NCBI RefSeq assembly: GCF_030684315.1 | Contig: NC_081369.1 | Span: 12,748,035-12,812,034 of the forward strand | Direction: 5' to 3' | Source of the DNA: Stegostoma tigrinum | Taxonomy: Eukaryota | Length of the DNA stretch: 64,000 nucleotides | Shown here: in pieces, positions 1 through 64,000 of the stretch | How the letters are laid out: each line of letters starts with the position of its first letter | Numbering within the stretch: position 1 is the first letter of the stretch | Made by a program: the position numbers and the translations under genes | Notes under the pieces: model-generated | What the model was told of the DNA's origin: nothing | The model's input: only the letters and a program-made list of their open reading frames with translations | Databases searched by the model: none

Positions 1-394
1 GCCCAGACTGCATTTTACCAGGGCTGAAAGATTCATATGCCTTCAAAAAAAATGTTCAACCTCTTATAACATGCAGTTATCCCATCCAATATTTCATGTC
101 TCCTTAGCATTTTCTCCTCTTCAGTGCAGACTCACGATATTCATTAGGCAATTTTTAAAATTCATTTATTACAAGGAGAATGAAAATCAAAAGGAGATGT
201 TTTGCTACAGTTGTACAGGGCATAGGGAAGACCACACTGGGCTCCTTATTTAAAGGAGCACATAGTTGGATTAGGAGCAGTTCAGAGAAGCTTCACAAGC
301 TCATGAAATTAGTTTTATCTAAGAAAAGTTGGACAAGTTGTGCATCCATTGGAGTTTAAAAGAATAGAGATGATCTATTTGAGGTTCTTCCGAT

Positions 395-893
395 CCGACC
401 TAGTCCCATTTACCAGCATCTGTCCCGAATCCCTCTGAACCCTTCCAATTCATATACCCATCCAGAGACCTTTAAAATGTTGTAATTGTACCCATCTCCA
501 TCACTTCCTCTGGCAGTTCATTCCATACATGCATCATCCACTGTGTGAAAAAAATTATCCCTCAAGACCTTTTTAAATCCTTTCCCTCTCACCTTAAACC
601 TGTGCCCTCTAGTTCTGGACTCCTCCACACTACACAAAAGACCTGACTATTCACCCCACCCATGCCATTCATGATTTTACAAACCTATGTATGGTCATTC
701 CTCAGTCTCCGAAACTCCACGGAAAAATGCCCCAGTCTGTTCAGTGTCTCCTTATAACTTTGTAAATCTTTTCTATACCCTCTCAAGTTTAGTGTGCAGT
801 ATTCTAAAAGTGGCGTCAATGTCCTGTACAGCCACAACATGACGTCCCAACGCCTGTATTCAATGTTCTGACCAAAGACGATAAGTGTCAAAG
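395..893 (-). mobile_element. CR1-type LINE 3' fragment nested in an older plus-strand CR1 (about 130-385 and 894-1020)
   Basis: ORF 685-891 contains IEYRRWDVMLWLYRTLTPLLEYC, a CR1 ORF2 C-terminal motif. Confidence 0.8.
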
Positions 894-1149
894 GACAATT
901 CCCTTGTTGGAGAGACTAGAAATAGGGATGCAATTTAAATACATAAGGTCTTCCATTGAAGTCAAAAAGAGACCATTTGTTTGAGTTGGAGTCTGTGGAC
1001 TCTCTTTTCCAGACAGATGTAAATGAGTGAGTCAATACCTTAGGTTGGAGGGGGGGAGGGGCAACTCCAGTGGGTATCCTTAGTGTGAAGTGTAAAGGTT
1101 ACTCTCACAAGGAATGTAATGAATACACACAGCTTCAACAGGGAAAATG

Positions 1150-2090
1150 GCAAGGGTTTGGTAAAGTAAGTTTTTCCCGTTCTTTTGTTCCTTCATGACC
1201 TGCTGCAGTCTAGCAGCTATGCCACAGGACCGAGCCAGCCAGTGTTAGTGAGTTACCCTTGGTGACAGACACTGAAGTTCCCTACTCAGTGTATTCTGTG
1301 CCCTCATCTTCCTCTGCGCTTCCTTCAAATGGTGTTCAACAGGGAATGCAGATTCCTTATGAGGGGGAGGTGGTGGTGGTGATAGTGGTGTGCGCACATT
1401 GGTAGCAAATAGGTGCTGATCTGTTTTTCTTTCACATGCTTGACGGCATGAGATATGATGGGGTCAAGAATCGATTTTGACTAGACGCAGAGCAATTTGC
1501 TCCTGAGTGCATACCACTGTGCTGCCACCTCTGGTGGCTCTTTCCTACCAGTGGGACAGGACGCATTTAAGGATGATGGCAATGTTTGGGACAGTCATAT
1601 TCATAGATGACATTAAATTGCAGCTTGATTTATTCCTGGGATAGTTCTCCCAATTTTTGCACCAGACCCTGAATGTTAGGAAGGAGAACCTTGCACCGTC
1701 ACTAGGGGTTTGTGTGCACCATTGATATTTCTAGTACCTTGGTCAATGCCAGGTGATCCAGGCAGTTTAAATTTCTTTTTTGGCTATAAGGCACACGTAA
1801 GCAATGCAATGGATACACTCCACTTGTTTGGATAAGTACAGCTCCAACAAAGAAATAAGTTTGACACCACTCAGGACAAAGCAATCTACCTGATTAGCAT
1901 CACATCCACCACCTTAAAAACATTACTGCACAGTGCCTTAATGGTAGCAGGTGTTCAATGTGTACCATAAAAGAGGGGTATTGCAGTAATTCACCAAGGT
2001 GCCACTGACAGCCTCTTTCAAATCCGTCGCCCATGAGCGTAACTACAACAATTCAAGGCACTAGTTCAAAACTAGGGCAATTAACAGTAT
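1150..2090. mobile_element. Degenerate LINE fragments in mixed orientation
   Basis: The distal part resembles the LINE copy at 43270-44545 (for example tttgacaccactcaggacaaagca). Confidence 0.5.
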
Positions 2091-3180
2091 GCAATAAAAT
2101 ATTGGGCTAGTTAGTAACAATATAATCCTTTGAGTTATCAAATAAAAGCAGTATTCACAGATACCTGGATTACTGAGTCTATGCATATTTACCCAAACCA
2201 ATTTCTGACAGAAGTTAGGCCCAGATTAAAAATGTTAATAAAAATGGGCAGGATTGCCATGGAATTATTTCAGTAGTTTATTGGACATGGCACGTACATC
2301 CTGAAAAACAAACCCTATCCTTATGGATACTGGTCTGAGTTTTAACCTGTACCTTGCATGGGAGTTACTGTTGGGCTAATTTAATCATTCTTCTGTCTGG
2401 TTCCTGCCCAGAGACAACCCGATAAATAGGCTGGAGACCTCTAGATTAGGAACCTTGCTGCACCAGCTTGTGACCTATGAGAGCAAAAAATTATTCTAGG
2501 GGAGTCAGAGACATTGTAGTGGACTCAATTATGGAGAAAAGACGTTTCCAGTTAGCTGGGCAATTTACTGCACCCGGGCCCATAAGCAGTCCTGTCAAAG
2601 CAGTTCGACTTATCTTAAAAGGTTCAACTCTTCACCCAGACTTCTCCAAATTGAGAAAACAAATCAACAATTTTTAAACAGAATTATAGGTTAAATGAAA
2701 ACAGCGGTTTAATGTTAATGTTTAAAGAACACTCACTTTCCATGAGCAGACTAGGTTACCCATCACTGATTCAGTCTCAGATGAAGTAAGATGAGTTTAA
2801 GGGACACCAGGCTCCCACTTCACAATCTTGGGCTCAATGTCACTGGCCACTCCCATCAATGGACTTTGCACTTGCGTAATTTGGAGACACCTTTCTCCAG
2901 TAAACAATAACTAAACAAATGATAATATACAGTCTAAGGATTGCAAGAAAACCCTTATTTTTGATATTGTGCTGCCATCTAGATTTGTTTTTTGCTCTGT
3001 ATGGGAAATTGGATACATGTTACTAACTTGAACCAAAGGCTTTCAGCCAATTAGTATTTTTATATAAAGGTTTCCTTCTAAATATAGTTTCTTAGTACAA
3101 TTTTACACATTGGTGTTCTAGGCAAAATTTTAGTCCTTGATGGTTTCTTCAGATGAAGCTTATTTATCTTAACCAGTATT

Positions 3181-3203
3181 ATATATATATATATATATAT
3201 ATA
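3181..3203. repeat. (AT)n microsatellite
   Basis: Directly visible. Confidence 0.95.
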
Positions 3204-3375
3204 TTCAACACAGATGCAAAACCCTATTTCCTTGGATTCAACTCACCTCCCCCTCCCAATTGCTTGGTGAATATCACCTATCTTTCCAAGAAGAAAATAC
3301 AGTCGCAGAAAATAATAGCACCCAACCAGGATGTTTCTTCTATGTACAAGCTACAAATACCTCAAATATGTGAAG

Positions 3376-3560
3376 GAACAAAAACAGAAGTTGCCAGAAA
3401 AGCACAGTGGGTCTGGCAGCATTTTTGAAGAATGTTCTGAGTAAGGGTCACCCGACCCAAAACATTTTAACTCTGATTTTCCTTCAGATGCTGCCAGATC
3501 TGCTGAGCTTTTGCAGCAACTTCTGTTTTTGTTCTTGATTTACAGCAGCTGCAGTTATTT
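3376..3560. mobile_element. Fold-back mini-element with a degenerate central hammerhead
   Basis: Inverted arms at 3376-3422 and 3488-3534; centre CTGAGTA-AGGGTCACCCGACCC-AAAAC. Confidence 0.75.
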
Positions 3561-4227
3561 CAGGTATAATCAAATATTTGAAGCTTTGTTCAATAGAATT
3601 TTCTTATCATTTACTTGCAATCGGTCAATATTCATTTGGACCCAAACAACAATCTTTTTTGCCCATGTGCTTATGAAGTAAAGACAGCTAGAGTACACTA
3701 TGTTCTATATGGGCCAAAGGGCCTGTTTCCACATTGTAGGGAATCTAATCTAATCTTCAATTAAACTGATTTTTAATTTTAATGATGCACAGTTCCACAT
3801 TCATAACGTTTAATTCTGTAAATCTGTCCATATTTGAAACATCATTTTACATATGGATTAAAGAGGAAAAAGGTTCTTAAAAGGGATGCATTACAATTTA
3901 AAATCAATTTTGCCCCAGAAGAGAGTGGGTTTTTCTAAATTGCTGTGCATTAATACCAGACTGCTGATTGCATAAGAGATTAACAGGATAGTAAAATTAC
4001 ACCTAAGATGAGACATAACTAGCAGCTGGTCAGTGACTAATCTATTTTTGAGAAGTCATGCCCCAGAAAGGCTTTAACACAGAATATATGGACCACATCC
4101 CTCAGTAAAAGCAAGCATTAGATAATGGTCAATTCTCTACCACTGAGAGGTTGACTTAAAGCAAGTCAACCAGACTAGTCTATGAGTCTGCTCCCACGAT
4201 AAGACATTCCACTCCCGCACATCCCAG

Positions 4228-5097
4228 ATGTCCAAGTTCTTTAAGGACCGCAACTTCCCCCCCACGGTGATTGAGAACGCCCTTGACCGCGTCTCCCGCA
4301 TTTCCCGCGACACATCCCTCACACCCCGCCCCCGCCACAACCGCCCCAAGAGGATCCCCCTCGTTCTCACACACCACCCTACCAACCTCCGGATACAACG
4401 CATTATCCTCCGACACTTCCGCCATTTACAATCCGACCCCACCACCCAAGACATTTTTCCATCCCCACCCCTGTCTGCTTTCCGGAGAGACCACTCTCTC
4501 CGTGACTCCCTTGTTCGCTCCACACTGCCCTCCAACCCCACCACACCCGGCACCTTCCCCTGCAACCGCAGGAAATGCTACACTTGTCCCCACACCTCCT
4601 CCCTCACCCCCATCCCAGGCCCCAAGATGACATTCCACATTAAGCAGAGGTTCACCTGCACATCTGCCAATGTGGTATACTGCATCCACTGTACCCGGTG
4701 CGGCTTTCTCTACATTGGGGAAACCAAGCGGAGGCTTGGGGACCGCTTTGCAGAACACCTCCGCTCAGTTCGCAACAAACAACTGCACCTCCCAGTCGCA
4801 AACCATTTCCACTCCCCCTCCCATTCTCTTGATGACATGTCCATCATGGGCCTCCTGCACTGCCACAATGATGCCACCCGAAGGTTGCAGGAACAGCAAC
4901 TCATATTCCGCCTGGGAACCCTGCAGCCATATGGTATCAATGTGGACTTCACCAGTTTCAAAATCTCCCCTTCCCCCACTGCATCCCTAAACCAGCCCAG
5001 TTCATCCCCTCCCCCCACTGCACCACACAACCAGCCCAGCTCTTCCCCCCCACCCACTGCATCCCAAAACCAGTCCAACCTGTCTCTGCCTCCCTAA
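4228..5097 (+). CDS. PLE polyprotein C-terminal part (GIY-YIG endonuclease), uninterrupted fragment
   Basis: 289-aa ORF with VVY-x-YIGET, the conserved R-x2-EH motif, and C-terminal PTASxNQPSSSPP repeats. Confidence 0.85.
   Translation: MSKFFKDRNFPPTVIENALDRVSRISRDTSLTPRPRHNRPKRIPLVLTHHPTNLRIQRIILRHFRHLQSDPTTQDIFPSPPLSAFRRDHSLRDSLVRSTLPSNPTTPGTFPCNRRKCYTCPHTSSLTPIPGPKMTFHIKQRFTCTSANVVYCIHCTRCGFLYIGETKRRLGDRFAEHLRSVRNKQLHLPVANHFHSPSHSLDDMSIMGLLHCHNDATRRLQEQQLIFRLGTLQPYGINVDFTSFKISPSPTASLNQPSSSPPPTAPHNQPSSSPPPTASQNQSNLSLPP
4973..5090 (+). repeat. About 39-bp tandem repeat (3 copies) at the PLE ORF end
   Basis: cccactgcatccc..aaccagcccag unit repeated three times; the same unit occurs inverted at about 25930-26028. 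Confidence 0.85.
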
Positions 5098-5321
5098 CCG
5101 GTTCTTCCTCTCACCCATCCCTTCCTCCCACCCCCAGCCGCACCCCCAGCTACCTACTAACCTCATCCCACCTCCTTGACCTGTCCGTCTTCCCTGGACT
5201 GACCTATCCCCTCCCTACCTCCCCACCTACACCCTCTCCACCTATCTTCTTTGCTCTCCATCTTCGGTCCGCCTCCCCCTCTCTCCCTATTTATTCCAGT
5301 TCCCTCCCCCCATCCCCCTCT

Positions 5322-5349
5322 CTGAAGAAGGGTCTAGGCCCGAAACGTC
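5322..5349 (+). ncRNA. Minimal type I hammerhead ribozyme motif, core intact
   Basis: CTGAAGA-AGGGTCTAGGCCC-GAAAC-GTC: CUGANGA and GAAA boxes, a pairable stem II and a GUC cleavage triplet. Located in the PLE 3' region, where such motifs are known. Confidence 0.8.
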
Positions 5350-6754
5350 AGCTTTTGTGCTCCTGAGATGCTGCTTGGCCTGCTGTGTTCATCCAGCCTC
5401 ACATTTTATTATCTTGGAATCTCCAGCATCTGCAGTTCCCATTATCTCTAGTCTATGAAAAGGCATGTTTAAAATAATTACCAACAGTCTATTCATTCTT
5501 ACTACAAAACTTGCATGACATGCTGAAATCTGAAATACAACAGAAGCAACTGAGGCATATAGAATGTTTACCATGACAGCGGCAGAACATCTTTCCATCT
5601 TGTTTTGCTGTTCAACAATGTCTACACTAGTTTCCCATGACAATGGACTCTTCATGTATAAATGCAATTCATGTTACAAACACTGGATGGTGCTAAAAGC
5701 AACATCACAAGCTTTGGACAATAAAATCTCCCCTGAGGGGGGGCTCCGGTGCAATAAAAAGACTGACAATTACTTTCTTCAAGATACTCACCACACGCAC
5801 ATACATTAATAATTTTTTTTTAAATCACCTCTTGCAACAAATTTCAGTCAGTTCCTTTTGCTGCCATGTGTATTTTTTCTCACTTTAGCATGCTCAGTCC
5901 AGCCAATTTAGAAATAAGTGACACTCACTTTACCTTAAAAGCCTCAAAGTTACAAAAGCCTTTAATGGTTGACATGAGATGCAATTTCTAACATTAGTTT
6001 TTATGTAATTTGTTCAGAATGCATGCAATATCAACTAATCCAGCGTTTACTGCTCATTGTTATAACCTTTGGAAAGGTGGTGGTAAGCTGTGTTATTGTA
6101 CCACTGTAGCTCATGAGGGGACGAGTACTTAAACCTACAGTGCTCTTTGGAGGCCACTTCCAGAATTCTGATCCAGTGACAATGATATCATTCCATAATA
6201 TAGGTATTATGGCGTATGTATTGAATTCATAAAATATAACATTTCAATTTTCAGATGGATCAACTACTGCATAGGCAAGATTAAGCCACAATGCACATGA
6301 AACAGAAACCAGAGCTAACAGTAAATGGAAGGGAAAGGAGGATGGCACACCAATTTGGAACAATGCGAGAATGAAAGTTTAATATTCATTCTTCACCTTC
6401 CTCCCCCCCACTCCCAAATGGTGATCCAACTTAAAATTTAATTTCCGTGAAACTACTTTCAATTTTGTTACAATTACAATATTTCATCTAACCCCTCAAG
6501 GTGGGATTCCTTTCATTATTCTTCATACTTTTATTCAATCACAGCTCCCTAATATAATTATGCACACTTATAACGAACATCCAAGAAATGCTTAATGCAA
6601 GCAAGAGGTGCAAAATTTAAAAAGTCTTCACTGGGAAGCAACTTATAACTTTTATACTCTTCAGTAACTAACATAAGACAATCAGGGCACTCAGAAGCCC
6701 CAGATAAGTCAGACCAGGCAATCAAGTGGACTGGACAATCTATTAAAAACCAAA

Positions 6755-6891
6755 AAAACTGCAGATGCTGTAAATCAGGAACAAAAACAAAGTTGCTAGA
6801 AAAGCTCAGCAGGTCTGGCAGCATCTGTGAAGGGAAAAACAGAGTTAATGTTTCGGGTCCAGTGATCATTCCTCAGTACAATTCTGAGGAA
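6755..6891 (-). mobile_element. Mini-element of the same family as 3376-3560
   Basis: Minus-strand CTGAGGA...GGACCC-GAAAC at 6847-6876, followed by the start of an inverted arm (ctgagga at 6884-6890). Confidence 0.75.
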
Positions 6892-7239
6892 GAACCAAAA
6901 AAACCGAAAGAACAGATTTCTTTCCTCTGGCATCAATGACCATCTTTCAATGCAATAAGAGCATAATTGTTACTCAATCTGACTAGGCCACATTCAAATT
7001 ACCTGATCTGCACTCTAAACTCAGCCATTTTATTGATATTTTGATATTGAGAGGAGTAGGCAAGGTGATGTCCTGTGTCAGGCAGTCAGCATCACAATAC
7101 AGCAGATGAGGTAAGGACCCTTGCCAGAAAGCAGACAGGCCAGCTGTAGACCGAGTGGGATTCAAGACGTAAGGATACCGTTTTTTAGTCTATATTTAAG
7201 AAAGAATAAGGGTAAACTAAAACTATATCCTATTAGGTT

Positions 7240-7995
7240 GCAATACCTCTGGAGAACTCAGGAATGTGATTTGCAGATCTTGCACAATGGTGGAAATCTT
7301 AAGATGCTCTTGGCAGTCTGGGTGGCCAGGTGTGCAGGCAGTGCCTCCCACTAGGTCTGAACTCTGGGTTTTAGAGGTTAACCAGCAGTTGGAGGATTTA
7401 CAGTGCAGTTCACAAAGCAGACAGGTTTGAAAACTGCATATTTCAGAATGTGGTCATGTTGCAACTTAAATGCAGGCAGAGGCAGAAGTGGCCAGATAGG
7501 TGGGTACTAGACAGGTATTTTGTTTGGAAACATTAAGAGTGGTGGTTCCTCTGAAGAGGCTAGCCAGAACTAACACTGTGGGCAGTTCAGCTGTGTAGGT
7601 GGATGGAGAGGAAGTAATACAGAACTGCTAGAGGGGTAGGGAATTCATCTGTAGGGGAGCAGGCAGGTACTTTTGCCTAGGATGTAAGTGGCCTTCTGGT
7701 TGTCAATGTCAAGGATGTCAGAGTGCCAATCTGAAGGGGGAGGGTAAATGGCCAGATATCGTGATCCATGTTGGGACCCAGACAATAGAAAAAAAGAAAA
7801 ACAAAGTACTACAAGCTGACGTTAGGGAGTTAGGTAGGAGGTTGAAAAGCAGAACTTCAAACAGGTAGCAATCTCTGGATTACTCCCAGTGCCATGCAGC
7901 AGTGAGCATAGGAATAGAACGATACAATTGATGAATATGTGGGTGAAAGAAATGGGGAGGGATAGCTTTAGATTCTAGAGGTATCAGGATATTTT
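7240..7995 (+). mobile_element. CR1 ORF1 remnant (Cys/leucine zipper plus SGNH esterase-like)
   Basis: Decayed segments read LELWVLEVNQQLEDLQC and EGKWPDIVIHVGT. Confidence 0.6.
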
Positions 7996-8004
7996 TCAAT
8001 TCTC

Positions 8005-10790
8005 TCATGTGATTTGGGTGTTGTTGGCTACCAATCAGCATTTGTTGTCTGCCCCTAGTTACCTTTGAGAAGGTGGTGGCGAGCTGTATTGTTGAACTGC
8101 TGCAGTCCATGTGCTGGAAGGCAGACTCACAATGCCATTAGGGAAGGAATTCCAGGATTTTGACCCAATGACAGTGAAGGAATGATGATATATTACCAAG
8201 TCAGGGCAGTAAGTGGTTTGGAGAGGAACTTGTGGGTAGTAGCAGGCAATTCCAATGCATCTACTGTCCTTGCCCTTCTAAATGGAAGTGGTCATGGCCT
8301 TGGAAGGTGCTATGAATATCTGGCAAATTTTCACAATGCGTCTTGGAGATCGTACACAATGCTGCTATAGAATGTCAATAGTGAGGGGAGTAGATGCTCG
8401 TGGATGTGGTGCTAATTAAGCAGGCTACTTTGTACTGGATGGTGTCAAGCTTCTTGAGTGTTGTTGGAGCTGCACGCATTCAGGCAAGTGGGAAGTATTT
8501 ATCATACACACGGCTTGTGCCTCGTAGTTGGTGGACAGGCTTTGGGAGCCAGATGGTGAGTTACTTGCTGCAGGATTCCTAACTTCTGGCCTGCTCCTAC
8601 AGTCAAACTGTATTTATATGGTGAGTCTAGTTGAGTTTCTGGTCGCTGTTAACCCCCAGGATGTGGATAGTGAGGGATTCGGCGATGGTTAACACCATTA
8701 AATATCAAGGAGCCATGGTTAGATTCTCTTTCTGGGGATGGTCATTGCCTGGCATTTGTGTGGCATGAATGTTACTCGTTAGCCCTAGCCTGGATATTTT
8801 CCAGCTCTTGCTGCATTTGAACATAGGCCATACAGCATGTAAACAATACCTTCAGTCCAACCAGTCTGTGCCAAACATAATCCCAAGCTAAATTAGTCCC
8901 ACCTGCCTGCTCCTAAGCCCATATCCCTCCAAACCTTTCTTATCTATATATCCATCCAAACATCTTTTATGTTAATTGTACTGCATCTACCACTTCCTCA
9001 GGAAGTTAATTCCACATGTGAACCACCCTGTGTAAAAACATGCTCCATGTCTCTTTTAAAATCTCTCTCCTCTCACCTTAAAAACTAGTCTTGAAATTCC
9101 TCATCTTAGGGAAAAGTCAACTACTACTCTGTCTCTACCCCTCATTATTTCATAAACTTCTATCAGATCACCTGTCAACCTCCTACAGTCAAAAGAAGTC
9201 CCAGCCTATCCAGTCTTTCTTTACATCTCAAACCTTCCACATCCAGCAACATCCTGGTAAATCTCAAGTCCTCTCCAGCCTGATAATATCCTTCCCATAA
9301 CCAGATGACCAGAACTGGACACAGTATTCCAAGACAAGGCCTCACCAGTGTCCTGTACAACCTCAACATAACGTCCCAACTCCTATAGTCAAAGGACTGA
9401 GCAATGAAGGCAAGTGTGCCAAACATCTTTTTAACCAAGCTGTCCATATGTGACGCAAACTTCAAAGAATTATGTACCTGCACTCCTAGGTCCCTCTTCT
9501 ACAACACTACCTAAGGGCCCACCATTCATTGTATAAACACTACCCTTGTTTGTGGTCGCATTTATCCAGAATGAGGTCCAGCTGCCATTTTTCAGCCCAC
9601 TGAGCTAATTGATCAAGATCCCTTTGTAATCTAAGAAAACCTTCTTCATTGCCTACAATGCCACCAATTTTGGTGTCAACTGCAAACTTACTAACCATGC
9701 CTTCTATATTTTCATTCAAATCATTTATAAATGACAAACAAAGAGTACCCAGAACTGATCCGTGGAACACCGCTGGTCACAGGCTTCCAGTCCGAAAAGC
9801 AACTCTCCACCATTACACCGTCACCTGCTGGTAAGCCAATTGTGCATCCAATTGGCAAGTTCACCCTGAATCCCATGTGACTTAACTTTACTAATTAACC
9901 TTGTCAAAGGCTTTACTAAAATCCAAATAAACAAAGTCTATTGCTCTGCCATCATCAACCTTTTTTAAAAAGTTTGACAAACACCATTTTCCTCACTCAA
10001 AATCATGCTATCCCTAATTAATTTTTTGCCTTTTTAATTGTCCATAAATCCTACCTTTTATAATCACCTCCAACAATTTACCCATAACTGAAGTCAGACT
10101 GAACAGGTCTAAAGTTCCCCAGTCTTTCCTTATAAGCTTTAAAGGTACAAGATTAGCCACCCTCCAGTCATCAGCACCTCACCCACAGTTATAGCTGATG
10201 AATGAACTGCTTCAGTAGCTGCTGAGTTGCAAATGATGCTGGACATTGCATAATCATTGGCAAATAACAATACTTCTGACCTTATGACAGAGAGAAAATC
10301 ATTGATCATGGTTGGGCCTAGGACATTACCCTGAGGAACTCATGTAGAGATGTCCTGAAGCCAAGAAGACTGACATCCAATAACCACAGCCTTCTTCCTG
10401 TGTGCTAAGCATAACTCCAGCTACAGAGTTTGTCATCATTGTCAATGGGAATATTTGTGCAGCCATCTCTTCTACTGAGTTGTTTGCTTGTCCACCACCA
10501 TTCAAGATTGATATGGCAGGACTGCACTGCTTAGATCCCATCCATTGCTGCGAGATCACTTAGCTGTCTAACACTTGTTTAACAAGTTTAACACACAGTC
10601 TGGTAGGTTCACCACATGAACACCTCATTTTTAGGTATGCCTGGCACTGCTCCTTGCATACCCTCCTGCACTCTTCATGTAACCAGGGTTCATCTTGTGA
10701 TTTGATCACAATGGTTGACTGGGAGATGCTCTACAACCTCATAGCCTGGCATATGTTGGGAGTATAATTCTGCTGTTGATAGCAATATTT
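8005..10790 (-). mobile_element. LINE (8005-8820 and 10200-10790) split by a CR1 copy (8825-10195)
   Basis: ORFs 9175-9483 and 9540-9770 show GSVLG..FIND..SKFAVDTK and DVMLRLYRTLVRP. The left flanking piece is a reverse complement of the 43270-44545 family. Confidence 0.8.
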
Positions 10791-11497
10791 AAAAGGATCT
10801 AAGGCAAAGTGGCAAGTTGAATCCAAAACTGGCTGAGAGGCAGGAAGTAAAGGGTGATAGTAGAGAGAAGTCTGTTTCCAGTGGGACGACTCAGTTGCTG
10901 GGCCTCTTACTAGTTGTGGTATTCATTAATGATTTGGATTTAAATGTACCAATATAAAATTGGAAAGTTTGCAAAGGACATGAAAATCAGTAGGGTGATA
11001 AATATAATGGAGAGACAGCCATTACCTGCAGGACGATATTAATGACTTATCAGCTGGGGAGAGCAATGGCAAATGGAATTTAATCCAGAAAAAGAGAGAG
11101 CGGTAATGTACTGAAGTGAGGACGGGTACTATAAGACAAAAGGATTACACTATGGATGGTAGAACTCTGGAAAGTACTAAAGATCAGAGACATCGGTGAG
11201 TATATCTAAAGATCCCTGAAAGCAACAGAACAGGTAGATACGATGGTATGAATTCAGATGGAATACTTACCTTTTCGGGAGCGGTAGGGAGGTTGTGCTG
11301 GTTCAGCCACAAATTGGATTCTGTGTACAGTTCTGGTTACCACAGTATATACAGGATTGCATGAGAGGGGGTGCATAAGAGATGTCTGAGGATATTGCCC
11401 TAGCTGGACAGTCTATTTTATTAGGCTGAAGCGGTTTTCCTTGGAAGGTTGAGACAAAACTGGATCGAGGTGCATATGATTATGAGGTACATGGATA
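10790..11497 (+). mobile_element. Old CR1 RT fragment
   Basis: Decayed FINDLD...KFAKDMK...WQMEFNPEK motifs. Confidence 0.7.
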
Positions 11498-12935
11498 GAG
11501 TCACAGATATACAGCACAGAAACAGACCCTTTGTTCCAACTCATTCATGCTGAGGTTTCCCAAACTAAACTAAACTAATCCCATGTGCCTGCATTTGGCC
11601 TAATCCCTCTAAACATTTCCTATTCATCAACTTGTCCAAATGCCCTTTAAATATTGTAACTGTACCTGGATTTACCATTTCCTCTGGCAGTTCATTCCAC
11701 AGACAAACCAATCAATCCACAAACCACCCTCAGGTCCCTTTTAAAAATTTTTAAGATGAAAGGAGAAAGAATGTCCTCTCGTCTTGAAACTGCCCACCCT
11801 TGGGAAAAGACCTTTGCTATTCACCCTATTTATATCTCTCAACATGGTAAACCACTATAAAGGTCAGCCCTCAACCTCCCACGCTTCAATGAAAGAAGTC
11901 CCAGCCAATCCAGCCTCCTCTGATAGCTCAAATCCTCCATTCCTGGCAAAATCCAGGTAAATCTTTTCAGAAGCCTCTGCAACTTAATCATTGCAGGGCA
12001 ACCAGAACTGTACACACTACTCTAAAAGTGATCTTACCAAACTCCTGTACAACCTTAAAATGACATCCCAACTCCTGTACTCAATGGTCTGACAATGAAG
12101 GCAAGCATGTTAAACACCTTCTTAAGCACCCTATCTATCTGTGATGCAACTTGCAAAGAATCAGGTACCTGAACCCCTGGGACACACTGTTCTACAACAG
12201 TACCCAGGGTCCTACCATTAACTGTACAAACCCTGCCCTTGTTTGTTTTACCAAAATACAGTAACCTCATTTATTCAAATTAAACTCCATCTGGCACTCC
12301 TCAAACCACAGACTCAACAGATCAAGATTTCTTTGTAATCTTAGATAAGCTTCTTCCCTGTCCACTATACCACCCATTTTGGTCCCATCCACAAACCTAC
12401 TAACCATGCCTTCTGAATTCTCATCCATATCATTTATATAAATGACAAACAAAACTGGACCCACTGCCGAATGCTGCAGAACACCGTTGGTCACAGGACT
12501 CCAGTCTGAGAACCAACCCTCCATCACCACCCCGTCTACTACTGTCAAACCAATTTTGCATCCAATTGGCAAGCTGTCCCACTTGATTTAACTCTACTAA
12601 TTAGTGTACCGTGCAGAACCTTCTCAAAGGCTTTACTAAACATGTAGATAACATCTACCACTTTGTCCTCAATCTTTTTGACTAAGTCCTCAAAAAAATG
12701 TAATCAAGTTTGTATGATATGATTTCCCATACACAAAGTCATGCTGACAATCTCCAATCAGTTCTTGCCTTTCCAAATGCATGTAGATCCTCTCTCGGGA
12801 TCCCCTGCAACAACTTAGCCACCACTGACATCAGAATCAGTCTGTAGTTTCCTGGCTTCTCCTTACAGCCTTTCTTAAATAAAGGCACAATATTAGCCAC
12901 CAACCCTCTTTAGTCCTCTGGCACCTCCCCTATGG
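11498..12935 (-). mobile_element. CR1 LINE 3' part
   Basis: ORFs 12267-12572 (GPVLFVIYINDMD..SRFVDGTK..QMEFNLNK) and 12055-12270. Confidence 0.85.
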
Positions 12936-13467
12936 CTTGGTTCTCTAGTAAATTTGACTAAAAGAAACGTTGCAGTTTCTGGGAGCTTCCTTCACATTAT
13001 CAGGATTTCATTTCAAATTTAAAGATGAAACTACAGGCCTGTCACAAGAGATGTCCAAGACAATATTAAGTTTGAACCATATTGCTTTACCCACATGTGT
13101 ATTTTTGAAAGCTTATTGAGATACAAGTGAACAAGATATCACTTTTTAAAATTTGAGGTAAAAATGATAACAATTAATGTCTTTTTAAACTCAAAACGCT
13201 TGCTGTTGGAATAAGACAGTCATTCTAAGGGTATGATAAAACACCTTTACAAAGCAACATACTGATCTCAAGTGGTAAAAGAAAACAAATGCTGTCTTTG
13301 ACAATGCTCACATACTTACATTGGAATGATGAGCATTCCTATAGCATCTATTCTGGAGCCTGAATTATTTGCGACATTTAATGACTTAATACAAGATACA
13401 CAGAAAGCTAACTTTGAGAACAGCACAAAGAATTAAATGGTACCATTTCCCCTGTTAAGAGGAAACT

Positions 13468-13890
13468 GCGGCATAGTGGTAATTTCACTGGACTAGTAAT
13501 TTATAGGCTGTGTCTCCACATGGGCAGAGTGGCTGGTGGAATTTAAGTTCAAGATAACCTCATTAATTGTGATCTTGGCGTTTATTGTCAATTGAACATT
13601 CCTCAAGGAAGGAAGTGTCTCATTTGGTTTGGTCCACATGTCAGAACCCTAACTGCTCTCTGAAAAGACCTTTGCTATTCACCCTATTTATACCTCTCCA
13701 CATGATAAACCACTATAAGGTCAGCCCTCAACCTCCCACGCTTCAAAGAAGTCCCAGCCAATCCAGCCTCCTCTGAGGACTCAAATCCTCCATTCCTGGC
13801 AAAATCCAGGTAAATCTTTGCTCCTTATATTTCAAGGGCAAAGGATGAAGAACAAATGCTGGCCTTGCCAGTGATACTGACATCCCACGA
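13468..13890 (+). mobile_element. tRNA-derived SINE containing an inserted CR1 segment
   Basis: A-box-like ggcatagtggta head and aaatgctggccttgccagtga tail; same family at 28785-29100 and 53745-53965. Confidence 0.65.
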
Positions 13891-14893
13891 AAAACACTGC
13901 ATTGGAAAATGGAATTCAGTGCAGTGAAAGCTCATCCATCTTGGATTAACACAGAATTATACTTTGGTTTGAGCAGTCTTGAATAGTAACAATACACGTG
14001 AAAGGGTTACACTAATCAAATGTTTTTCTGATGACATATTGCACCAAGATCTTATCCCAATGATTTGGGTGTACTTTAAAAAACTGACCATAACACTAAA
14101 ACAGAGTGGTGAGTGATTTTCTAGTACTCTGATCAACATTTCTTCCACAGTCATAACTACCAGAAGCAGATCACGTGGTTGTTTACCTCAAGCGAGTCGT
14201 GGGATCCTGCTAAAATAATCTATTATAGCTTCTTGCATAGCAGCAGTGAACAGTGCTATTCAAAACTAGTGCAATACATCAAAATCTTTGTTGTAGGAGA
14301 CATGGTTAGGTGCTACAAATAGAAGACTTTTATTGTGAACTAAAACTAATAAAATTCAGTGAAAAACATCAATGACAATATTTGGACTTGAGACCATTAT
14401 TAATAATTGAGTTGGGTAGTTTTGATTAAGAATACAGGCATATAACTGAACAATTTGCCATTTGTTCAGTTGGCATTGTTTCATGAAGCTAGATGAATTT
14501 CACATGAAGGGAATAGCAAAATTCAAACATAGTTCAAGACAGCTCAATATGGTGATACTCAAGGGCATACCAAAACGTACAGAACTGTTAATGGATCTTG
14601 ATGCATGTGTCACTGAATTGTTCTTTCGAACTGAAACTGATTACTATATAAATAAGAGAGGGCGCATGGGGAGAGGAGGATGCATGCATGCTCAGATGGG
14701 GTGGAGGAAGCAAAGGGACACAAAAAGCAGGATCACTGCACTTGAAAGATTGACAGACATAGATTATAGCAGTTGCAAGAAAGAACAGTAGGCAAGGAAT
14801 ACAAAGATTGATTATGCTGAAAGGGGTTGAGGGGAAGAATGGAGGGGCATAACAGACATGTTACACTATTATACATCAACAGTGCTCCCATAT

Positions 14894-14968
14894 CTATGTA
14901 GCTGTATTCAGACAAGAGTGGTAATACTTGCAAGCTGCGAGATGCTGTGAAATCTGGCGACGCAAACT
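14894..14968 (-). CDS. Candidate alternative CBFB downstream/terminal exon (SLRRQISQHLAACKYYHSCLNTAT*)
   Basis: Pyrimidine-rich acceptor (ccacccactctatcctccaccaccccctacag|) in non-repetitive-looking sequence; reads in phase 0 to TAG. No transcript support available. Confidence 0.3.
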   Translation of the reverse strand, partial: SLRRQISQHLAACKYYHSCLNTAT

Positions 14969-15689
14969 CTGTAGGGGGTGGTGGAGGATAGAGTGGGTGG
15001 AGTAATGATAGTTATTTCTGTTTACTAAAGGAATGAACTGTAATCTGTTCTCTATTAAAGTTATTTCAAATAAGGAAACACTTCAATTTTTTTTTCTTTA
15101 AACAGATTTAAAGAAAAACAGAAGCGTGTCTCCTGCCAGGAAAAATCACAGCCACTGTATAATATTGGAATGCTTACAGAACACCCAACTGATCAAACAC
15201 AGCTGGGTTAGTTTAATATTTTTGAAATTATGTTTTAAATATTAAAATTCATCTTTATTTTAAAAATAGATCAATTGCTAAATCTGTATTTATGCACTGA
15301 GCCGTTGGATATCCCACCCACCTGGATGTTTCAGAGAGTGCAAAAGATGGACTCCAGTTCAACAGGAATCTGATTGTCAAACCAGTCTTACAGAGCATCA
15401 AAAAGGAACAATAACTACAGGTGAGCTATTACTACAACTGTAACCTTTGTATCTTGTTTCACGATTCTTAATAGAAGCCCCATTGCCATGGATCAAATCA
15501 CATTTTCGTGACCAAATATTTAAAATCAGGCTGCAGCTTATGCAAAACTACAGAAGTGATGTTTAATGTTTAAGTTAAAATGGCAAAGAATGATGACCAA
15601 GTTGCAAAAAGGGGAACGGAGAAATTTTAAAAGCCAACAAAAGTTGACTGAAAACAAAAAAGAGAAAATAAACTGAGGGCAAGTAACAA

Positions 15690-17410
15690 AAATCAACAGC
15701 AAGAGCTTCATTAAATAAAACAGTGATGAGAAGGACCACAGTGAACATAGGCCCCTTCAAGAATGAGTCTTAGGAACCAGAAAATGGCAGAGGAGGAGTT
15801 GAGTAAATACTTAAACATCATTCTTCACAGTCCAGGCCATTAACAGCATTCTAAAAATATTAAATAATCAAGGGGAAGAGAGGCAGGAAATAAAGTAACT
15901 ACCATCAGAAAAAGTATATTGCAGAAACTAACGTGGCAAAAAGCTGATACGTCCCAGAGGCCTGACTGATTGTATCCTAGGATATCACAGGAAGTAGCTG
16001 CAGACATGGTTACGCATTAACAGTAATTTTGAGAGTTCTTAGATTCTGGAAAAATCCCAGAGGATTACCGAACTACCAATGTTACAATGTTATTTAAAAA
16101 AAGAGGCAGACAAAAATCAAGTAACTATTAAGCCAGATAACCGAATGGATGTTGCTGGGAAAATGTTAAGTCTTATAAAGGATGTAATAGCACAGCGTTT
16201 TGAAACATACAACACGATCAAGCAGAGTTAGCTTGCCTTCATGAAAGGGAAATTATGCCTGACAATTTTACTACAATTCTTTGAAAAAATAACAAGCAAG
16301 ATGGATAAAGGGGAGCCAGTATTCAATTTGCAAAAGGCTTGAACAGAAGATACAACACAAAAGGTTATTTAATAAGATCAGACAAAAGCCCAAGGTGGTG
16401 AGGATAGTATATTAACAAGGGTAAAGGATTGGCTAGCTAATAAAAGACCAATTCTTGGGGGGAAAAAGCAGGGCATTTTTTTTTATGATGGCAGTCGAAA
16501 ACTAGTGGAGTGCTAAGGCCAAATTTGTATACAATATATACTAATCACCTGGAATTTGAAAATGAATGTGCAATTGTAGAGTTTGTGTATGACACTAAAT
16601 AGGTGGGAAGGCAGGTAACGAGGTCACAAACAGCTGACAAGTATAGACAGATTGAGTGGGTGGGCAAATGGAATATAATACGGGAAAACGTAAGGTTATG
16701 CAGTTTGACAGTAAGAACAGAGGAGCTGAATATTATTTAAATGGAGAAAGACAGAAGAAAGCTGTTACACAGATTTGGAATTCTTTATGCATGAACCACA
16801 AAAAGCTAACATCCAGGCAGGTAAATAGGCAAGGCAAATGGACTGTTAGCCTCTATTCCAAAAGGAAATGGAATATAAAAATAATAAGTCTTGCTACGAC
16901 TATACAAGGCACTAGTTAGACCATACCCGAAATACTGTGAACCTATCTTGGTCAAATTATCCAAGGAAAGGTATAATGGCATTGAAGGTAGTCCAGAAGA
17001 TGATTCAGCAGGTTGATCCCAGGCATGGAAGAGTTTCTTATAAAGGAGTGGTCGAGTAGGTTGGACTTGTACTCATTAGAGTTTAAAAGAATGAGATGAG
17101 ACCACCATGAAAGATGCTAGGGGGAGGTAGGTGAGTTGACTGGGTGGATATAGACAGGTTGAGTCTCTTAAGGAACAAAGATCAGATGGTATTTTCTCAG
17201 GTGTAAGGGTTTGCTTACTTAAGACAGAGATAATGAAGAATTTCTTCAGATGGTAGTGAACATATAGCAATATTTACAATGGACGTTTGTGGAAGCTGGG
17301 TCATTAAGTACAATTAAGGCTGAAGGAAACAGATTTTTAAATCGTGATCTAACTGAATGGCTGAGAAGACTTGATGGGCTGAACGGTTTGCTTCTGTTCC
17401 CATTTCTTAT
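15690..17410 (+). mobile_element. Decayed CR1 ORF2
   Basis: Motifs KGKLCLTILLQFFE, EFVYDT and GQMEYNTGKRKVMQF, followed by a CR1-type 3' UTR. Confidence 0.8.
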
Positions 17411-18329
17411 AGTAATGAGGCCATGACGGTCAAATCTCTATCTGGGCTGGATTTAAGTCAGTTCGAGACAAGGAGTTTGCTGTAATTTTGAGAGAGTTTA
17501 TAATGGATTCAATTTGAAACAGAAAACTGGAAACAGATGATTACTTAACATTTGGGCACAGCAAAAATTGGAAATGATATACTAGTATAATAATGGGGCA
17601 ATCCGAGCATGTTCAAATTTACTTTGAGAGGAACTTCAGCTGGTCCTAACTGGAGTATTTTTATAAATGGCCATTCAGCCAGTGTTACAGTTTCTCAGTT
17701 AAACTAAGGAAAAATAATTCAAGTGATGGAAATCAAATAAAAACAAAAAACTAGAAATGATTATCTTGTCAGAACTGTAGAGAGACAATTACTAATGTTG
17801 GGGGTGAACAATTTGATCAGAACTCCAGATTTCCACACAGATGCAGCCACAGAGAATTTCCAGAATTTTTTTTTGTTTATCATTTCTCACTTTGTGTAAA
17901 GAAGGGTTCCAGCACAAAAAAGGGTGGCCATTAAACTTATGGGGTCTGTGCTGACTGTCCAAAAGCAGTAATTGTCCTTGTAGCCCATGTCCTGCATGTT
18001 CTCACTGTCCTTCATTCTTTCTGTTGGATCATAATTTAAATTCCCTCTTGAATGCCTTGATTCAGCCTGCCTCCTCTATATTCAGACAGTACATTTCAAA
18101 TCTCAAATATTTTCATGTAATAACTGTTAATTCACATGATGCCATTAGACCATATCTGGAATACTGCGAGCCTATCTTGGTCCTATTACCATAAACCTGC
18201 GCGCACTTTGGATCATGATCCTTCCACAAATGGGAACAATCTTTACCTATTTAAATTTGACCAAGTACCTCTATTCCCCCTACCTCAAACTTCGAGGAAA
18301 ACCTCTCCAACATATCTACGTAATTGAAG

Positions 18330-19335
18330 TTCCAGACTTCCACGTACTCCAAAGGAAACAATTTCGGACCATGAATGTGGTGCATTCCCATAAAAGAGGA
18401 GGAAATCTGGTTTTCCAAATATCATCACTTAATTTCAGTAGCACTATTAGCTACCCAGATAAAGAACTGCTTAGACGGCAGGAAACAGAGTAGGAATTAT
18501 CTGGTCTTTTTCCAAGTTGCAGGCAATACCACTGGGATCAATGCTTGGAGCTCATTATATACACAACTAATTTATAGGAGAAAACTAAAATGTAACACTT
18601 TCAACCTGGGTAGCAGTGGAACGATGAACTGAGAAGAGCAGGCAGAGATGCCTCAGTATGATTTGGACAAGTTGAATGTGTGGACAAATACACAGTAGAC
18701 GAATGTGAGGTTATCCACTTTAGCAAAAAACAGGAAGGCAGATTATCTGCATGGCAATAGATTGGGAAGAGGTGGTGCAACAAGGCCTGAATGTCATTGT
18801 CCACCAGTCACTGAAGGCCTTCACAGTGAGAGGATTTGAGAAAAGGGCCTTGGTGAGACTACAGCTGGAGTAATGGATGCTATCTTGGTCTCTACCAGAG
18901 GAAGGTTGTTCTGGATATTGAGGAAGTGCAACAAAGTTTACAAGACTGATGCTTGGGATGGCAGGACTGATGTATGAAGACAGACAGGATTGATTAGGAC
19001 TATATTTAGTTGATTTTAAGAGTAATTTTGGGCAGGGGGAGGAAGAAGTATCTTAGAAACCTATAAAATGGCATCAGAACTAAACAAGTAAACACAAGAT
19101 GAATGTTCCCAATGACATGAGAAATTTCTTCACCGAGAGAGTGATGAGCCTGTGGAATTCTACACTGCAAAGCAATCAAGGCCAAATCATTGAAGGCTTT
19201 TAAAGAAGGAGTTAGATATGGCACTTGGAGCTAAAGAGATCAAAGGGCATGGGTTGTATGATCAGCCAAGATCATACTGAACAGAGAAGCAGGTTTGAAC
19301 GGTCAAATGGCCTACCCCAGCTCCTAATTTCTATG
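18330..19335 (+). mobile_element. Decayed CR1 ORF2 3' part
   Basis: DECEVIHFSKK-like motif and a 3' tail. Confidence 0.7.
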
Positions 19336-19464
19336 ACACTAGTCTTTGCCAAAAGTACCTTCCCAACATTTTCCAGGAGTGGGGAGAACACAGTATTACA
19401 TACTATTGCAGAGTAACATGCCTGCCTTCCTTAACTTAACACAAAAAGTGTCCTAACCTCTCAC

Positions 19465-19560
19465 CTCCATGTCCTCCCGATGAGATCTCTCCCTCTCCTC
19501 AAAATCTCTGGCTCTCCTTCGGGCATCTTCAAATGCCTGTTGTGCCAGGGCATCCTCCTG
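19465..19560 (-). CDS. CBFB: CBFB coding exon (equivalent to human exon 5, aa 134-165)
   Basis: Translates QEDALAQQAFEDARRRARDFEERERSHREDME. 96 nt, acceptor ttttttgcag|CAG, donor GAG|gtgaga; in frame with the 23220-23336 exon. Confidence 0.97.
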
Positions 19561-20371
19561 CTGCAAAAAAATTAGGTGTAACTGAATGCAAGTTTCAATA
19601 AAATAGCAATAATCATGAGAATTAGTAATAAGTTCCAAGGATTTTCTGAATCTCATTAAACGCTTTTCTGAAATCTTATAAACACTCAATAAGCATGAAA
19701 TTCCTTATTTCAAGAATGTAAAAAATAAAAATGAAATGAATTAGTACAGTGAAAGATATGCCTCTTTTCATCACAATACAGCACAAATCCAAAGCAATAA
19801 TAGCCCATTCACAAAGCAGGGAAATTTGAAGTTCGATAAAATTGATACACTACTTGCCGTCAGTATCTTACTACAAGGATCACTCCCCAGCATTCAGTTC
19901 CTACTATTCAATTTCACTTTACCTCGGATAAATTTTACTGGTCCAAAGTATTCGGGAGAGATAATTCTATGAATGAGCAAATATTACACACGACCCGAAA
20001 CTGGATACTTAGCACCTGCTTTTTAAGCACGTTACCTCAGCACTTCAAACAGATGCCTAAATAGGGAGGAATCATGCAAGCATTCATATTAGCGCAGGTG
20101 ACAGTGGTGTGCAGTTACCAGCTTTGACACTTCGGAGCTCAAACTTTCACAGCTGGACATGGGGTCAGCAGCAGAAGAGTCCTTTCAAAAACATCTTTTC
20201 CAAGGAATCAACTACTTACAGATTAGTTACTGGCCAGCACCATCTAGTTATTGTTACAATTTTAGAAGTGCTTTGTATCATTGATTCCAATGGTACAATT
20301 TCATAGGGACCCATGCGGCAGTACTGATGGATTATTTTTCTACTTTAAGGCTTCTGCACAAAAAAAGAGGC

Positions 20372-20526
20372 GCAAAGTACTGGAAAAGCTCAGCAAATCT
20401 GGCAGCATCTGTAGGGAAACAAACAGTTAACGCTGAGTCCAGTTCTGATAAAGGTTCATCAGACTCACTGTTAACTCTGCTTTTCTCTCCACAAATGCTG
20501 CCATGTCTGCTGAGTTTCTCTAGCAT
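20372..20526. mobile_element. Older fold-back mini-element
   Basis: Arms tggaaaagctcagcaaatctggcagcat and atgctgccatgtctgctgagtttctcta, with a central degenerate CTGATAA. Confidence 0.7.
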
Positions 20527-22385
20527 TATTTTCATTGTAGTCAGAATTGCTCTAATGAGGATATCCCTTTTCTGCCCAAGACATTGGGTTGCTCCATAGA
20601 TCATTAATGAATCCATGCAAGAAGGGGTGTCATCTCAGTCCATCACCCTCCATTCTGATGAATACTTAGTTGGTTTCATGTAGTGTGCTAGGAGCACAGA
20701 AATCAAGCATAAAGCCAAATTACCTTCTGTACCTTTTGATTCAAAAGTATTATCAATAGAGTGTAGGGGAAGCTGATGCCATGGAAAAAACTGTTAGGTT
20801 GTAGACATCAAATTACAAAACATTTCAATACCAACAACTTTAGAAAGTCATGCATTCTTCAGAATGCAAGGGGCTCTGAAAAGAAGTAGCCCAAAAGGTT
20901 GTGCAAACATGGAAGGAGGACCTAACTACAATGATTCATCACAATGTAAATAATAAGTTATAAACCAGTTAATAGGACAAATGTGTTAATGATATATACT
21001 ATATTTTGTGCTACACTAAGTGTTAAATATGCTATAAGTTTACAATTCAACTGCATTCATCCTCATACTACTTTTTAATACAATGGCTACAGTACTTTTG
21101 CCCAGTTGAGCTAGTTAACTCAGAGTTGGGAAACAAAATCTCAAATTAAGCATAGCTTAGGTACACTGACTTAAACATTTCTAAAAAATGGGCCAATGCT
21201 AATGGGAGAAGTCACTTAAAAGGTCTTTTTCTTTGTACTGGAAGCATTAGCCAAGTTCAAAATTAAGAGCCCCTAACAAGGTTATGACAATGTTTGAAAA
21301 AAATCAAAGCCCTCAGCAATTACCCAACATTCATCACTACACAATACTTTAAATAAAAGCATTTTTTTCTTTTCAAAAAGACAAAAGCAAACTTCAAACT
21401 AACCAAAACTAATGCTATAAATTCTGCTCTACACTTTATTCTCATCCCCTCCCTACCACTTCGTTGAATTGAGAAAGGATTCTTCATCTTACAAAATCCC
21501 AAAGGCACATTAATTCTTGTTAGGACCAACTCAAAAGATATGCCACAGCCCTCTAAAATTAACTTCAATGCTCCTTAGTGTCCTCCTAATCTCTGAGGTA
21601 AGATTCTATGGGGGTCCTTGCATTATTTTATTTTCATTTCACTTTTTTTTTGTTTGGAACTGACAGTCAAAGTCAAGAATTGAACTTTGAACAGCAGCTT
21701 GTTTTGGAAAAGAGTGCGCAAGTGAATTTGTTTGTTATGGAAATTGCCCTTGAAAGATAGTATAATAATTAAACTGTGATTAAGAACATGATAGGTGTTC
21801 CAGTAACAAGATGTTTTAGGCTTAGGACTGGTAACTGGTTGCATGTTGAACTGATCAAAGGATGATCAGTGCAGGCTGGCAAGGCACAATGCTGCTTAAA
21901 GAGGGGGCAAAAAGTGAAACATTCTGACTAGGGTTCTGAAGCAAAACCATGGTGCTCCTGGATTTTGCACTGATTTTCACTGCAGTTGTCAACTTCTTAG
22001 TTGTTCCACAAAGAATACAGACCTCTGTAATAAGTGGATAAGTAATCATAGAAAGTTACTGAATCTGTTTGCATGAATCAGTGACTTTGGAATTCAATTG
22101 ACATGTCTTTTATAACTCCATTAACTAAGGATTTCTGAAGGCCTGGTACCAATCAAATCTGTTGAACTGGCAAATAACAATTGGTTTTAATTTATCTCTA
22201 ACTGTGTCAACATGGAAGTGCGTTTCTAGCTAAAGGAGACTGCCTTATTGCTTATCCATGCCCTGCCACAGTTATATTATTAATAAATTGTTAATTCATG
22301 TTCCAAATTTGACTGTTATTCTTAAAGTCCAGTTAAGGACAATTGAGCAATTTTGAGAGTCACTGAATATTTTAAATTTTTATCA

Positions 22386-23042
22386 TGTTATGAATCCGGG
22401 CATAAGGAGGCTGATTTGGTTTGGCTTGCTGTCCCCATGTCATAACAGGCGACATAACCTTCCACTTTTCATCACAGTTCCTGGGATTGTGAATTGGTCA
22501 ATACCTTGTTCCAACTGTCAGCAGATAACCAGCTTTCCCTTGGTTGACTGCTTTCTGCTATAGGGCTTTGCTGTGAACAAAGAAGTTAGTACTTGACCAA
22601 ACCAAACACCTCCAGTTGACTTACTAGTTCTGGTGAGATGTAGCACATACCAAAGCAAAGTTACAACTGCCTGTCAATTCTCCACATTTAATTGCTTATT
22701 TCTGTCGGCAAGAACATTTTAACTAAGACTTCATCCTGATTCAGCATCTCAGTAGGGTTTAATACATGGTTTAACTAAGTGTAGACGGTCTGACTCCTTT
22801 ACAAGCCAAGGAATGGATTTACACTTCAAGATTTCAAGTTCAAAATTTATACTTATACCTCTGACCTTAAGATAAATATAGGTTAGTTTTTAACTGCAAA
22901 CTCATTTAAAGTACATTCCCCTGGGTTATTTACCAATTTCACAACCAGATGCCATTTATCTACAGTTAAAACATTAATTCCAACCAAAAAACACTAATTC
23001 CTAAATCTAAAAGTCAGATTCCAAAACAAGACATTCATAACA
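22386..23042. mobile_element. Possible solo LTR
   Basis: Perfect 10-bp terminal inverted repeat TGTTATGAAT...ATTCATAACA; 657 bp. No clear TSD. Confidence 0.5.
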
Positions 23043-23219
23043 TGCTGGCACAATGGCAAACTACTAACAATACTTCTGCCTTCTTTAACTTAATATTGCC
23101 TAAACATTCAGTGTTATTAGCACTTAACAAGAAATCAAAGGCAAAATCCAACTGCCACTACTGTGTAGCATAGTATGTCTACGATCAACAACACTGATTG
23201 GCCCAATTTCCTTGCTTAC

Positions 23220-23336
23220 CTGTGCACGGTCTTCATCAAACTCCAGACAGCCCATACCATCAAGTCGCTGGAGGTCAATCCAGCCTTTCCAGATCACACA
23301 AACTCCATTAAGAATCATTGGAGCCTTCAGGCACAC
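23220..23336 (-). CDS. CBFB: CBFB coding exon (equivalent to human exon 4, aa 95-133)
   Basis: Translates VCLKAPMILNGVCVIWKGWIDLQRLDGMGCLEFDEDRAQ, nearly identical to vertebrate CBF-beta. 117 nt, phase 0, flanked by aaatag| and |gtaagc. Confidence 0.97.
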
Positions 23337-25127
23337 CTATTTTGAATACAAATTGCAGTAATGAATTTAAAGAACTGATGGCAATTGCTCGCTCCAAATG
23401 TATTTCACAAGCTAGTAAGGATGTTGAAACTATGAAATTGATAAATTAATAGCATAATTACTAAAATTACTACTCCGACGATCAAAACATTTATAAGTTC
23501 CCTTGGTATCAGTTGAATTCTTCATTCAGCTACAAGGCGACATCATGTTATAAGGAAACCAAACATAAACCCATTTTCCTGTTTAATAAATGTCAGAAGG
23601 ATGTTTTCCTATCCAGGAAACTATCAAATACTTCAGTGCAAAGTAGGGGTGTCATTTGAAGATGACATTCTAAATGCTAGAGTGAAGGTGTAAGCGATAA
23701 GTCTGTGAAGAAAGCTGCACTGACTCTGAGCAGTGGCTTCCGAGTTTCACGAAAACACTGATGTCTCATGCACATCGTACACAATTCATATTATACGTGA
23801 GCACACCCCTCTTTCCACAAAGGCCTGTAGATCAGTAGACTGATTAAAATTTTGGTTATTTATTCAGGATCCGTATATTTTCAGGCTGTAATCAATTGTA
23901 TTCAAACATGGTGTAATAATGCATCTGTAGCATCTTATAACCAAACAGAAGAGAATAGCTTAACAGTTTATGGTTTCATACCTGGTCGTTCACCACTTGA
24001 AATAAATTAGAAATAACATTTTCAAATAAAAATAATCTTTCAGAAGTTATTTGAATTATGTGCCACAACTCCATTTCACAAAGACAAGCACAAGTACAGG
24101 CTGAGAGAGATTTTGGATGATCTAATCATACAACAAATCCATGGTTCCCACTATTACAAGTTCAGAACATTACTTGAACGATCAAAAGATTTTGCCTCGC
24201 CTAGACAGAAAAAATTATTCCAGCTTTTAACAAAATCAAAAATAAAGCTTCTGCACACCATATCACAAGACTGCTGTTTGAATGTTATAAATGTGCCCTT
24301 CTGTCATAGTGCATAAGTTTGGGACAATCAACCTCTGATAACTACATTTCCAAATTTGGTCTTCACTGAAAATTGAAATTATATCCTGTAAGCCCAAGTT
24401 GAAGCTATTAATAAACATAAAAACAATAGTGGCTTATACCAGTCCTATCACAATATACCTTCCTTCAGTCCGACAAACCACTGTTTTGTTTGTTTTTGGG
24501 TACTTTGCAATTAAAAAAAATCATTACTGCCATTGTCCCTTTGCTAATAAATGTAGTGAGTGAAAAACCATTATAAATATCTCCCACACTTAGGGTGTTC
24601 AAAGAAGTGGCTAATGAATTAAACGTGTTATGTTGAATAAATTAGGTTCCATTGCTTTCCAATACAGCTAGAGGGGAGCAAGACAGAGAACTGAAAACTA
24701 AAAGGACAGCTAGCTTGATATCTGTCTTCGGGAAGCAGAATAGCACATGGTAAAATCCAAGGTAGTTTGCAAGTGTCAGCATGGTTTTGTGAATGGAAAA
24801 AAATCTTTAACCAATTTATTGGAATTTGCTGAAGGAGTAAATGCAGTGTAGGTAAAGGTGAGTCTGTTGATGAACTATACTTAGGGTGTGAGAAGGCATT
24901 TGACAAGTTTCTTCACGAGATGTTACTGCTCAAACCAGAAGCATTTACGCGAACATACTAAGGGGATTGACCAAATCTGTAGTAGGCATAACTGTGTCTT
25001 TGTTTATCATACTGTATGAATTAAGAAGTTCTATAGGAGTCTACACTGGGTCCTCAAGTACTTATGTCAGGACTTAACTGGGGAGACTGAAGGCATGGCG
25101 GCTGAATTTGCTGATGACACCAAGGTA

Positions 25128-25303
25128 CAGGTTTCATTAACGCGAATTGGCTATACCGCAATAGATGAATATCTGCTATCTGGATAACGCAAACTTTCTG
25201 CGGTACAGATAGAAATTTCTCTATAACATGATTTTCTATGGCAATTTTCTATAGTGTGACGTCACACAAGGATGCAACTATCGCCTTATAGGAGAACTAC
25301 CTG
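25128..25303. mobile_element. Tc1/pogo (Tigger-like) non-autonomous DNA transposon (MITE)
   Basis: TA|CAGGT...ACCTG|TA termini with a TA duplication. It interrupts the CR1 RT right after the FADDTK codons. Confidence 0.75.
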
Positions 25304-26028
25304 TAGGAAGGAAAGTATGCTGTGTAAATGATATAACAAGGATGCAAAGTGATATAAATAAGTTGACAGACAACACAAGAAAATCTGGCAGATGTGACAG
25401 GACGTGAAGTTGTTCACTTTGGTAGTAAGAAGAATAGAACAGTATTATTTAAAAGCAGTTCTGCTACAGAATTCTAAGGTACTGAGGGGATCAAGTTTTC
25501 TAGTGCACGAGTCACAAACAACATTCAGTATAGCAAGTGATTAAGGTGGTTAATGTAATGCTTTTTTAAAAACAAAAGAAATTGAACACAGAAGCAAGGA
25601 TAACAGTGTGGAGCTGGATGAACACAGCAGGCCAAGCAGCATCTCAGGAGCACAAAATCTGACGTTTTGGGCCTAGGCCCTTCAGAGAGGGGGATGGGAA
25701 GAGGGGTCTGAAATAAATAGGGAGAGAGGGGGAGACGAACCGAAGATGGAGAGGAAAGAAGATAGGTGGAGAGGAGAGTATAGGTGGGGAGGTAGGGAGG
25801 GGATAGGTCAGTCCAGGGAAGACGGACAGGTCAAGGAGGCTGGATAAGGTTAGTAGGTAGGAAATGGAGATGCGGCTTGAGGTGGGAGGAGGGGATAGGT
25901 GAGAGGAAGAACAGGTTAGGGAGGCAGGAATGAGCTGGTCTGGTTTTGGGATGCAGTGGGGGGAGGGGACGAGCTGGGTTGGTTTTGGGATGCAGTGGGG
26001 GGAGGGGACGAGCTGGGCTGGTTTTGGG

Positions 26029-28354
26029 AACCCAGACCCCTGCCGAATCTTCACCATCCCCCCCCAGACCTCCCACTGACCGAGGACGAACCGTCAGTCC
26101 TAAGCAAGGGGCTCACCTTTGTCCCCCTCCACCTGCACATCAACGAATACCAGTCACGTTTGGACATCAAGCAGTTTTTCCGCTGCCTTCGCCTCCACGC
26201 TTACTTCTTTAACCGGGAGCCTAACCCTCCCTCCACTGACCCCTTCACCCGCCTCCAATGCAAGTCCTCCTCCTGGACACCACCCCCGGGCCTCCTACCC
26301 TCCCTCAACCATCTCCAACTGCCGTCGAGACATCAACTGCCTCAACCTCTCCACCCCTCTCTCCCACTCCAACCTCTCCCCCGCAGAACGGACAGCCCTC
26401 CGCTCCAACCCCAACCTCACCATCAAACGCGCAGACAAGGGAGGCGCAGTGGTAGTATGGCGCACTGACCTCTACATCGCCGAGGCCAAACACCAACTCT
26501 CCAACACCACCTCCTATCGCCCCCTTGATCATGTCCGCACCTCCGAGCGCCAAACCATCATCTCCAATACCATCCATGACCTCATCACCTTAGGGGACCT
26601 CCCACCCACAGCCTCCAACCTTATTGTTCCCCTACCCTGCATGGCCCGTTTCTATCTCCTTCCCAAAATCCACAAAGCCGCCTGCCCTGGTCGACTTATC
26701 GTCTCAGCCTGCTCTTGCCCCTCCGAACTCATCTCCACCTATCTGGGCTCAATTTTCTCTCCCTTGGTCCACGAACTCCCCACCTACCAAACGCCACCTC
26801 TTCCTCCGTAAATAGATGACTGTATCGGCGTCGCCTCTTGCTCCCCAGAGCAGCTCAAACAGTCCATCCACTTCACCAACACGTTCCATCCCAACCTCAC
26901 GCCCTCCACCTCCTCCAGAACTTCCAATTCCCTGGCCCCCAACACCTCATTTTCACCATGGACGTCCAGTCCCTATACACCTGTATTCCTCATGCAGATG
27001 GCCTCAAGGCCCTCCGCTTCTTCCTGTCCCGCATGCCTGACCAGTCACCCTCCACTGACACCCTCATCTGCCTAGCCAAACACGTCCTCACCCTCAACAG
27101 CTTCTCTTTTGCTTCCTCCCACTTCCTACAGACAAAGGGGGTGGCCGTGGGTACCCGCATGGGCCCAAGCAATGCCTGCCTCTTTGTAGGTTACGTGGAA
27201 CAGTCGCTCTTCCGCACCTACACAGTCCCCAAACGCCAGCTCTTCCTCCGTTACATTGATGACTGTATTGGCGCCGCCTCTTGCTCCCCAGAGCAGCTCA
27301 AACAGTTCATCCACTTCACCAACACCTTTCACCCCAACCTTCAGTTCACCTGGGCCATCTCTAACACATCCCTCACCTTCCTGGACACCTCAGTTTCCAT
27401 CTCAGGTAACCAGCTAGAAACTGACGTCCGTTTCAAGCCCAACAACTCCCACAGCTACCTGGAATACACCTCCTCCCACCCACCCTCCTGCAAAAATTCC
27501 ATCCCTTATTCCCAATTCCTTCACATCCACTGCATCTGCTCCCAGAATGAGGCATTGCACTCCCGCACATCCCAGATGTCCATGTTCTTCAAGGACTGCA
27601 ACTTTCCCCCCACAGTGGTCGAGAACACCCTTGACCGCGTCTCCCGCAACATATCCCTCACACCCCGCCCCCGTAACAACCGCCCGAAGAGGATTCCCCT
27701 CGTCCTCACATACCACCCCACCAACCTCCAGATACAACGCATCATCCTCCGACACTTCCGCCATCTACAATCCGACCCCACCACCCAAGACATTTTTCCA
27801 TCCCCACCCTTGTCTGCCTTCCGGAGAGACCACTCTCAGTGACTCCCTTGTCCACTCCACACTCCCCTCCAATCCCACCACACCCGGCACCTTCCCCTGC
27901 AACCGCAGGAAGTGCTAACTTGCCCCCACATCGTCTCCCTCACTCCCCTCCCAGGCCCCAAGATGACTTCCATATTAAGCAGATGTTCACCTGCTCATCT
28001 GCCAATGTGGTATACTGTATCCACTGTACCCAGTGTGGCTTCCTCTACATTGGGGAAACCAAGTGGAGGCTCAGGGACCGCTTTGCAGAACACCTCCACA
28101 AGGTTTGCAATAAACAAATGCACCTCCCAGTCGCGAACCATTTTAACTCCCCCTCCCATTCTTTAGATGACATGTCCATCATGGGCCTCCTGCAGTGCCA
28201 CAATGATGCCACCCGAAGGTTGCAGGAACAGCAACTCATATTCCACTTGGGAACCCTGCAGTCCAATGGTATCAATGTGGGCTTCACAAGCTTCAAAATC
28301 TCCACTTCGCCCAGTGCATCCCAAAACCAGCCCAGCTTGTCCCCGCCTCCCTAA
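26029..28354 (+). pseudogene. Disrupted PLE RT/GIY-YIG ORF
   Basis: Overlapping ORFs 25956-26468, 26119-26811, 26838-27842 and 27839-28354 join into one polyprotein through several frameshifts. Confidence 0.9.
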
Positions 28355-28569
28355 CCTGTTCTTCCTCTCACCTATCCCCTCCTCCCACCTCAAGCCGCAC
28401 CTCCATTTCCTACCTGCTAACCTCATCCCGCCTCCTTGACCTGTCAGTCTTCCCTGGACTGACCTATCCCCTCCCTACCTCCCCACCACCTCTCTCCTTT
28501 TCTCTCCATCTTCGGTCTGCCTCCCCCTCTCTCCCTATTTATTCCAGAACCCTCTCCCCCGCCCCTTCT

Positions 28570-28597
28570 CTGACGGAGGGTCTAGGCCCGAAACGTC
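28570..28597 (+). ncRNA. Hammerhead motif, one core substitution (CTGACGG)
   Basis: CTGACGG-AGGGTCTAGGCCC-GAAAC-GTC. Confidence 0.6.
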
Positions 28598-28784
28598 AGC
28601 TTTTGTGCGCCTGTGATGCTGCTTGGCCTGCTGTGTTCATCCAGCTCTACACTTCGATATCTTGGATTCTCCAGCATCTGCAGTTCCCATTATCACAGAA
28701 GCAAGGATGATATATTCACGTTATACAGGACATTGCCAAGACCACAGCAATGACCACAACAATTGCTGAGGCCACCGCAATTTA

Positions 28785-29100
28785 GGGGAGGCGATGGTCC
28801 AGTTAACTCAGAGACCCTGGTAATGTTCTAAGAAACTGAGTTCTAATCCCACCATGGCAGATGGTGGAAGCTGAATTAAACGTAAAAACAAAAATATCTG
28901 GAATTGATAGTCTAATTATTACCATGAAACAACTGCCAGGAAAAAAAAAGTCCTTTCGGAAAGGAAATTGCTACCCTTACCTGGTCTGGCCTACATGTGA
29001 CTCCAGATCCACCATGTAGTCAACTCATAACTGCCTTTGGACAATTAAGGATTGGCAATTAATGCTGGCCTAACCAGAGACTCCATCTTCACTTCCATGA
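28785..29100 (+). mobile_element. tRNA-derived SINE
   Basis: B-box-like gagttctaatcccacc and a body shared with the 13468 and 53745 copies. Confidence 0.7.
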
Positions 29101-29894
29101 ATAATTTTTAAAAATACCTCTAATACAGTGTGCTGTTTTGGTCTTCTTAAAGAAAGAAAATATGTTGCAGGTAATTCAGATGAGGCTCACTAGATAACTG
29201 GAATGAGTGCACTAGCTTTTGAAAATAGGTTGGACAGGCAGGGCTTGTGTCCACAGGAGTTTAGAGCAGCAGGGGATGATGTGTTTGTAGTACAACAGAT
29301 GCCAAATAGTCTTGACAGGGTAGATATGGAAAGGACACTTACTCTATAGTCCAAAACTAAAGGACTCTAATTTTAAAATTAGAGTTCACTTTTTTAGGTT
29401 AGAGATATGGGGAATCTTTTTCTATCCCCAGCACAGGATTGAGACTCTAACTAATTAAGATTGGAGTATTTCAGTCAGAGCATCTGTCGGTTCCACCTTT
29501 GCTTCCAGTTCAAAAAGTCTATTTAGCTCGCTTAGCATGGCTGGCTGCAAGAGGAACTCAGTTTGGCTGAAGAAACATCCCAAGTGGACTAAATTGCTTT
29601 TCTGCTTTGAATCTTACCAATTTGCATACTTTTTTCATCTTATCCAATATCATACAGTCACCTTTTTACTACATTAACAGTATCTCCACTGAGATCAAAT
29701 GCAGAAGTAGTAATTTAGTCAGGGATGTCCTCTGCCTTTTTTGATCTCCCATGAGCCCTACTCTTCCACCATGTTACCAAAAAGCTACGGGTTAGCTTCT
29801 AATCTGTCATGCTTTAATCCCTTTTTCTTTTTAGATCTTCTCTGTACCACCTGTATTCAGTTTGGTTCTTGAACAGACAATATACTTTATAACC

Positions 29895-30405
29895 AGAGAT
29901 AGTAGGAACTACCAATGCTGGAGAATCTGAGATAACACGGTGTGAAGCTGGATGAACACAGTGGGCCAAGCAGCCTCAGAGGAGCAGGAAAGCTTTACGT
30001 TTCCGGTCGGGACCCTTCTTCAGAAATGGGGAAGGGGAAGGGGATTCTGAAAAAAAAACGGTGACAGGGGAGGCATATAGAAGATGGATAAAGGAGAACA
30101 TAGAGTGAGAGGAGACAGACAGTTCAAAGAAGCGGGGTTAGAGCCAGCGAAGGTGAATGCAGTTGGGGAGTTAGCGGGGATAGGTCAGTCCAGGGAGGAT
30201 GGACAGGTCGGGGTGGCGGGATGAGGTTAGTGGGTAGGGGATGAGGTGGGAGGAATGGTTAGGGAGGCAGGAACTAGCTGGGCTGGTTTTGGCATGGTCG
30301 AGGGAGGGGAGATTTTGAAGCGACTGGGCGGTGTAGTTGTTTGTTGCGAATAGAGTGTAGGTGTTCTGCAAAGCGGTCCCCAAGCCTCCATTTGGTTTCC
30401 CCGAT
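29895..30405 (-). mobile_element. PLE 3' fragment (end of GIY-YIG plus pLTR)
   Basis: Reverse-complement similarity to about 4715-5447 with an internal deletion. Flanking repeats: tactttataac at 29883-29893 and 30427-30437; ctttataacc also at 30416-30425. Confidence 0.88.
29996..30023 (-). ncRNA. Hammerhead motif, core intact, sense to CBFB pre-mRNA
   Basis: Minus strand reads CTGAAGA-AGGGTCCCGACCG-GAAAC-GTA. Confidence 0.65.
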
Positions 30406-30569
30406 TTTCCGCAAGCTTTATAACCCTACTTTATAACTATAAAGCCCCTCCATGTGTTTTTTAACCTCGTCAATAGTCAGCTAAGAGCTCCAGTCTTAAG
30501 GGTCTTGTCTTTCCTTTCCTCAAGAGGATTAGCCTCATTGCAGCAGACCTAATTTAGAAAACGTGAGCC

Positions 30570-31055
30570 AACATTCCAATTAAATCCAATTCAGGCTGGA
30601 GGAACACATCTCATTTTCTGTTGAGGGACTTAACAGCTCATGGACTCAACACTGAGTTGAATAATTTCAGATCATGAACTGAGCCCTCCATTTTTGTTTC
30701 CCTGTCTTCTCTCCCACTGATTGTCTGGTTTTCACTCAACCTATATTTTGTATTAACACCTCTATTAATGATTGCTCTGGACCTCTCTTCCCCATAATCA
30801 TTGTCAAGACCTTTGTCTTTTGTTCTGTGACAACTATGATCTCTAATCTCTTTTGCCCTCTAACCTTCGCTTCTGTTCCACTTGCTCCTCCTACCTTTAG
30901 CTAATTTGTTAAAAACCACCAGTTTTCACCTTTCTTCAGCTTAGAAGGGGAGTCATTTTGGACGTTAACTTTGTTTCTATCTCCACAGATGCTTCCAGGC
31001 CTGCCGAGTTTCTCAAGTATTTCCTGCTTTTTATTTCAGATTTCCAGCATCGGCA
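30570..31055 (+). mobile_element. Old, degenerate PLE 3' end
   Basis: Decayed GIY-YIG C-terminus (ggaacacatctcattttc...ggactcaacactgag) followed by an acagatgct...ccagcatc tail. Confidence 0.6.
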
Positions 31056-31364
31056 TTGCTTATCTAAAGAGAATCGATCAATTCTATACCTAACTCACGA
31101 AGTTTACCCTTCCCACAAAGTTTTTTGCTCCATTATACCTGGTCTTCTTCCAGAATTTTGAAAGTTGATATTTTGATCAGTCATCAAAAGCTGCCCCAGT
31201 TCTTTTCTCATAACCAAATGCAGTGTTTCTATCTTCATTGGGCTGGAAACAATGACCAAAAGTTCTCTTTAACATGCTTAAGGAACTTTTCTCCCTCTAT
31301 GCCTATTGCATTATTATCTTGGTGCACATTAAAATAACTGAAGCCCATCATAATGCAATAGTTA

Positions 31365-32360
31365 TAGAGTCAAAGAGCGTGGAAACAGACCTTTGGTCCA
31401 ACTTGTTCATGCTGATCAAGTTTCCTAAACTAAACTAGTCCCATTTGCCTGCGTTTGGTACATATCCCTTCTGACCTTTCCAATTCATTAACTTATCCAA
31501 ATGTCTTTTAAATGTTGTAACTTCACCTGCATCTACCACTTCCTCTGGCAGTTCATTCCACATACGAACCACCCCCTGCATAAAGTTGCTCTTCAGGTCC
31601 CTTTTTAAAAATCATTCTCCTCTCACCTTAAAAATCTGTCCCCTAGTTTTGAATTCTATCCTAGGGGAAACCCTTGCCATTTACCTTACCTACGCCCCTC
31701 ATTGCTGTAAACATCTATAAAAGGTTACCCCTCAACTTCCTACGCTCCGGTCAAGGAAGTCTAAGCCAATCCGGCCTCTCCTTATAACTCAAATCCAGTC
31801 CCGGTAACATCTTTGCAAATCTTCTCTGCACATTGTCTAATTTAATAATATCCTTGGTATAGCAGAAATGGACAAAGTACTCCAAAAGTGGCCTCCCCAA
31901 CAGCCTCCACAACCAAAACATAACACCTGTACTCCTATACTCAATGATCTGAGCAATGGAGGCAAGCATGCCAAGTCTTTTTTACCACCCTATCGACACA
32001 ACTTTCAACAAACCTGAAATACCTGAACCCCTACATCTTTTTGATAACACCCCCCGGAGCCTACCATTAACTGTACAAGTCCTGCCTTATTCGTCTTACC
32101 AAGTGTTCATCTAAATTAATCTAATCAAGTTCCCTTGAAAATCTTAGATAATCTCTACATTGCCGACTATACAGCCAATTTTGGTGTCATCACAAACTTA
32201 CTGATCAAATTTCCTATGTTCTCAGCTGAATCATTTTTGTAAGTAACAAACAAGTAGACCCAGCACAGATCCTTGCAAACACTGCTGGTCACAGACCTCC
32301 AGTCCGAAAAACAACCCTCGCCCTCTGTCTACCACTGTCAAGCTAATTTTGTATCCAATC
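31365..32360 (-). mobile_element. CR1 LINE 3' part
   Basis: ORF 31751-31969 contains IEYRSTGVMFWLWRLLGRPLLEY; the tail matches 11498-11750. Confidence 0.85.
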
Positions 32361-34108
32361 TAATCGCTCCTTGTTTTTAGTCTGCAAACCTTTTGGTGTA
32401 TCACTTTTCCACTACTTTATGGCCGACACACACACACAGTAGCATACCAGTATATGTACTGTTTTTTCTTTTACAACCCCAGCCGACGACAATACTGCAC
32501 AAGTCAGATCTTTGAGATCAATTATTTTCTATTGTGAAGGACTTCATTTCCTATCACCTCTTTTTTGAACACTTGTATGGCCCGCAATGTTGAATTTCAA
32601 TTGGCTTTTATCCCCCAAGCATGGATTCAGGTACTGCCAGCACTGCAATATCCCATGTGACCATTCCTCAACTCAACAATTTTACACTGCAGCATAGATT
32701 TTCACTTCAACACAGAAATATGAAATGGTGCTATTTTGACAAGAATTGAGAGACAGTATGAACTGAAATGGCATGATGTTAAGAGTGCAGGGTGGGGGTA
32801 ACACTTTGCTGTAATTTTCATACATTGATAAAGTGCAGGGCAAGTCAGAAGGCAGCCAGAGAGAAAGAGAATATTAAAGTGAGCAAAATTGTGCTAAATC
32901 TTTGTAAACACTGGCTAGCTCTCAGGTACCCAATTCCAGATAACAGCTTGAATCAGGATGTCAAGACCTGGACAGGATGCAGAACAGGTGTAATATAGCT
33001 GTTCATAGAAATAAGGCAATCATAGCATCAAGCAAGCAGGATGGGGACTTCATACTCAGGGATTTCAGTCTGCGTAGAGATTAAAGAAGTTATGATTGTT
33101 CTTCGAGCACATATCAAGATGACGTGATAAGTTGTTCAGAATCATGATTTTACTCTTGAAAAATCCAAGTTTTAATTTGCATGCTCCTATATTCTGAGTT
33201 CTGTCAGAGGAAATAAAATAGAATAAAACCATGAAGTTTAATCATTTTAATCACCCTTTCAGTTATTTTATCTCAGAGTAAAAGTTTACGTGAACTGTCT
33301 TCAATATAAAAGTTTTAAGTCCTATTTTCACTTTCTTAAAAATCTGCTTAGATTTTCAGGGGCTCTTCTTCCACTATAATTAGCCCGTTTGTTAGGTAAC
33401 ATGTAGTGTCCTTACCTTCTGAATTAGTTTTTCTAAGATCTCCTTCTAGGAAGATATGATGAAGTGAATGCCAAAGGGCTGCAAGGCAAATTACTAGTTA
33501 ATCTATTGAGGGATAAGTTTAAGCAGAATTGCAGACATTCTGCATGTCTCCTTGAAACTGCTGTGAGGTCACTGAAATCAACTCAACCAAGTAAATGAGG
33601 CACCGGTTCAACATATCATCTGAAAAGAGTTCGGTAAAAACTTAAGAACAAATCTCATTTCTCTGCTAAACATCCTGCAATTTGATCAAAATATCTTGAC
33701 CATACCAATATTAACTTTCACAAATTGAGCTCAACTCACATTTATCGCCAGGTTTTAAATACAGCAATGTTGTTATTCAATAGAAATATCAGCTACATCA
33801 TGACATTTCTAATCTCCCTCTGAATTTATAATTTCAATGTGTCTGTGCTTCCTTCTTCTCAGTTTCTGATGCTGTTGACATACTTGTCACCTGTTTCTCA
33901 GTTGCAAAGAATGACCCTAAATTGACTTCGTTTCTCTACATATCCTAACTGAGTTGTATGCTTCCAGTTTTTCCTTAGGTTTTGTTTCAGTTCTCTCTTC
34001 AGAATGCTTATGCCGTGGCGTAATGTAGCTGCTCAGAGAAACAAGGCTATCAAATCATCAAGCAAGCAGGATGGGAAGTCCATACCTACCATAACAGTAA
34101 TAATTCAT

Positions 34109-35805
34109 GAATTGGGGAGGGGAAGGGGATTCTGAAATAAATAGGGAGAAAGGGCTAGGCAGACAGAAGAAGGATAAAGGAGAAGATAGGTGGAGAGGAG
34201 ACAGACAGGTCAAGGAGGCAGGCTTGGAGCCATTAAAGGTGAGTGTAGGTGTTGAGTTAGGGAGGGGATCGGTCGATCCAGGGAGGAAAGACAGGTCCAG
34301 GAAGCGGGATGAGGCTAGTAGGTAGGAGATGGGGGTGAGGTTTGAGGTGGGGGGGGGGGGGGGGGGGGGGGTGGGGAGTGGATTGGTGAGTGGACAGGTT
34401 AGGGAGCTGGATACGAGCTGGGCTGGTTTTGGAACACGGTCGGGGGAGGGGAGGAGATTTTGAAACTTGTGAAGTCCACATTGATACCATTGGGCTGCAG
34501 GGTTCCCAAGTGAAATATGAGATGTTGTCCCTGCAACCTGCAGGTGGAATTGTTGTGGCACTGCAGGAGGCCCAGGACGGGCATGTTGTTCAAGGAGTGG
34601 GAGGCGGAGTTGAAATGGTTTGCAACTAGTAGGTGCAGTTGTTTGTTGCGAACCTGTCACAGGTGTTCGACAAAGCAGTCCTCGTTTTTCAAGGACCATA
34701 ACTTCCCCTCCACAGTGGGCAAAAACACCCTCAACCGTGTCTCACATCTCCTGCAACTCACCCCTCACATCCGATCCCCGCAATAATAACCAAAACAGAA
34801 TCCCCCTTGTCCAACCTCCGGATCCAACGCACCATCCTCCAACACTTGCGCCATCTGCAATCCGATCCCACTACTAAAGACATTTTTCCCTCCCAACCCT
34901 TATCTGCTTTCCGGAGGGACCACTCTCTCCGGGACTCCCTTGTCCGCTCCGCACTCCCCACCACCCTCGGCACTTTTCCCTGCAACTGCAGGAAGTGCTA
35001 CATCTGTCCCTACGCCTACCCCTCAGCCCCATCCCAGGCCCTAAGATGATCTTTCACATCAAACAGATGTTCACCTGCACATCTGCTAACGTGGTATACT
35101 GTATCCGCTGTTCCCAATGTGGCCTCCTCTACATCAGGGAAACCAAACAGAGGCTTGAAGACCGCTTTATGGAACACTTATGATTGGTTCGCAACAAACA
35201 ACTGCATCTCCCAGTCATGAAGCATTTCAACTCCCCCTCCCACTCCTCGAACGACATGTCCATCCTGGGCCTCCTGCAGTGCCACAACGTTGCCAGCTGA
35301 AGGTTGCAGGAACAGCATCTCATAGTTCGCTCGGGAACCCTGCTGCCTAATGGTATCAATGTGGACTTCACAAGTTTCAAAATCTCCTCCCCTCCTCCGA
35401 CCGCATCCCACAACCAGCCCAGATCGTATCTGCCTCCTTAACCTGTCCTCCCACCAATCCACTCCTTCCACCTCAAGCCCCACCCCCATCTCCTACCTAC
35501 TAGCCTCATCCCACCTCACGGACCTGTCCATCCACACTGGATCAACCTATGCCCTCCCTAATTCCCCACCTATACTCACTTTTACTGGCTCCAAGCCTGC
35601 CTTTGACCTGTCTGTCTCCTCTCCACCTATCTTCTCTCCACCTCCCCCTTTCTCCCTATTTATTTCGGAACCCCCTTCCCCTCCCCCATTTCTGAAGAAG
35701 GGTCCAGACAAGAAATGTCAGCTTTCCTGCTCCTCTGCCTGCTGTGTTCATCCAGCCCTACATCTTATCTCAGATTCTCCACCATCAGCAGTTCCTACTA
35801 TCTCT
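34109..35805 (+). mobile_element. PLE with inverted 5' arm (34109-34680 minus; about 34678-35805 plus)
   Basis: Both arms match the GIY-YIG/pLTR region. Degenerate TSD cagtaa(taa)ttcat at about 34095-34108 and 35810-35820. Degenerate hammerhead at 35692-35719. Confidence 0.9.
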
Positions 35806-36654
35806 GTAGCAGTAATTCATACTCTGGACAGCCACCAGCACAATCATGTCAAGTGTACCTAGAGCTGGGGCCTCATGAATGTGCTTTTCCTGACCTCTAG
35901 CTCACATGCAATGAACGCAACGTTTCTGCCATTTGTCGTCTTCATCATTGATTTTCCACAGACGTGAACGTGAATTTGCACACCACACACTCCTGCGCAC
36001 TACGAATCCTATGTCCTTACAACCTTCTCCTTTACTTTCACAGCTTACAGGTGCTCATACCCATGGGGAAGACCAGATTCTGTGGTTCCTGCTTCCTTGC
36101 TTCAACTAAGGATCCATCATTATACTGACTACAATCACATAATAATACTCTTCTCCGTGTGGTGTGACTCTGCTCTAGAGTAAATTCCAGATATGCTATA
36201 TGCTTAGCAGTCTTTTTAAACTTGTACTTCATTTTAGTGATTCAGAACTGGAGTGACTCGAGAGTTATTTCCTCTGAAGTATCCATCTGGGACACTGACT
36301 GCAGATTCGAACATTTACTCACAAAAATTATTCTATTTTGTAATATGAGAGCAAAGAGGCACAGAAGTAGGAAAGGTTACTCCAGCTCATGTTCTGACAT
36401 AAGATTTGATCAGATAGATTCAGTTAGGATTTCTTTTAGACTACTTTATGGTTCAGTTAATTGAGTACAAAACAAAAATTGAGTAAGGTAATAATTTCAG
36501 GGTCCTGGTTATTTATTTTGTTCAAAATTTAAATCAAAATGGACAAGTGTTAAAGGAAGAATAAATACTCTTCTGGCTTTCTTAATTTGCTTAGCTGTAC
36601 CTACCCCGGCATTAAAATTTCCACATACCACATTCTTGTTTAAAAATTGGAAAG

Positions 36655-36795
36655 AGGATTTGCATTTATGTAGCACATTGTGCAATCTCAGGATAGCTCA
36701 GAAAAATTTCACAGCCAATGAAATACTTCTGAAACACAGCCATTGTTGAAATACAAGAAATGCCAATTTTTTCATAGCAAGCTTCACAAATAGCA
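36655..36795 (-). mobile_element. Ancient SINE fragment (DeuSINE-like by recall); related copies at about 14140-14330 and 40885-41050
   Basis: ttgcatttatgtagcac...cacagccaatgaaatacttctgaa is the reverse complement of the ttggctgtaaaactttggaacatc segment near 41006-41029. Confidence 0.45.
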
Positions 36796-36831
36796 ATACT
36801 GCAGAAGTGCTGGTATAGGGCTGGGGTGGAC

Positions 36832-37006
36832 AAAGTCGTAAGTCACATGATACCAGGGTGTAGTCCAACAGGTTTATTTGATATCAACCTTTTGGAGTCC
36901 TGCTCCTTCATCAGATGACTTCATCTGAAGAAGCAGTGCTTTGAAAGCTTGAGATTTCAAATAAACCTGTTGGGCTACAACCTGGTGTCGTGCGACTTCT
37001 GACTTT
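36832..37006. mobile_element. Palindromic 175-bp element with back-to-back hammerhead motifs (second family)
   Basis: Arms aaagtc...aacaggtttatttga and tcaaataaacctgtt...gacttt. Plus strand CTGAAGA-AGCAGTGCTTT-GAAA-GCTT (36925-36950); minus strand CTGATGA-AGGAGCAGGACTCC-AAAA-GGTT (36886-36914). Confidence 0.8.
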
Positions 37007-38399
37007 AAACAGCAACATGACAAGAACGCAATATATTTTTTCAATAGAGGGATAAGTACCGGCCAAGTCACTGGGAACAACTTTCCGGATGGGACACAAG
37101 AATGAAAAAGAGCGAAGCTGTATGCATTTAGCATATAAGCAAAAACATTATTTTTGGAGCCTGAAAAAAAGGGGGCTTTTTTTGCTAGCTTGACTTACTG
37201 CATTTTATGTTAATTGTTTCAATTTGCTGATAGAGGTTATGGAATGTTGCTATTAAAAGCAAGTTCACACTGATTTTGGAATGAAACTTGTTCAAATTTA
37301 AACACAACAGTGCCAACAGAAGACACCACACATCAGGGTTTCACTTCTCTGACATATGCCTTTCTGAAATAAACAGAAAATGCTGGCAATACTCTTCTCC
37401 AAGTCATACATTAGCTGCAAGCAGCACAGGAGTGTTACAGTTTGCCTTAAACTGTGTGCCTTCAAAGGACAATGCAATATTAACATTGGAAATGAAAAAA
37501 TATTTGGTGAAATCTTTGATGTGACATTCACACTTCAATCATGTCTTTTATCTATGCTATATACATGCTTTCTGCTAGTGAAATACAAGATGTAGGCAGA
37601 TGCGTTCTAGGAAAACAGCTAAAGTTCCAGGACTTGTCCCCTTCAGAACAACATTCTATTTGTCCATAATGAAACCGCAAGTAATAATGGTAACATTATA
37701 ATTCTCAAAGGAAAGTGAAGGAACTCACATCAAGAATACTTTACAATAGCTCTCAATGTTGTTGAAACTGTTACAATCTAACATTTAGTAAAAGGTTTTA
37801 TGAATATTGTCATTATTCTAGACTATTCTAATTACCTTCAAACAATTAACATGTGGACAACAAAAGGAAGATCAATAATCACAGCATAATCAATATAAGG
37901 ACTTTTTTTGCTGGAGCACACCGGGAACAAAATACAGTCAGTTGCATACTACCTACTGACACCTGAGGTAACTGCAAACTCAATTTAGCCTATCACCTGA
38001 AGTTTCTCATCAGTTTCCTCTCAATCAAAATTTCTCTACTTAATTAGCTGGAGAAAGTGTTTGGGCAAGAGTTTTGCTTCTATACAGAAAATTTGTCAAG
38101 ACTTTTGTGCAAGAAAATCCCTTTTAAGAAAAGGAAAGCTATATTTTGCTGGACTCAAGCTACAGGTCAGCTGACCTGCACTTCTGTCCTCATGACTTCC
38201 TGTACACCGTGGTCAGCCTCCAACTGCCTGCACAGTTGCCAGCTGTCAGTAAATTTTCCATACAATACCTTAATGTCTATACAGACTACTGTTCAGATTA
38301 TTCAGTCCATTTATCTCAATCTTTCTCTAACATCACACCTCCATCACATCAGTCCAATTTTATTCAAGTTATAAGAATCAGTTTAGCTTGAAAGAGGAC

Positions 38400-38800
38400 A
38401 AAGTTTACGTCGGAAACCGTTAAACCACACACTTCCTCCAGAAGTCATGTCTTCTTCCACCACCCCCCAAAGAGATTCTATTACATTTCTGACTCTCCAT
38501 TTAATTTTTCATTATCTTCAAAACACGCAAATTTAGACGACACATTAGCACAAAGGATGGTCTTGATATTTACAGTAGAGACTGTGGGGTGTGCGAAACT
38601 GAGGTCTTGCTAAATTTTAAACAATGGCACTTAACTGCAAGTCAGAATTGGGAACTAGCAGCCATTCTTCCGGGAGAGAGAGAAAGGATGTCTGTAAGTG
38701 CACGCGTGCGTACGCATGCTCAGAGCTAGGGAGGAGGAAGTGGCAAGAAGAGGGTGATGGGAGAGGGTGAGGAAACAGGGAGGAGGTTCTATGCAAACAG
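38400..38800. promoter_or_regulatory. Candidate intronic enhancer (RUNX, ETS and NRF1-like motifs)
   Basis: AACCACA at 38423-38429 next to ACTTCCT at 38431-38437; GGAAGTG near 38736; CpG cluster cacgcgtgcgtacgcatgc at 38701-38719. Confidence 0.4.
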
Positions 38801-40715
38801 TAGTCGAGTAAGCACACTATTTTTGAAAGAGTCATTCTTACCTCCCTTGAGGTCTCTCGAGTCCAGAAAAGCCAGCCAACAGCAAAACAAAAAAACCTCT
38901 TCAATCTTTTAGGCACATCAAGAGCCCATCTACCCCCCAACAGGTTAGCTTCCAGAGGTTAAACCTGAAATGGGTGCAATGAGATTCGGTTTCTAATTTT
39001 AAATGAACTTATTCTGTTCACTAAAATTTCTCTGCCCTTTCCCAAGTAAGACTGAAGAATAGATTACACAATCATTTCAGATTGTTAGATGCATGAGAAA
39101 TTACAAGTTCTTGGTTGACTAAAAAGGTTTAAACAATAAACTGCAGAAATCTCGTCTAAATAATACACTTTTACATAAATGGAAGTCATTTGCAGCAATG
39201 AAATTAATATGTTCAATTTCAATATTTAGTTTAGAAATTAAAGACATCAATTTCCATAGCACCGCTCAAGAGATTAGGCCACTCCAAAGCTAAAATACCT
39301 TGGTTACCAGTACTTTTGCTTCTAACGTATGCACAAATTCAGTCGTGCAAACAAATTTATGCCTGTTCTTTAGCATTAAGCTCTCTTAAAATGCTTAGTT
39401 ACACAACATATGAATTATAGCTGACAGAGCAAAATGCTAACACTTGCCAGATGCCGTTTCTTGATCCATGGCAACTGGTCAACCTTGGGCTCCTGCATGA
39501 CCACATCTTAAATCCTTTCTCTCTTCTTACAACTCAAAATCTTGCTTTTATCTTCATGAAGTGTGTTTCTGGTTTTGGTAGGAAGGTAGCAGTTGTAACC
39601 ATGCCCTCCCACAGCTTCTGTAATTGGAGACCATGAATCAGTGCAGTCACAGCAACGTCCAGCAAATCCACACCAACAGGAAATGGCAGAGACCACAGAC
39701 AACTCGTCTGCCCTCCCCCAAATCATAAATCCCCAAAAGAGTCTTTCAGAGATCTGCATTCCGACGTAGAAACCAAGCTCTGACTCATCGTTCTTGCACA
39801 GTCACATGAATCTGACTATTCATCTACTAACAGACCACAACTATTTTCACTGCATCCTACACTGTTCCCACCTGCTCCTGACTCATTGGAGTCATCAGGA
39901 AGTTCGAGGAAGGAGGAGGAAAGTGTACTTTAACATCATGTACACTTCAAGATTGCTTTAAATTAGCTAAACATGACACAGATATACAGGACTAAGTGGA
40001 ATTGTTCCAGGTCTAAGGACCGCAAGAAAAAGAAGCACGCTAAATCCATCACAAGTGAAACCTCTAAGCTTAGGATAGGCCAGAACTTGCATCAAGCACT
40101 ACGTTTTCTCCTCCATAGATACCTTATCAAGCTGGTCAGAATGTACAGTAAGCTAAATAGACTTAGTCCACAGAAGATTTCTTCTGCCCTTTGCTGGAGT
40201 AATACCTAGTCCCAAAGATCTTTTGCAACATCTGATTAGGTTTATTTTCTGTTTGTTGGATTTTTGAGCTGCCACTCCAGATTTCTTCTCCAGTAAGGAA
40301 GGGAAAATATTACCCTGGGATCTGCTTTATCAGCAGCTGGTACTAGACAAAGTGGCTACTGTACAACAGGAAAGCGTGGCAGTTCCGAGCCAAAGTACAA
40401 GGAGTTGGGAAGGAAGGGGAAAAAACTCACATCTTGCAGACTCCAGTGATGAACATAGTTTTCACTCACCAGGACCTCTATCTGAAGGCAAACCAAGTAA
40501 AATTAAATTTTCTTAATGGAAACATACAGAAAATAATTGGTGATATTAAAAAAAAGGGATAGAGAAAAAGGTAGAGTGAAAGGGTAAACAGTAGAAAACA
40601 GAAGATCAAGAGACAGTGAGGAAGTAGAAATAAGTGACCAAAAAACAATTAAAAATGCACCTCAGAAAAAAAAAATTCCATCTGAAAGGTTGGGAGCATG
40701 AAGCTAAATATGCAG

Positions 40716-40808
40716 AGATAGTAGGAACCGCCTGTGCTGGAGTCTGAGATAACCAGCTGTGGAGTTGGATGAGCACAGCCGGCCAGGCAGCAGAGGAGCA
40801 GGAAAGCT
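40716..40808 (-). mobile_element. About 90-bp PLE 3'-end insertion
   Basis: Matches the pLTR tail. 15-bp TSD aagctaaatatgcag at 40701-40715 and 40804-40818. Confidence 0.88.
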
Positions 40809-42279
40809 AAATATGCAGTTCCATTGTTTAACCAAAAGACTTTATAGCTGGACAAGAGAGCTTGTAAATTATTCAAAATTAACAGGAAGTCCTCAGCATG
40901 CCAGACACCATTTATCCTTGAATTACTGACTGTTTTTGTGAGACTTTGCTCCGTGCAAAGAGTCTGCCATATTTCCCAACTAAGTTCACTTCCAATAACA
41001 GTCTATTGGCTGTAAAACTTTGGAACATCATTAGAATTTATTAGATTGCTTCACTATTAACAAGATTACATTTTATAGTGTTTCAGGAGATCTTATCACC
41101 ATCGCTACATGGCCTAACAGCCAGAGACGTACAACTGTAATAAGGTCAGGTATGGCAACAGGCAGAACTGAGGTAGCTTTTATTTAATAACACGAGAGAC
41201 AGACTGCACATTGTTGAAAAAGGTCTCAAATGATGAATGCCTGCTTGAAGAGGGACTGGAAGGGTATTGTCACTTGTGGGACTGTAGCCTCTACAGGCAC
41301 TGTACATTTTTCAACAATGTGCAGTCTCTCTCATTTGTGTTATTAAATAAAAGCCACCCAAGATCTGCCTATTTGCATACCCAAATTCATTATTATTGTA
41401 TATGTCTGGCTCTTATGCCATATTTGACCTCCCATATTGTAGGTGTATTGGAACAGTTTGATTAAGGGCACAGCTGGAATAGTCCTCAGTATAGAAAGAA
41501 AGAAACAGGATGTTGTCACGTCCCACAACCTCTTCCGTAACAAAATAAAGAGTGCCTGAGGAACTCAGCAGGTCTGGCAACATCTCTGAACAAAGCTATG
41601 TTTCAAATTCAATTCCACTCTTCAGAATTCAGATTTCCAACATACACAGTGTCTTTGTTTTTGATGTATTTTTACTTTCTGGTAACATGTTCTTTCAGCC
41701 GTTTTCTCTGTATCACGGAGGGAATCAAACCAGCTAAAATCAGACATCTGCAATGCTGGGGACTCGGGTGGAGATGGTTCAACCCACTTGGCATTTCAAG
41801 CTGAAGAGGATTCCAAATGTTTCAGCTCTTTCTTTTGCAGTAAGATGCTAGGCTCAACCCCTCATTATCATTTACAGCTGGATTTGACAGTTGATATGGG
41901 AATCATTCCACTGCATCTATCATGTGCTGCTTCACTGTTCATCATGGATGTATTTCTGCTGTAACTGCACCAGGTCAGCACTTCTTTATTGGCAAGCCAG
42001 GTGCTGCTCCTAGCATACTCTCCTACTTGTTGAATCAGAGATACTTTCTTGGTTTAATGGTAATTACAGAGGGAAAAGATATGCTGGGTCCTGAAATTAA
42101 AGGCTATGGTTGAATAAGATCTGCAGTAGATGGCCTACAATACCCCACAGATACTCAGTTTTGAGTTCCTCGATGTGTTCTAAATTTTGATCCATTTAGC
42201 ACAATGGCACAGGGCCCACAGTGTGATGCTAGGACTTTGTTTCCAAGAAAGACTCTGAGGAGAGTAGGGTGCATCTGTG

Positions 42280-42850
42280 TTTGATTTTGATTTGATCACT
42301 GTCATACACAGTGAGGTACCATGAAAAGTGTTGTCTTATGAGCTGTACAGGGAGATCATACCATATATGACTGCAAGATTGAACATTACAGCTGCCTGGA
42401 AGGTGCACAGCATGCGAGGGCGAGACGGTGGGAGGTCAACATTCACACTAAGGAGGTCAATTTAAAAGTCTGATAATAGTAGGGAAGAAGCTGTTCTTGA
42501 ATCTGTTCAAACATATATACAAACTTTTATATCTTCTGCCCAACGGAAGAGGATGGAAGAGTTTAACCATAGTGGGAGGGGTCTATGATTATGTTGGTTG
42601 ATCTCCCAATGCAATGGTCAGTATAGACGAAGTCAACAGATGGGAGGCTGGTTTGCGTGACAGACTAGGCTGTGTTCACAATTCTCTACAGTTACTTTTG
42701 GTCTTGGGAAGAACAGTTGCCATACCACACTATGATGCGTTCAGATAGATACACCAAAGACAGCATCCTAAAAAGTTCAGAGAAACTTTATGGACATGCT
42801 GAATTTCCCTAGCCTCTTGGGGAAGTAGAGGTGTTGCTTTTCTCAAACTG
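42280..42850 (-). mobile_element. LINE 3' fragment (Rex1/L2-like by recall)
   Basis: gggaagaagctgttcttgaatctg...cttctgcccaacggaagagg resembles the antisense C-terminus of fish LINEs. Confidence 0.4.
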
Positions 42851-43269
42851 TAGTGTGAAAGTACACAGAGACCATTGAGAGTGACAAAGCAGTTAACACA
42901 CAGTGCTCTTGGCTTTATTAATAGGGGCACAGAATACAAGAGCAAGAAGGTGATGTTAAAGAATGAGGATAGATTGAAGAAGTCAGAACTGTTCTCCTTG
43001 GAGAGAACTCTGAGGAGTGATTTGATGGAGCTTTTCAAAATCATGAACAGCCTGAACCAAGAAGATAGGTAGAAGTTGCTGCCGAAATAAAAGGAAAAGA
43101 ATGACAGAGAATTAAAGTGATGTGCAAACCAAGTATGATGGAGAAAAATCTCGCAATGAGTAGTTATATAACGTCTTGCCTGGAAATGAGGAGGAGGCAG
43201 GTTCAATTGAAGCATTCATAGGGGTGTTGAATGATTATTTGGACAGAAATAGTGCACAGCGATATAGGG

Positions 43270-44545
43270 AAAGGCAGGAGATCATGTTGCGTGGCACTAT
43301 TAACCATGCTAAGTGGGAGAGACTTCGACAGATCTAGCAACTCAAGACTATGCAATGAGGCACCTCGAGCCATCAATAGCAGAACTGTATTCCAACACAA
43401 TCTGCAACCCAATCGTTACAATCAAGCCATGATATCAACCCTATATTGTTTAATGGAGAATGCAGGGAGGCATACCAGGAGCAATATATCTAAAAACAAG
43501 GTACAACCTGGTGAAGCTACAAAATGGGACTACTTGAGTGCCAACTAGCATTAGCAGCAAGTGACAGACACAGCAAAGCGACCAATGGATCACATCTAGT
43601 CATTTCAGTTCCAGAACATCTTTGCAGGAATTCCTCAGGGTAGTGTCCTAAGCCCAACTATCTTCAAATGCTTCATTCATGAAAATCAGAGGTGGGGATG
43701 TTTGCTGAAGATTGACAACTTCTCAGATGCTGAAGCAGTCCATATTCAAACAAGATATGGCTAATATCCAGGATTGAGCTGACAAGTGGCAAGTAAGAAT
43801 TGCTCCACACAAATACCAGCTAATGACCATCTCCGATAGGAGACAACCTAACCACTGCCCCTTGATATTCAATGGTATTACCACTGAATTCCCCACTATC
43901 AACATCTTCAGGGCTACCAATGACCAGAAACTCAACTGGGCTCACCATATAAATATAGTGGTAACAACAGCAGGTCAGAGACCAGGAATACTGCAGCAAA
44001 TAACTCACCTCCTGACTCCCCAAAGCCTGTCCACTATCCAAAAAGCACATTCAGGAGTGTGAAGGAACACTCCCCAATTTCCTGGATGAGTGCTGCTCCA
44101 ACAAGTTAAGAAGCTTGACACCATCCAGGACAAAGCAGCCAGCTTGATTAGTGAAATATCCACAAGCATCCATTCCCTTTAACACCGACACTCAGTAGCA
44201 ACAATGTATGCTATTAGTGAATTTCTGCAGTGCATCTGATAGAATATCCTTAGATAAGACCTTTCTAACCCATGAGCACTTCATCTAGAAGAATGGAGGC
44301 TGCAGATAAATGGGAACATCAAGTTTCTCTGAAAGCTACTTACCATCCCAATCTGGTATTATATTGCCATTCCTTCACTATTGCTGGGTGAAAATCCTGG
44401 AATTCCCTACCTAATGGCATTATGGGTCAACCTACAGCATATGGCCTGCAGTTGTTCAAGAAGGTAGCTCTCTAACAGCACCTCAAGGACAGCTAGGGGC
44501 AGGCAATGATTGCTAGCCAGCTAGCGACACCCATGTTCCACGAAT
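43270..44545 (+). mobile_element. LINE fragment (RT C-terminal half plus tail)
   Basis: GIPQGSVLSPTIFKCF and MFAED motifs, plus ORF 43823-44062. Confidence 0.8.
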
Positions 44546-47500
44546 TAAAAAATGTTTCAATTGTTACTCTATGATAAACAAAGAATTGCTGCTAAGGGTC
44601 CCAAGCAAGTTTGTAAGTATTTTATTTCTAGCCACACCAAAAGATTCAAAAATTATTTGAAGAGAAAAGACTTCATTGCGACTCATCAAATTCTGAGCAA
44701 TAAGGGCTACTTAAAATAAAGCATTAGCAAGTCAATTTTCTATATATCAATGTGTGCCTGCACTTACAACTACCATTTTCACAAAAGTAATGCCGGTAAA
44801 CAAGGGAAGAATGAAAACTGAGTGCTCAAATTAAATCTGATAATGGAAAACAAAAAAAAAATCAAATTCCTATAAACTTGCACTCAGGTCTACAAGTGTT
44901 CCAGCTGGTAACAACTGACAAAATGAAACAACTAAAGGAGTTTATACATTTTTGAATGTAATAACTAACTTTTTAACCGTAGTCATATTCTTGACTATTG
45001 TATAATGCGACAAGTTTGGTTTTGTTGAATAGAATTAGAGAAAATATGTTGGGAGTGAATCTTAAATCTATGTTAGAAGTTCAAAACCCACTTGTGCCTC
45101 AGAAATTGCATAGACTGAAAAGATATATGGGCCCAGATCAGTGGTAAAAGGATGTCTACAGGTGACCAAAGGCTTTTCATGAGTTTTGCGTGGTGACTTA
45201 ATGCTCCCAAATTCTTCCTCTGCAGGTAAGCGTTGTGGTAAAGCAACCCAAGACACGGCATGGTTCTTCAAATAGAGTTCAGTATCCTCAGACTCACAGG
45301 TGTTTTACCCAGGAACAATAAATCAGAAAGGTTAATGACAAAAATCATGCATAACTGGTGAATGAAGGGGTAAAAGGAAGATAGGATTGAGAGAGCTAAG
45401 AGCAAGGGTAAGGTTTCAGAATCTCCAATGATTACATTCCGAGGAAATTAGGATCTATGTTTGTGAACAGAAACTTTCACAGCCAAGGAGGTTTTTCTGA
45501 AGTCATGAACATTTAGTAGGACATTAAAAATTTGAACGTATGAGTATGAATCTTTTCTGGCATGTTTAGTAGGCAAATAGGTCAACTCTGTAATTCTGTC
45601 AATTCCTGCCTAATGCGGAGTCTATTTGCAGGGAACTGGTGTAACACAACTTACGGATACGTAGGACAGCAATATTTGGGGGTCTGACTTAACACGTGGA
45701 CTTCGGAAATTGTTGTTCCACCTACTCTATTAACTGTATTAAGCATTGACAGTCACTCAATTATTCTTAACACAATACGCGGCATATTCTTTAAATCAAA
45801 GTCTGGCAAGGCAAAAAGACAAATGCAGAGTATTAACTTACTACTCTGCCCAACAGCATGAACTGAAATGAGTCAACTGGCATTGCACTGTTCATTCAAA
45901 AACTGCTTAAGCCACTATATCCAACATTCTAACACCCAAATACAAGATACAAGTTCAATCAGCCAAAAGCGCAGGCAGTAAACAGTCAAACTACTCTGGC
46001 ATAAATCAGATACATGCTTTGTCACTCTTCCCCTCCAACCCCCAACTCCTCTATTCCTAAACAACAATCAGAATGGACGAAGCAGAAACATAGTGAAGTG
46101 GAAAGGAGAACATCGAATGTTACCTAGAGTTATTCTGTCTGGAGAATTGCTGCACACAAACTACCCACAAAGTTGTCAGACAAAAATCAGAATTAATTTT
46201 GGGAAGCCAACTAGTAGATCAAATACCCACGCTGCTGCTCTACTCATCCATGTTCCTCAAAAATCCTATCCAGAAAGATGTAAAAAAACCAACTTTATTG
46301 CAATATCCACTGGCAAAAATTATATTAAGTCTTAATACTAGTAGTCATACAATTCACACCTTTAACAGCGATTAAATAATATTTTTTAAATTATAAATAT
46401 TAATATCAGTTTGTTCTGTGGAGAAAATTCCCATGCATTCTAATGCAGTTTTTCTTAGTTGGGAATGGGGAAGATGGCGGGAAGGTAATATTTCCTACAT
46501 GAACCACAAGTAGTTTCCATAATTAATTGCAATGAAATTGGTGTAACTGTTTCACCCGGTTTGTTCCCATTAGTTTCTACTACAATTGATTTCGACAGAT
46601 ATGGAAAAATTTAAAATGCACCTTAAACTGCATATAAACCATCCAGAAATAGCCAGTATGCAGGCTCTCCTTTTTACTCCTTCTACACTAAGCAATCATC
46701 TGGCACTTATGTAAGCAAATATAGTTTTGATCCTTAACTCCAACTTGTCATTTTTACCATCCTGTAATTTTCCCTGAATCTATGCAAATTAGCAATCTTC
46801 AAGCAGAATACAAAAGATACATTTTTCAACTTTCCTGAGAATGTGTTGGTCAACACTGAAATTTGATGCCATTAAAAGGATTGTGAAAAACAAACTATCT
46901 TCCTGAGGCAAATCATTCATTTAACTAAAAGAACAGAAAGTGAATCCATGGGACAGAGCTAAATACCAAAACCCACATTATGCTCCAAAAGAATCTGAGG
47001 TTTTGGAAAGGCTCTGCTATGCTGCCTTGTCTGTTCTAAACTAACTACTTACAGACTCCATGACTTGCACTTTCCCTTAAAGTACATTCCTTAGAATTTG
47101 CCTGTGTGACAAATTGTACAGATTGGTCTCAGGCATTTAAAGCAAAGGCTGTAGAAGAATGCTGAGAGAAACATCAGTTTTGAACATGTACTTGATGTTG
47201 CATCAACATTATACTTTAAGTACCTAGTAAAAGTTTAGCAAAAACTGTCAAATTTTGCCACATATTTATTGGCTAAAATAAGCAATTTTCTTCTCCAAGG
47301 TGATAAACATGCAAGGTTAGTTACACAGAATAGGAGGTTGCCATTCAGTCCATTATGTATATGTCCGCTCACTGCAAGAACAACTTAGCTAATCTCATTC
47401 CAAAGCCCTTTCCTCTTCAACCCCACAATTTTACTTCCCCTATTGGCGTGCATCAAATTCAATCAAAGCCACAACTGAATCCATCTCTAGCACCCTCTCA

Positions 47501-47838
47501 GGCAGTGCATTCCAGATTGTAATTACTGATTTTTTTCTCAAATAGCCTTTAGCAGATTAACCACTTTAAATCCGTGCCTTCCAGTACTTGACCGATGTTT
47601 CTCCCCAAAATACTCAACTCCTCATGAATTTGAGCACCGATCAAAAATTGTCTGGATCCACTCTACTCCAAAAAGAAAACAATCCCAGTTTGTCTAATTA
47701 TTCAAATAACTGAAGAAACTATATATGAAATTACTTTTGTAAATCTTCTCTTATTTATTACCTCTCACTTCTGAGCTAAATTGCAACTGTCTATCCATTC
47801 CACCAACTATGGCCTCTTGAAATCTTTCCTATTGAGTT

Positions 47839-48928
47839 TGTTATGATCCAAGATGATATTACCTCAAACTATAATCCTGGATAAGACCATTATATTTACT
47901 GGTCATTAACGAGATCAAATTTCAGAATTGTTAACTCCTGGACTTCAAACTTTAAGTTTTTAAAAACAAAATAAACTTCACTTTAGAGATAATGGGAACT
48001 GCAGATGCTGGCGAATCCGAGATAACAAAGCGTGGAGCTGAATGAACACAGCAGGTCAAGCAGCATCTTAGGAGCACAAAAGCTGACGTTTTGGGCCTAG
48101 ATCCTTCTTCAGAAAGGTCTAGGCCCGAAATGTCAGCTTTTGTGCTCCTACGATGCTGCTTGGCCTGCTGTGTTCATCCAGCTCCACGCTTTGTTATCTA
48201 TAAACTTCACTTTACAAAGTTTAAGTAGAAACAATGCATCCCCTATAATAGCACAACTTGTATTCCAACATCCAGAATTAACATGAACTAACAAACTTTG
48301 GTTGAAGCCTTCACAAGAGCATTTCAAAACAACAGACATGGTTAGGATAGATCTCAGATTTCTTAGCAATAAACCCTGAGATTAGTAACAATGAGTCACC
48401 AAAAATCATTAAAACTTTGCCTTCTTAACAAACGATAGTAAATCTTCATGTTTGATGAGGTAGCCTCAGAGCTTCCTCAAAATCATTCTGACCCAAAATG
48501 CTACAGTAACCCGGTAGTTGAATCCCTCCTTCAATGACAAAATTTTCTAGGATTTCCCACAAGTATTTAATGACTGATACAATTCCAACTTTTTAACCAA
48601 GTAACTAGCTTCACCAAGCCACTGCGGCTTATAGTGTTATTTTAAATTTGTCTAGTAAGCAGCTCTTTAGTAGAGCTGCTGTGCAACTCCATTGAACTGT
48701 TAAGAGCTCTGATGTTAACGTGCACTTTGCCACCTGACAGCAGCACTTTAATAGTCTGGAGACCCTTGCCTGCCTCTCACTAGCTCACTGACTAAAAGTG
48801 ACTGACTCTTGAACTCATCTAGGTGACTTATCAAAAACCTTCCAACCCCTACTACTGAGCAAGGGAGCAACAAAGATTGTGTAGCTTAAACATTAGAATC
48901 TTCACAGGTGCCAGAATTCATCAAAACA
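47839..48928. mobile_element. Possible solo LTR hosting the 47986 mini-element
   Basis: TGTTATGAT...ATCAAAACA termini; flanks agtt/agct would be a 4-bp TSD with one mismatch. Confidence 0.35.
47986..48199. mobile_element. Fold-back PLE-derived mini-element with hammerhead motifs
   Basis: About 85-bp near-perfect inverted arms. Perfect 15-bp TSD ataaacttcacttta at 47971-47985 and 48200-48214. Confidence 0.92.
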
Positions 48929-49869
48929 AGCTAGTTTCTTCTCATTTGAAGTTAAACATAAAATGACCTGAGGATAACACAGCAATGACATCTCAGTAGG
49001 ATGCCTCAAATTGTCCGATAGAAACGACAGAGGGTGGATTGGTCAAAAACAGCAGCTCTGTTTTACCTGCCTAATCAAGGTACAAAAAGCATATTTGGGT
49101 TAATGTTTTCTGTAATAGTTTGATCAATATGCACTCTGAATGGAGCAGTTTCTTATTTTCCACGCAATTCAATTTAGAGGCAGGTCATGCCATTCTTTTA
49201 TTCAAAAAAATAGTGGCGAACAAAGTGAAAAGTCACCAGGCCTAGAGGAAGATGTAATTTGCTGCCCACCGTGACAAGATGTTTATCATGATATATGGTC
49301 AATATGGAAAATGAGCACAACCACATAGAACGGTCAACATTAGTTTCATTCCTAATCATTGTTCAATATACAAAAAAGCCAAGAGGCTAAGTAACTTCAG
49401 GATCAGATGGTATAACTGTAAACAGCTTTTTTTGGGGGGATTAGGGCATACTGACTGATCACAGTAGTTACCGAGACTTTCAGCTGTACAACACTTAAGC
49501 ATAAGTGGCTTTATATAAAAATACTGAAGCTTAGGTAAATGAGTGAATTCGAGTTTTTTGACCAATTTCTACCATGGCACAAGCAAAAACAAGCAAGCAC
49601 ACAGGGTCTGGCAATTCACTTAAGACTTTGTAAGAACAGCAAACCTTACTTGAAATGCGACATTACACTAATTCTTCATCAAGACCCAATATTCATTTAC
49701 AAAGTCAGCCTCACATGAAAATACTTTTTTGTACGTGAGCTGTTGGGTGTAAATATTCAACACCAATAACAGATTTTATGTAATATGTCTGTAAATTCAA
49801 AGCTTGGAACGTCAACTGGGTTAATATTTACCAAGGGAGGATTTATCACTTCATATTATATACTCTCCA

Positions 49870-50920
49870 AGGTTACTGCAGAAATAAAAGCACTTGCGTC
49901 GGAAGTGACTTTGGTATGGAAAGAAGATTGGCTAGTTAGTATGAAAAACAGACAAATGGACAATTTCCTGCCTGACAGGATGCAACATGTGGCATGCTAC
50001 AGGGATTAGTGTTGTGGTCTCAACTTTTATAATGTATATAAATGCCATGGATGAGGGGTGGAGGTAAATTAGCTAACAATATATAAGATAAATAGGAAAG
50101 TAAGTTATGAAAAGAACATAAGGAGGCTACAAAGGGTATAGATGGGTTAACTGAGCGGGCAAAGATCTGGAAAATGGTGTCTAATGTAATGTATAATGTG
50201 GAATTATCCAGTTTGGCAAGAATAAAAATCATTTAAATGGTTTGATATTGCAGAGTTCTTGAGATGCAGAGATCTTGGTGTCAGAGACTGCAAAGATCAG
50301 TATCAAGTATTGGAAGTAATTACAAAAATTAATATTTTACAACTGGAATTGAATATAAAAGTCAAGATGTTCTAACTCAGTTATTAATCAAACCACGTCT
50401 GGAATTTTGTGCAGAGCATGGGTCTCAGTTAAAGAAGGATGTAAATGCATGGAAATAATTTAGAGGTAGTCAAACATGTATTAATACCAGGACATGGCTA
50501 CCTTATTAAGGAAAGTTGGAGGTTACATTATGAACAGTGGTTAAGTCTGTATTCTCTGGGATTTTAGAAATAGCTTGACTAAAATATGCGAGCTGATGAG
50601 GGGCCTTTACAGGTTGGATCTGTAAAGAAAGGTTCCTCTTGTGAAGAATTTAGAACTGGGGGGGGTCACCATTTCAAAATAAGCAGTCACCCACTTAAGT
50701 CTGAAGACAAATCTCTCCACCTGTGGATTGAGTGTCTATGAAACGTTCTTCCTCAATAATGGAAGCAGAATTTTTGAATATTTTTAAAGGCAGAGGCAGA
50801 TGGATTTTTTTCAAGTATGGAGGTGAAAAGTAATCAGCAGTGGCTGGGAATGTGGCGTGACCAGATCAACCATGACCATACCGAATGGCACAGAATGACC
50901 TAATCCTGCACTTAATTCAT
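49870..50920 (+). mobile_element. Decayed CR1
   Basis: LQRV.DGLTERAKIWKM and IEYKSQDVL motifs. Confidence 0.7.
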
Positions 50921-53165
50921 GTATTTTCTTTGGACCAAAATGTGCCTGGCTATGTTGTGCTATTACTTTAAGTGCATCTGATCTTCAAGCATTCTGCACA
51001 GAACAAGTGCAAATGACCATTTTTCACCAGACATGTGAAGGATTGTTTCTGTTAAAGAGAAGGAACACAAAATAGTTATCACAGAGCTATTAACAGAAAT
51101 AAAGCTACAAGTAAATTTAGCAAAAACATGGTTTCAAAGTTTAGAAAAGTGATTTCCCAAGGCAAGACAATGAAAAAGAAAGTGAACTAATCTTTCATCC
51201 TGTCTCCTAGTTACATTCAGGATTCCTAACAACCACATGAACCAAGTGAAAATCCTTCGAAATGTTTCTCTTATAGGAAACTTGTAGTTGCACGTTAAAA
51301 AAAGTTAACATGGTAAACAGTGACATTTGGAACAACTTATCCAGTTTTTCAGCTTCAATAACATAAAGATAGAGACGGACTGGTTGCAAATATGAAAATA
51401 CATGTTGGTAGCTCTTCAAAGTCCTGATGCATTGACAATGCAGTAAATTGCCTGAAATGTTTACGATCTGATGGGGCAATCACTCAGCCCGAGGAACTCT
51501 CCAATAAAGACTCTTCAACTTGGGCTGGAGCTGAAGATTCGGAAGAATTCAGATGATTTAGTTTAAAAAAGTAGCAAAAGTAAAACCTGCTCAATAACAA
51601 AATTAACAAACCAATCACTCACAATAAACCATCCCTCCATGGCAACTGACCTAGAGGCATCCCTCCCTGACCATCACAGCAGACACCAAATACACACTGT
51701 GTACACCTGAGCACCCCAGCTACCTGACACTTGTGCTGCGGATGTATTCCTCCCACAGTCAGAGCTTTCACCCCTCTGCCATGAATACCCCAACCACACA
51801 GAAACCTAAACTCCAACACGAATTGCCTCACACTGCAAGCCGCCTTGCCCAACTTGTTGACTCCCACCTCTAACTGCCTACCTTACGAACTTAGGACACA
51901 GCATTCTTTCTTATTCACCTGCACAAAAAAAACACCATACATATGCCTGAACCCTAACACCCTGACAGCAGAATCCTGACCCCACAGTGATATCTTCCCT
52001 TAGCCAAAGCAGACTCCAGACACCATTGTAACCGAATTTAATCTTAAAAAAAAAACTTCCCTGTCCCTCCCCACATTCAACTTGTGGGTATATTCTAGCC
52101 TAAAGTAGAAATATTCACATTTACGAGCACTGACATCAGTTTGTCAGCTATGCCTACTCATTAGTCTATAAACATGTCTAATTTTATGCCATCTATGTCA
52201 TTTATTACCATCTGATCAATGTGTCAAATTTGAGAAGGTGGTATTCTGTTCAAATATTAAATTGCTAACGATCATGACGCTATTTGGTCTGCAGCGTGGA
52301 AGTCTAAAACAAGAAATCTTTTTGGGTGATGGGAAGTCAACTAATTTTAAAACTTACTTCAATGTAGACACCGAAATTATTTTTGGATGAAGAACACAAA
52401 TTTTCAGTTATTTGGACTGTACCACAATCTTACCTAAGTGCGCTATAATTACATTATTAACCTCTCCACCTTATTGAAGGACACTGGTAATACACAACAG
52501 TCCCTTTTGTTCAGACAAATGAAAGTTCAGCAAGGCACCTTTTCTCCCAATTCCAGCAGCTGCCATAAACATTTTAGCTATGAAAAGCATTTAGAATAAA
52601 TACCATTCCCGTTCCAAGGTGCGCTCCATGACTAAAACTGCAGTTTCAGTATTTGATGAGTGCAAGAAGAATCCTAACACCTGCAAAAAAAGTCAATCCA
52701 ATTAAATTCTTAGTCAGTAGCAACCATTAACACCTCATTTTTCGCCATTGCCCATTTCAATCAAACAACATCACCTTTGTTTTATATTCTGAAGGATTTG
52801 CTCTTTACTCATAAGTAGGTAGGCATAGAAATCAAACTAAATTTGCAACTTGATGAAATACGTAAACACAGAATTCGCATATTTTTCGATTTTTTTTAAT
52901 TGAAAACTGGGTAATAAGAATTGGCTAACATCCTGGTCTTTAACCACAGTACTGAACTGACTTTGGTAATTTGTTTTCATGACCAGGGCTGCTTACAAAT
53001 ATATTCTGACCAGGAACATAACAACTGAAAATGCACTCAGTTTGTTCTCTCAGCACTTTCTGGAAAGACCAAAGGACAGGCTTTACTGAATTGTATATTA
53101 GGACAGGATTAATTCATGATGGTTGAAAAATGTTCTGGCCCAAACAGGGTCTTCAAAGAGGTGGT

Positions 53166-53292
53166 AAGAACTGCTGATGCTGGAGTCAGAGATAATACAC
53201 TGTGGAGCTGGAGGAACACAGCAGGCCAGGCAGCAGAGGAGCAGGAAACCTGACGTTTAGGGTCAGGACCCTTCTTCAGTTCCATACTCTCA
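53166..53292 (-). mobile_element. Short PLE 3'-end insertion with a hammerhead motif
   Basis: 16-bp TSD tcttcaaagaggtggt at 53150-53165 and 53293-53308. Minus-strand CTGAAGA-AGGGTCCTGACCC-TAAAC-GTC at 53252-53279. Confidence 0.88.
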
Positions 53293-54360
53293 TCTTCAAA
53301 GAGGTGGTTGAGTTCCTAGGCATGCTGGTGTTAATTGCTCAAAATTTGTCAAGAGTCAGGAAATGTTCCATCAGACTGGAATGGAGCAACAACAGCCCCT
53401 CATTTTTTAGGGGTGGGGGATAGTTGGGTGCAGAAAGCAGGAAACAATGGGGTAGTTAGCTTGAATTACGTCATTGGAAATGTAGTACAATGAATCACTA
53501 AAAAAATATGCTTTTAACTGTGCACCGTCCAGTAAAGGAACCCTGGAAGAGTCAGCAAAAGGAAAATTATGTTTAACTGATTTGCTGCAAATCTCTGAAG
53601 GAGTATTCTGCTCTCTGGATAAATGGGAGCTTAATGTATTGTACTTGGAATTCCGGGAGGCATTTGATTTGGTTCTACATGCAAGGTTAATACATAAAAC
53701 AGTAGTTCATGTTGTATGGATATACTGGCCTAAACAAAAAATGAAGCGATAGTGCAGTGGTAGTTTCACCAGGCTGGTGTTCCCAGAACATCAGGTTGGA
53801 TTACAAGCTTGAATCCCACCATGGGAGATGGTGAAACCTGGATTCAATTTAAAAGAACTGAATTAGAAAGCCATCCTAACACCGACCATGAAACCACTGT
53901 CAAATTTCATAAAACTCATCAGGTTCACTAATGTCCTGTAAGGGAAGAAATCTGCCACCTTTGTGGTGACTAAATTTGCAGAAAATACAATGATACATAG
54001 CAAAATATGTTGCGACGAGGGCATAGTCTGCATCCTTGTTATGTGGGTAAGAGTGAGTGAGAGCTAGATGGTGATTTTATTCAAGTACAAGATCATGAAT
54101 GGCCTTAACAACATGCTTGTCAAAAGGGCATTTACTCTCGTGGGCAAGTCCTGAGCTAAAGCTAAAATTAGGAGGTGCCTTTTTAGGGCAGATAAGGGGA
54201 ATATTTTCCCTTGTAGGGTTGAGGGACTTTGGACCTTCTGTCTGGTGGAGGAAACAGCATCTCTGATTATTTTTAAGGTGGAGGTAGGTAGCTTCGTGTT
54301 AGGCCAGGGAATCGAAGGTTTTGGGAATAGTGGGATATCTGAAACACAGAGATCACCACG
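53293..54360 (+). mobile_element. Decayed CR1 fragments
   Basis: KGKLCLTDLLQ and LYLEFREAFD motifs. Confidence 0.6.
53745..53965 (+). mobile_element. tRNA-derived SINE nested in CR1
   Basis: tagtgcagtggtag head and ttgaatcccaccatgg B-box-like motif. Confidence 0.65.
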
Positions 54361-56577
54361 AATAACACTATTAGAGATTCTGTCAAACAATGAATAAAGC
54401 ATAATGCGACTGGGTAGAGTTATAAATGCAGATTTACGTTGACGTCATGCCCTTCACAAGAACAGAACAGCCTAAAATACTTTATCTCGTGAAGTACATT
54501 TGAATCTTAGGAATGTGTGATGAAAGAAACTAAGCAAGTTGACCACAGCCAACGATGACTATGGCCAGTTCAGTTCTTTTAGTGATGTTTATAGAGAAAT
54601 AACACACTAAATTCTTTTCTACATTTGTGTAACATACAAACAATTATGGAATATTCATTATTGATCAATCACTAAACAAATTTCCATCAGGGAACAGGCA
54701 CAAGTTTTTCAAATTCAAATGGTCAGTTAGTTTATGCAGATGTGATTGTTTCTTTCTTGCATGAGCATAACCAGTCTGATGCTACTTGGGGTGTTAACAC
54801 AACCAGCTGATACCACTTAGTGGTCAGTGGAAGACTCAATGCTGCAATCTCATTTCAACGTTGTCCCAACTGCAGGATAACTGGAATCATTGCCAAGTGA
54901 AATTTCAACTTGAGTCTTAGCGTCACCAATTTTTTTTGTCAATTACTTCGCTCATAAAGCATCCAAGTACATCACAAAACATTTCAAAGCAAACATGATG
55001 AAAAATGCAAAATACCACTTCTCAATTGTGCACTTTGCACTCTTTGGTGAATCACTTCAAGAATTCAGCCTGAGGGGTTCTACAATTTACCAGTCCTTGG
55101 TACTACATGGCTGAAAGGCCACAGACAGTGAACGTTTCCCATTATACCTTTGTGGCACTGCCCAAGCTTTAGTGCATTCTTCAGCACATAGTCCTCCTCC
55201 TTGAAATGTGCCAGAACACAACACCGAGAACAATTCTTTGCACTGAAAGGTCACTGAGTTTTAGGCATAGTAAACAGGAGTTTTTTTTTTCCAAAATAGA
55301 GTTGACGATCTTCCAGGCACGGCTGACCTTTGTCTCAGTGCGTGTCCATGGGTACAGCCCCTTGAGTGCAGTCATACAGAGCTGCTTAGGATGAACCTTG
55401 GGGGGTAAAAAAAAATCACTTTCTTTCTTGAAACCTACTTTACACAAGGCACTGAACAGTTCCTGGTAAGAGGCAGCTAATTGTTCTCCTGGTCCCATAT
55501 TAACAAGCACGCAACTAGCATTCATATGCATATTTGCGCAGGTTTTGACCAAGTAAATGTAGCTGGGAGCATAAAAACCTAGTTACACAGGCCTCTCACA
55601 ACTTGATGTGATTGTTGACCAAAATTCAAATCATTTTCTAGAAATTCTTAATTTTCTGAAACATTGCGGAACAGCCATTTAAATTTTACATACTTTTCTT
55701 AAAACATTAAATCCACACCAAAAAAAAAGCAATGATTTCCCGGCATTTGTGCCTTAAAAAATAAATGAAATTTCATGTGCTGAGAAACAGCACTGAAGGC
55801 CAAGATGATTCTGCCACCCACACTGTGATTGAATAAACCAAAGATCCTGAAGTGAGGAAGCACTGTGCTAGTGACCAGATATTAAAGTTGCCTTTAGCTT
55901 TATGCATAATTTGAATATTTTGCAATACATAACTTTTCACTAGGATTAAATTATCAAGAATTCCATGCAGAAAACATTACTATTCTTTCTTACAGGCATT
56001 CCCAAATCTAACCACATATATCCTGCCAGTGACAAAAACAAATCTATTTGCCAAGTTACTGTTGTTTTTGGTATAGAAATGTTGTTTCCCCCTTGGGAAC
56101 TACAGAATGTACTTCCCAACCAAATCCCTCCTCCAACTCTCCATTCCCTCAAGTGCAGAAAGCTTGTGTGACTGGCACTCATTTTGTTGTTAGAACTTCC
56201 TAAGCATTGAGAAGACATTCAGTTTTGAAGTGAAAACATGCTCACTATCATCTGGAATGCAACCTGGGTGTAAGAAGTCATTCTGGAAACTGCTTCAGAA
56301 GACTTGTAATTACACCTCAAACTTTGATTACTGTCCAATGTTAGGTTGTTTAGCAAAGGACTGATTGCTGAGGAAGAAGGATCTAGTGCATGGTGTGTAG
56401 TCACACTTTAGGGCAGTAGTAACTTGTGAAAAAGATCACATCCAGGTCAGCTATATCCTTACAGAAGCAAGGATAAAAATGCACAAATATTTTATAAGGT
56501 CTGACCAATGTTTTTATAATGGCATATTTGATTTCATTCAATTTACTCAATTTTTGTAGTAATTCAACATTCCATTT

Positions 56578-56800
56578 AAGATAGCAAGGTGTAGAGCTGG
56601 ATGAACACAGCAGGCCAAGCGGCTTCAGAGGAGCAGGAAGGCTGACGTTTCAAGCCGAGACCATTCTTCAGAAAGCTTTTCAGATAAGATTTTCTGAAGG
56701 GTCTAGGCCCGAAATGTCAGCCTTCTTGCTCTGTTCATCCAGCTCTACACTTTGTTATCTCAGATTCTCCAGCATCTGCAGTTCCTCAACTACTACCTCC
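56578..56800. mobile_element. Fold-back PLE-derived mini-element with hammerhead motifs on both strands
   Basis: Inverted arms. Minus-strand CTGAAGA-ATGGTCTCGGCTT-GAAAC-GTC at 56644-56671; degenerate plus-strand motif from 56694. Degenerate TSD tcaacattccattt / tcagcatttcattt. Confidence 0.85.
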
Positions 56801-58544
56801 TCAGCATTTCATTTGTTTATTTTGCATCATGCCAAACAATGGCCTTGACTACTATATCCAGAGACTCCTTTCCTGATCTTGGAATGGCAGTAAAACATCA
56901 CACTCAGGTCTCGACTTCGCATGCACTTTAAGGAAGCCTATTTGGCAATTACTTGTTCAGTTCCCAAATAACTTGCACGTCCTGAAGCAGAACCTGACAC
57001 CAACTCCCCTCTTTCCGTGGAACCCAACAACGTCTCTTATCACCCAGGAGTTGATAACGTAACCCTACCCTACCTAAAACTTCTTCACCTCACTGGCCCT
57101 CTTCCCACGTTGTGCCTCAGCACTCTACTCTCGCATTCATTCTATATACTTAGTCTTCAACAAGAGCTGTCAAAGTGGTTGCCTCAGATGCTGGCCATTT
57201 AAATTTTAAAATGTGGTAAATGACTGATATGAGAAAGTGGACAGAGTATGACTCTTCCAAATCCCCGCCAACCAACTATCCTGTACTTCAAGGGCCAAGC
57301 CAGTTTTAAAGTATGCTCCATGTTTCCAAAGCAGCTCATCTGAATCAGTCAGATATGCAAAGTTCTTCACATAATAAAAGAATGCAGAGGCCCAATATTT
57401 CATTGTTCATTCACTAGCACGGTTTTGTGCACTGAGTTCTTAACACTGTTCAGTTAATTCAGTTGGTAGATAGAAGACTATCGCAAAGTATTTAATGCAA
57501 AGTACTATTTTAATTGGCATTTTAACAACATGGAAACTCTCCAGTTAAAAGCACCTAGTGTGCAACCAAAGTAATTGGCTCTGGATAAGGTGGGGTGAAG
57601 GGGGTGGTGGTGGGAGCAGATGTTGGAGTGGTGGTGGTCAATCATCGTCATTCCAACAGCCTACTCTTGGAATGATAGCTCAGAATACTTATTTTGATTT
57701 TATTGATAACATAAGCATAAGATAGCAATCTGCAAAAAAATGCATAATTCAGGCAAATAAAGCAGAGTTGCACTTAAAAATAATCAACTTTTAAAAAACT
57801 GTCTGGCACTACATCCGTGCACATGCAGGAAATGTGTAAAGGCAGAATCTTTTTATTTTCCTATTTTTTGATTGTGGATTGAAATAGGAAAAGGACTGAT
57901 TTAAAAGACTAGGATTATTGCACTTTTTTAAAAAAAAGCAAATTACTAGAAACTCTAGTTTCAGACTTCTGCTGATTTGAGCAAAGGGGAAAAGTCGAAC
58001 TGGAGCCAGGGTGCTGCGCCGAATGCTCTTTGAAATGGTGACCAGTTATCAATGATAAAAAGCCTCCTGCCTGCCAACAAATAGGAGATTGACCCCCAGG
58101 TAGGTGAACAGGTTGGGGATGTGAGTGCTCATAGCAGAAGCCATCAAACCTCTGGATGGGAAGCTGTTAAAAAACAAACACCAAGTTTGGAGATAGCTGG
58201 TTTATTTCCTTTCAGCAATGTGACTGCTAATTGATAAGAAAGAGACTTCAATGAAAGTGTGTACCTGTCACTGTTTCCTTCCTGCACAGACAGTGCTATT
58301 GAACTGCCTTCCCAGCCTTTCCGTCCACCCAAGACATCATGTTTTTTTTGTGTGTAGAGAAGTTCACAGGGATTAGCGTTTTAACCAGTATTGTTATATG
58401 TTGACAATTCGTACCTGTTTCGCTGCAGTCAGAATCTATTGATCTATAACAAATAATAACTCTTGCTAAGCACAGAAACCTGTTCCGTACTTTGTCAACC
58501 TGGGGCCAAAAGACAAATAGATTGGTGATAAGCAAAAGCAAAAT

Positions 58545-58752
58545 ATTGAAAATGCTGGAAAATCAGAAATAAAACAAAATTCTTGACAAACACAGCAGGT
58601 CTGGCATTACAAGTGGGAGAGAAAGAGAGTTATTAAGTCCAGCATGACTCTTCTTTGGAACCAGTTCCTCCCCAGTAATTTAATCTCAGCTTGAAAGAAG
58701 GATGATACTAACTTGAAATGTTAACTGTTTTTCTCTCCACAGATGCTGCCAA
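58545..58752. mobile_element. Older fold-back mini-element, degenerate
   Basis: cagcaggtctggca...gagaaagagagtt versus aactgtttttctctccacagatgctgcc. Confidence 0.55.
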
Positions 58753-59865
58753 GTAATTTGAGGAATTCTGAAAACTTTTATAAAATCTTTAACTTTTGTA
58801 GTGACTTCAGGAAGTGGTGCTTTATTTCCAATAGGTTACACCAAACTTAAGGCACAATAGCTGCTCATGTTGCAATTAAAAGCCTCCTCTTTAACGAAAC
58901 TAGCAGACCTCTGTCAAAGTTTACAAATGAAGTAAAAGTTAAGAGTGCTTCCAAACTGTCCATATAGTGAAATTTTATGGCATAGAAACAGACCATTTAG
59001 TCCAGCCATCCTATACCAGTCTTTATATTTCCCACAAGTTTCAGCATACTGTCAACACATCTTTGTATTCCTATCTCCCTCACTTACTTATCTAATTTTC
59101 TCTGAAATTTGTGCTCTTTCAATTATTCCTTACAGTAGTAGATTGCACATTCTAATTATTCTAGACTTAAACTTTTTCCCAACTTTCTTATTGAATTTTA
59201 CTAGCTTTTTAATAATTATAGCCACAAACTGTGGTGTTGCTCCATAGCAGAACTGTTTTCAACAATGTAAACCCTGTCAAAACCTTTCATTGCCTTAGCC
59301 TCTATCAGGCCATTTTTCTAGAGGGGAGCCCAAACTTAGTAGTTACCACAGCAAAGGATTTGTATAATTTTTTTCATGTAAAAGATTTCCAGTATTTCTC
59401 TATTTTCAAACATAAAGACCAGAAATATCTATAACATTCCAAAGTATGGACCAAAACTTTTTAAATCAGCTTTGGTCACTTTATTAAAAAGCAGAAGGTG
59501 CTACAAATAATGAACTTGGATGAATTACTTCGGACTGATAACCAAATTGGAAGGCAGAATTTTATAGCTCTGGAAGCACATGTCCTCGTAAGTGACTTTC
59601 TGAAACATAACTGGTTAATCCCAATTCGCACATTTTTCAAGCATTGTTTATACTTTGATTCTGCTTTTCCTGCTGTTTCTGGGAGGGCTTCCAGGTACTA
59701 ATACTATTCCATGTAAAATACAATTCCCCTCACCTTCACAGTGCTTTATAAATATATTCACAACAGAGTAAATTACTTCCTTATCCTTAAGTCAAACGGA
59801 TATTTTTTCAATGTATGTTCATTTTCCATTAAAGATATTTTCGAATATTGCCACCATTCCAATGT

Positions 59866-59952
59866 CTGAAGAAGGGTTCTGAGTTGAAACGTCAACTTTT
59901 CTGTTCCTCCAATGCTGCCTGGCCTGCTGTGTTCCTCCAGTTCCAGTGTTAT
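59866..59952 (+). mobile_element. 87-bp insertion starting at the hammerhead core
   Basis: CTGAAGA-AGGGTTCTGAGTT-GAAAC-GTC at 59866-59893. TSD caccattcca at 59852-59861 and 59953-59962. Confidence 0.85.
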
Positions 59953-61224
59953 CACCATTCCATGTTGGCTTTACTTACTCAGGTGTTTTGTATAAACCCC
60001 AAATTCCTTCATTCCATAACAGAGAAAAACGTTTTAAATGAGCAAGGCCCCAAACCCTAAATTTCCCATTTCTTTCTTCCTAAATAAACATAGAGTGAAA
60101 TCAAACAGCAATAATTAGCAGGACTGGTTGAAGAAGGTAGCCATGATGTGATGAATTAATAGAGTGGAAAAGAGCACAAAATGCTAAAGTAAATGAAGTT
60201 GGAAGATAAAGTATTACAGTACAAAGTGATTGGAGACAAATCCAAATTGTTGCATGGTTTCATGTTTCCCTGATTGGAGTTACAATCCTACAGATCATTA
60301 CTGTTTTTTGGGAAGGGTGGATTCTGAGGTGGACCCAAGGGCGGGAAGGAAGTTATCACGGGAAGTCCAACACTTTAATCATACAGGTTTGGAAGCTCAA
60401 AAACAAGTCTCATTCTGCTTGATTGTTTCAACAATTAACCACACTTTGCATACAAGAATGTTGACTTATCAAGACAGTCACATCATGAAACCAAGAATAT
60501 AGCTCCTCGAGGCATTTGCATTAACACAAATTTTACATCAAGATATCATCATTTCACTAATTTGCTTTTATTCTTTTATACCCTGAAATTTTATTTATCT
60601 GGGAAGGTCACCTGTTTATTGGTCAATTACTTCACTTCAATATGCTAAAATGAAGCAACAAAAATGACAGTAAACAACTATTAAACATATAACTAAAATA
60701 AAAGGATAATGAAATTTGGAGCTGTAATTCAAAGCAGAAACAAAAGGAAACCAAATAAAATCTAACTAAGTGGATGTGCAAGCCACGTGGAGGCAAGGAC
60801 AGCCTGTCGGATATTGTACTGTACCTACAACTGTTATTTTATGAACTTACAACTGTCACATCAACAAACTACAAAACTTTATTGTCCTAATCTGCTGAAC
60901 AGGAAGGAATAAGTTTTGTTTCAGAAAAAGAGATGGCAACAACATACTGGAAAAATAACTGTTACAAATGGAGACTCATTTCAGTCACTGTATTTGTTTA
61001 CATTCACCATTGATTTCTCCTGCACTGAAAAAAAAACAACACCTTTGGGCAGGTTTTCATATACTCTGTACCACAGTTGAGCCAACCATAGCTCAGAAGC
61101 ATACAAACAAGAGGATTCAATATGACAAATATGATTTGGAGTGCTGAGTGTTTGGCCAGTAGTCTGGTTAAGTGATTAAGTTTTACAATCATACAGGATC
61201 TGATGGGAATTAGAAGGAAAAATA

Positions 61225-61760
61225 ATGGAAAGTGAATTTAAACTAGGAATGGCAGGGCAGGTGATGTGTTACAAATGTGAAACATGGGAGCTCCTGGATA
61301 ACAGCACGATCTATGACAACCACTTTTGCAATAAGCGATTGCTGCTCTTCAATTTACGTTTTGAGCTACAGGCCAAACTACAGAACTGCAACACAAAGGG
61401 AACATTACCTGGGCATCCTTACTCACACACTTTAAGGGTCTTTGATTTGGTAAATGATCAGGGAAAAGGGTGGGACTGCAAATAAGGTAGAACTACGGCA
61501 GCCTCAGTTTTTGCAAGTCCCCAAAAGGCCCAAGGTGCTTCAAGATTGGATGGGGTGAGGGGGTTAGCGTGGATGAGATTACTGAAAACAGCACCAAAGT
61601 ACAAGAAAGAGTGTGTGCAAAAAGGAACGCGATGACAACACAGTGACCAAGTTGGAATACTTTTCTGCGAAGAGTGAGTGCCCAGCACTGACTGTTACCG
61701 CAAAAGCTCAGGAGATCTGTTCAGGCCTGGATTAGAATCTATCCTAGGTAGGAGCAATTG
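61225..61760 (+). mobile_element. CR1 ORF1 N-terminal remnant
   Basis: MAGQVMCYKCETWEL...HFCNK..LRFELQAKL, a Cys-finger plus zipper pattern. Confidence 0.55.
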
Positions 61761-62479
61761 CAACATGATTGTTTTAACGGCAATTAAAAGGCAAAGAAGA
61801 ATGGGTCCAAAACTAGCATTCTAAATTATGTGCAATTGTGAGGGCATGAAAGCAAAGTGAGCTTAAAGTGAACTGGTTAATTAGGATAAGGAAAAGATCT
61901 GTTGAGATACAACAGCTAACAGTTCAGGGGATAATTCAGACTACTATAAGAAAAGAAGGTTCCAAGGGGAGAACTTGCCATTGGTGGTCAAGTTACAGAG
62001 AATGTCAAATTCAAAGAAAAAAAACATATATAGTAAATGCACCAATAGGACAGGAGTGTGCCAGTTGAGCAAAAATTCCTGTTGATCATAAGGTCCACAT
62101 AATCAATGTAAGAACACACACTAATAGCAGGGGGTGTACACATCATTGCTTTACCCTTTTTAAAACAGCAATCACTTAAATAATAATGCAACTTTATCTT
62201 AAATAAAACTTGCCAACAGAGGGACTTCTCACTCTCACCTTCTACTGACTACTCAGACATTGCAGAGATTGTGATAAAATGGTAACCTTCCAGTGTTTGG
62301 GGTTTATAGCTTTTGCCAGTTTATCAAAAGTACCAGCTCATAAGGTGCCGATTAAAAGGAAGTTTGCTGTAATTACAAAATGGGTGGTAGGCCAACAACA
62401 TTTCTAAATTATTCTTTGCTACTTTTAATGAGACGGGGAAGATTTGAATACAAGTGAAATCTAACTCGAAATACAAAAA

Positions 62480-64000
62480 CACTTCGCAACAATTTGTACA
62501 GATGTTAGACCTATAGAAAAAGGGGAATTAATGGAAAATAAGGAGTTGGTAGATACAATGAACGGGTAGCTTACGTCAATCTTCATTATTAAGAATACAC
62601 AAAATGTAAGGGTTCTTGTGGTAGGGTTGTACTGCTTCTGGCCAGAAAGCTTTGTTTCAAATCCCACCTGCTCCATGTGTGTTTTATGCCTAAATAGGTC
62701 AATTAAAAATATCACAAGAAATAATCCAGAAAGATGAAATTAAAGGGACAGGGGAACCCAAAAAAATCTCAATCACAAGGGAAAGTAGTATGATGGAAAT
62801 TATCAAAACTGCTTGGTTGACAAGACCTCAATGGGATTTCATTCAAGCACTTGAGGTTGATGTATTGACAATAATGTTCCAATATTTCCTAGATTCTCAG
62901 AAAGTTCCTTTAAATTGGATAATAGGAAATATCACTCCTTTACTCAAGTCCATGGGAGAGAGACAGAAGGCAGAAAACTACAAGTCTGACATCTACATAA
63001 AATGATTTGGATGAAGCAGTCAGGGCATGGTTGCTAAAATTTTGTTGATGAAACAAAGTCAAGAAGGAAAGTACACTAGTAAGAAACTGTACTTGTACCA
63101 TACTGGGACTGGAGTCCTTGCGAACTGCATAACTAGGGAAGTAGGTGGGTTATAAACAGTGAGGGCAAAGGCCCAAACTTGGGAAGTTGTGGTCAACTGA
63201 CGAGTAGGGAAAAAGCAAGAGGAAGGAATTAAATGTAGAAGATGACAGACAGTGACAGTAAGAAAGAGAAAATGCAAACCTAAAAGCAAACCAACAGATA
63301 AAGGCCGCAGGTTACAAAAATAAGGACAAAACTTAAGACACTGCTTAAATGCATGCGGCATTCAAAACAAAAACCAATGAACTGCTACAAGCTAAGTACA
63401 TTCCAGTAGCCACTGAGATGTAGCTGCAGAATGGCCTAGATTGGGACCGAATGATGAAGGGGTACGTGACAGTTAGGAAGGATAGGTAGTGAGGCAAGCG
63501 TAGAAGAATTGCTCTCAATTAGAAATGATATGAGCATAATTCAAAAAACCAGGATATGGAAGTGTCTTGCTACAGACAAGTAAGAACAAAGGCAGACAGT
63601 TATTCGTGGGATTCATGCGTAGTCCACCAGCAAGCAACCACACATTGGGTCAGGATATCAAAGGAAGAAATAATGGGAGATTGACAAAGTGTACAGAAAT
63701 TATCATGGGGGATTTTAACCTACATATAGGCTGGAAAGAATCAGACAGGAGAAAGTCTACAGGAGGAACTGAATCAATGTCTTCGTGACAACTTCTTAGG
63801 TCAGCAAGTTACAGTGCCAACCAGAGAGCTGGCGAAACTAAATGTGATTTTAACCAATGATACTGGATTAATTACTAACCTCAGTAAAAGCAGCCCTGGG
63901 TGGCAGTGAGAATATGACTGAATTTCAAACAGTTTGAGTAAGAGAAGGATGACTTCCTGCTCACTACTTTGAGTTTAAACAAGTACAAATATGACAGCAT
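62480..64000 (+). mobile_element. CR1 ORF2 fragments (post-endonuclease linker 62480-63000; APE endonuclease 63330-64000)
   Basis: VPLNWIIGNITPLLK and RSPP...IIMGDFNLHIGW. Confidence 0.75.

Follow-up and report, generated by a model that had tools for sequence, protein, structure and literature searches.

The fold-back element at 36797-37006 of the window (the whole stretch of 64,000 nucleotides of Stegostoma tigrinum contig NC_081369.1 that was analysed) is most probably a decayed 210-bp pair of pLTR arms placed head to head, which one Penelope-like retroelement (PLE) probably left behind in a single insertion and which is probably inert; we put the probability of this reading at about 0.88. 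The features of PLE insertions that it displays are a hammerhead pLTR family, a one-sided tail of 30-40 nt, an inverted head-to-head copy and a target-site duplication whose length varies between inserts, and in these terms it is an ordinary fossil of a known PLE insertion type. The link of its family to PLEs rests on anatomy and motif, with no ORF joined to the pLTR.

The true ends were taken from contigs of the family, and a flanking duplication lies at the ends thus placed without regard to it. The original prediction had described a 175-bp inverted repeat, and a palindrome is indeed found at 36832-37006 (gapped self-alignment over the whole 175 bp, E 9e-32; ungapped arm match of 36832-36885 with 36953-37006), but the element as a whole extends to 210 bp, a 35-nt tail on the left and a 9-bp target-site duplication having been missed. 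The two plus-strand copies of the duplication lie at 36788-36796 (AAATAGCAA) and 37007-37015 (AAACAGCAA), with one mismatch at 36791, where contigs of two related organisms (two of X9, one of X5) have C, as in the right copy. A match of at least 8 of 9 letters at 21 left positions has a chance of 0.0045 (0.45% of 20,000 random trials). The tail occupies 36797-36831 on the minus strand and continues the left arm. In all four contig runs, family contigs leaving the window behind 37003-37006 continue as the reverse complement of 36797-36831, so that the left arm carries a 35-nt family extension absent from the right arm. Symmetric inverted ends abutting the duplication are absent, as the tail separates the left duplication from the left arm. 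On sequence grounds, the one-sided tail and the duplication together mark what is apparently a PLE integration product.

The inverted, tail-bearing pLTR arm (36832-36918, minus strand) has its inner end 4 nt upstream of the hammerhead C3, and the direct arm without tail (36918-37006, plus strand) has its inner end 7 nt upstream (-4 and -7 from C3). They meet in a head-to-head junction at 36918-36920, with a 1-nt arm overlap at 36918 and a 2-nt loop, as read from the sequence against the family letters upstream, which were taken from loose ends before 36926. AATAAA, resembling a polyadenylation signal and perhaps acting as one, stands downstream of the minus core (36873-36878, minus strand) and of the plus core (36960-36965, plus strand). 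Of 84 sites aligned between the two arms, 15 are substituted (10 transitions), a divergence of about 18%, and the arms have deletions of 3 and 2 nt as well. No tandem repeat was found at the locus, and nhmmer found no further copy of the element in the window.

Hammerhead-type cores appear to be present on both strands, and in this copy both are damaged. The boxes had been predicted correctly as CTGATGA on the minus strand at 36914-36908 and CTGAAGA on the plus strand at 36925-36931, as had GAAAGCTT at 36943-36950 and its minus counterpart AAAA-GGTT. Because the two boxes are one sequence mirrored, they are not independent evidence. Only the minus copy had been thought mutated. The minus core (36883-36918), a decayed minimal type I hammerhead, is indeed damaged: its CUGAUGA box is intact, with G12 changed to A, 2 nt lost from helix I, and a helix III of GG that is no longer palindromic. 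The plus core (36921-36954), of the same decayed type, is broken too, being 3 nt short of the family in or next to the CUGANGA box, with helix I mismatched and stem II altered; GAAAGCUU is intact. Given this 3-nt loss, the plus core cannot hold an intact CUGANGA box and an intact stem II together. Contigs align best with the loss inside the box, the apparent CUGAAGA then being a composite with a G-to-A change at 36931 (G in 82% of the depth of X3 contigs); the alternative is a broken stem II. Neither core has all of an intact CUGANGA box, GAAA, G10.1-C11.1, a palindromic helix III and helix I. As for the helix III palindrome AAGCTT, which had been contrasted with ACGT in another family, the comparable part is AGCT, its outer A and T being core positions. 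One arm with a 3-nt loss in or next to the CUGANGA box was seen in three fold-backs (36925-36931, 56694-56701 and 25678-25685), which may reflect slippage between GA repeats.

The identity of the target cores as hammerheads, probable as we consider it, rests on the majority sequence of the family. This was read from the X5 loose end behind 36886 (23 records, agreement 0.74) from the loose ends before 36926 and from the majority letters, and runs UCAC, CUGACGA, A, stem II GGAGC/GCUCC, GAAA, GC, U, U, GUGA, followed by AAUAAA. It is an intact minimal type I hammerhead with helices I-III that fits the published PLE consensus, and it has both the CUGANGA and the GAAA boxes, whose lack from a consensus had been named beforehand as evidence against hammerheads. 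The Rfam hammerhead models, proposed as a check, gave no hit, whether over the window (E up to 1) or over 301 bases (E up to 10). A covariance model trained on 10 cores from the window's remaining families detected 13 sites at E 1.2e-4 or below, its 10 training cores among them; it scored the plus core at 10.4 bits (E 5.3, noise level), and the minus core was not among its 37 hits. In those 10 decayed cores of other families, none of the 7 pairs had a change on both sides.

The predicted fold is rod-like, as had been supposed (z -10.5, with 0 of 200 shuffles as stable), and the plus CUGA is unpaired in the full fold with a probability of 0.02 or less. Since the arms lie head to head, a transcript from either side would make the antisense copy before the sense core. 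Folding of growing prefixes, which is an equilibrium calculation and not a kinetic simulation, pairs CUGA upstream with the antisense copy, with P 0.98-0.99 on the plus strand (from 14 nt on) and 0.75-0.98 on the minus strand.

Contigs of four runs from three organisms (those of X3 possibly from the window's own source) were aligned to 36600-37200 at 80% identity or more, giving 11,593, 10,788, 1,230 and 1,171 aligned records. Nearly all depth falls within 36789-37019; it does not measure copy number and was not read in that way, nor were contigs of X5 and X14 taken as evidence of expression. By these alignments, the arms belong to an abundant, high-copy repeat family, in which many contigs consist of one arm that has its loose end at the hammerhead. 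The left flank running into the element was found in contigs of two related organisms, X9 and X5, differing at 13 of 270 and at 19 of 258 bases. The right end is covered by an X9 contig that extends 28 letters into the element, short of the 31 that the bridging rule requires. As the same insertion is found at the matching locus in related organisms, it predates the split of those organisms; the flanks have diverged by 5-7%, and the insertion is kept in three organisms.

Minority letters common to both arms were found at 36860/36978, where 91-92% of X3 depth differs, and at 36915/36924 (81% at 36915), and these two variants, present in both arms, point to one source. Among the 12 joints listed (68 in all), 10 replace 53-79 letters of the centre by 3-39 others, making up nine distinct joints, and one listed joint retains only the outer 16 nt of the inverted arm; joints whose intervening letters are not known were left uncounted, as they may be alignment breaks at the target copy's own damage. 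In seven further contigs, the length across the centre is within -2 to +7 nt of that in the target copy.

The arms had been called unrelated to the other pLTR families of the window, and in all four comparisons 21-80 of 300 shuffles indeed score as high. Nor was an autonomous partner found in the window, again as predicted, nhmmer and tblastn revealing no further copy or partner ORF there. The target family is distinct from the main pLTR family of the window, and a PLE partner is the right thing to seek. A pattern for the arms had no match in the metagenome and viral contigs searched. No report on Penelope-type Neptune elements of sharks was found in the open-licence papers searched.

The window, which is animal DNA rich in retroelements, contains seven fold-back PLE inserts, the shortest about 190 bp and the longest 3.1 kb, along with several solo ends. 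Their best duplications are 9-17 bp long (9 bp at the target, 10-17 bp at its sister inserts), with a chance control for the target's only. A clear one-sided tail is found in five of the seven. The exceptions are the insert at 20.4 kb, which is too decayed, and the one at 34.1 kb, whose inverted arm stops near C3 and not at a tail-less end. Both CUGA starts are retained in two of the five short palindromes (the target and the one at 56.6 kb) and one start in the other three, and the position of the centre differs among the five. The four short palindromes other than the target (47988-48199, 56578-56800, 3376-3569 and 20362-20569) belong to two other pLTR families and have their centres at differing places relative to the hammerhead. 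At 25600-28693 lies a 3.1-kb fold-back PLE with an inverted 430-bp 3' end, broken RT/GIY-YIG frames and a Neptune-type linker; with its tailed pLTR and exact 13-bp duplication, it is a long version of the target layout. The closest relatives of its RT frame (26820-27842) come from whale shark (82% identity) and zebra shark (85%); together with its neighbours, the frame gives weak RVT_1 and GIY-YIG matches below the Pfam cut-offs. The same frames, which represent the window's first pLTR family, contain a C-x4-C-x2-C linker, a type given as a Neptune-type mark in PMC8557442.

Several other features of the window were noted in passing. A solo family-1 insert at 40716-40803 has a 15-bp duplication, and its 5' end coincides with the predicted cleavage site (+28 from C3) or lies no more than 5 nt from it; it may be a copy of a cleaved RNA, in this one case only. 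At 6760-6889, a solo family-3 insert has as its end a mirror image, 7 nt long, of the CUGAGGA box that it carries, and amounts to a minimal fold-back. The 313-bp imperfect inverted repeat at 41109-41421 had no hammerhead hit with the in-window model, and no duplication was found around it. A U7 snRNA-like match at 48632-48683 (29.9 bits against a gathering score of 34, E 0.018) is possibly a pseudogene. Older dispersed repeats of about 68-70% identity lie at 8885-9920, 11519-12640 and 31382-32359, and at 8025-8763 with 43805-44519.

A pattern for the hammerhead subtype, which fixed only the first stem II pair, gave 104 matches at 99 metagenome loci and none in viral contigs. Stem II has at least 4 pairs in 77 of the 104 matches, and both stems are present in 69, many being copies of few families. 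In 16 representatives, 91 of 96 positions were paired, where shuffles gave 49 on average and at most 63, with several pair types per position, a score inflated by the picking of the representatives by hand from rows with stem II. The target has no blastn similarity to the 99 loci at E 0.01, and they therefore test the motif type and not the target family. Searching the loci for PLE RT with 40 of 120 proteins as queries gave hits at 10 of them, with the motif downstream on the same strand in 9 (L038 and L039 being one contig). At L021 the motif is inverted at the 5' side of the PLE RT, and L038 has the order hammerhead-RT-GIY-YIG-hammerhead, without the CX2-5CxxC linker. An inverted upstream copy was found at 8 loci among the 88 matches tested. 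L066 and L057 are head-to-head units with exact duplications of 13 and 12 bp and one longer (tailed) end. L014 has two same-sense hammerheads 154 bp apart (2808-3005), a retrozyme-like dimer of a PLE end.

Published PLE units have much the same anatomy. The typical unit has an inverted 5'-truncated copy by its 5' end and a 30-40-bp tail at one end (PMC8557442), and rotifer inverted pLTRs have been described with 8-10-bp duplications and with head-to-head joints explained by self-priming (PMC3846280). Like the EN+ PLE units of PMC3846280, PMC8557442 and PMC2377424, the target has a head-to-head inverted 5'-truncated copy and a one-sided tail, and its 9-bp duplication compares with 8-10 bp in the rotifer cases; unlike the units described there, its arms are cut down to the hammerhead-bearing end, with no ORF left. 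The target family shares with the minimal type I PLE hammerheads of PMC4209133 a U-rich lead, a short helix I, CUGANGA with an extra A, G10.1-C11.1, a two-base palindromic helix III and an AU-rich exit. The turtle entry of that paper also shares the ending GAAAGCUU...AAUAAA / GCUU...AAUAAA, while the words 'shark' and 'Callorhinchus' do not occur in one of its supplements. Opposite-strand pairs of minimal hammerheads have already been reported at distances of 100-700 bp (PMC4209133), whereas the target cores are 10 nt apart and both decayed.

The insertion may have proceeded as follows. The PLE protein would make staggered nicks that give rise to the duplication, and two cDNAs would be primed at two internal start sites about 35 nt apart, producing the tail end and the tail-less end. 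After only about 90-120 nt, each cDNA would reach the 5' end of its template, an uncleaved RNA that starts shortly before the hammerhead; head-to-head joining of both cDNA ends would leave one core on each strand. Two cDNAs joined at the centre resemble the twin priming of L1. The joints found among the family contigs would fit two cDNAs begun at the outer ends and joined at the centre. Against a fully random centre stand the seven contigs that bridge it at near-constant length, as an amplified palindromic unit also would. Two observations in the window speak against the model, namely the inverted arm of the insert at 34.1 kb, which stops near C3, and the insert at 6.8 kb with only a 7-nt mirror. 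The junctions are equally compatible with a two-primer route and with a self-primed fold-back of one cDNA. Within the proposed mechanism we lean slightly towards two primers; self-priming, which PMC3846280 favours for head-to-head joints, keeps a substantial minority share, and other routes a small one.

The outer ends may be compared with the start sites of a lizard enzyme. The PLE protein of this lizard cuts and extends both strands from two internal starts bounding the tail; it needs RNA up to nt 172 of the ORF, and hammerhead cleavage is dispensable (PMC11167929). This element, a Poseidon of Anolis carolinensis, has its tail delimited by two RT start sites, and its hammerhead lies at a distance from the tail end similar to that in the target; it differs in coming from another host and probably another family and in resting on in vitro data, and head-to-head products are not described in the sections of PMC11167929 compared here. 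By arithmetic from the same source (111-118 nt into an ORF starting at stem II), the lizard RT start lies at about +119 to +126 from C3. The outer ends are at +81 and +117 in the target, +92/93 and +124/125 in family 1, +97-99 and +123-132 in family 3, +85/+113 in L066 and +99/+121 in L057. Those of the target and family 1 lie close to the lizard RT start, although the clade of the target family may differ from Poseidon.

The inner ends of short inserts lie near C3 in other families as well. In family 1, all five short arms match only 0-5 nt upstream of C3, and TATTTA starts at -34/-35 in four of the five long copies. Among the 28 matches of the largest metagenome family, 8 end at -12, 5 at -11 (3 distinct loci) and 3 closer, while 4 end at -16 to -39, 6 run past -64 (reference included) and 2 are cut by contig ends; in this family TATAAAAA starts at -43, 31 nt before -12. 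A TATA box about 30 nt before the transcript start has the textbook spacing. In two unrelated families, family 1 and the largest metagenome family, the inner ends of short inserts thus cluster some 30 nt past a TATA-like box; this pattern, noted post hoc, suggests run-off cDNAs of uncleaved pLTR transcripts. Run-off at the start of an RNA that begins shortly before the hammerhead is the simplest reading, and would account for cores lying back to back. A splice junction is argued against, as the sequences upstream of the -12 ends are not common to the copies. The odds are slightly in favour of the inner ends being a transcript start rather than a stop of the reverse transcriptase at the ribozyme. 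More broadly, solo and palindromic PLE inserts of stub size could form a distinct class, made as run-off cDNAs from short uncleaved transcripts that begin about 30 nt behind a TATA box of the pLTR, with a dimer of the protein priming both strands from two sites; we hold this only tentatively, at somewhat less than even odds.

In the window, 8 of 11 or 8 of 14 inner ends, depending on the count, are clustered; the binomial test of this clustering is post hoc and biased by the way in which inserts were found, and was not relied on. Judged by eye, four of the five metagenome families have no sharp cluster of ends near C3. In the PLE family of L021, L001, L049, L065, L072, L074, L084, L089 and L094, short copies end sharply at -11/-12, 31 nt behind TATAAAAA. 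Three copies of another family (L053, L080 and L087) end at about -60 by eye, perhaps a family-specific start. Drosophila Penelope has a TATA-less internal promoter with the downstream element RGACGTGY (PMC2377424), and RGACGTGY is also present in the largest metagenome family, at about -34. A run-off model for short PLE inserts was not found in the open-licence papers searched.

Amplification of the palindrome itself, as a non-autonomous hairpin element transcribed and re-mobilised as a unit by a PLE enzyme, would agree with the great abundance of the family, with the seven other contigs that bridge the centre within -2 to +7 nt, and with the finding that pLTRs suffice in cis to move other sequence in the rotifer (PMC3846280). 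We consider it improbable, given the nine distinct shorter centres among the joints listed, the varying centre of the five short palindromes in the window, and the need of the lizard enzyme for RNA to nt 172 of the ORF, a region beyond the tail end that the stubs are without; an inner-end cluster at one site also predicts similar centres without amplification of a unit. The original prediction had likened the ambisense layout to viroid-like RNAs; read as an RNA replicon, viroid-like or retrozyme-like, the element would have one working ribozyme per polarity. Such a functional layout is not supported, as both cores are damaged and predicted to be sequestered by the antisense copy. Minimal PLE hammerheads moreover needed in vitro a same-sense partner, which is absent on one strand here: a single Schistosoma motif did not cleave, and dimers cleaved at a low level (PMC4209133). 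The target does share a rod-like predicted fold and a CUGANGA-like hammerhead box per strand with the Avsunviroidae and ambisense viroid-like RNAs, where avsunviroids provide the precedent of hammerheads in both polarities (PMC12382478), but unlike these it is a chromosomal DNA insertion whose cores are damaged mirror copies of one motif, its duplication and tail point to endonuclease-led integration, and the insertion is old and common to related organisms. Without a tandem same-sense copy at the target, no unit-length RNA could be released; non-LTR retrozymes, which are likewise non-coding, PLE-derived and equipped with a type I hammerhead, are same-sense tandem arrays, while the target is a single inverted pair (bioRxiv 10.64898/2026.07.22.740005). 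The replicon reading has next to no chance of being right.

Transposon termini with target-site duplications had been named in advance as evidence against a hammerhead element. A duplication is present; the ends are asymmetric. A DNA-transposon MITE with terminal inverted repeats and ribozyme boxes by chance is accordingly a very unlikely account of this short inverted-repeat element, even with its 9-bp duplication and with neither core scoring in Rfam or the in-window model: the 35-nt tail makes the ends unequal, the majority sequence of the family forms a complete minimal hammerhead, helices I-III included, the sister duplications of 10-17 bp have no one fixed length, and single arms whose loose ends fall at the hammerhead are frequent among the family contigs. 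That an old insertion was exapted as a host hairpin, a source of microRNA or endogenous siRNA, is hardly credible either. The hairpin is stable, is kept in three organisms and has weak matches to microRNA models, but these are far below threshold (37 bits against a gathering score of 139.7) and of a kind that any long inverted repeat gives; its arms have drifted 18% apart with two deletions, and persistence across a flank divergence of 5-7% needs no selection.

Together, these observations speak for a decayed PLE insertion, and they are a caution for searches of animal data, in which PLE fold-backs abound, that take hammerheads in both polarities with a rod-like fold for the mark of a viroid. 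The origin of the inverted ends and tails of PLEs and the role of their ribozyme are current mechanistic questions (PMC8557442, PMC11167929). If the inner ends are transcript starts, genomes hold a large dataset on run-off synthesis, two-site priming and template cleavage by the hammerhead. If stubs form the proposed class of run-off products, thousands of them would chart, for every PLE family, where the RNA begins, where the RT has its two starts and how far apart the nicks lie, and they would reveal a template whose ribozyme mostly stays uncut.

Follow-up and report, generated by a model that had tools for sequence, protein, structure and literature searches.

In L1 twin priming, two target ends prime on the element RNA and the cDNAs are joined by microhomology within one target-site duplication (TSD); the second primer anneals internally and inverts sequence without duplicating it. 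Penelope-like elements (PLEs) of the EN+ type leave an insertion unit with an adjacent inverted 5'-truncated copy, a one-sided tail of 30-40 bp and a TSD (Arkhipova et al. 2013, PMC3846280; Craig et al. 2021, PMC8557442). For metazoan PLEs, minimal hammerheads have been noted in pairs on opposite strands, 100-700 bp from each other, and many single motifs derive from truncated PLEs (Cervera and De la Pena 2014, PMC4209133). The PLE protein PAc (Poseidon, Anolis) cuts and extends both target strands; it begins reverse transcription (RT) at two sites, one at each boundary of the tail, and takes uncleaved RNA as template (Frangieh et al. 2024, PMC11167929). Non-LTR retrozymes are head-to-tail tandem units that have an intact hammerhead per unit and are processed to circles (Cervera and De la Pena 2020, PMC7229834; Li et al. 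10.64898/2026.07.22.740005). An inverted copy with a one-sided tail and a TSD is therefore already published PLE anatomy. In the literature searched, which included few subscription papers and no supplements, we found neither a fold-back PLE family nor an accumulation of 5' ends at the hammerhead edge; the supplements of PMC11167929, which map insertion ends, may be relevant here.

In this study, we examine a fold-back unit of 214 bp at positions 47986-48199 of a 64-kb stretch of Stegostoma tigrinum DNA, hereafter the window. The unit is bracketed by exact 15-bp direct repeats on the plus strand (47971-47985 and 48200-48214), with a TSD score of 15 against a maximum of 10 when the same search was run on 150 random position pairs. 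Inverted PLE 3' ends within a perfect 15-bp TSD, as the initial annotation had described the locus, are thus confirmed. The left arm lies on the minus strand, where 47984-48117 is about 90% identical to 5317-5450, the 3' end of a linear PLE copy; it consists of a 34-bp tail (47986-48019, matching 5415-5450) and a body that runs from hammerhead to tail (48020-48113). The right arm (48111-48199, plus strand) matches 5326-5414 and has neither a tail nor the beginning of the hammerhead core. Three nucleotides of microhomology (AGA, 48111-48113) are common to both arms at the inversion junction. The 3' ends of both arms face outward, the left at the outer and the right at the inner edge of the tail, and copies of the PLE family have their 3' end at one or the other of these edges, where loose contig ends pile up (5414 and 5449). 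The arms had been called two inverted tail copies; inverted PLE ends they are, but unequal ones, since the last 34 bp stand on the left arm only and are unpaired. The paired parts (48020-48108 and 48111-48199) are 89 nt each and differ at 7 positions, two of which are opposite CpG decays, and one of these two removes the hammerhead residue G12.

As RNA, the hairpin folds at -154.5 kcal/mol (z -22). In repeat annotation, PLE hairpins of this kind are liable to be taken for MITEs, miRNA precursors or retrozymes. An origin as a MITE is ruled out here, given a TSD of 15 bp and arms that derive from PLE 3' ends, and an Rfam match of the hairpin to mir-1949 (E 0.59, 24.7 bits against a cut-off of 100) was put down to chance. 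Nor is the unit probably purely non-coding, as had been proposed: an ATG at 48066 on the minus strand starts a frame of 27 codons that runs through the tail, as it does in the two longer copies translated. By analogy, this ATG is likely to be a PLE ORF start, because pseudo-LTRs hold first ORF codons in the available account (PMC3846280); no copy in the 64-kb window demonstrates an ORF start at the equivalent ATG.

The left arm carries a minimal type I hammerhead motif (48112-48085, minus strand), recognized by pattern, in which GAAA has become AAAA; this change, G12A at a CpG site, and one stem II mismatch predict a dead ribozyme. The annotated minus-strand motif is accordingly present, with the mismatch as an addition. 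The start of the right arm falls inside the core, 4-7 nt from its beginning and immediately ahead of stem II, in agreement with its earlier placement at stem II. Core boxes, stem II, helix III and cleavage triplet were together found at 5322-5349 of the parent-type copy, where the motif is intact by pattern, and on neither arm of 47986-48199. The left-arm hammerhead was probably intact at the time of insertion, because the loss of G12 is a CpG decay. An Rfam search of the window returned no match to a hammerhead family. In monomer folds of six stretches, the hammerhead was never the minimum-energy structure and none beat its shuffles, a negative that carries no information because minimal hammerheads work as dimers. 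In the modeled fold-back transcript of the unit, opening the hammerhead core and stem II costs 24 kcal/mol, and the ribozyme is predicted to be buried there.

The unit is about 90% identical to the 3' ends of two longer PLE copies, 4186-5450 and 26030-28698, which retain remnants of GIY-YIG (E 7e-4) and RVT_1 (E 1.4e-5), both below the Pfam curated cut-offs. The first of these, a 5'-truncated parent-type PLE on the plus strand (4186-5450), has a GIY-YIG domain with a CX4CxxC linker and a CCHH motif, both motifs read in its translation, followed by the hammerhead at 5322-5349 and the tail; it has an 11-bp TSD and no inversion. A CX2-5CxxC linker between RT and EN is described as a feature of Neptune/Nematis-type PLEs (PMC8557442, in the part available), and by its motifs the parent is a candidate member of that type. 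With an RT/GIY-YIG source, an inverted 5'-truncated copy, a one-sided tail in the 30-40-bp range and a TSD, 47986-48199 has the composition of an EN+ PLE insertion unit.

Self-BLAST, profile search and reading yielded 16 PLE inserts from three PLE families in the 64-kb window, 10 of them with an inversion. The layout of 47986-48199 is found at three sizes (214 bp, 1.7 kb and 3.1 kb). The 3.1-kb insertion (25587-28708) has a 15-bp TSD, a tailless inverted arm of about 434 nt, and a forward copy with decayed RT and GIY-YIG followed by the tail. In the 1.7-kb inverted insertion (34101-35820), the outer end of the inverted arm (34101-34683) lies at the hammerhead edge and has 4 nt of homology to the flank, resembling internal second priming. 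A fold-back of a second subfamily (56578-56800) is joined at a different junction, its arms separated by about 15 nt; this spacer region (56675-56694) resembles re-copied first bases of the template, as if RT had slipped at the template end. The second PLE family contributes a fold-back at 3376-3560, whose left arm does not reach the hammerhead (14-bp TSD with 1 mismatch), a tail-bearing arm with an inverted arm of about 11 nt at 6760-6892 (15-bp TSD with 1 mismatch), a decayed fold-back at 20372-20526 and a highly decayed one at 58545-58752. In a fold-back of the third family (36806-37008), the hammerhead core start is present on both arms, and at 41536-41660 a tailless inverted arm is followed by the tail alone, an inversion without duplication. 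Solo arms begin at the hammerhead core at 53150-53308 (minus strand, 16-bp TSD) and, tailless, at 59852-59962 (plus strand, TSD of at least 10 bp); a third (40701-40818, minus strand, 15-bp TSD) has its 5' end at the predicted ribozyme cut site, within the TSD overlap. Second arms of the 10 inverted inserts range from 11 nt (6884) or tail only (41536) up to arms of 434 nt and 580 nt on long copies. Among the 16 inserts tested, 7 besides 47986-48199 have a TSD of 11-16 bp above the random range. No such TSD was found at 20372, 58545, 36806, 41536, 30860, 56578 and 34101; the score was 11 at 3376 and 8 at 56578, there was none at 20372 and 58545, and 59852 tied with the random maximum.

Four of these inserts had been listed as similar units. 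The inserts at 56578-56800, 3376-3560 and 20372-20526 are indeed fold-backs by self-BLAST, which missed 58545-58752, where opposite arms were found by profile search only; but they are not copies of 47986-48199, since 56578 is of a different subfamily, and the remaining three are members of a different PLE family. This bears on a non-autonomous, retrozyme-like fold-back family whose transcripts PLE proteins would insert again in trans as whole units, possibly with multimers or circles as intermediates. The unit is short and precise and has a TSD, as such a family would require, and retrozymes derived from pLTRs are reported in vertebrates in the accessible part of 10.64898/2026.07.22.740005. 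However, the junction sequences of the inverted insertions in the window differ in 10 of 10 cases, so that no junction is common to any two; 47986-48199 is not a tandem array, its ribozyme is predicted to be dead, and freeing the core and stem II inside the hairpin has the energetic cost given above. The arms of each inverted unit, moreover, group by locus and subfamily, and long copies of autonomous type share the layout. We therefore set aside movement as a unit, the second of the two readings offered by the initial annotation, and regard it as quite unlikely. The other reading, by which inversion at the ribozyme is a recurrent outcome of insertion, is upheld in a refined form: the hotspot marks where a 5' end falls, at the hammerhead's upstream border, and the second arm of an insert may begin at a different position.

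Identical junctions, together with shared diagnostic mutations in both arms, had been suggested as proof of amplification as a unit. The 10 inverted insertions mapped in the window share no junction, and the proof is weaker than claimed because a fixed 5' end and microhomology can yield the same junction independently, without amplification of a unit. Microhomology amounts to 3 nt at the junction of 47986-48199 and to 5 nt (TCAGA) at the 5420 joint in subfamily 2. The AGA of the former depends on a CTGAAGA core, which most window copies of the family have; CTGATGA (5326 A>T) is the core in most of the aligned contig depth of this species.

Support in an arm tree was low (32-86), and pairwise distances alone were used to relate the arms. 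Over 85 shared columns, the arms of 47986-48199 are 7/85 apart, 9-13/85 from three other copies of subfamily 1 and 16-19/85 from the left arm of the fold-back at 56578, whose right arm, partly deleted, lies 6-9/62 from them yet has subfamily-2 states. Two states are common to both arms of 47986-48199 and absent in the two long copies compared. One of them, 5365 G>A, is frequent as a variant in each of the four sequencing runs described below and is therefore a subfamily marker, not private to the unit. The arms of the 3.1-kb copy are 11% divergent and differ by two 39-bp repeats, and informative sites (18/17/16) do not group them. This divergence suits two templates; a later deletion is possible.

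Fourteen of the 26 window arms begin within -5 to +4 of the hammerhead residue C3, and at least one arm begins at the hammerhead edge in 10 of 11 short inserts; offsets were read by hand and the range was chosen after seeing the data, so that any significance is indicative only. As an independent check, contigs from 4 of 20 runs were aligned to the linear copy (5095-5460), and the best 6 rows per run were taken, with 1473 rows lying outside them and some ends uncounted; depth was not taken as copy number. Among the rows listed for two runs of this species, the largest pile of loose ends, with 1399 and 1442 contigs, stands before 5321 and so precedes C3 by one base; the median loose length is 255, and the agreement of 0.37 among these ends indicates that the flanks are unrelated. 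The 5321 pile is also the largest among the rows listed for runs of two other organisms (359 and 100 contigs). At the 3' side, loose ends of the two runs of this species pile up at 5414 (938 and 928) and 5449 (682 and 716). The upstream edge of the hammerhead is a real hotspot for 5' ends. A splice acceptor at this boundary was considered and rejected, an upstream AG being present in one family only. As for a G derived from a cap, the rows 5352/5318 and 5359/5320 have an extra G at the junction, and the window has no clear case. The predicted cut site of the hammerhead (5349/5350) has no pile among the rows listed, and most templates were therefore probably uncleaved, in line with the available part of PMC11167929. 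One solo copy in the window (40714-40808) and some head-to-tail joints do end at 5349-5350, hinting that cleaved RNA sometimes serves as a template.

These observations lead to our preferred reading, to which we assign a probability of about 0.6: unit 47986-48199 is the dead product of one PLE insertion, in which both nicked strands primed reverse transcription and two short cDNAs were joined head to head. The GIY-YIG endonuclease would nick the two target strands 15 bp apart. One free end would prime at the outer RT start site, giving the tail-bearing arm, and the other at the inner site, giving the tailless arm. Both cDNAs would stop near the upstream edge of an uncleaved hammerhead, probably where the template RNA begins; an RT that started in the upstream pseudo-LTR would reach the 5' end of the mRNA, and leave it, after 90-130 nt. 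The cDNA ends would then anneal through AGA/TCT and be repaired, and later CpG decay would kill the ribozyme. A single primer could give the solo copies, and early joining the tail-only arms. The common 5' stop is most simply the 5' end of the RNA. Penelope of D. virilis has an internal promoter in its pseudo-LTR, a loose analogy because an intron and 46 nt precede the ribozyme region there (PMC2377424, in the part available). The inner site is an independent priming site, as tailless ends also occur in solo copies (59865, and the loose ends at 5414).

A single cDNA or antisense template could instead have folded back at the quasi-palindrome around the hammerhead core and copied itself, a self-priming proposed by Arkhipova et al. 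(2013, PMC3846280, where palindromes at inverted junctions are published) that we consider possible but improbable here. The junction of 47986-48199 is near-palindromic, with 2 unpaired bases; it is a native quasi-palindrome, so that it suits snap-back as well and counts in this respect against double priming. The arms of the unit are each other's nearest copies, and the 11-nt second arm at 6884 would fit a stalled fold-back. On the other hand, self-priming leaves unexplained why the second arm ends at the inner tail edge, which solo copies also use, and it is at odds with the differing repeat number of the 3.1-kb arms and with several junctions that have spacers or offsets. Tail-only second arms are impossible under it. 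In the contigs, among the best 15 of 132 rows of joints, with orientation inferred from positions and side lengths, the hammerhead edge is joined head to head with 5358, 5361 and 5420, and also with 5352 and 5359, and the joint 5321/5420 (13, 12, 7 and 2 contigs in the four runs) is an inversion without duplication. Together with the insert at 41536, this last joint favors double priming, as snap-back copying does not give such products. The joint type of 47986-48199 itself (5321 with 5326-5329) is absent from the best 15 of 132 rows, which is not evidence of rarity, because 117 rows lie outside them and contigs can be interrupted at near-perfect palindromes.

An origin in two steps, in which a first short copy was later joined by another through insertion or recombination, is highly improbable. 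A PLE endonuclease can cut its own pseudo-LTR according to the available part of PMC11167929, and short copies are very abundant, but one TSD brackets both arms with none at the junction, both arms belong to the same subfamily, and the layout recurs in 10 insertions.

Some observations stand against double priming. Two arms start at neither RT site, the 11-nt second arm at 6884 and the one at 34104. Tail-to-tail joints (5412-5417 with 5446-5450), which the model alone does not predict, are the most frequent among the rows listed (62, 25, 22 and 21 contigs in run X1); there are none among the rows listed for X12 and X14, they were seen in contigs of this species only, and the 5 matches of a search for them in the window are all plain tail ends beside flank. 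Such joints may have arisen when elements inserted at the inner site of older copies or when priming was repeated, or they may stem from tandem fold-back units. The last would give them in abundance, which speaks for the retrozyme-like family considered above, as do the recurrence of some joints in several contigs (5321/5358 with 7, 9, 4 and 0 in the four runs) and the head-to-tail joints among the rows listed (5449->5319, 5446->5322 and 5449->5349/5350). Microhomology alone, however, partly predicts recurrent joints, such as that with the 5-nt TCAGA at 5420. Direct tandem joints of a hammerhead-to-tail monomer of 100-130 nt (5319-5322 / 5418-5449) were also seen (11, 9 and 3 contigs in X1), and are possible seeds of retrozyme-type arrays. 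It is a far-fetched idea, offered as such, that the tail-to-tail joints are tandem fold-back arrays, a subset of which, with hammerheads intact on both strands, replicates through rod-like circular RNA and the PLE RT; if true, this would be a viroid-like, two-polarity retrozyme born from PLE strong-stop cDNAs. Exact-pattern scans of viral contigs and metagenome contigs gave no matches.

The window holds further features. About 420 bp downstream of the unit, a U7 snRNA-like sequence (48632-48683, plus strand) has an Sm-type site and a 3' hairpin; its Rfam score of 29.9 bits lies under the cut-off of 34 (E 0.018), and it is a gene or a retrocopy. A decayed inverted repeat of 313 bp with 67% identity (41109-41421), single in the window and unrelated to the PLE families, is possibly a MITE. 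Another decayed interspersed repeat family is found at 400-888, 9346-9729, 11574-12438 and 31435-31969 (D7, D14, D18).

The locus 47986-48199 is itself debris, with no predicted onward function and most likely dead on arrival. Its sharp 5' boundary and the tail-to-tail joints in the contigs are the parts most worth pursuing. Minimal PLE inserts offer many natural snapshots of how inverted repeats and one-sided tails form, which the published accounts present as an unresolved question.

Compared with the EN+ PLE insertion unit as published, 47986-48199 has the same head-to-head arms, a one-sided tail of 34 bp, a single TSD and a palindrome-like junction, but its forward copy is cut to about 130 nt, so that only two ends are left. 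Its hammerhead resembles those of PMC4209133, as far as described there, in the core boxes, the unpaired base before stem II, the palindromic helix III and the short stem I, and differs from them in being mutated (G12A) and in having the core on one arm only. Like the non-LTR retrozymes of the accounts cited, the unit is short, pLTR-derived and hammerhead-bearing, and has a long TSD; unlike them, it is a single inverted pair with a dead motif and no tandem arrangement. The two RT start sites that bound the tail, the cutting and extension of both strands, the AT-rich target and the dispensability of ribozyme cleavage are shared with PAc, whereas the parent PLE has the CX4CxxC linker of Neptune/Nematis-type elements; in the available part of PMC11167929, the in vitro work did not reconstitute inverted products.

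The proposed reaction also differs from L1 twin priming, in that both PLE primers would use fixed start sites and the arms usually overlap.
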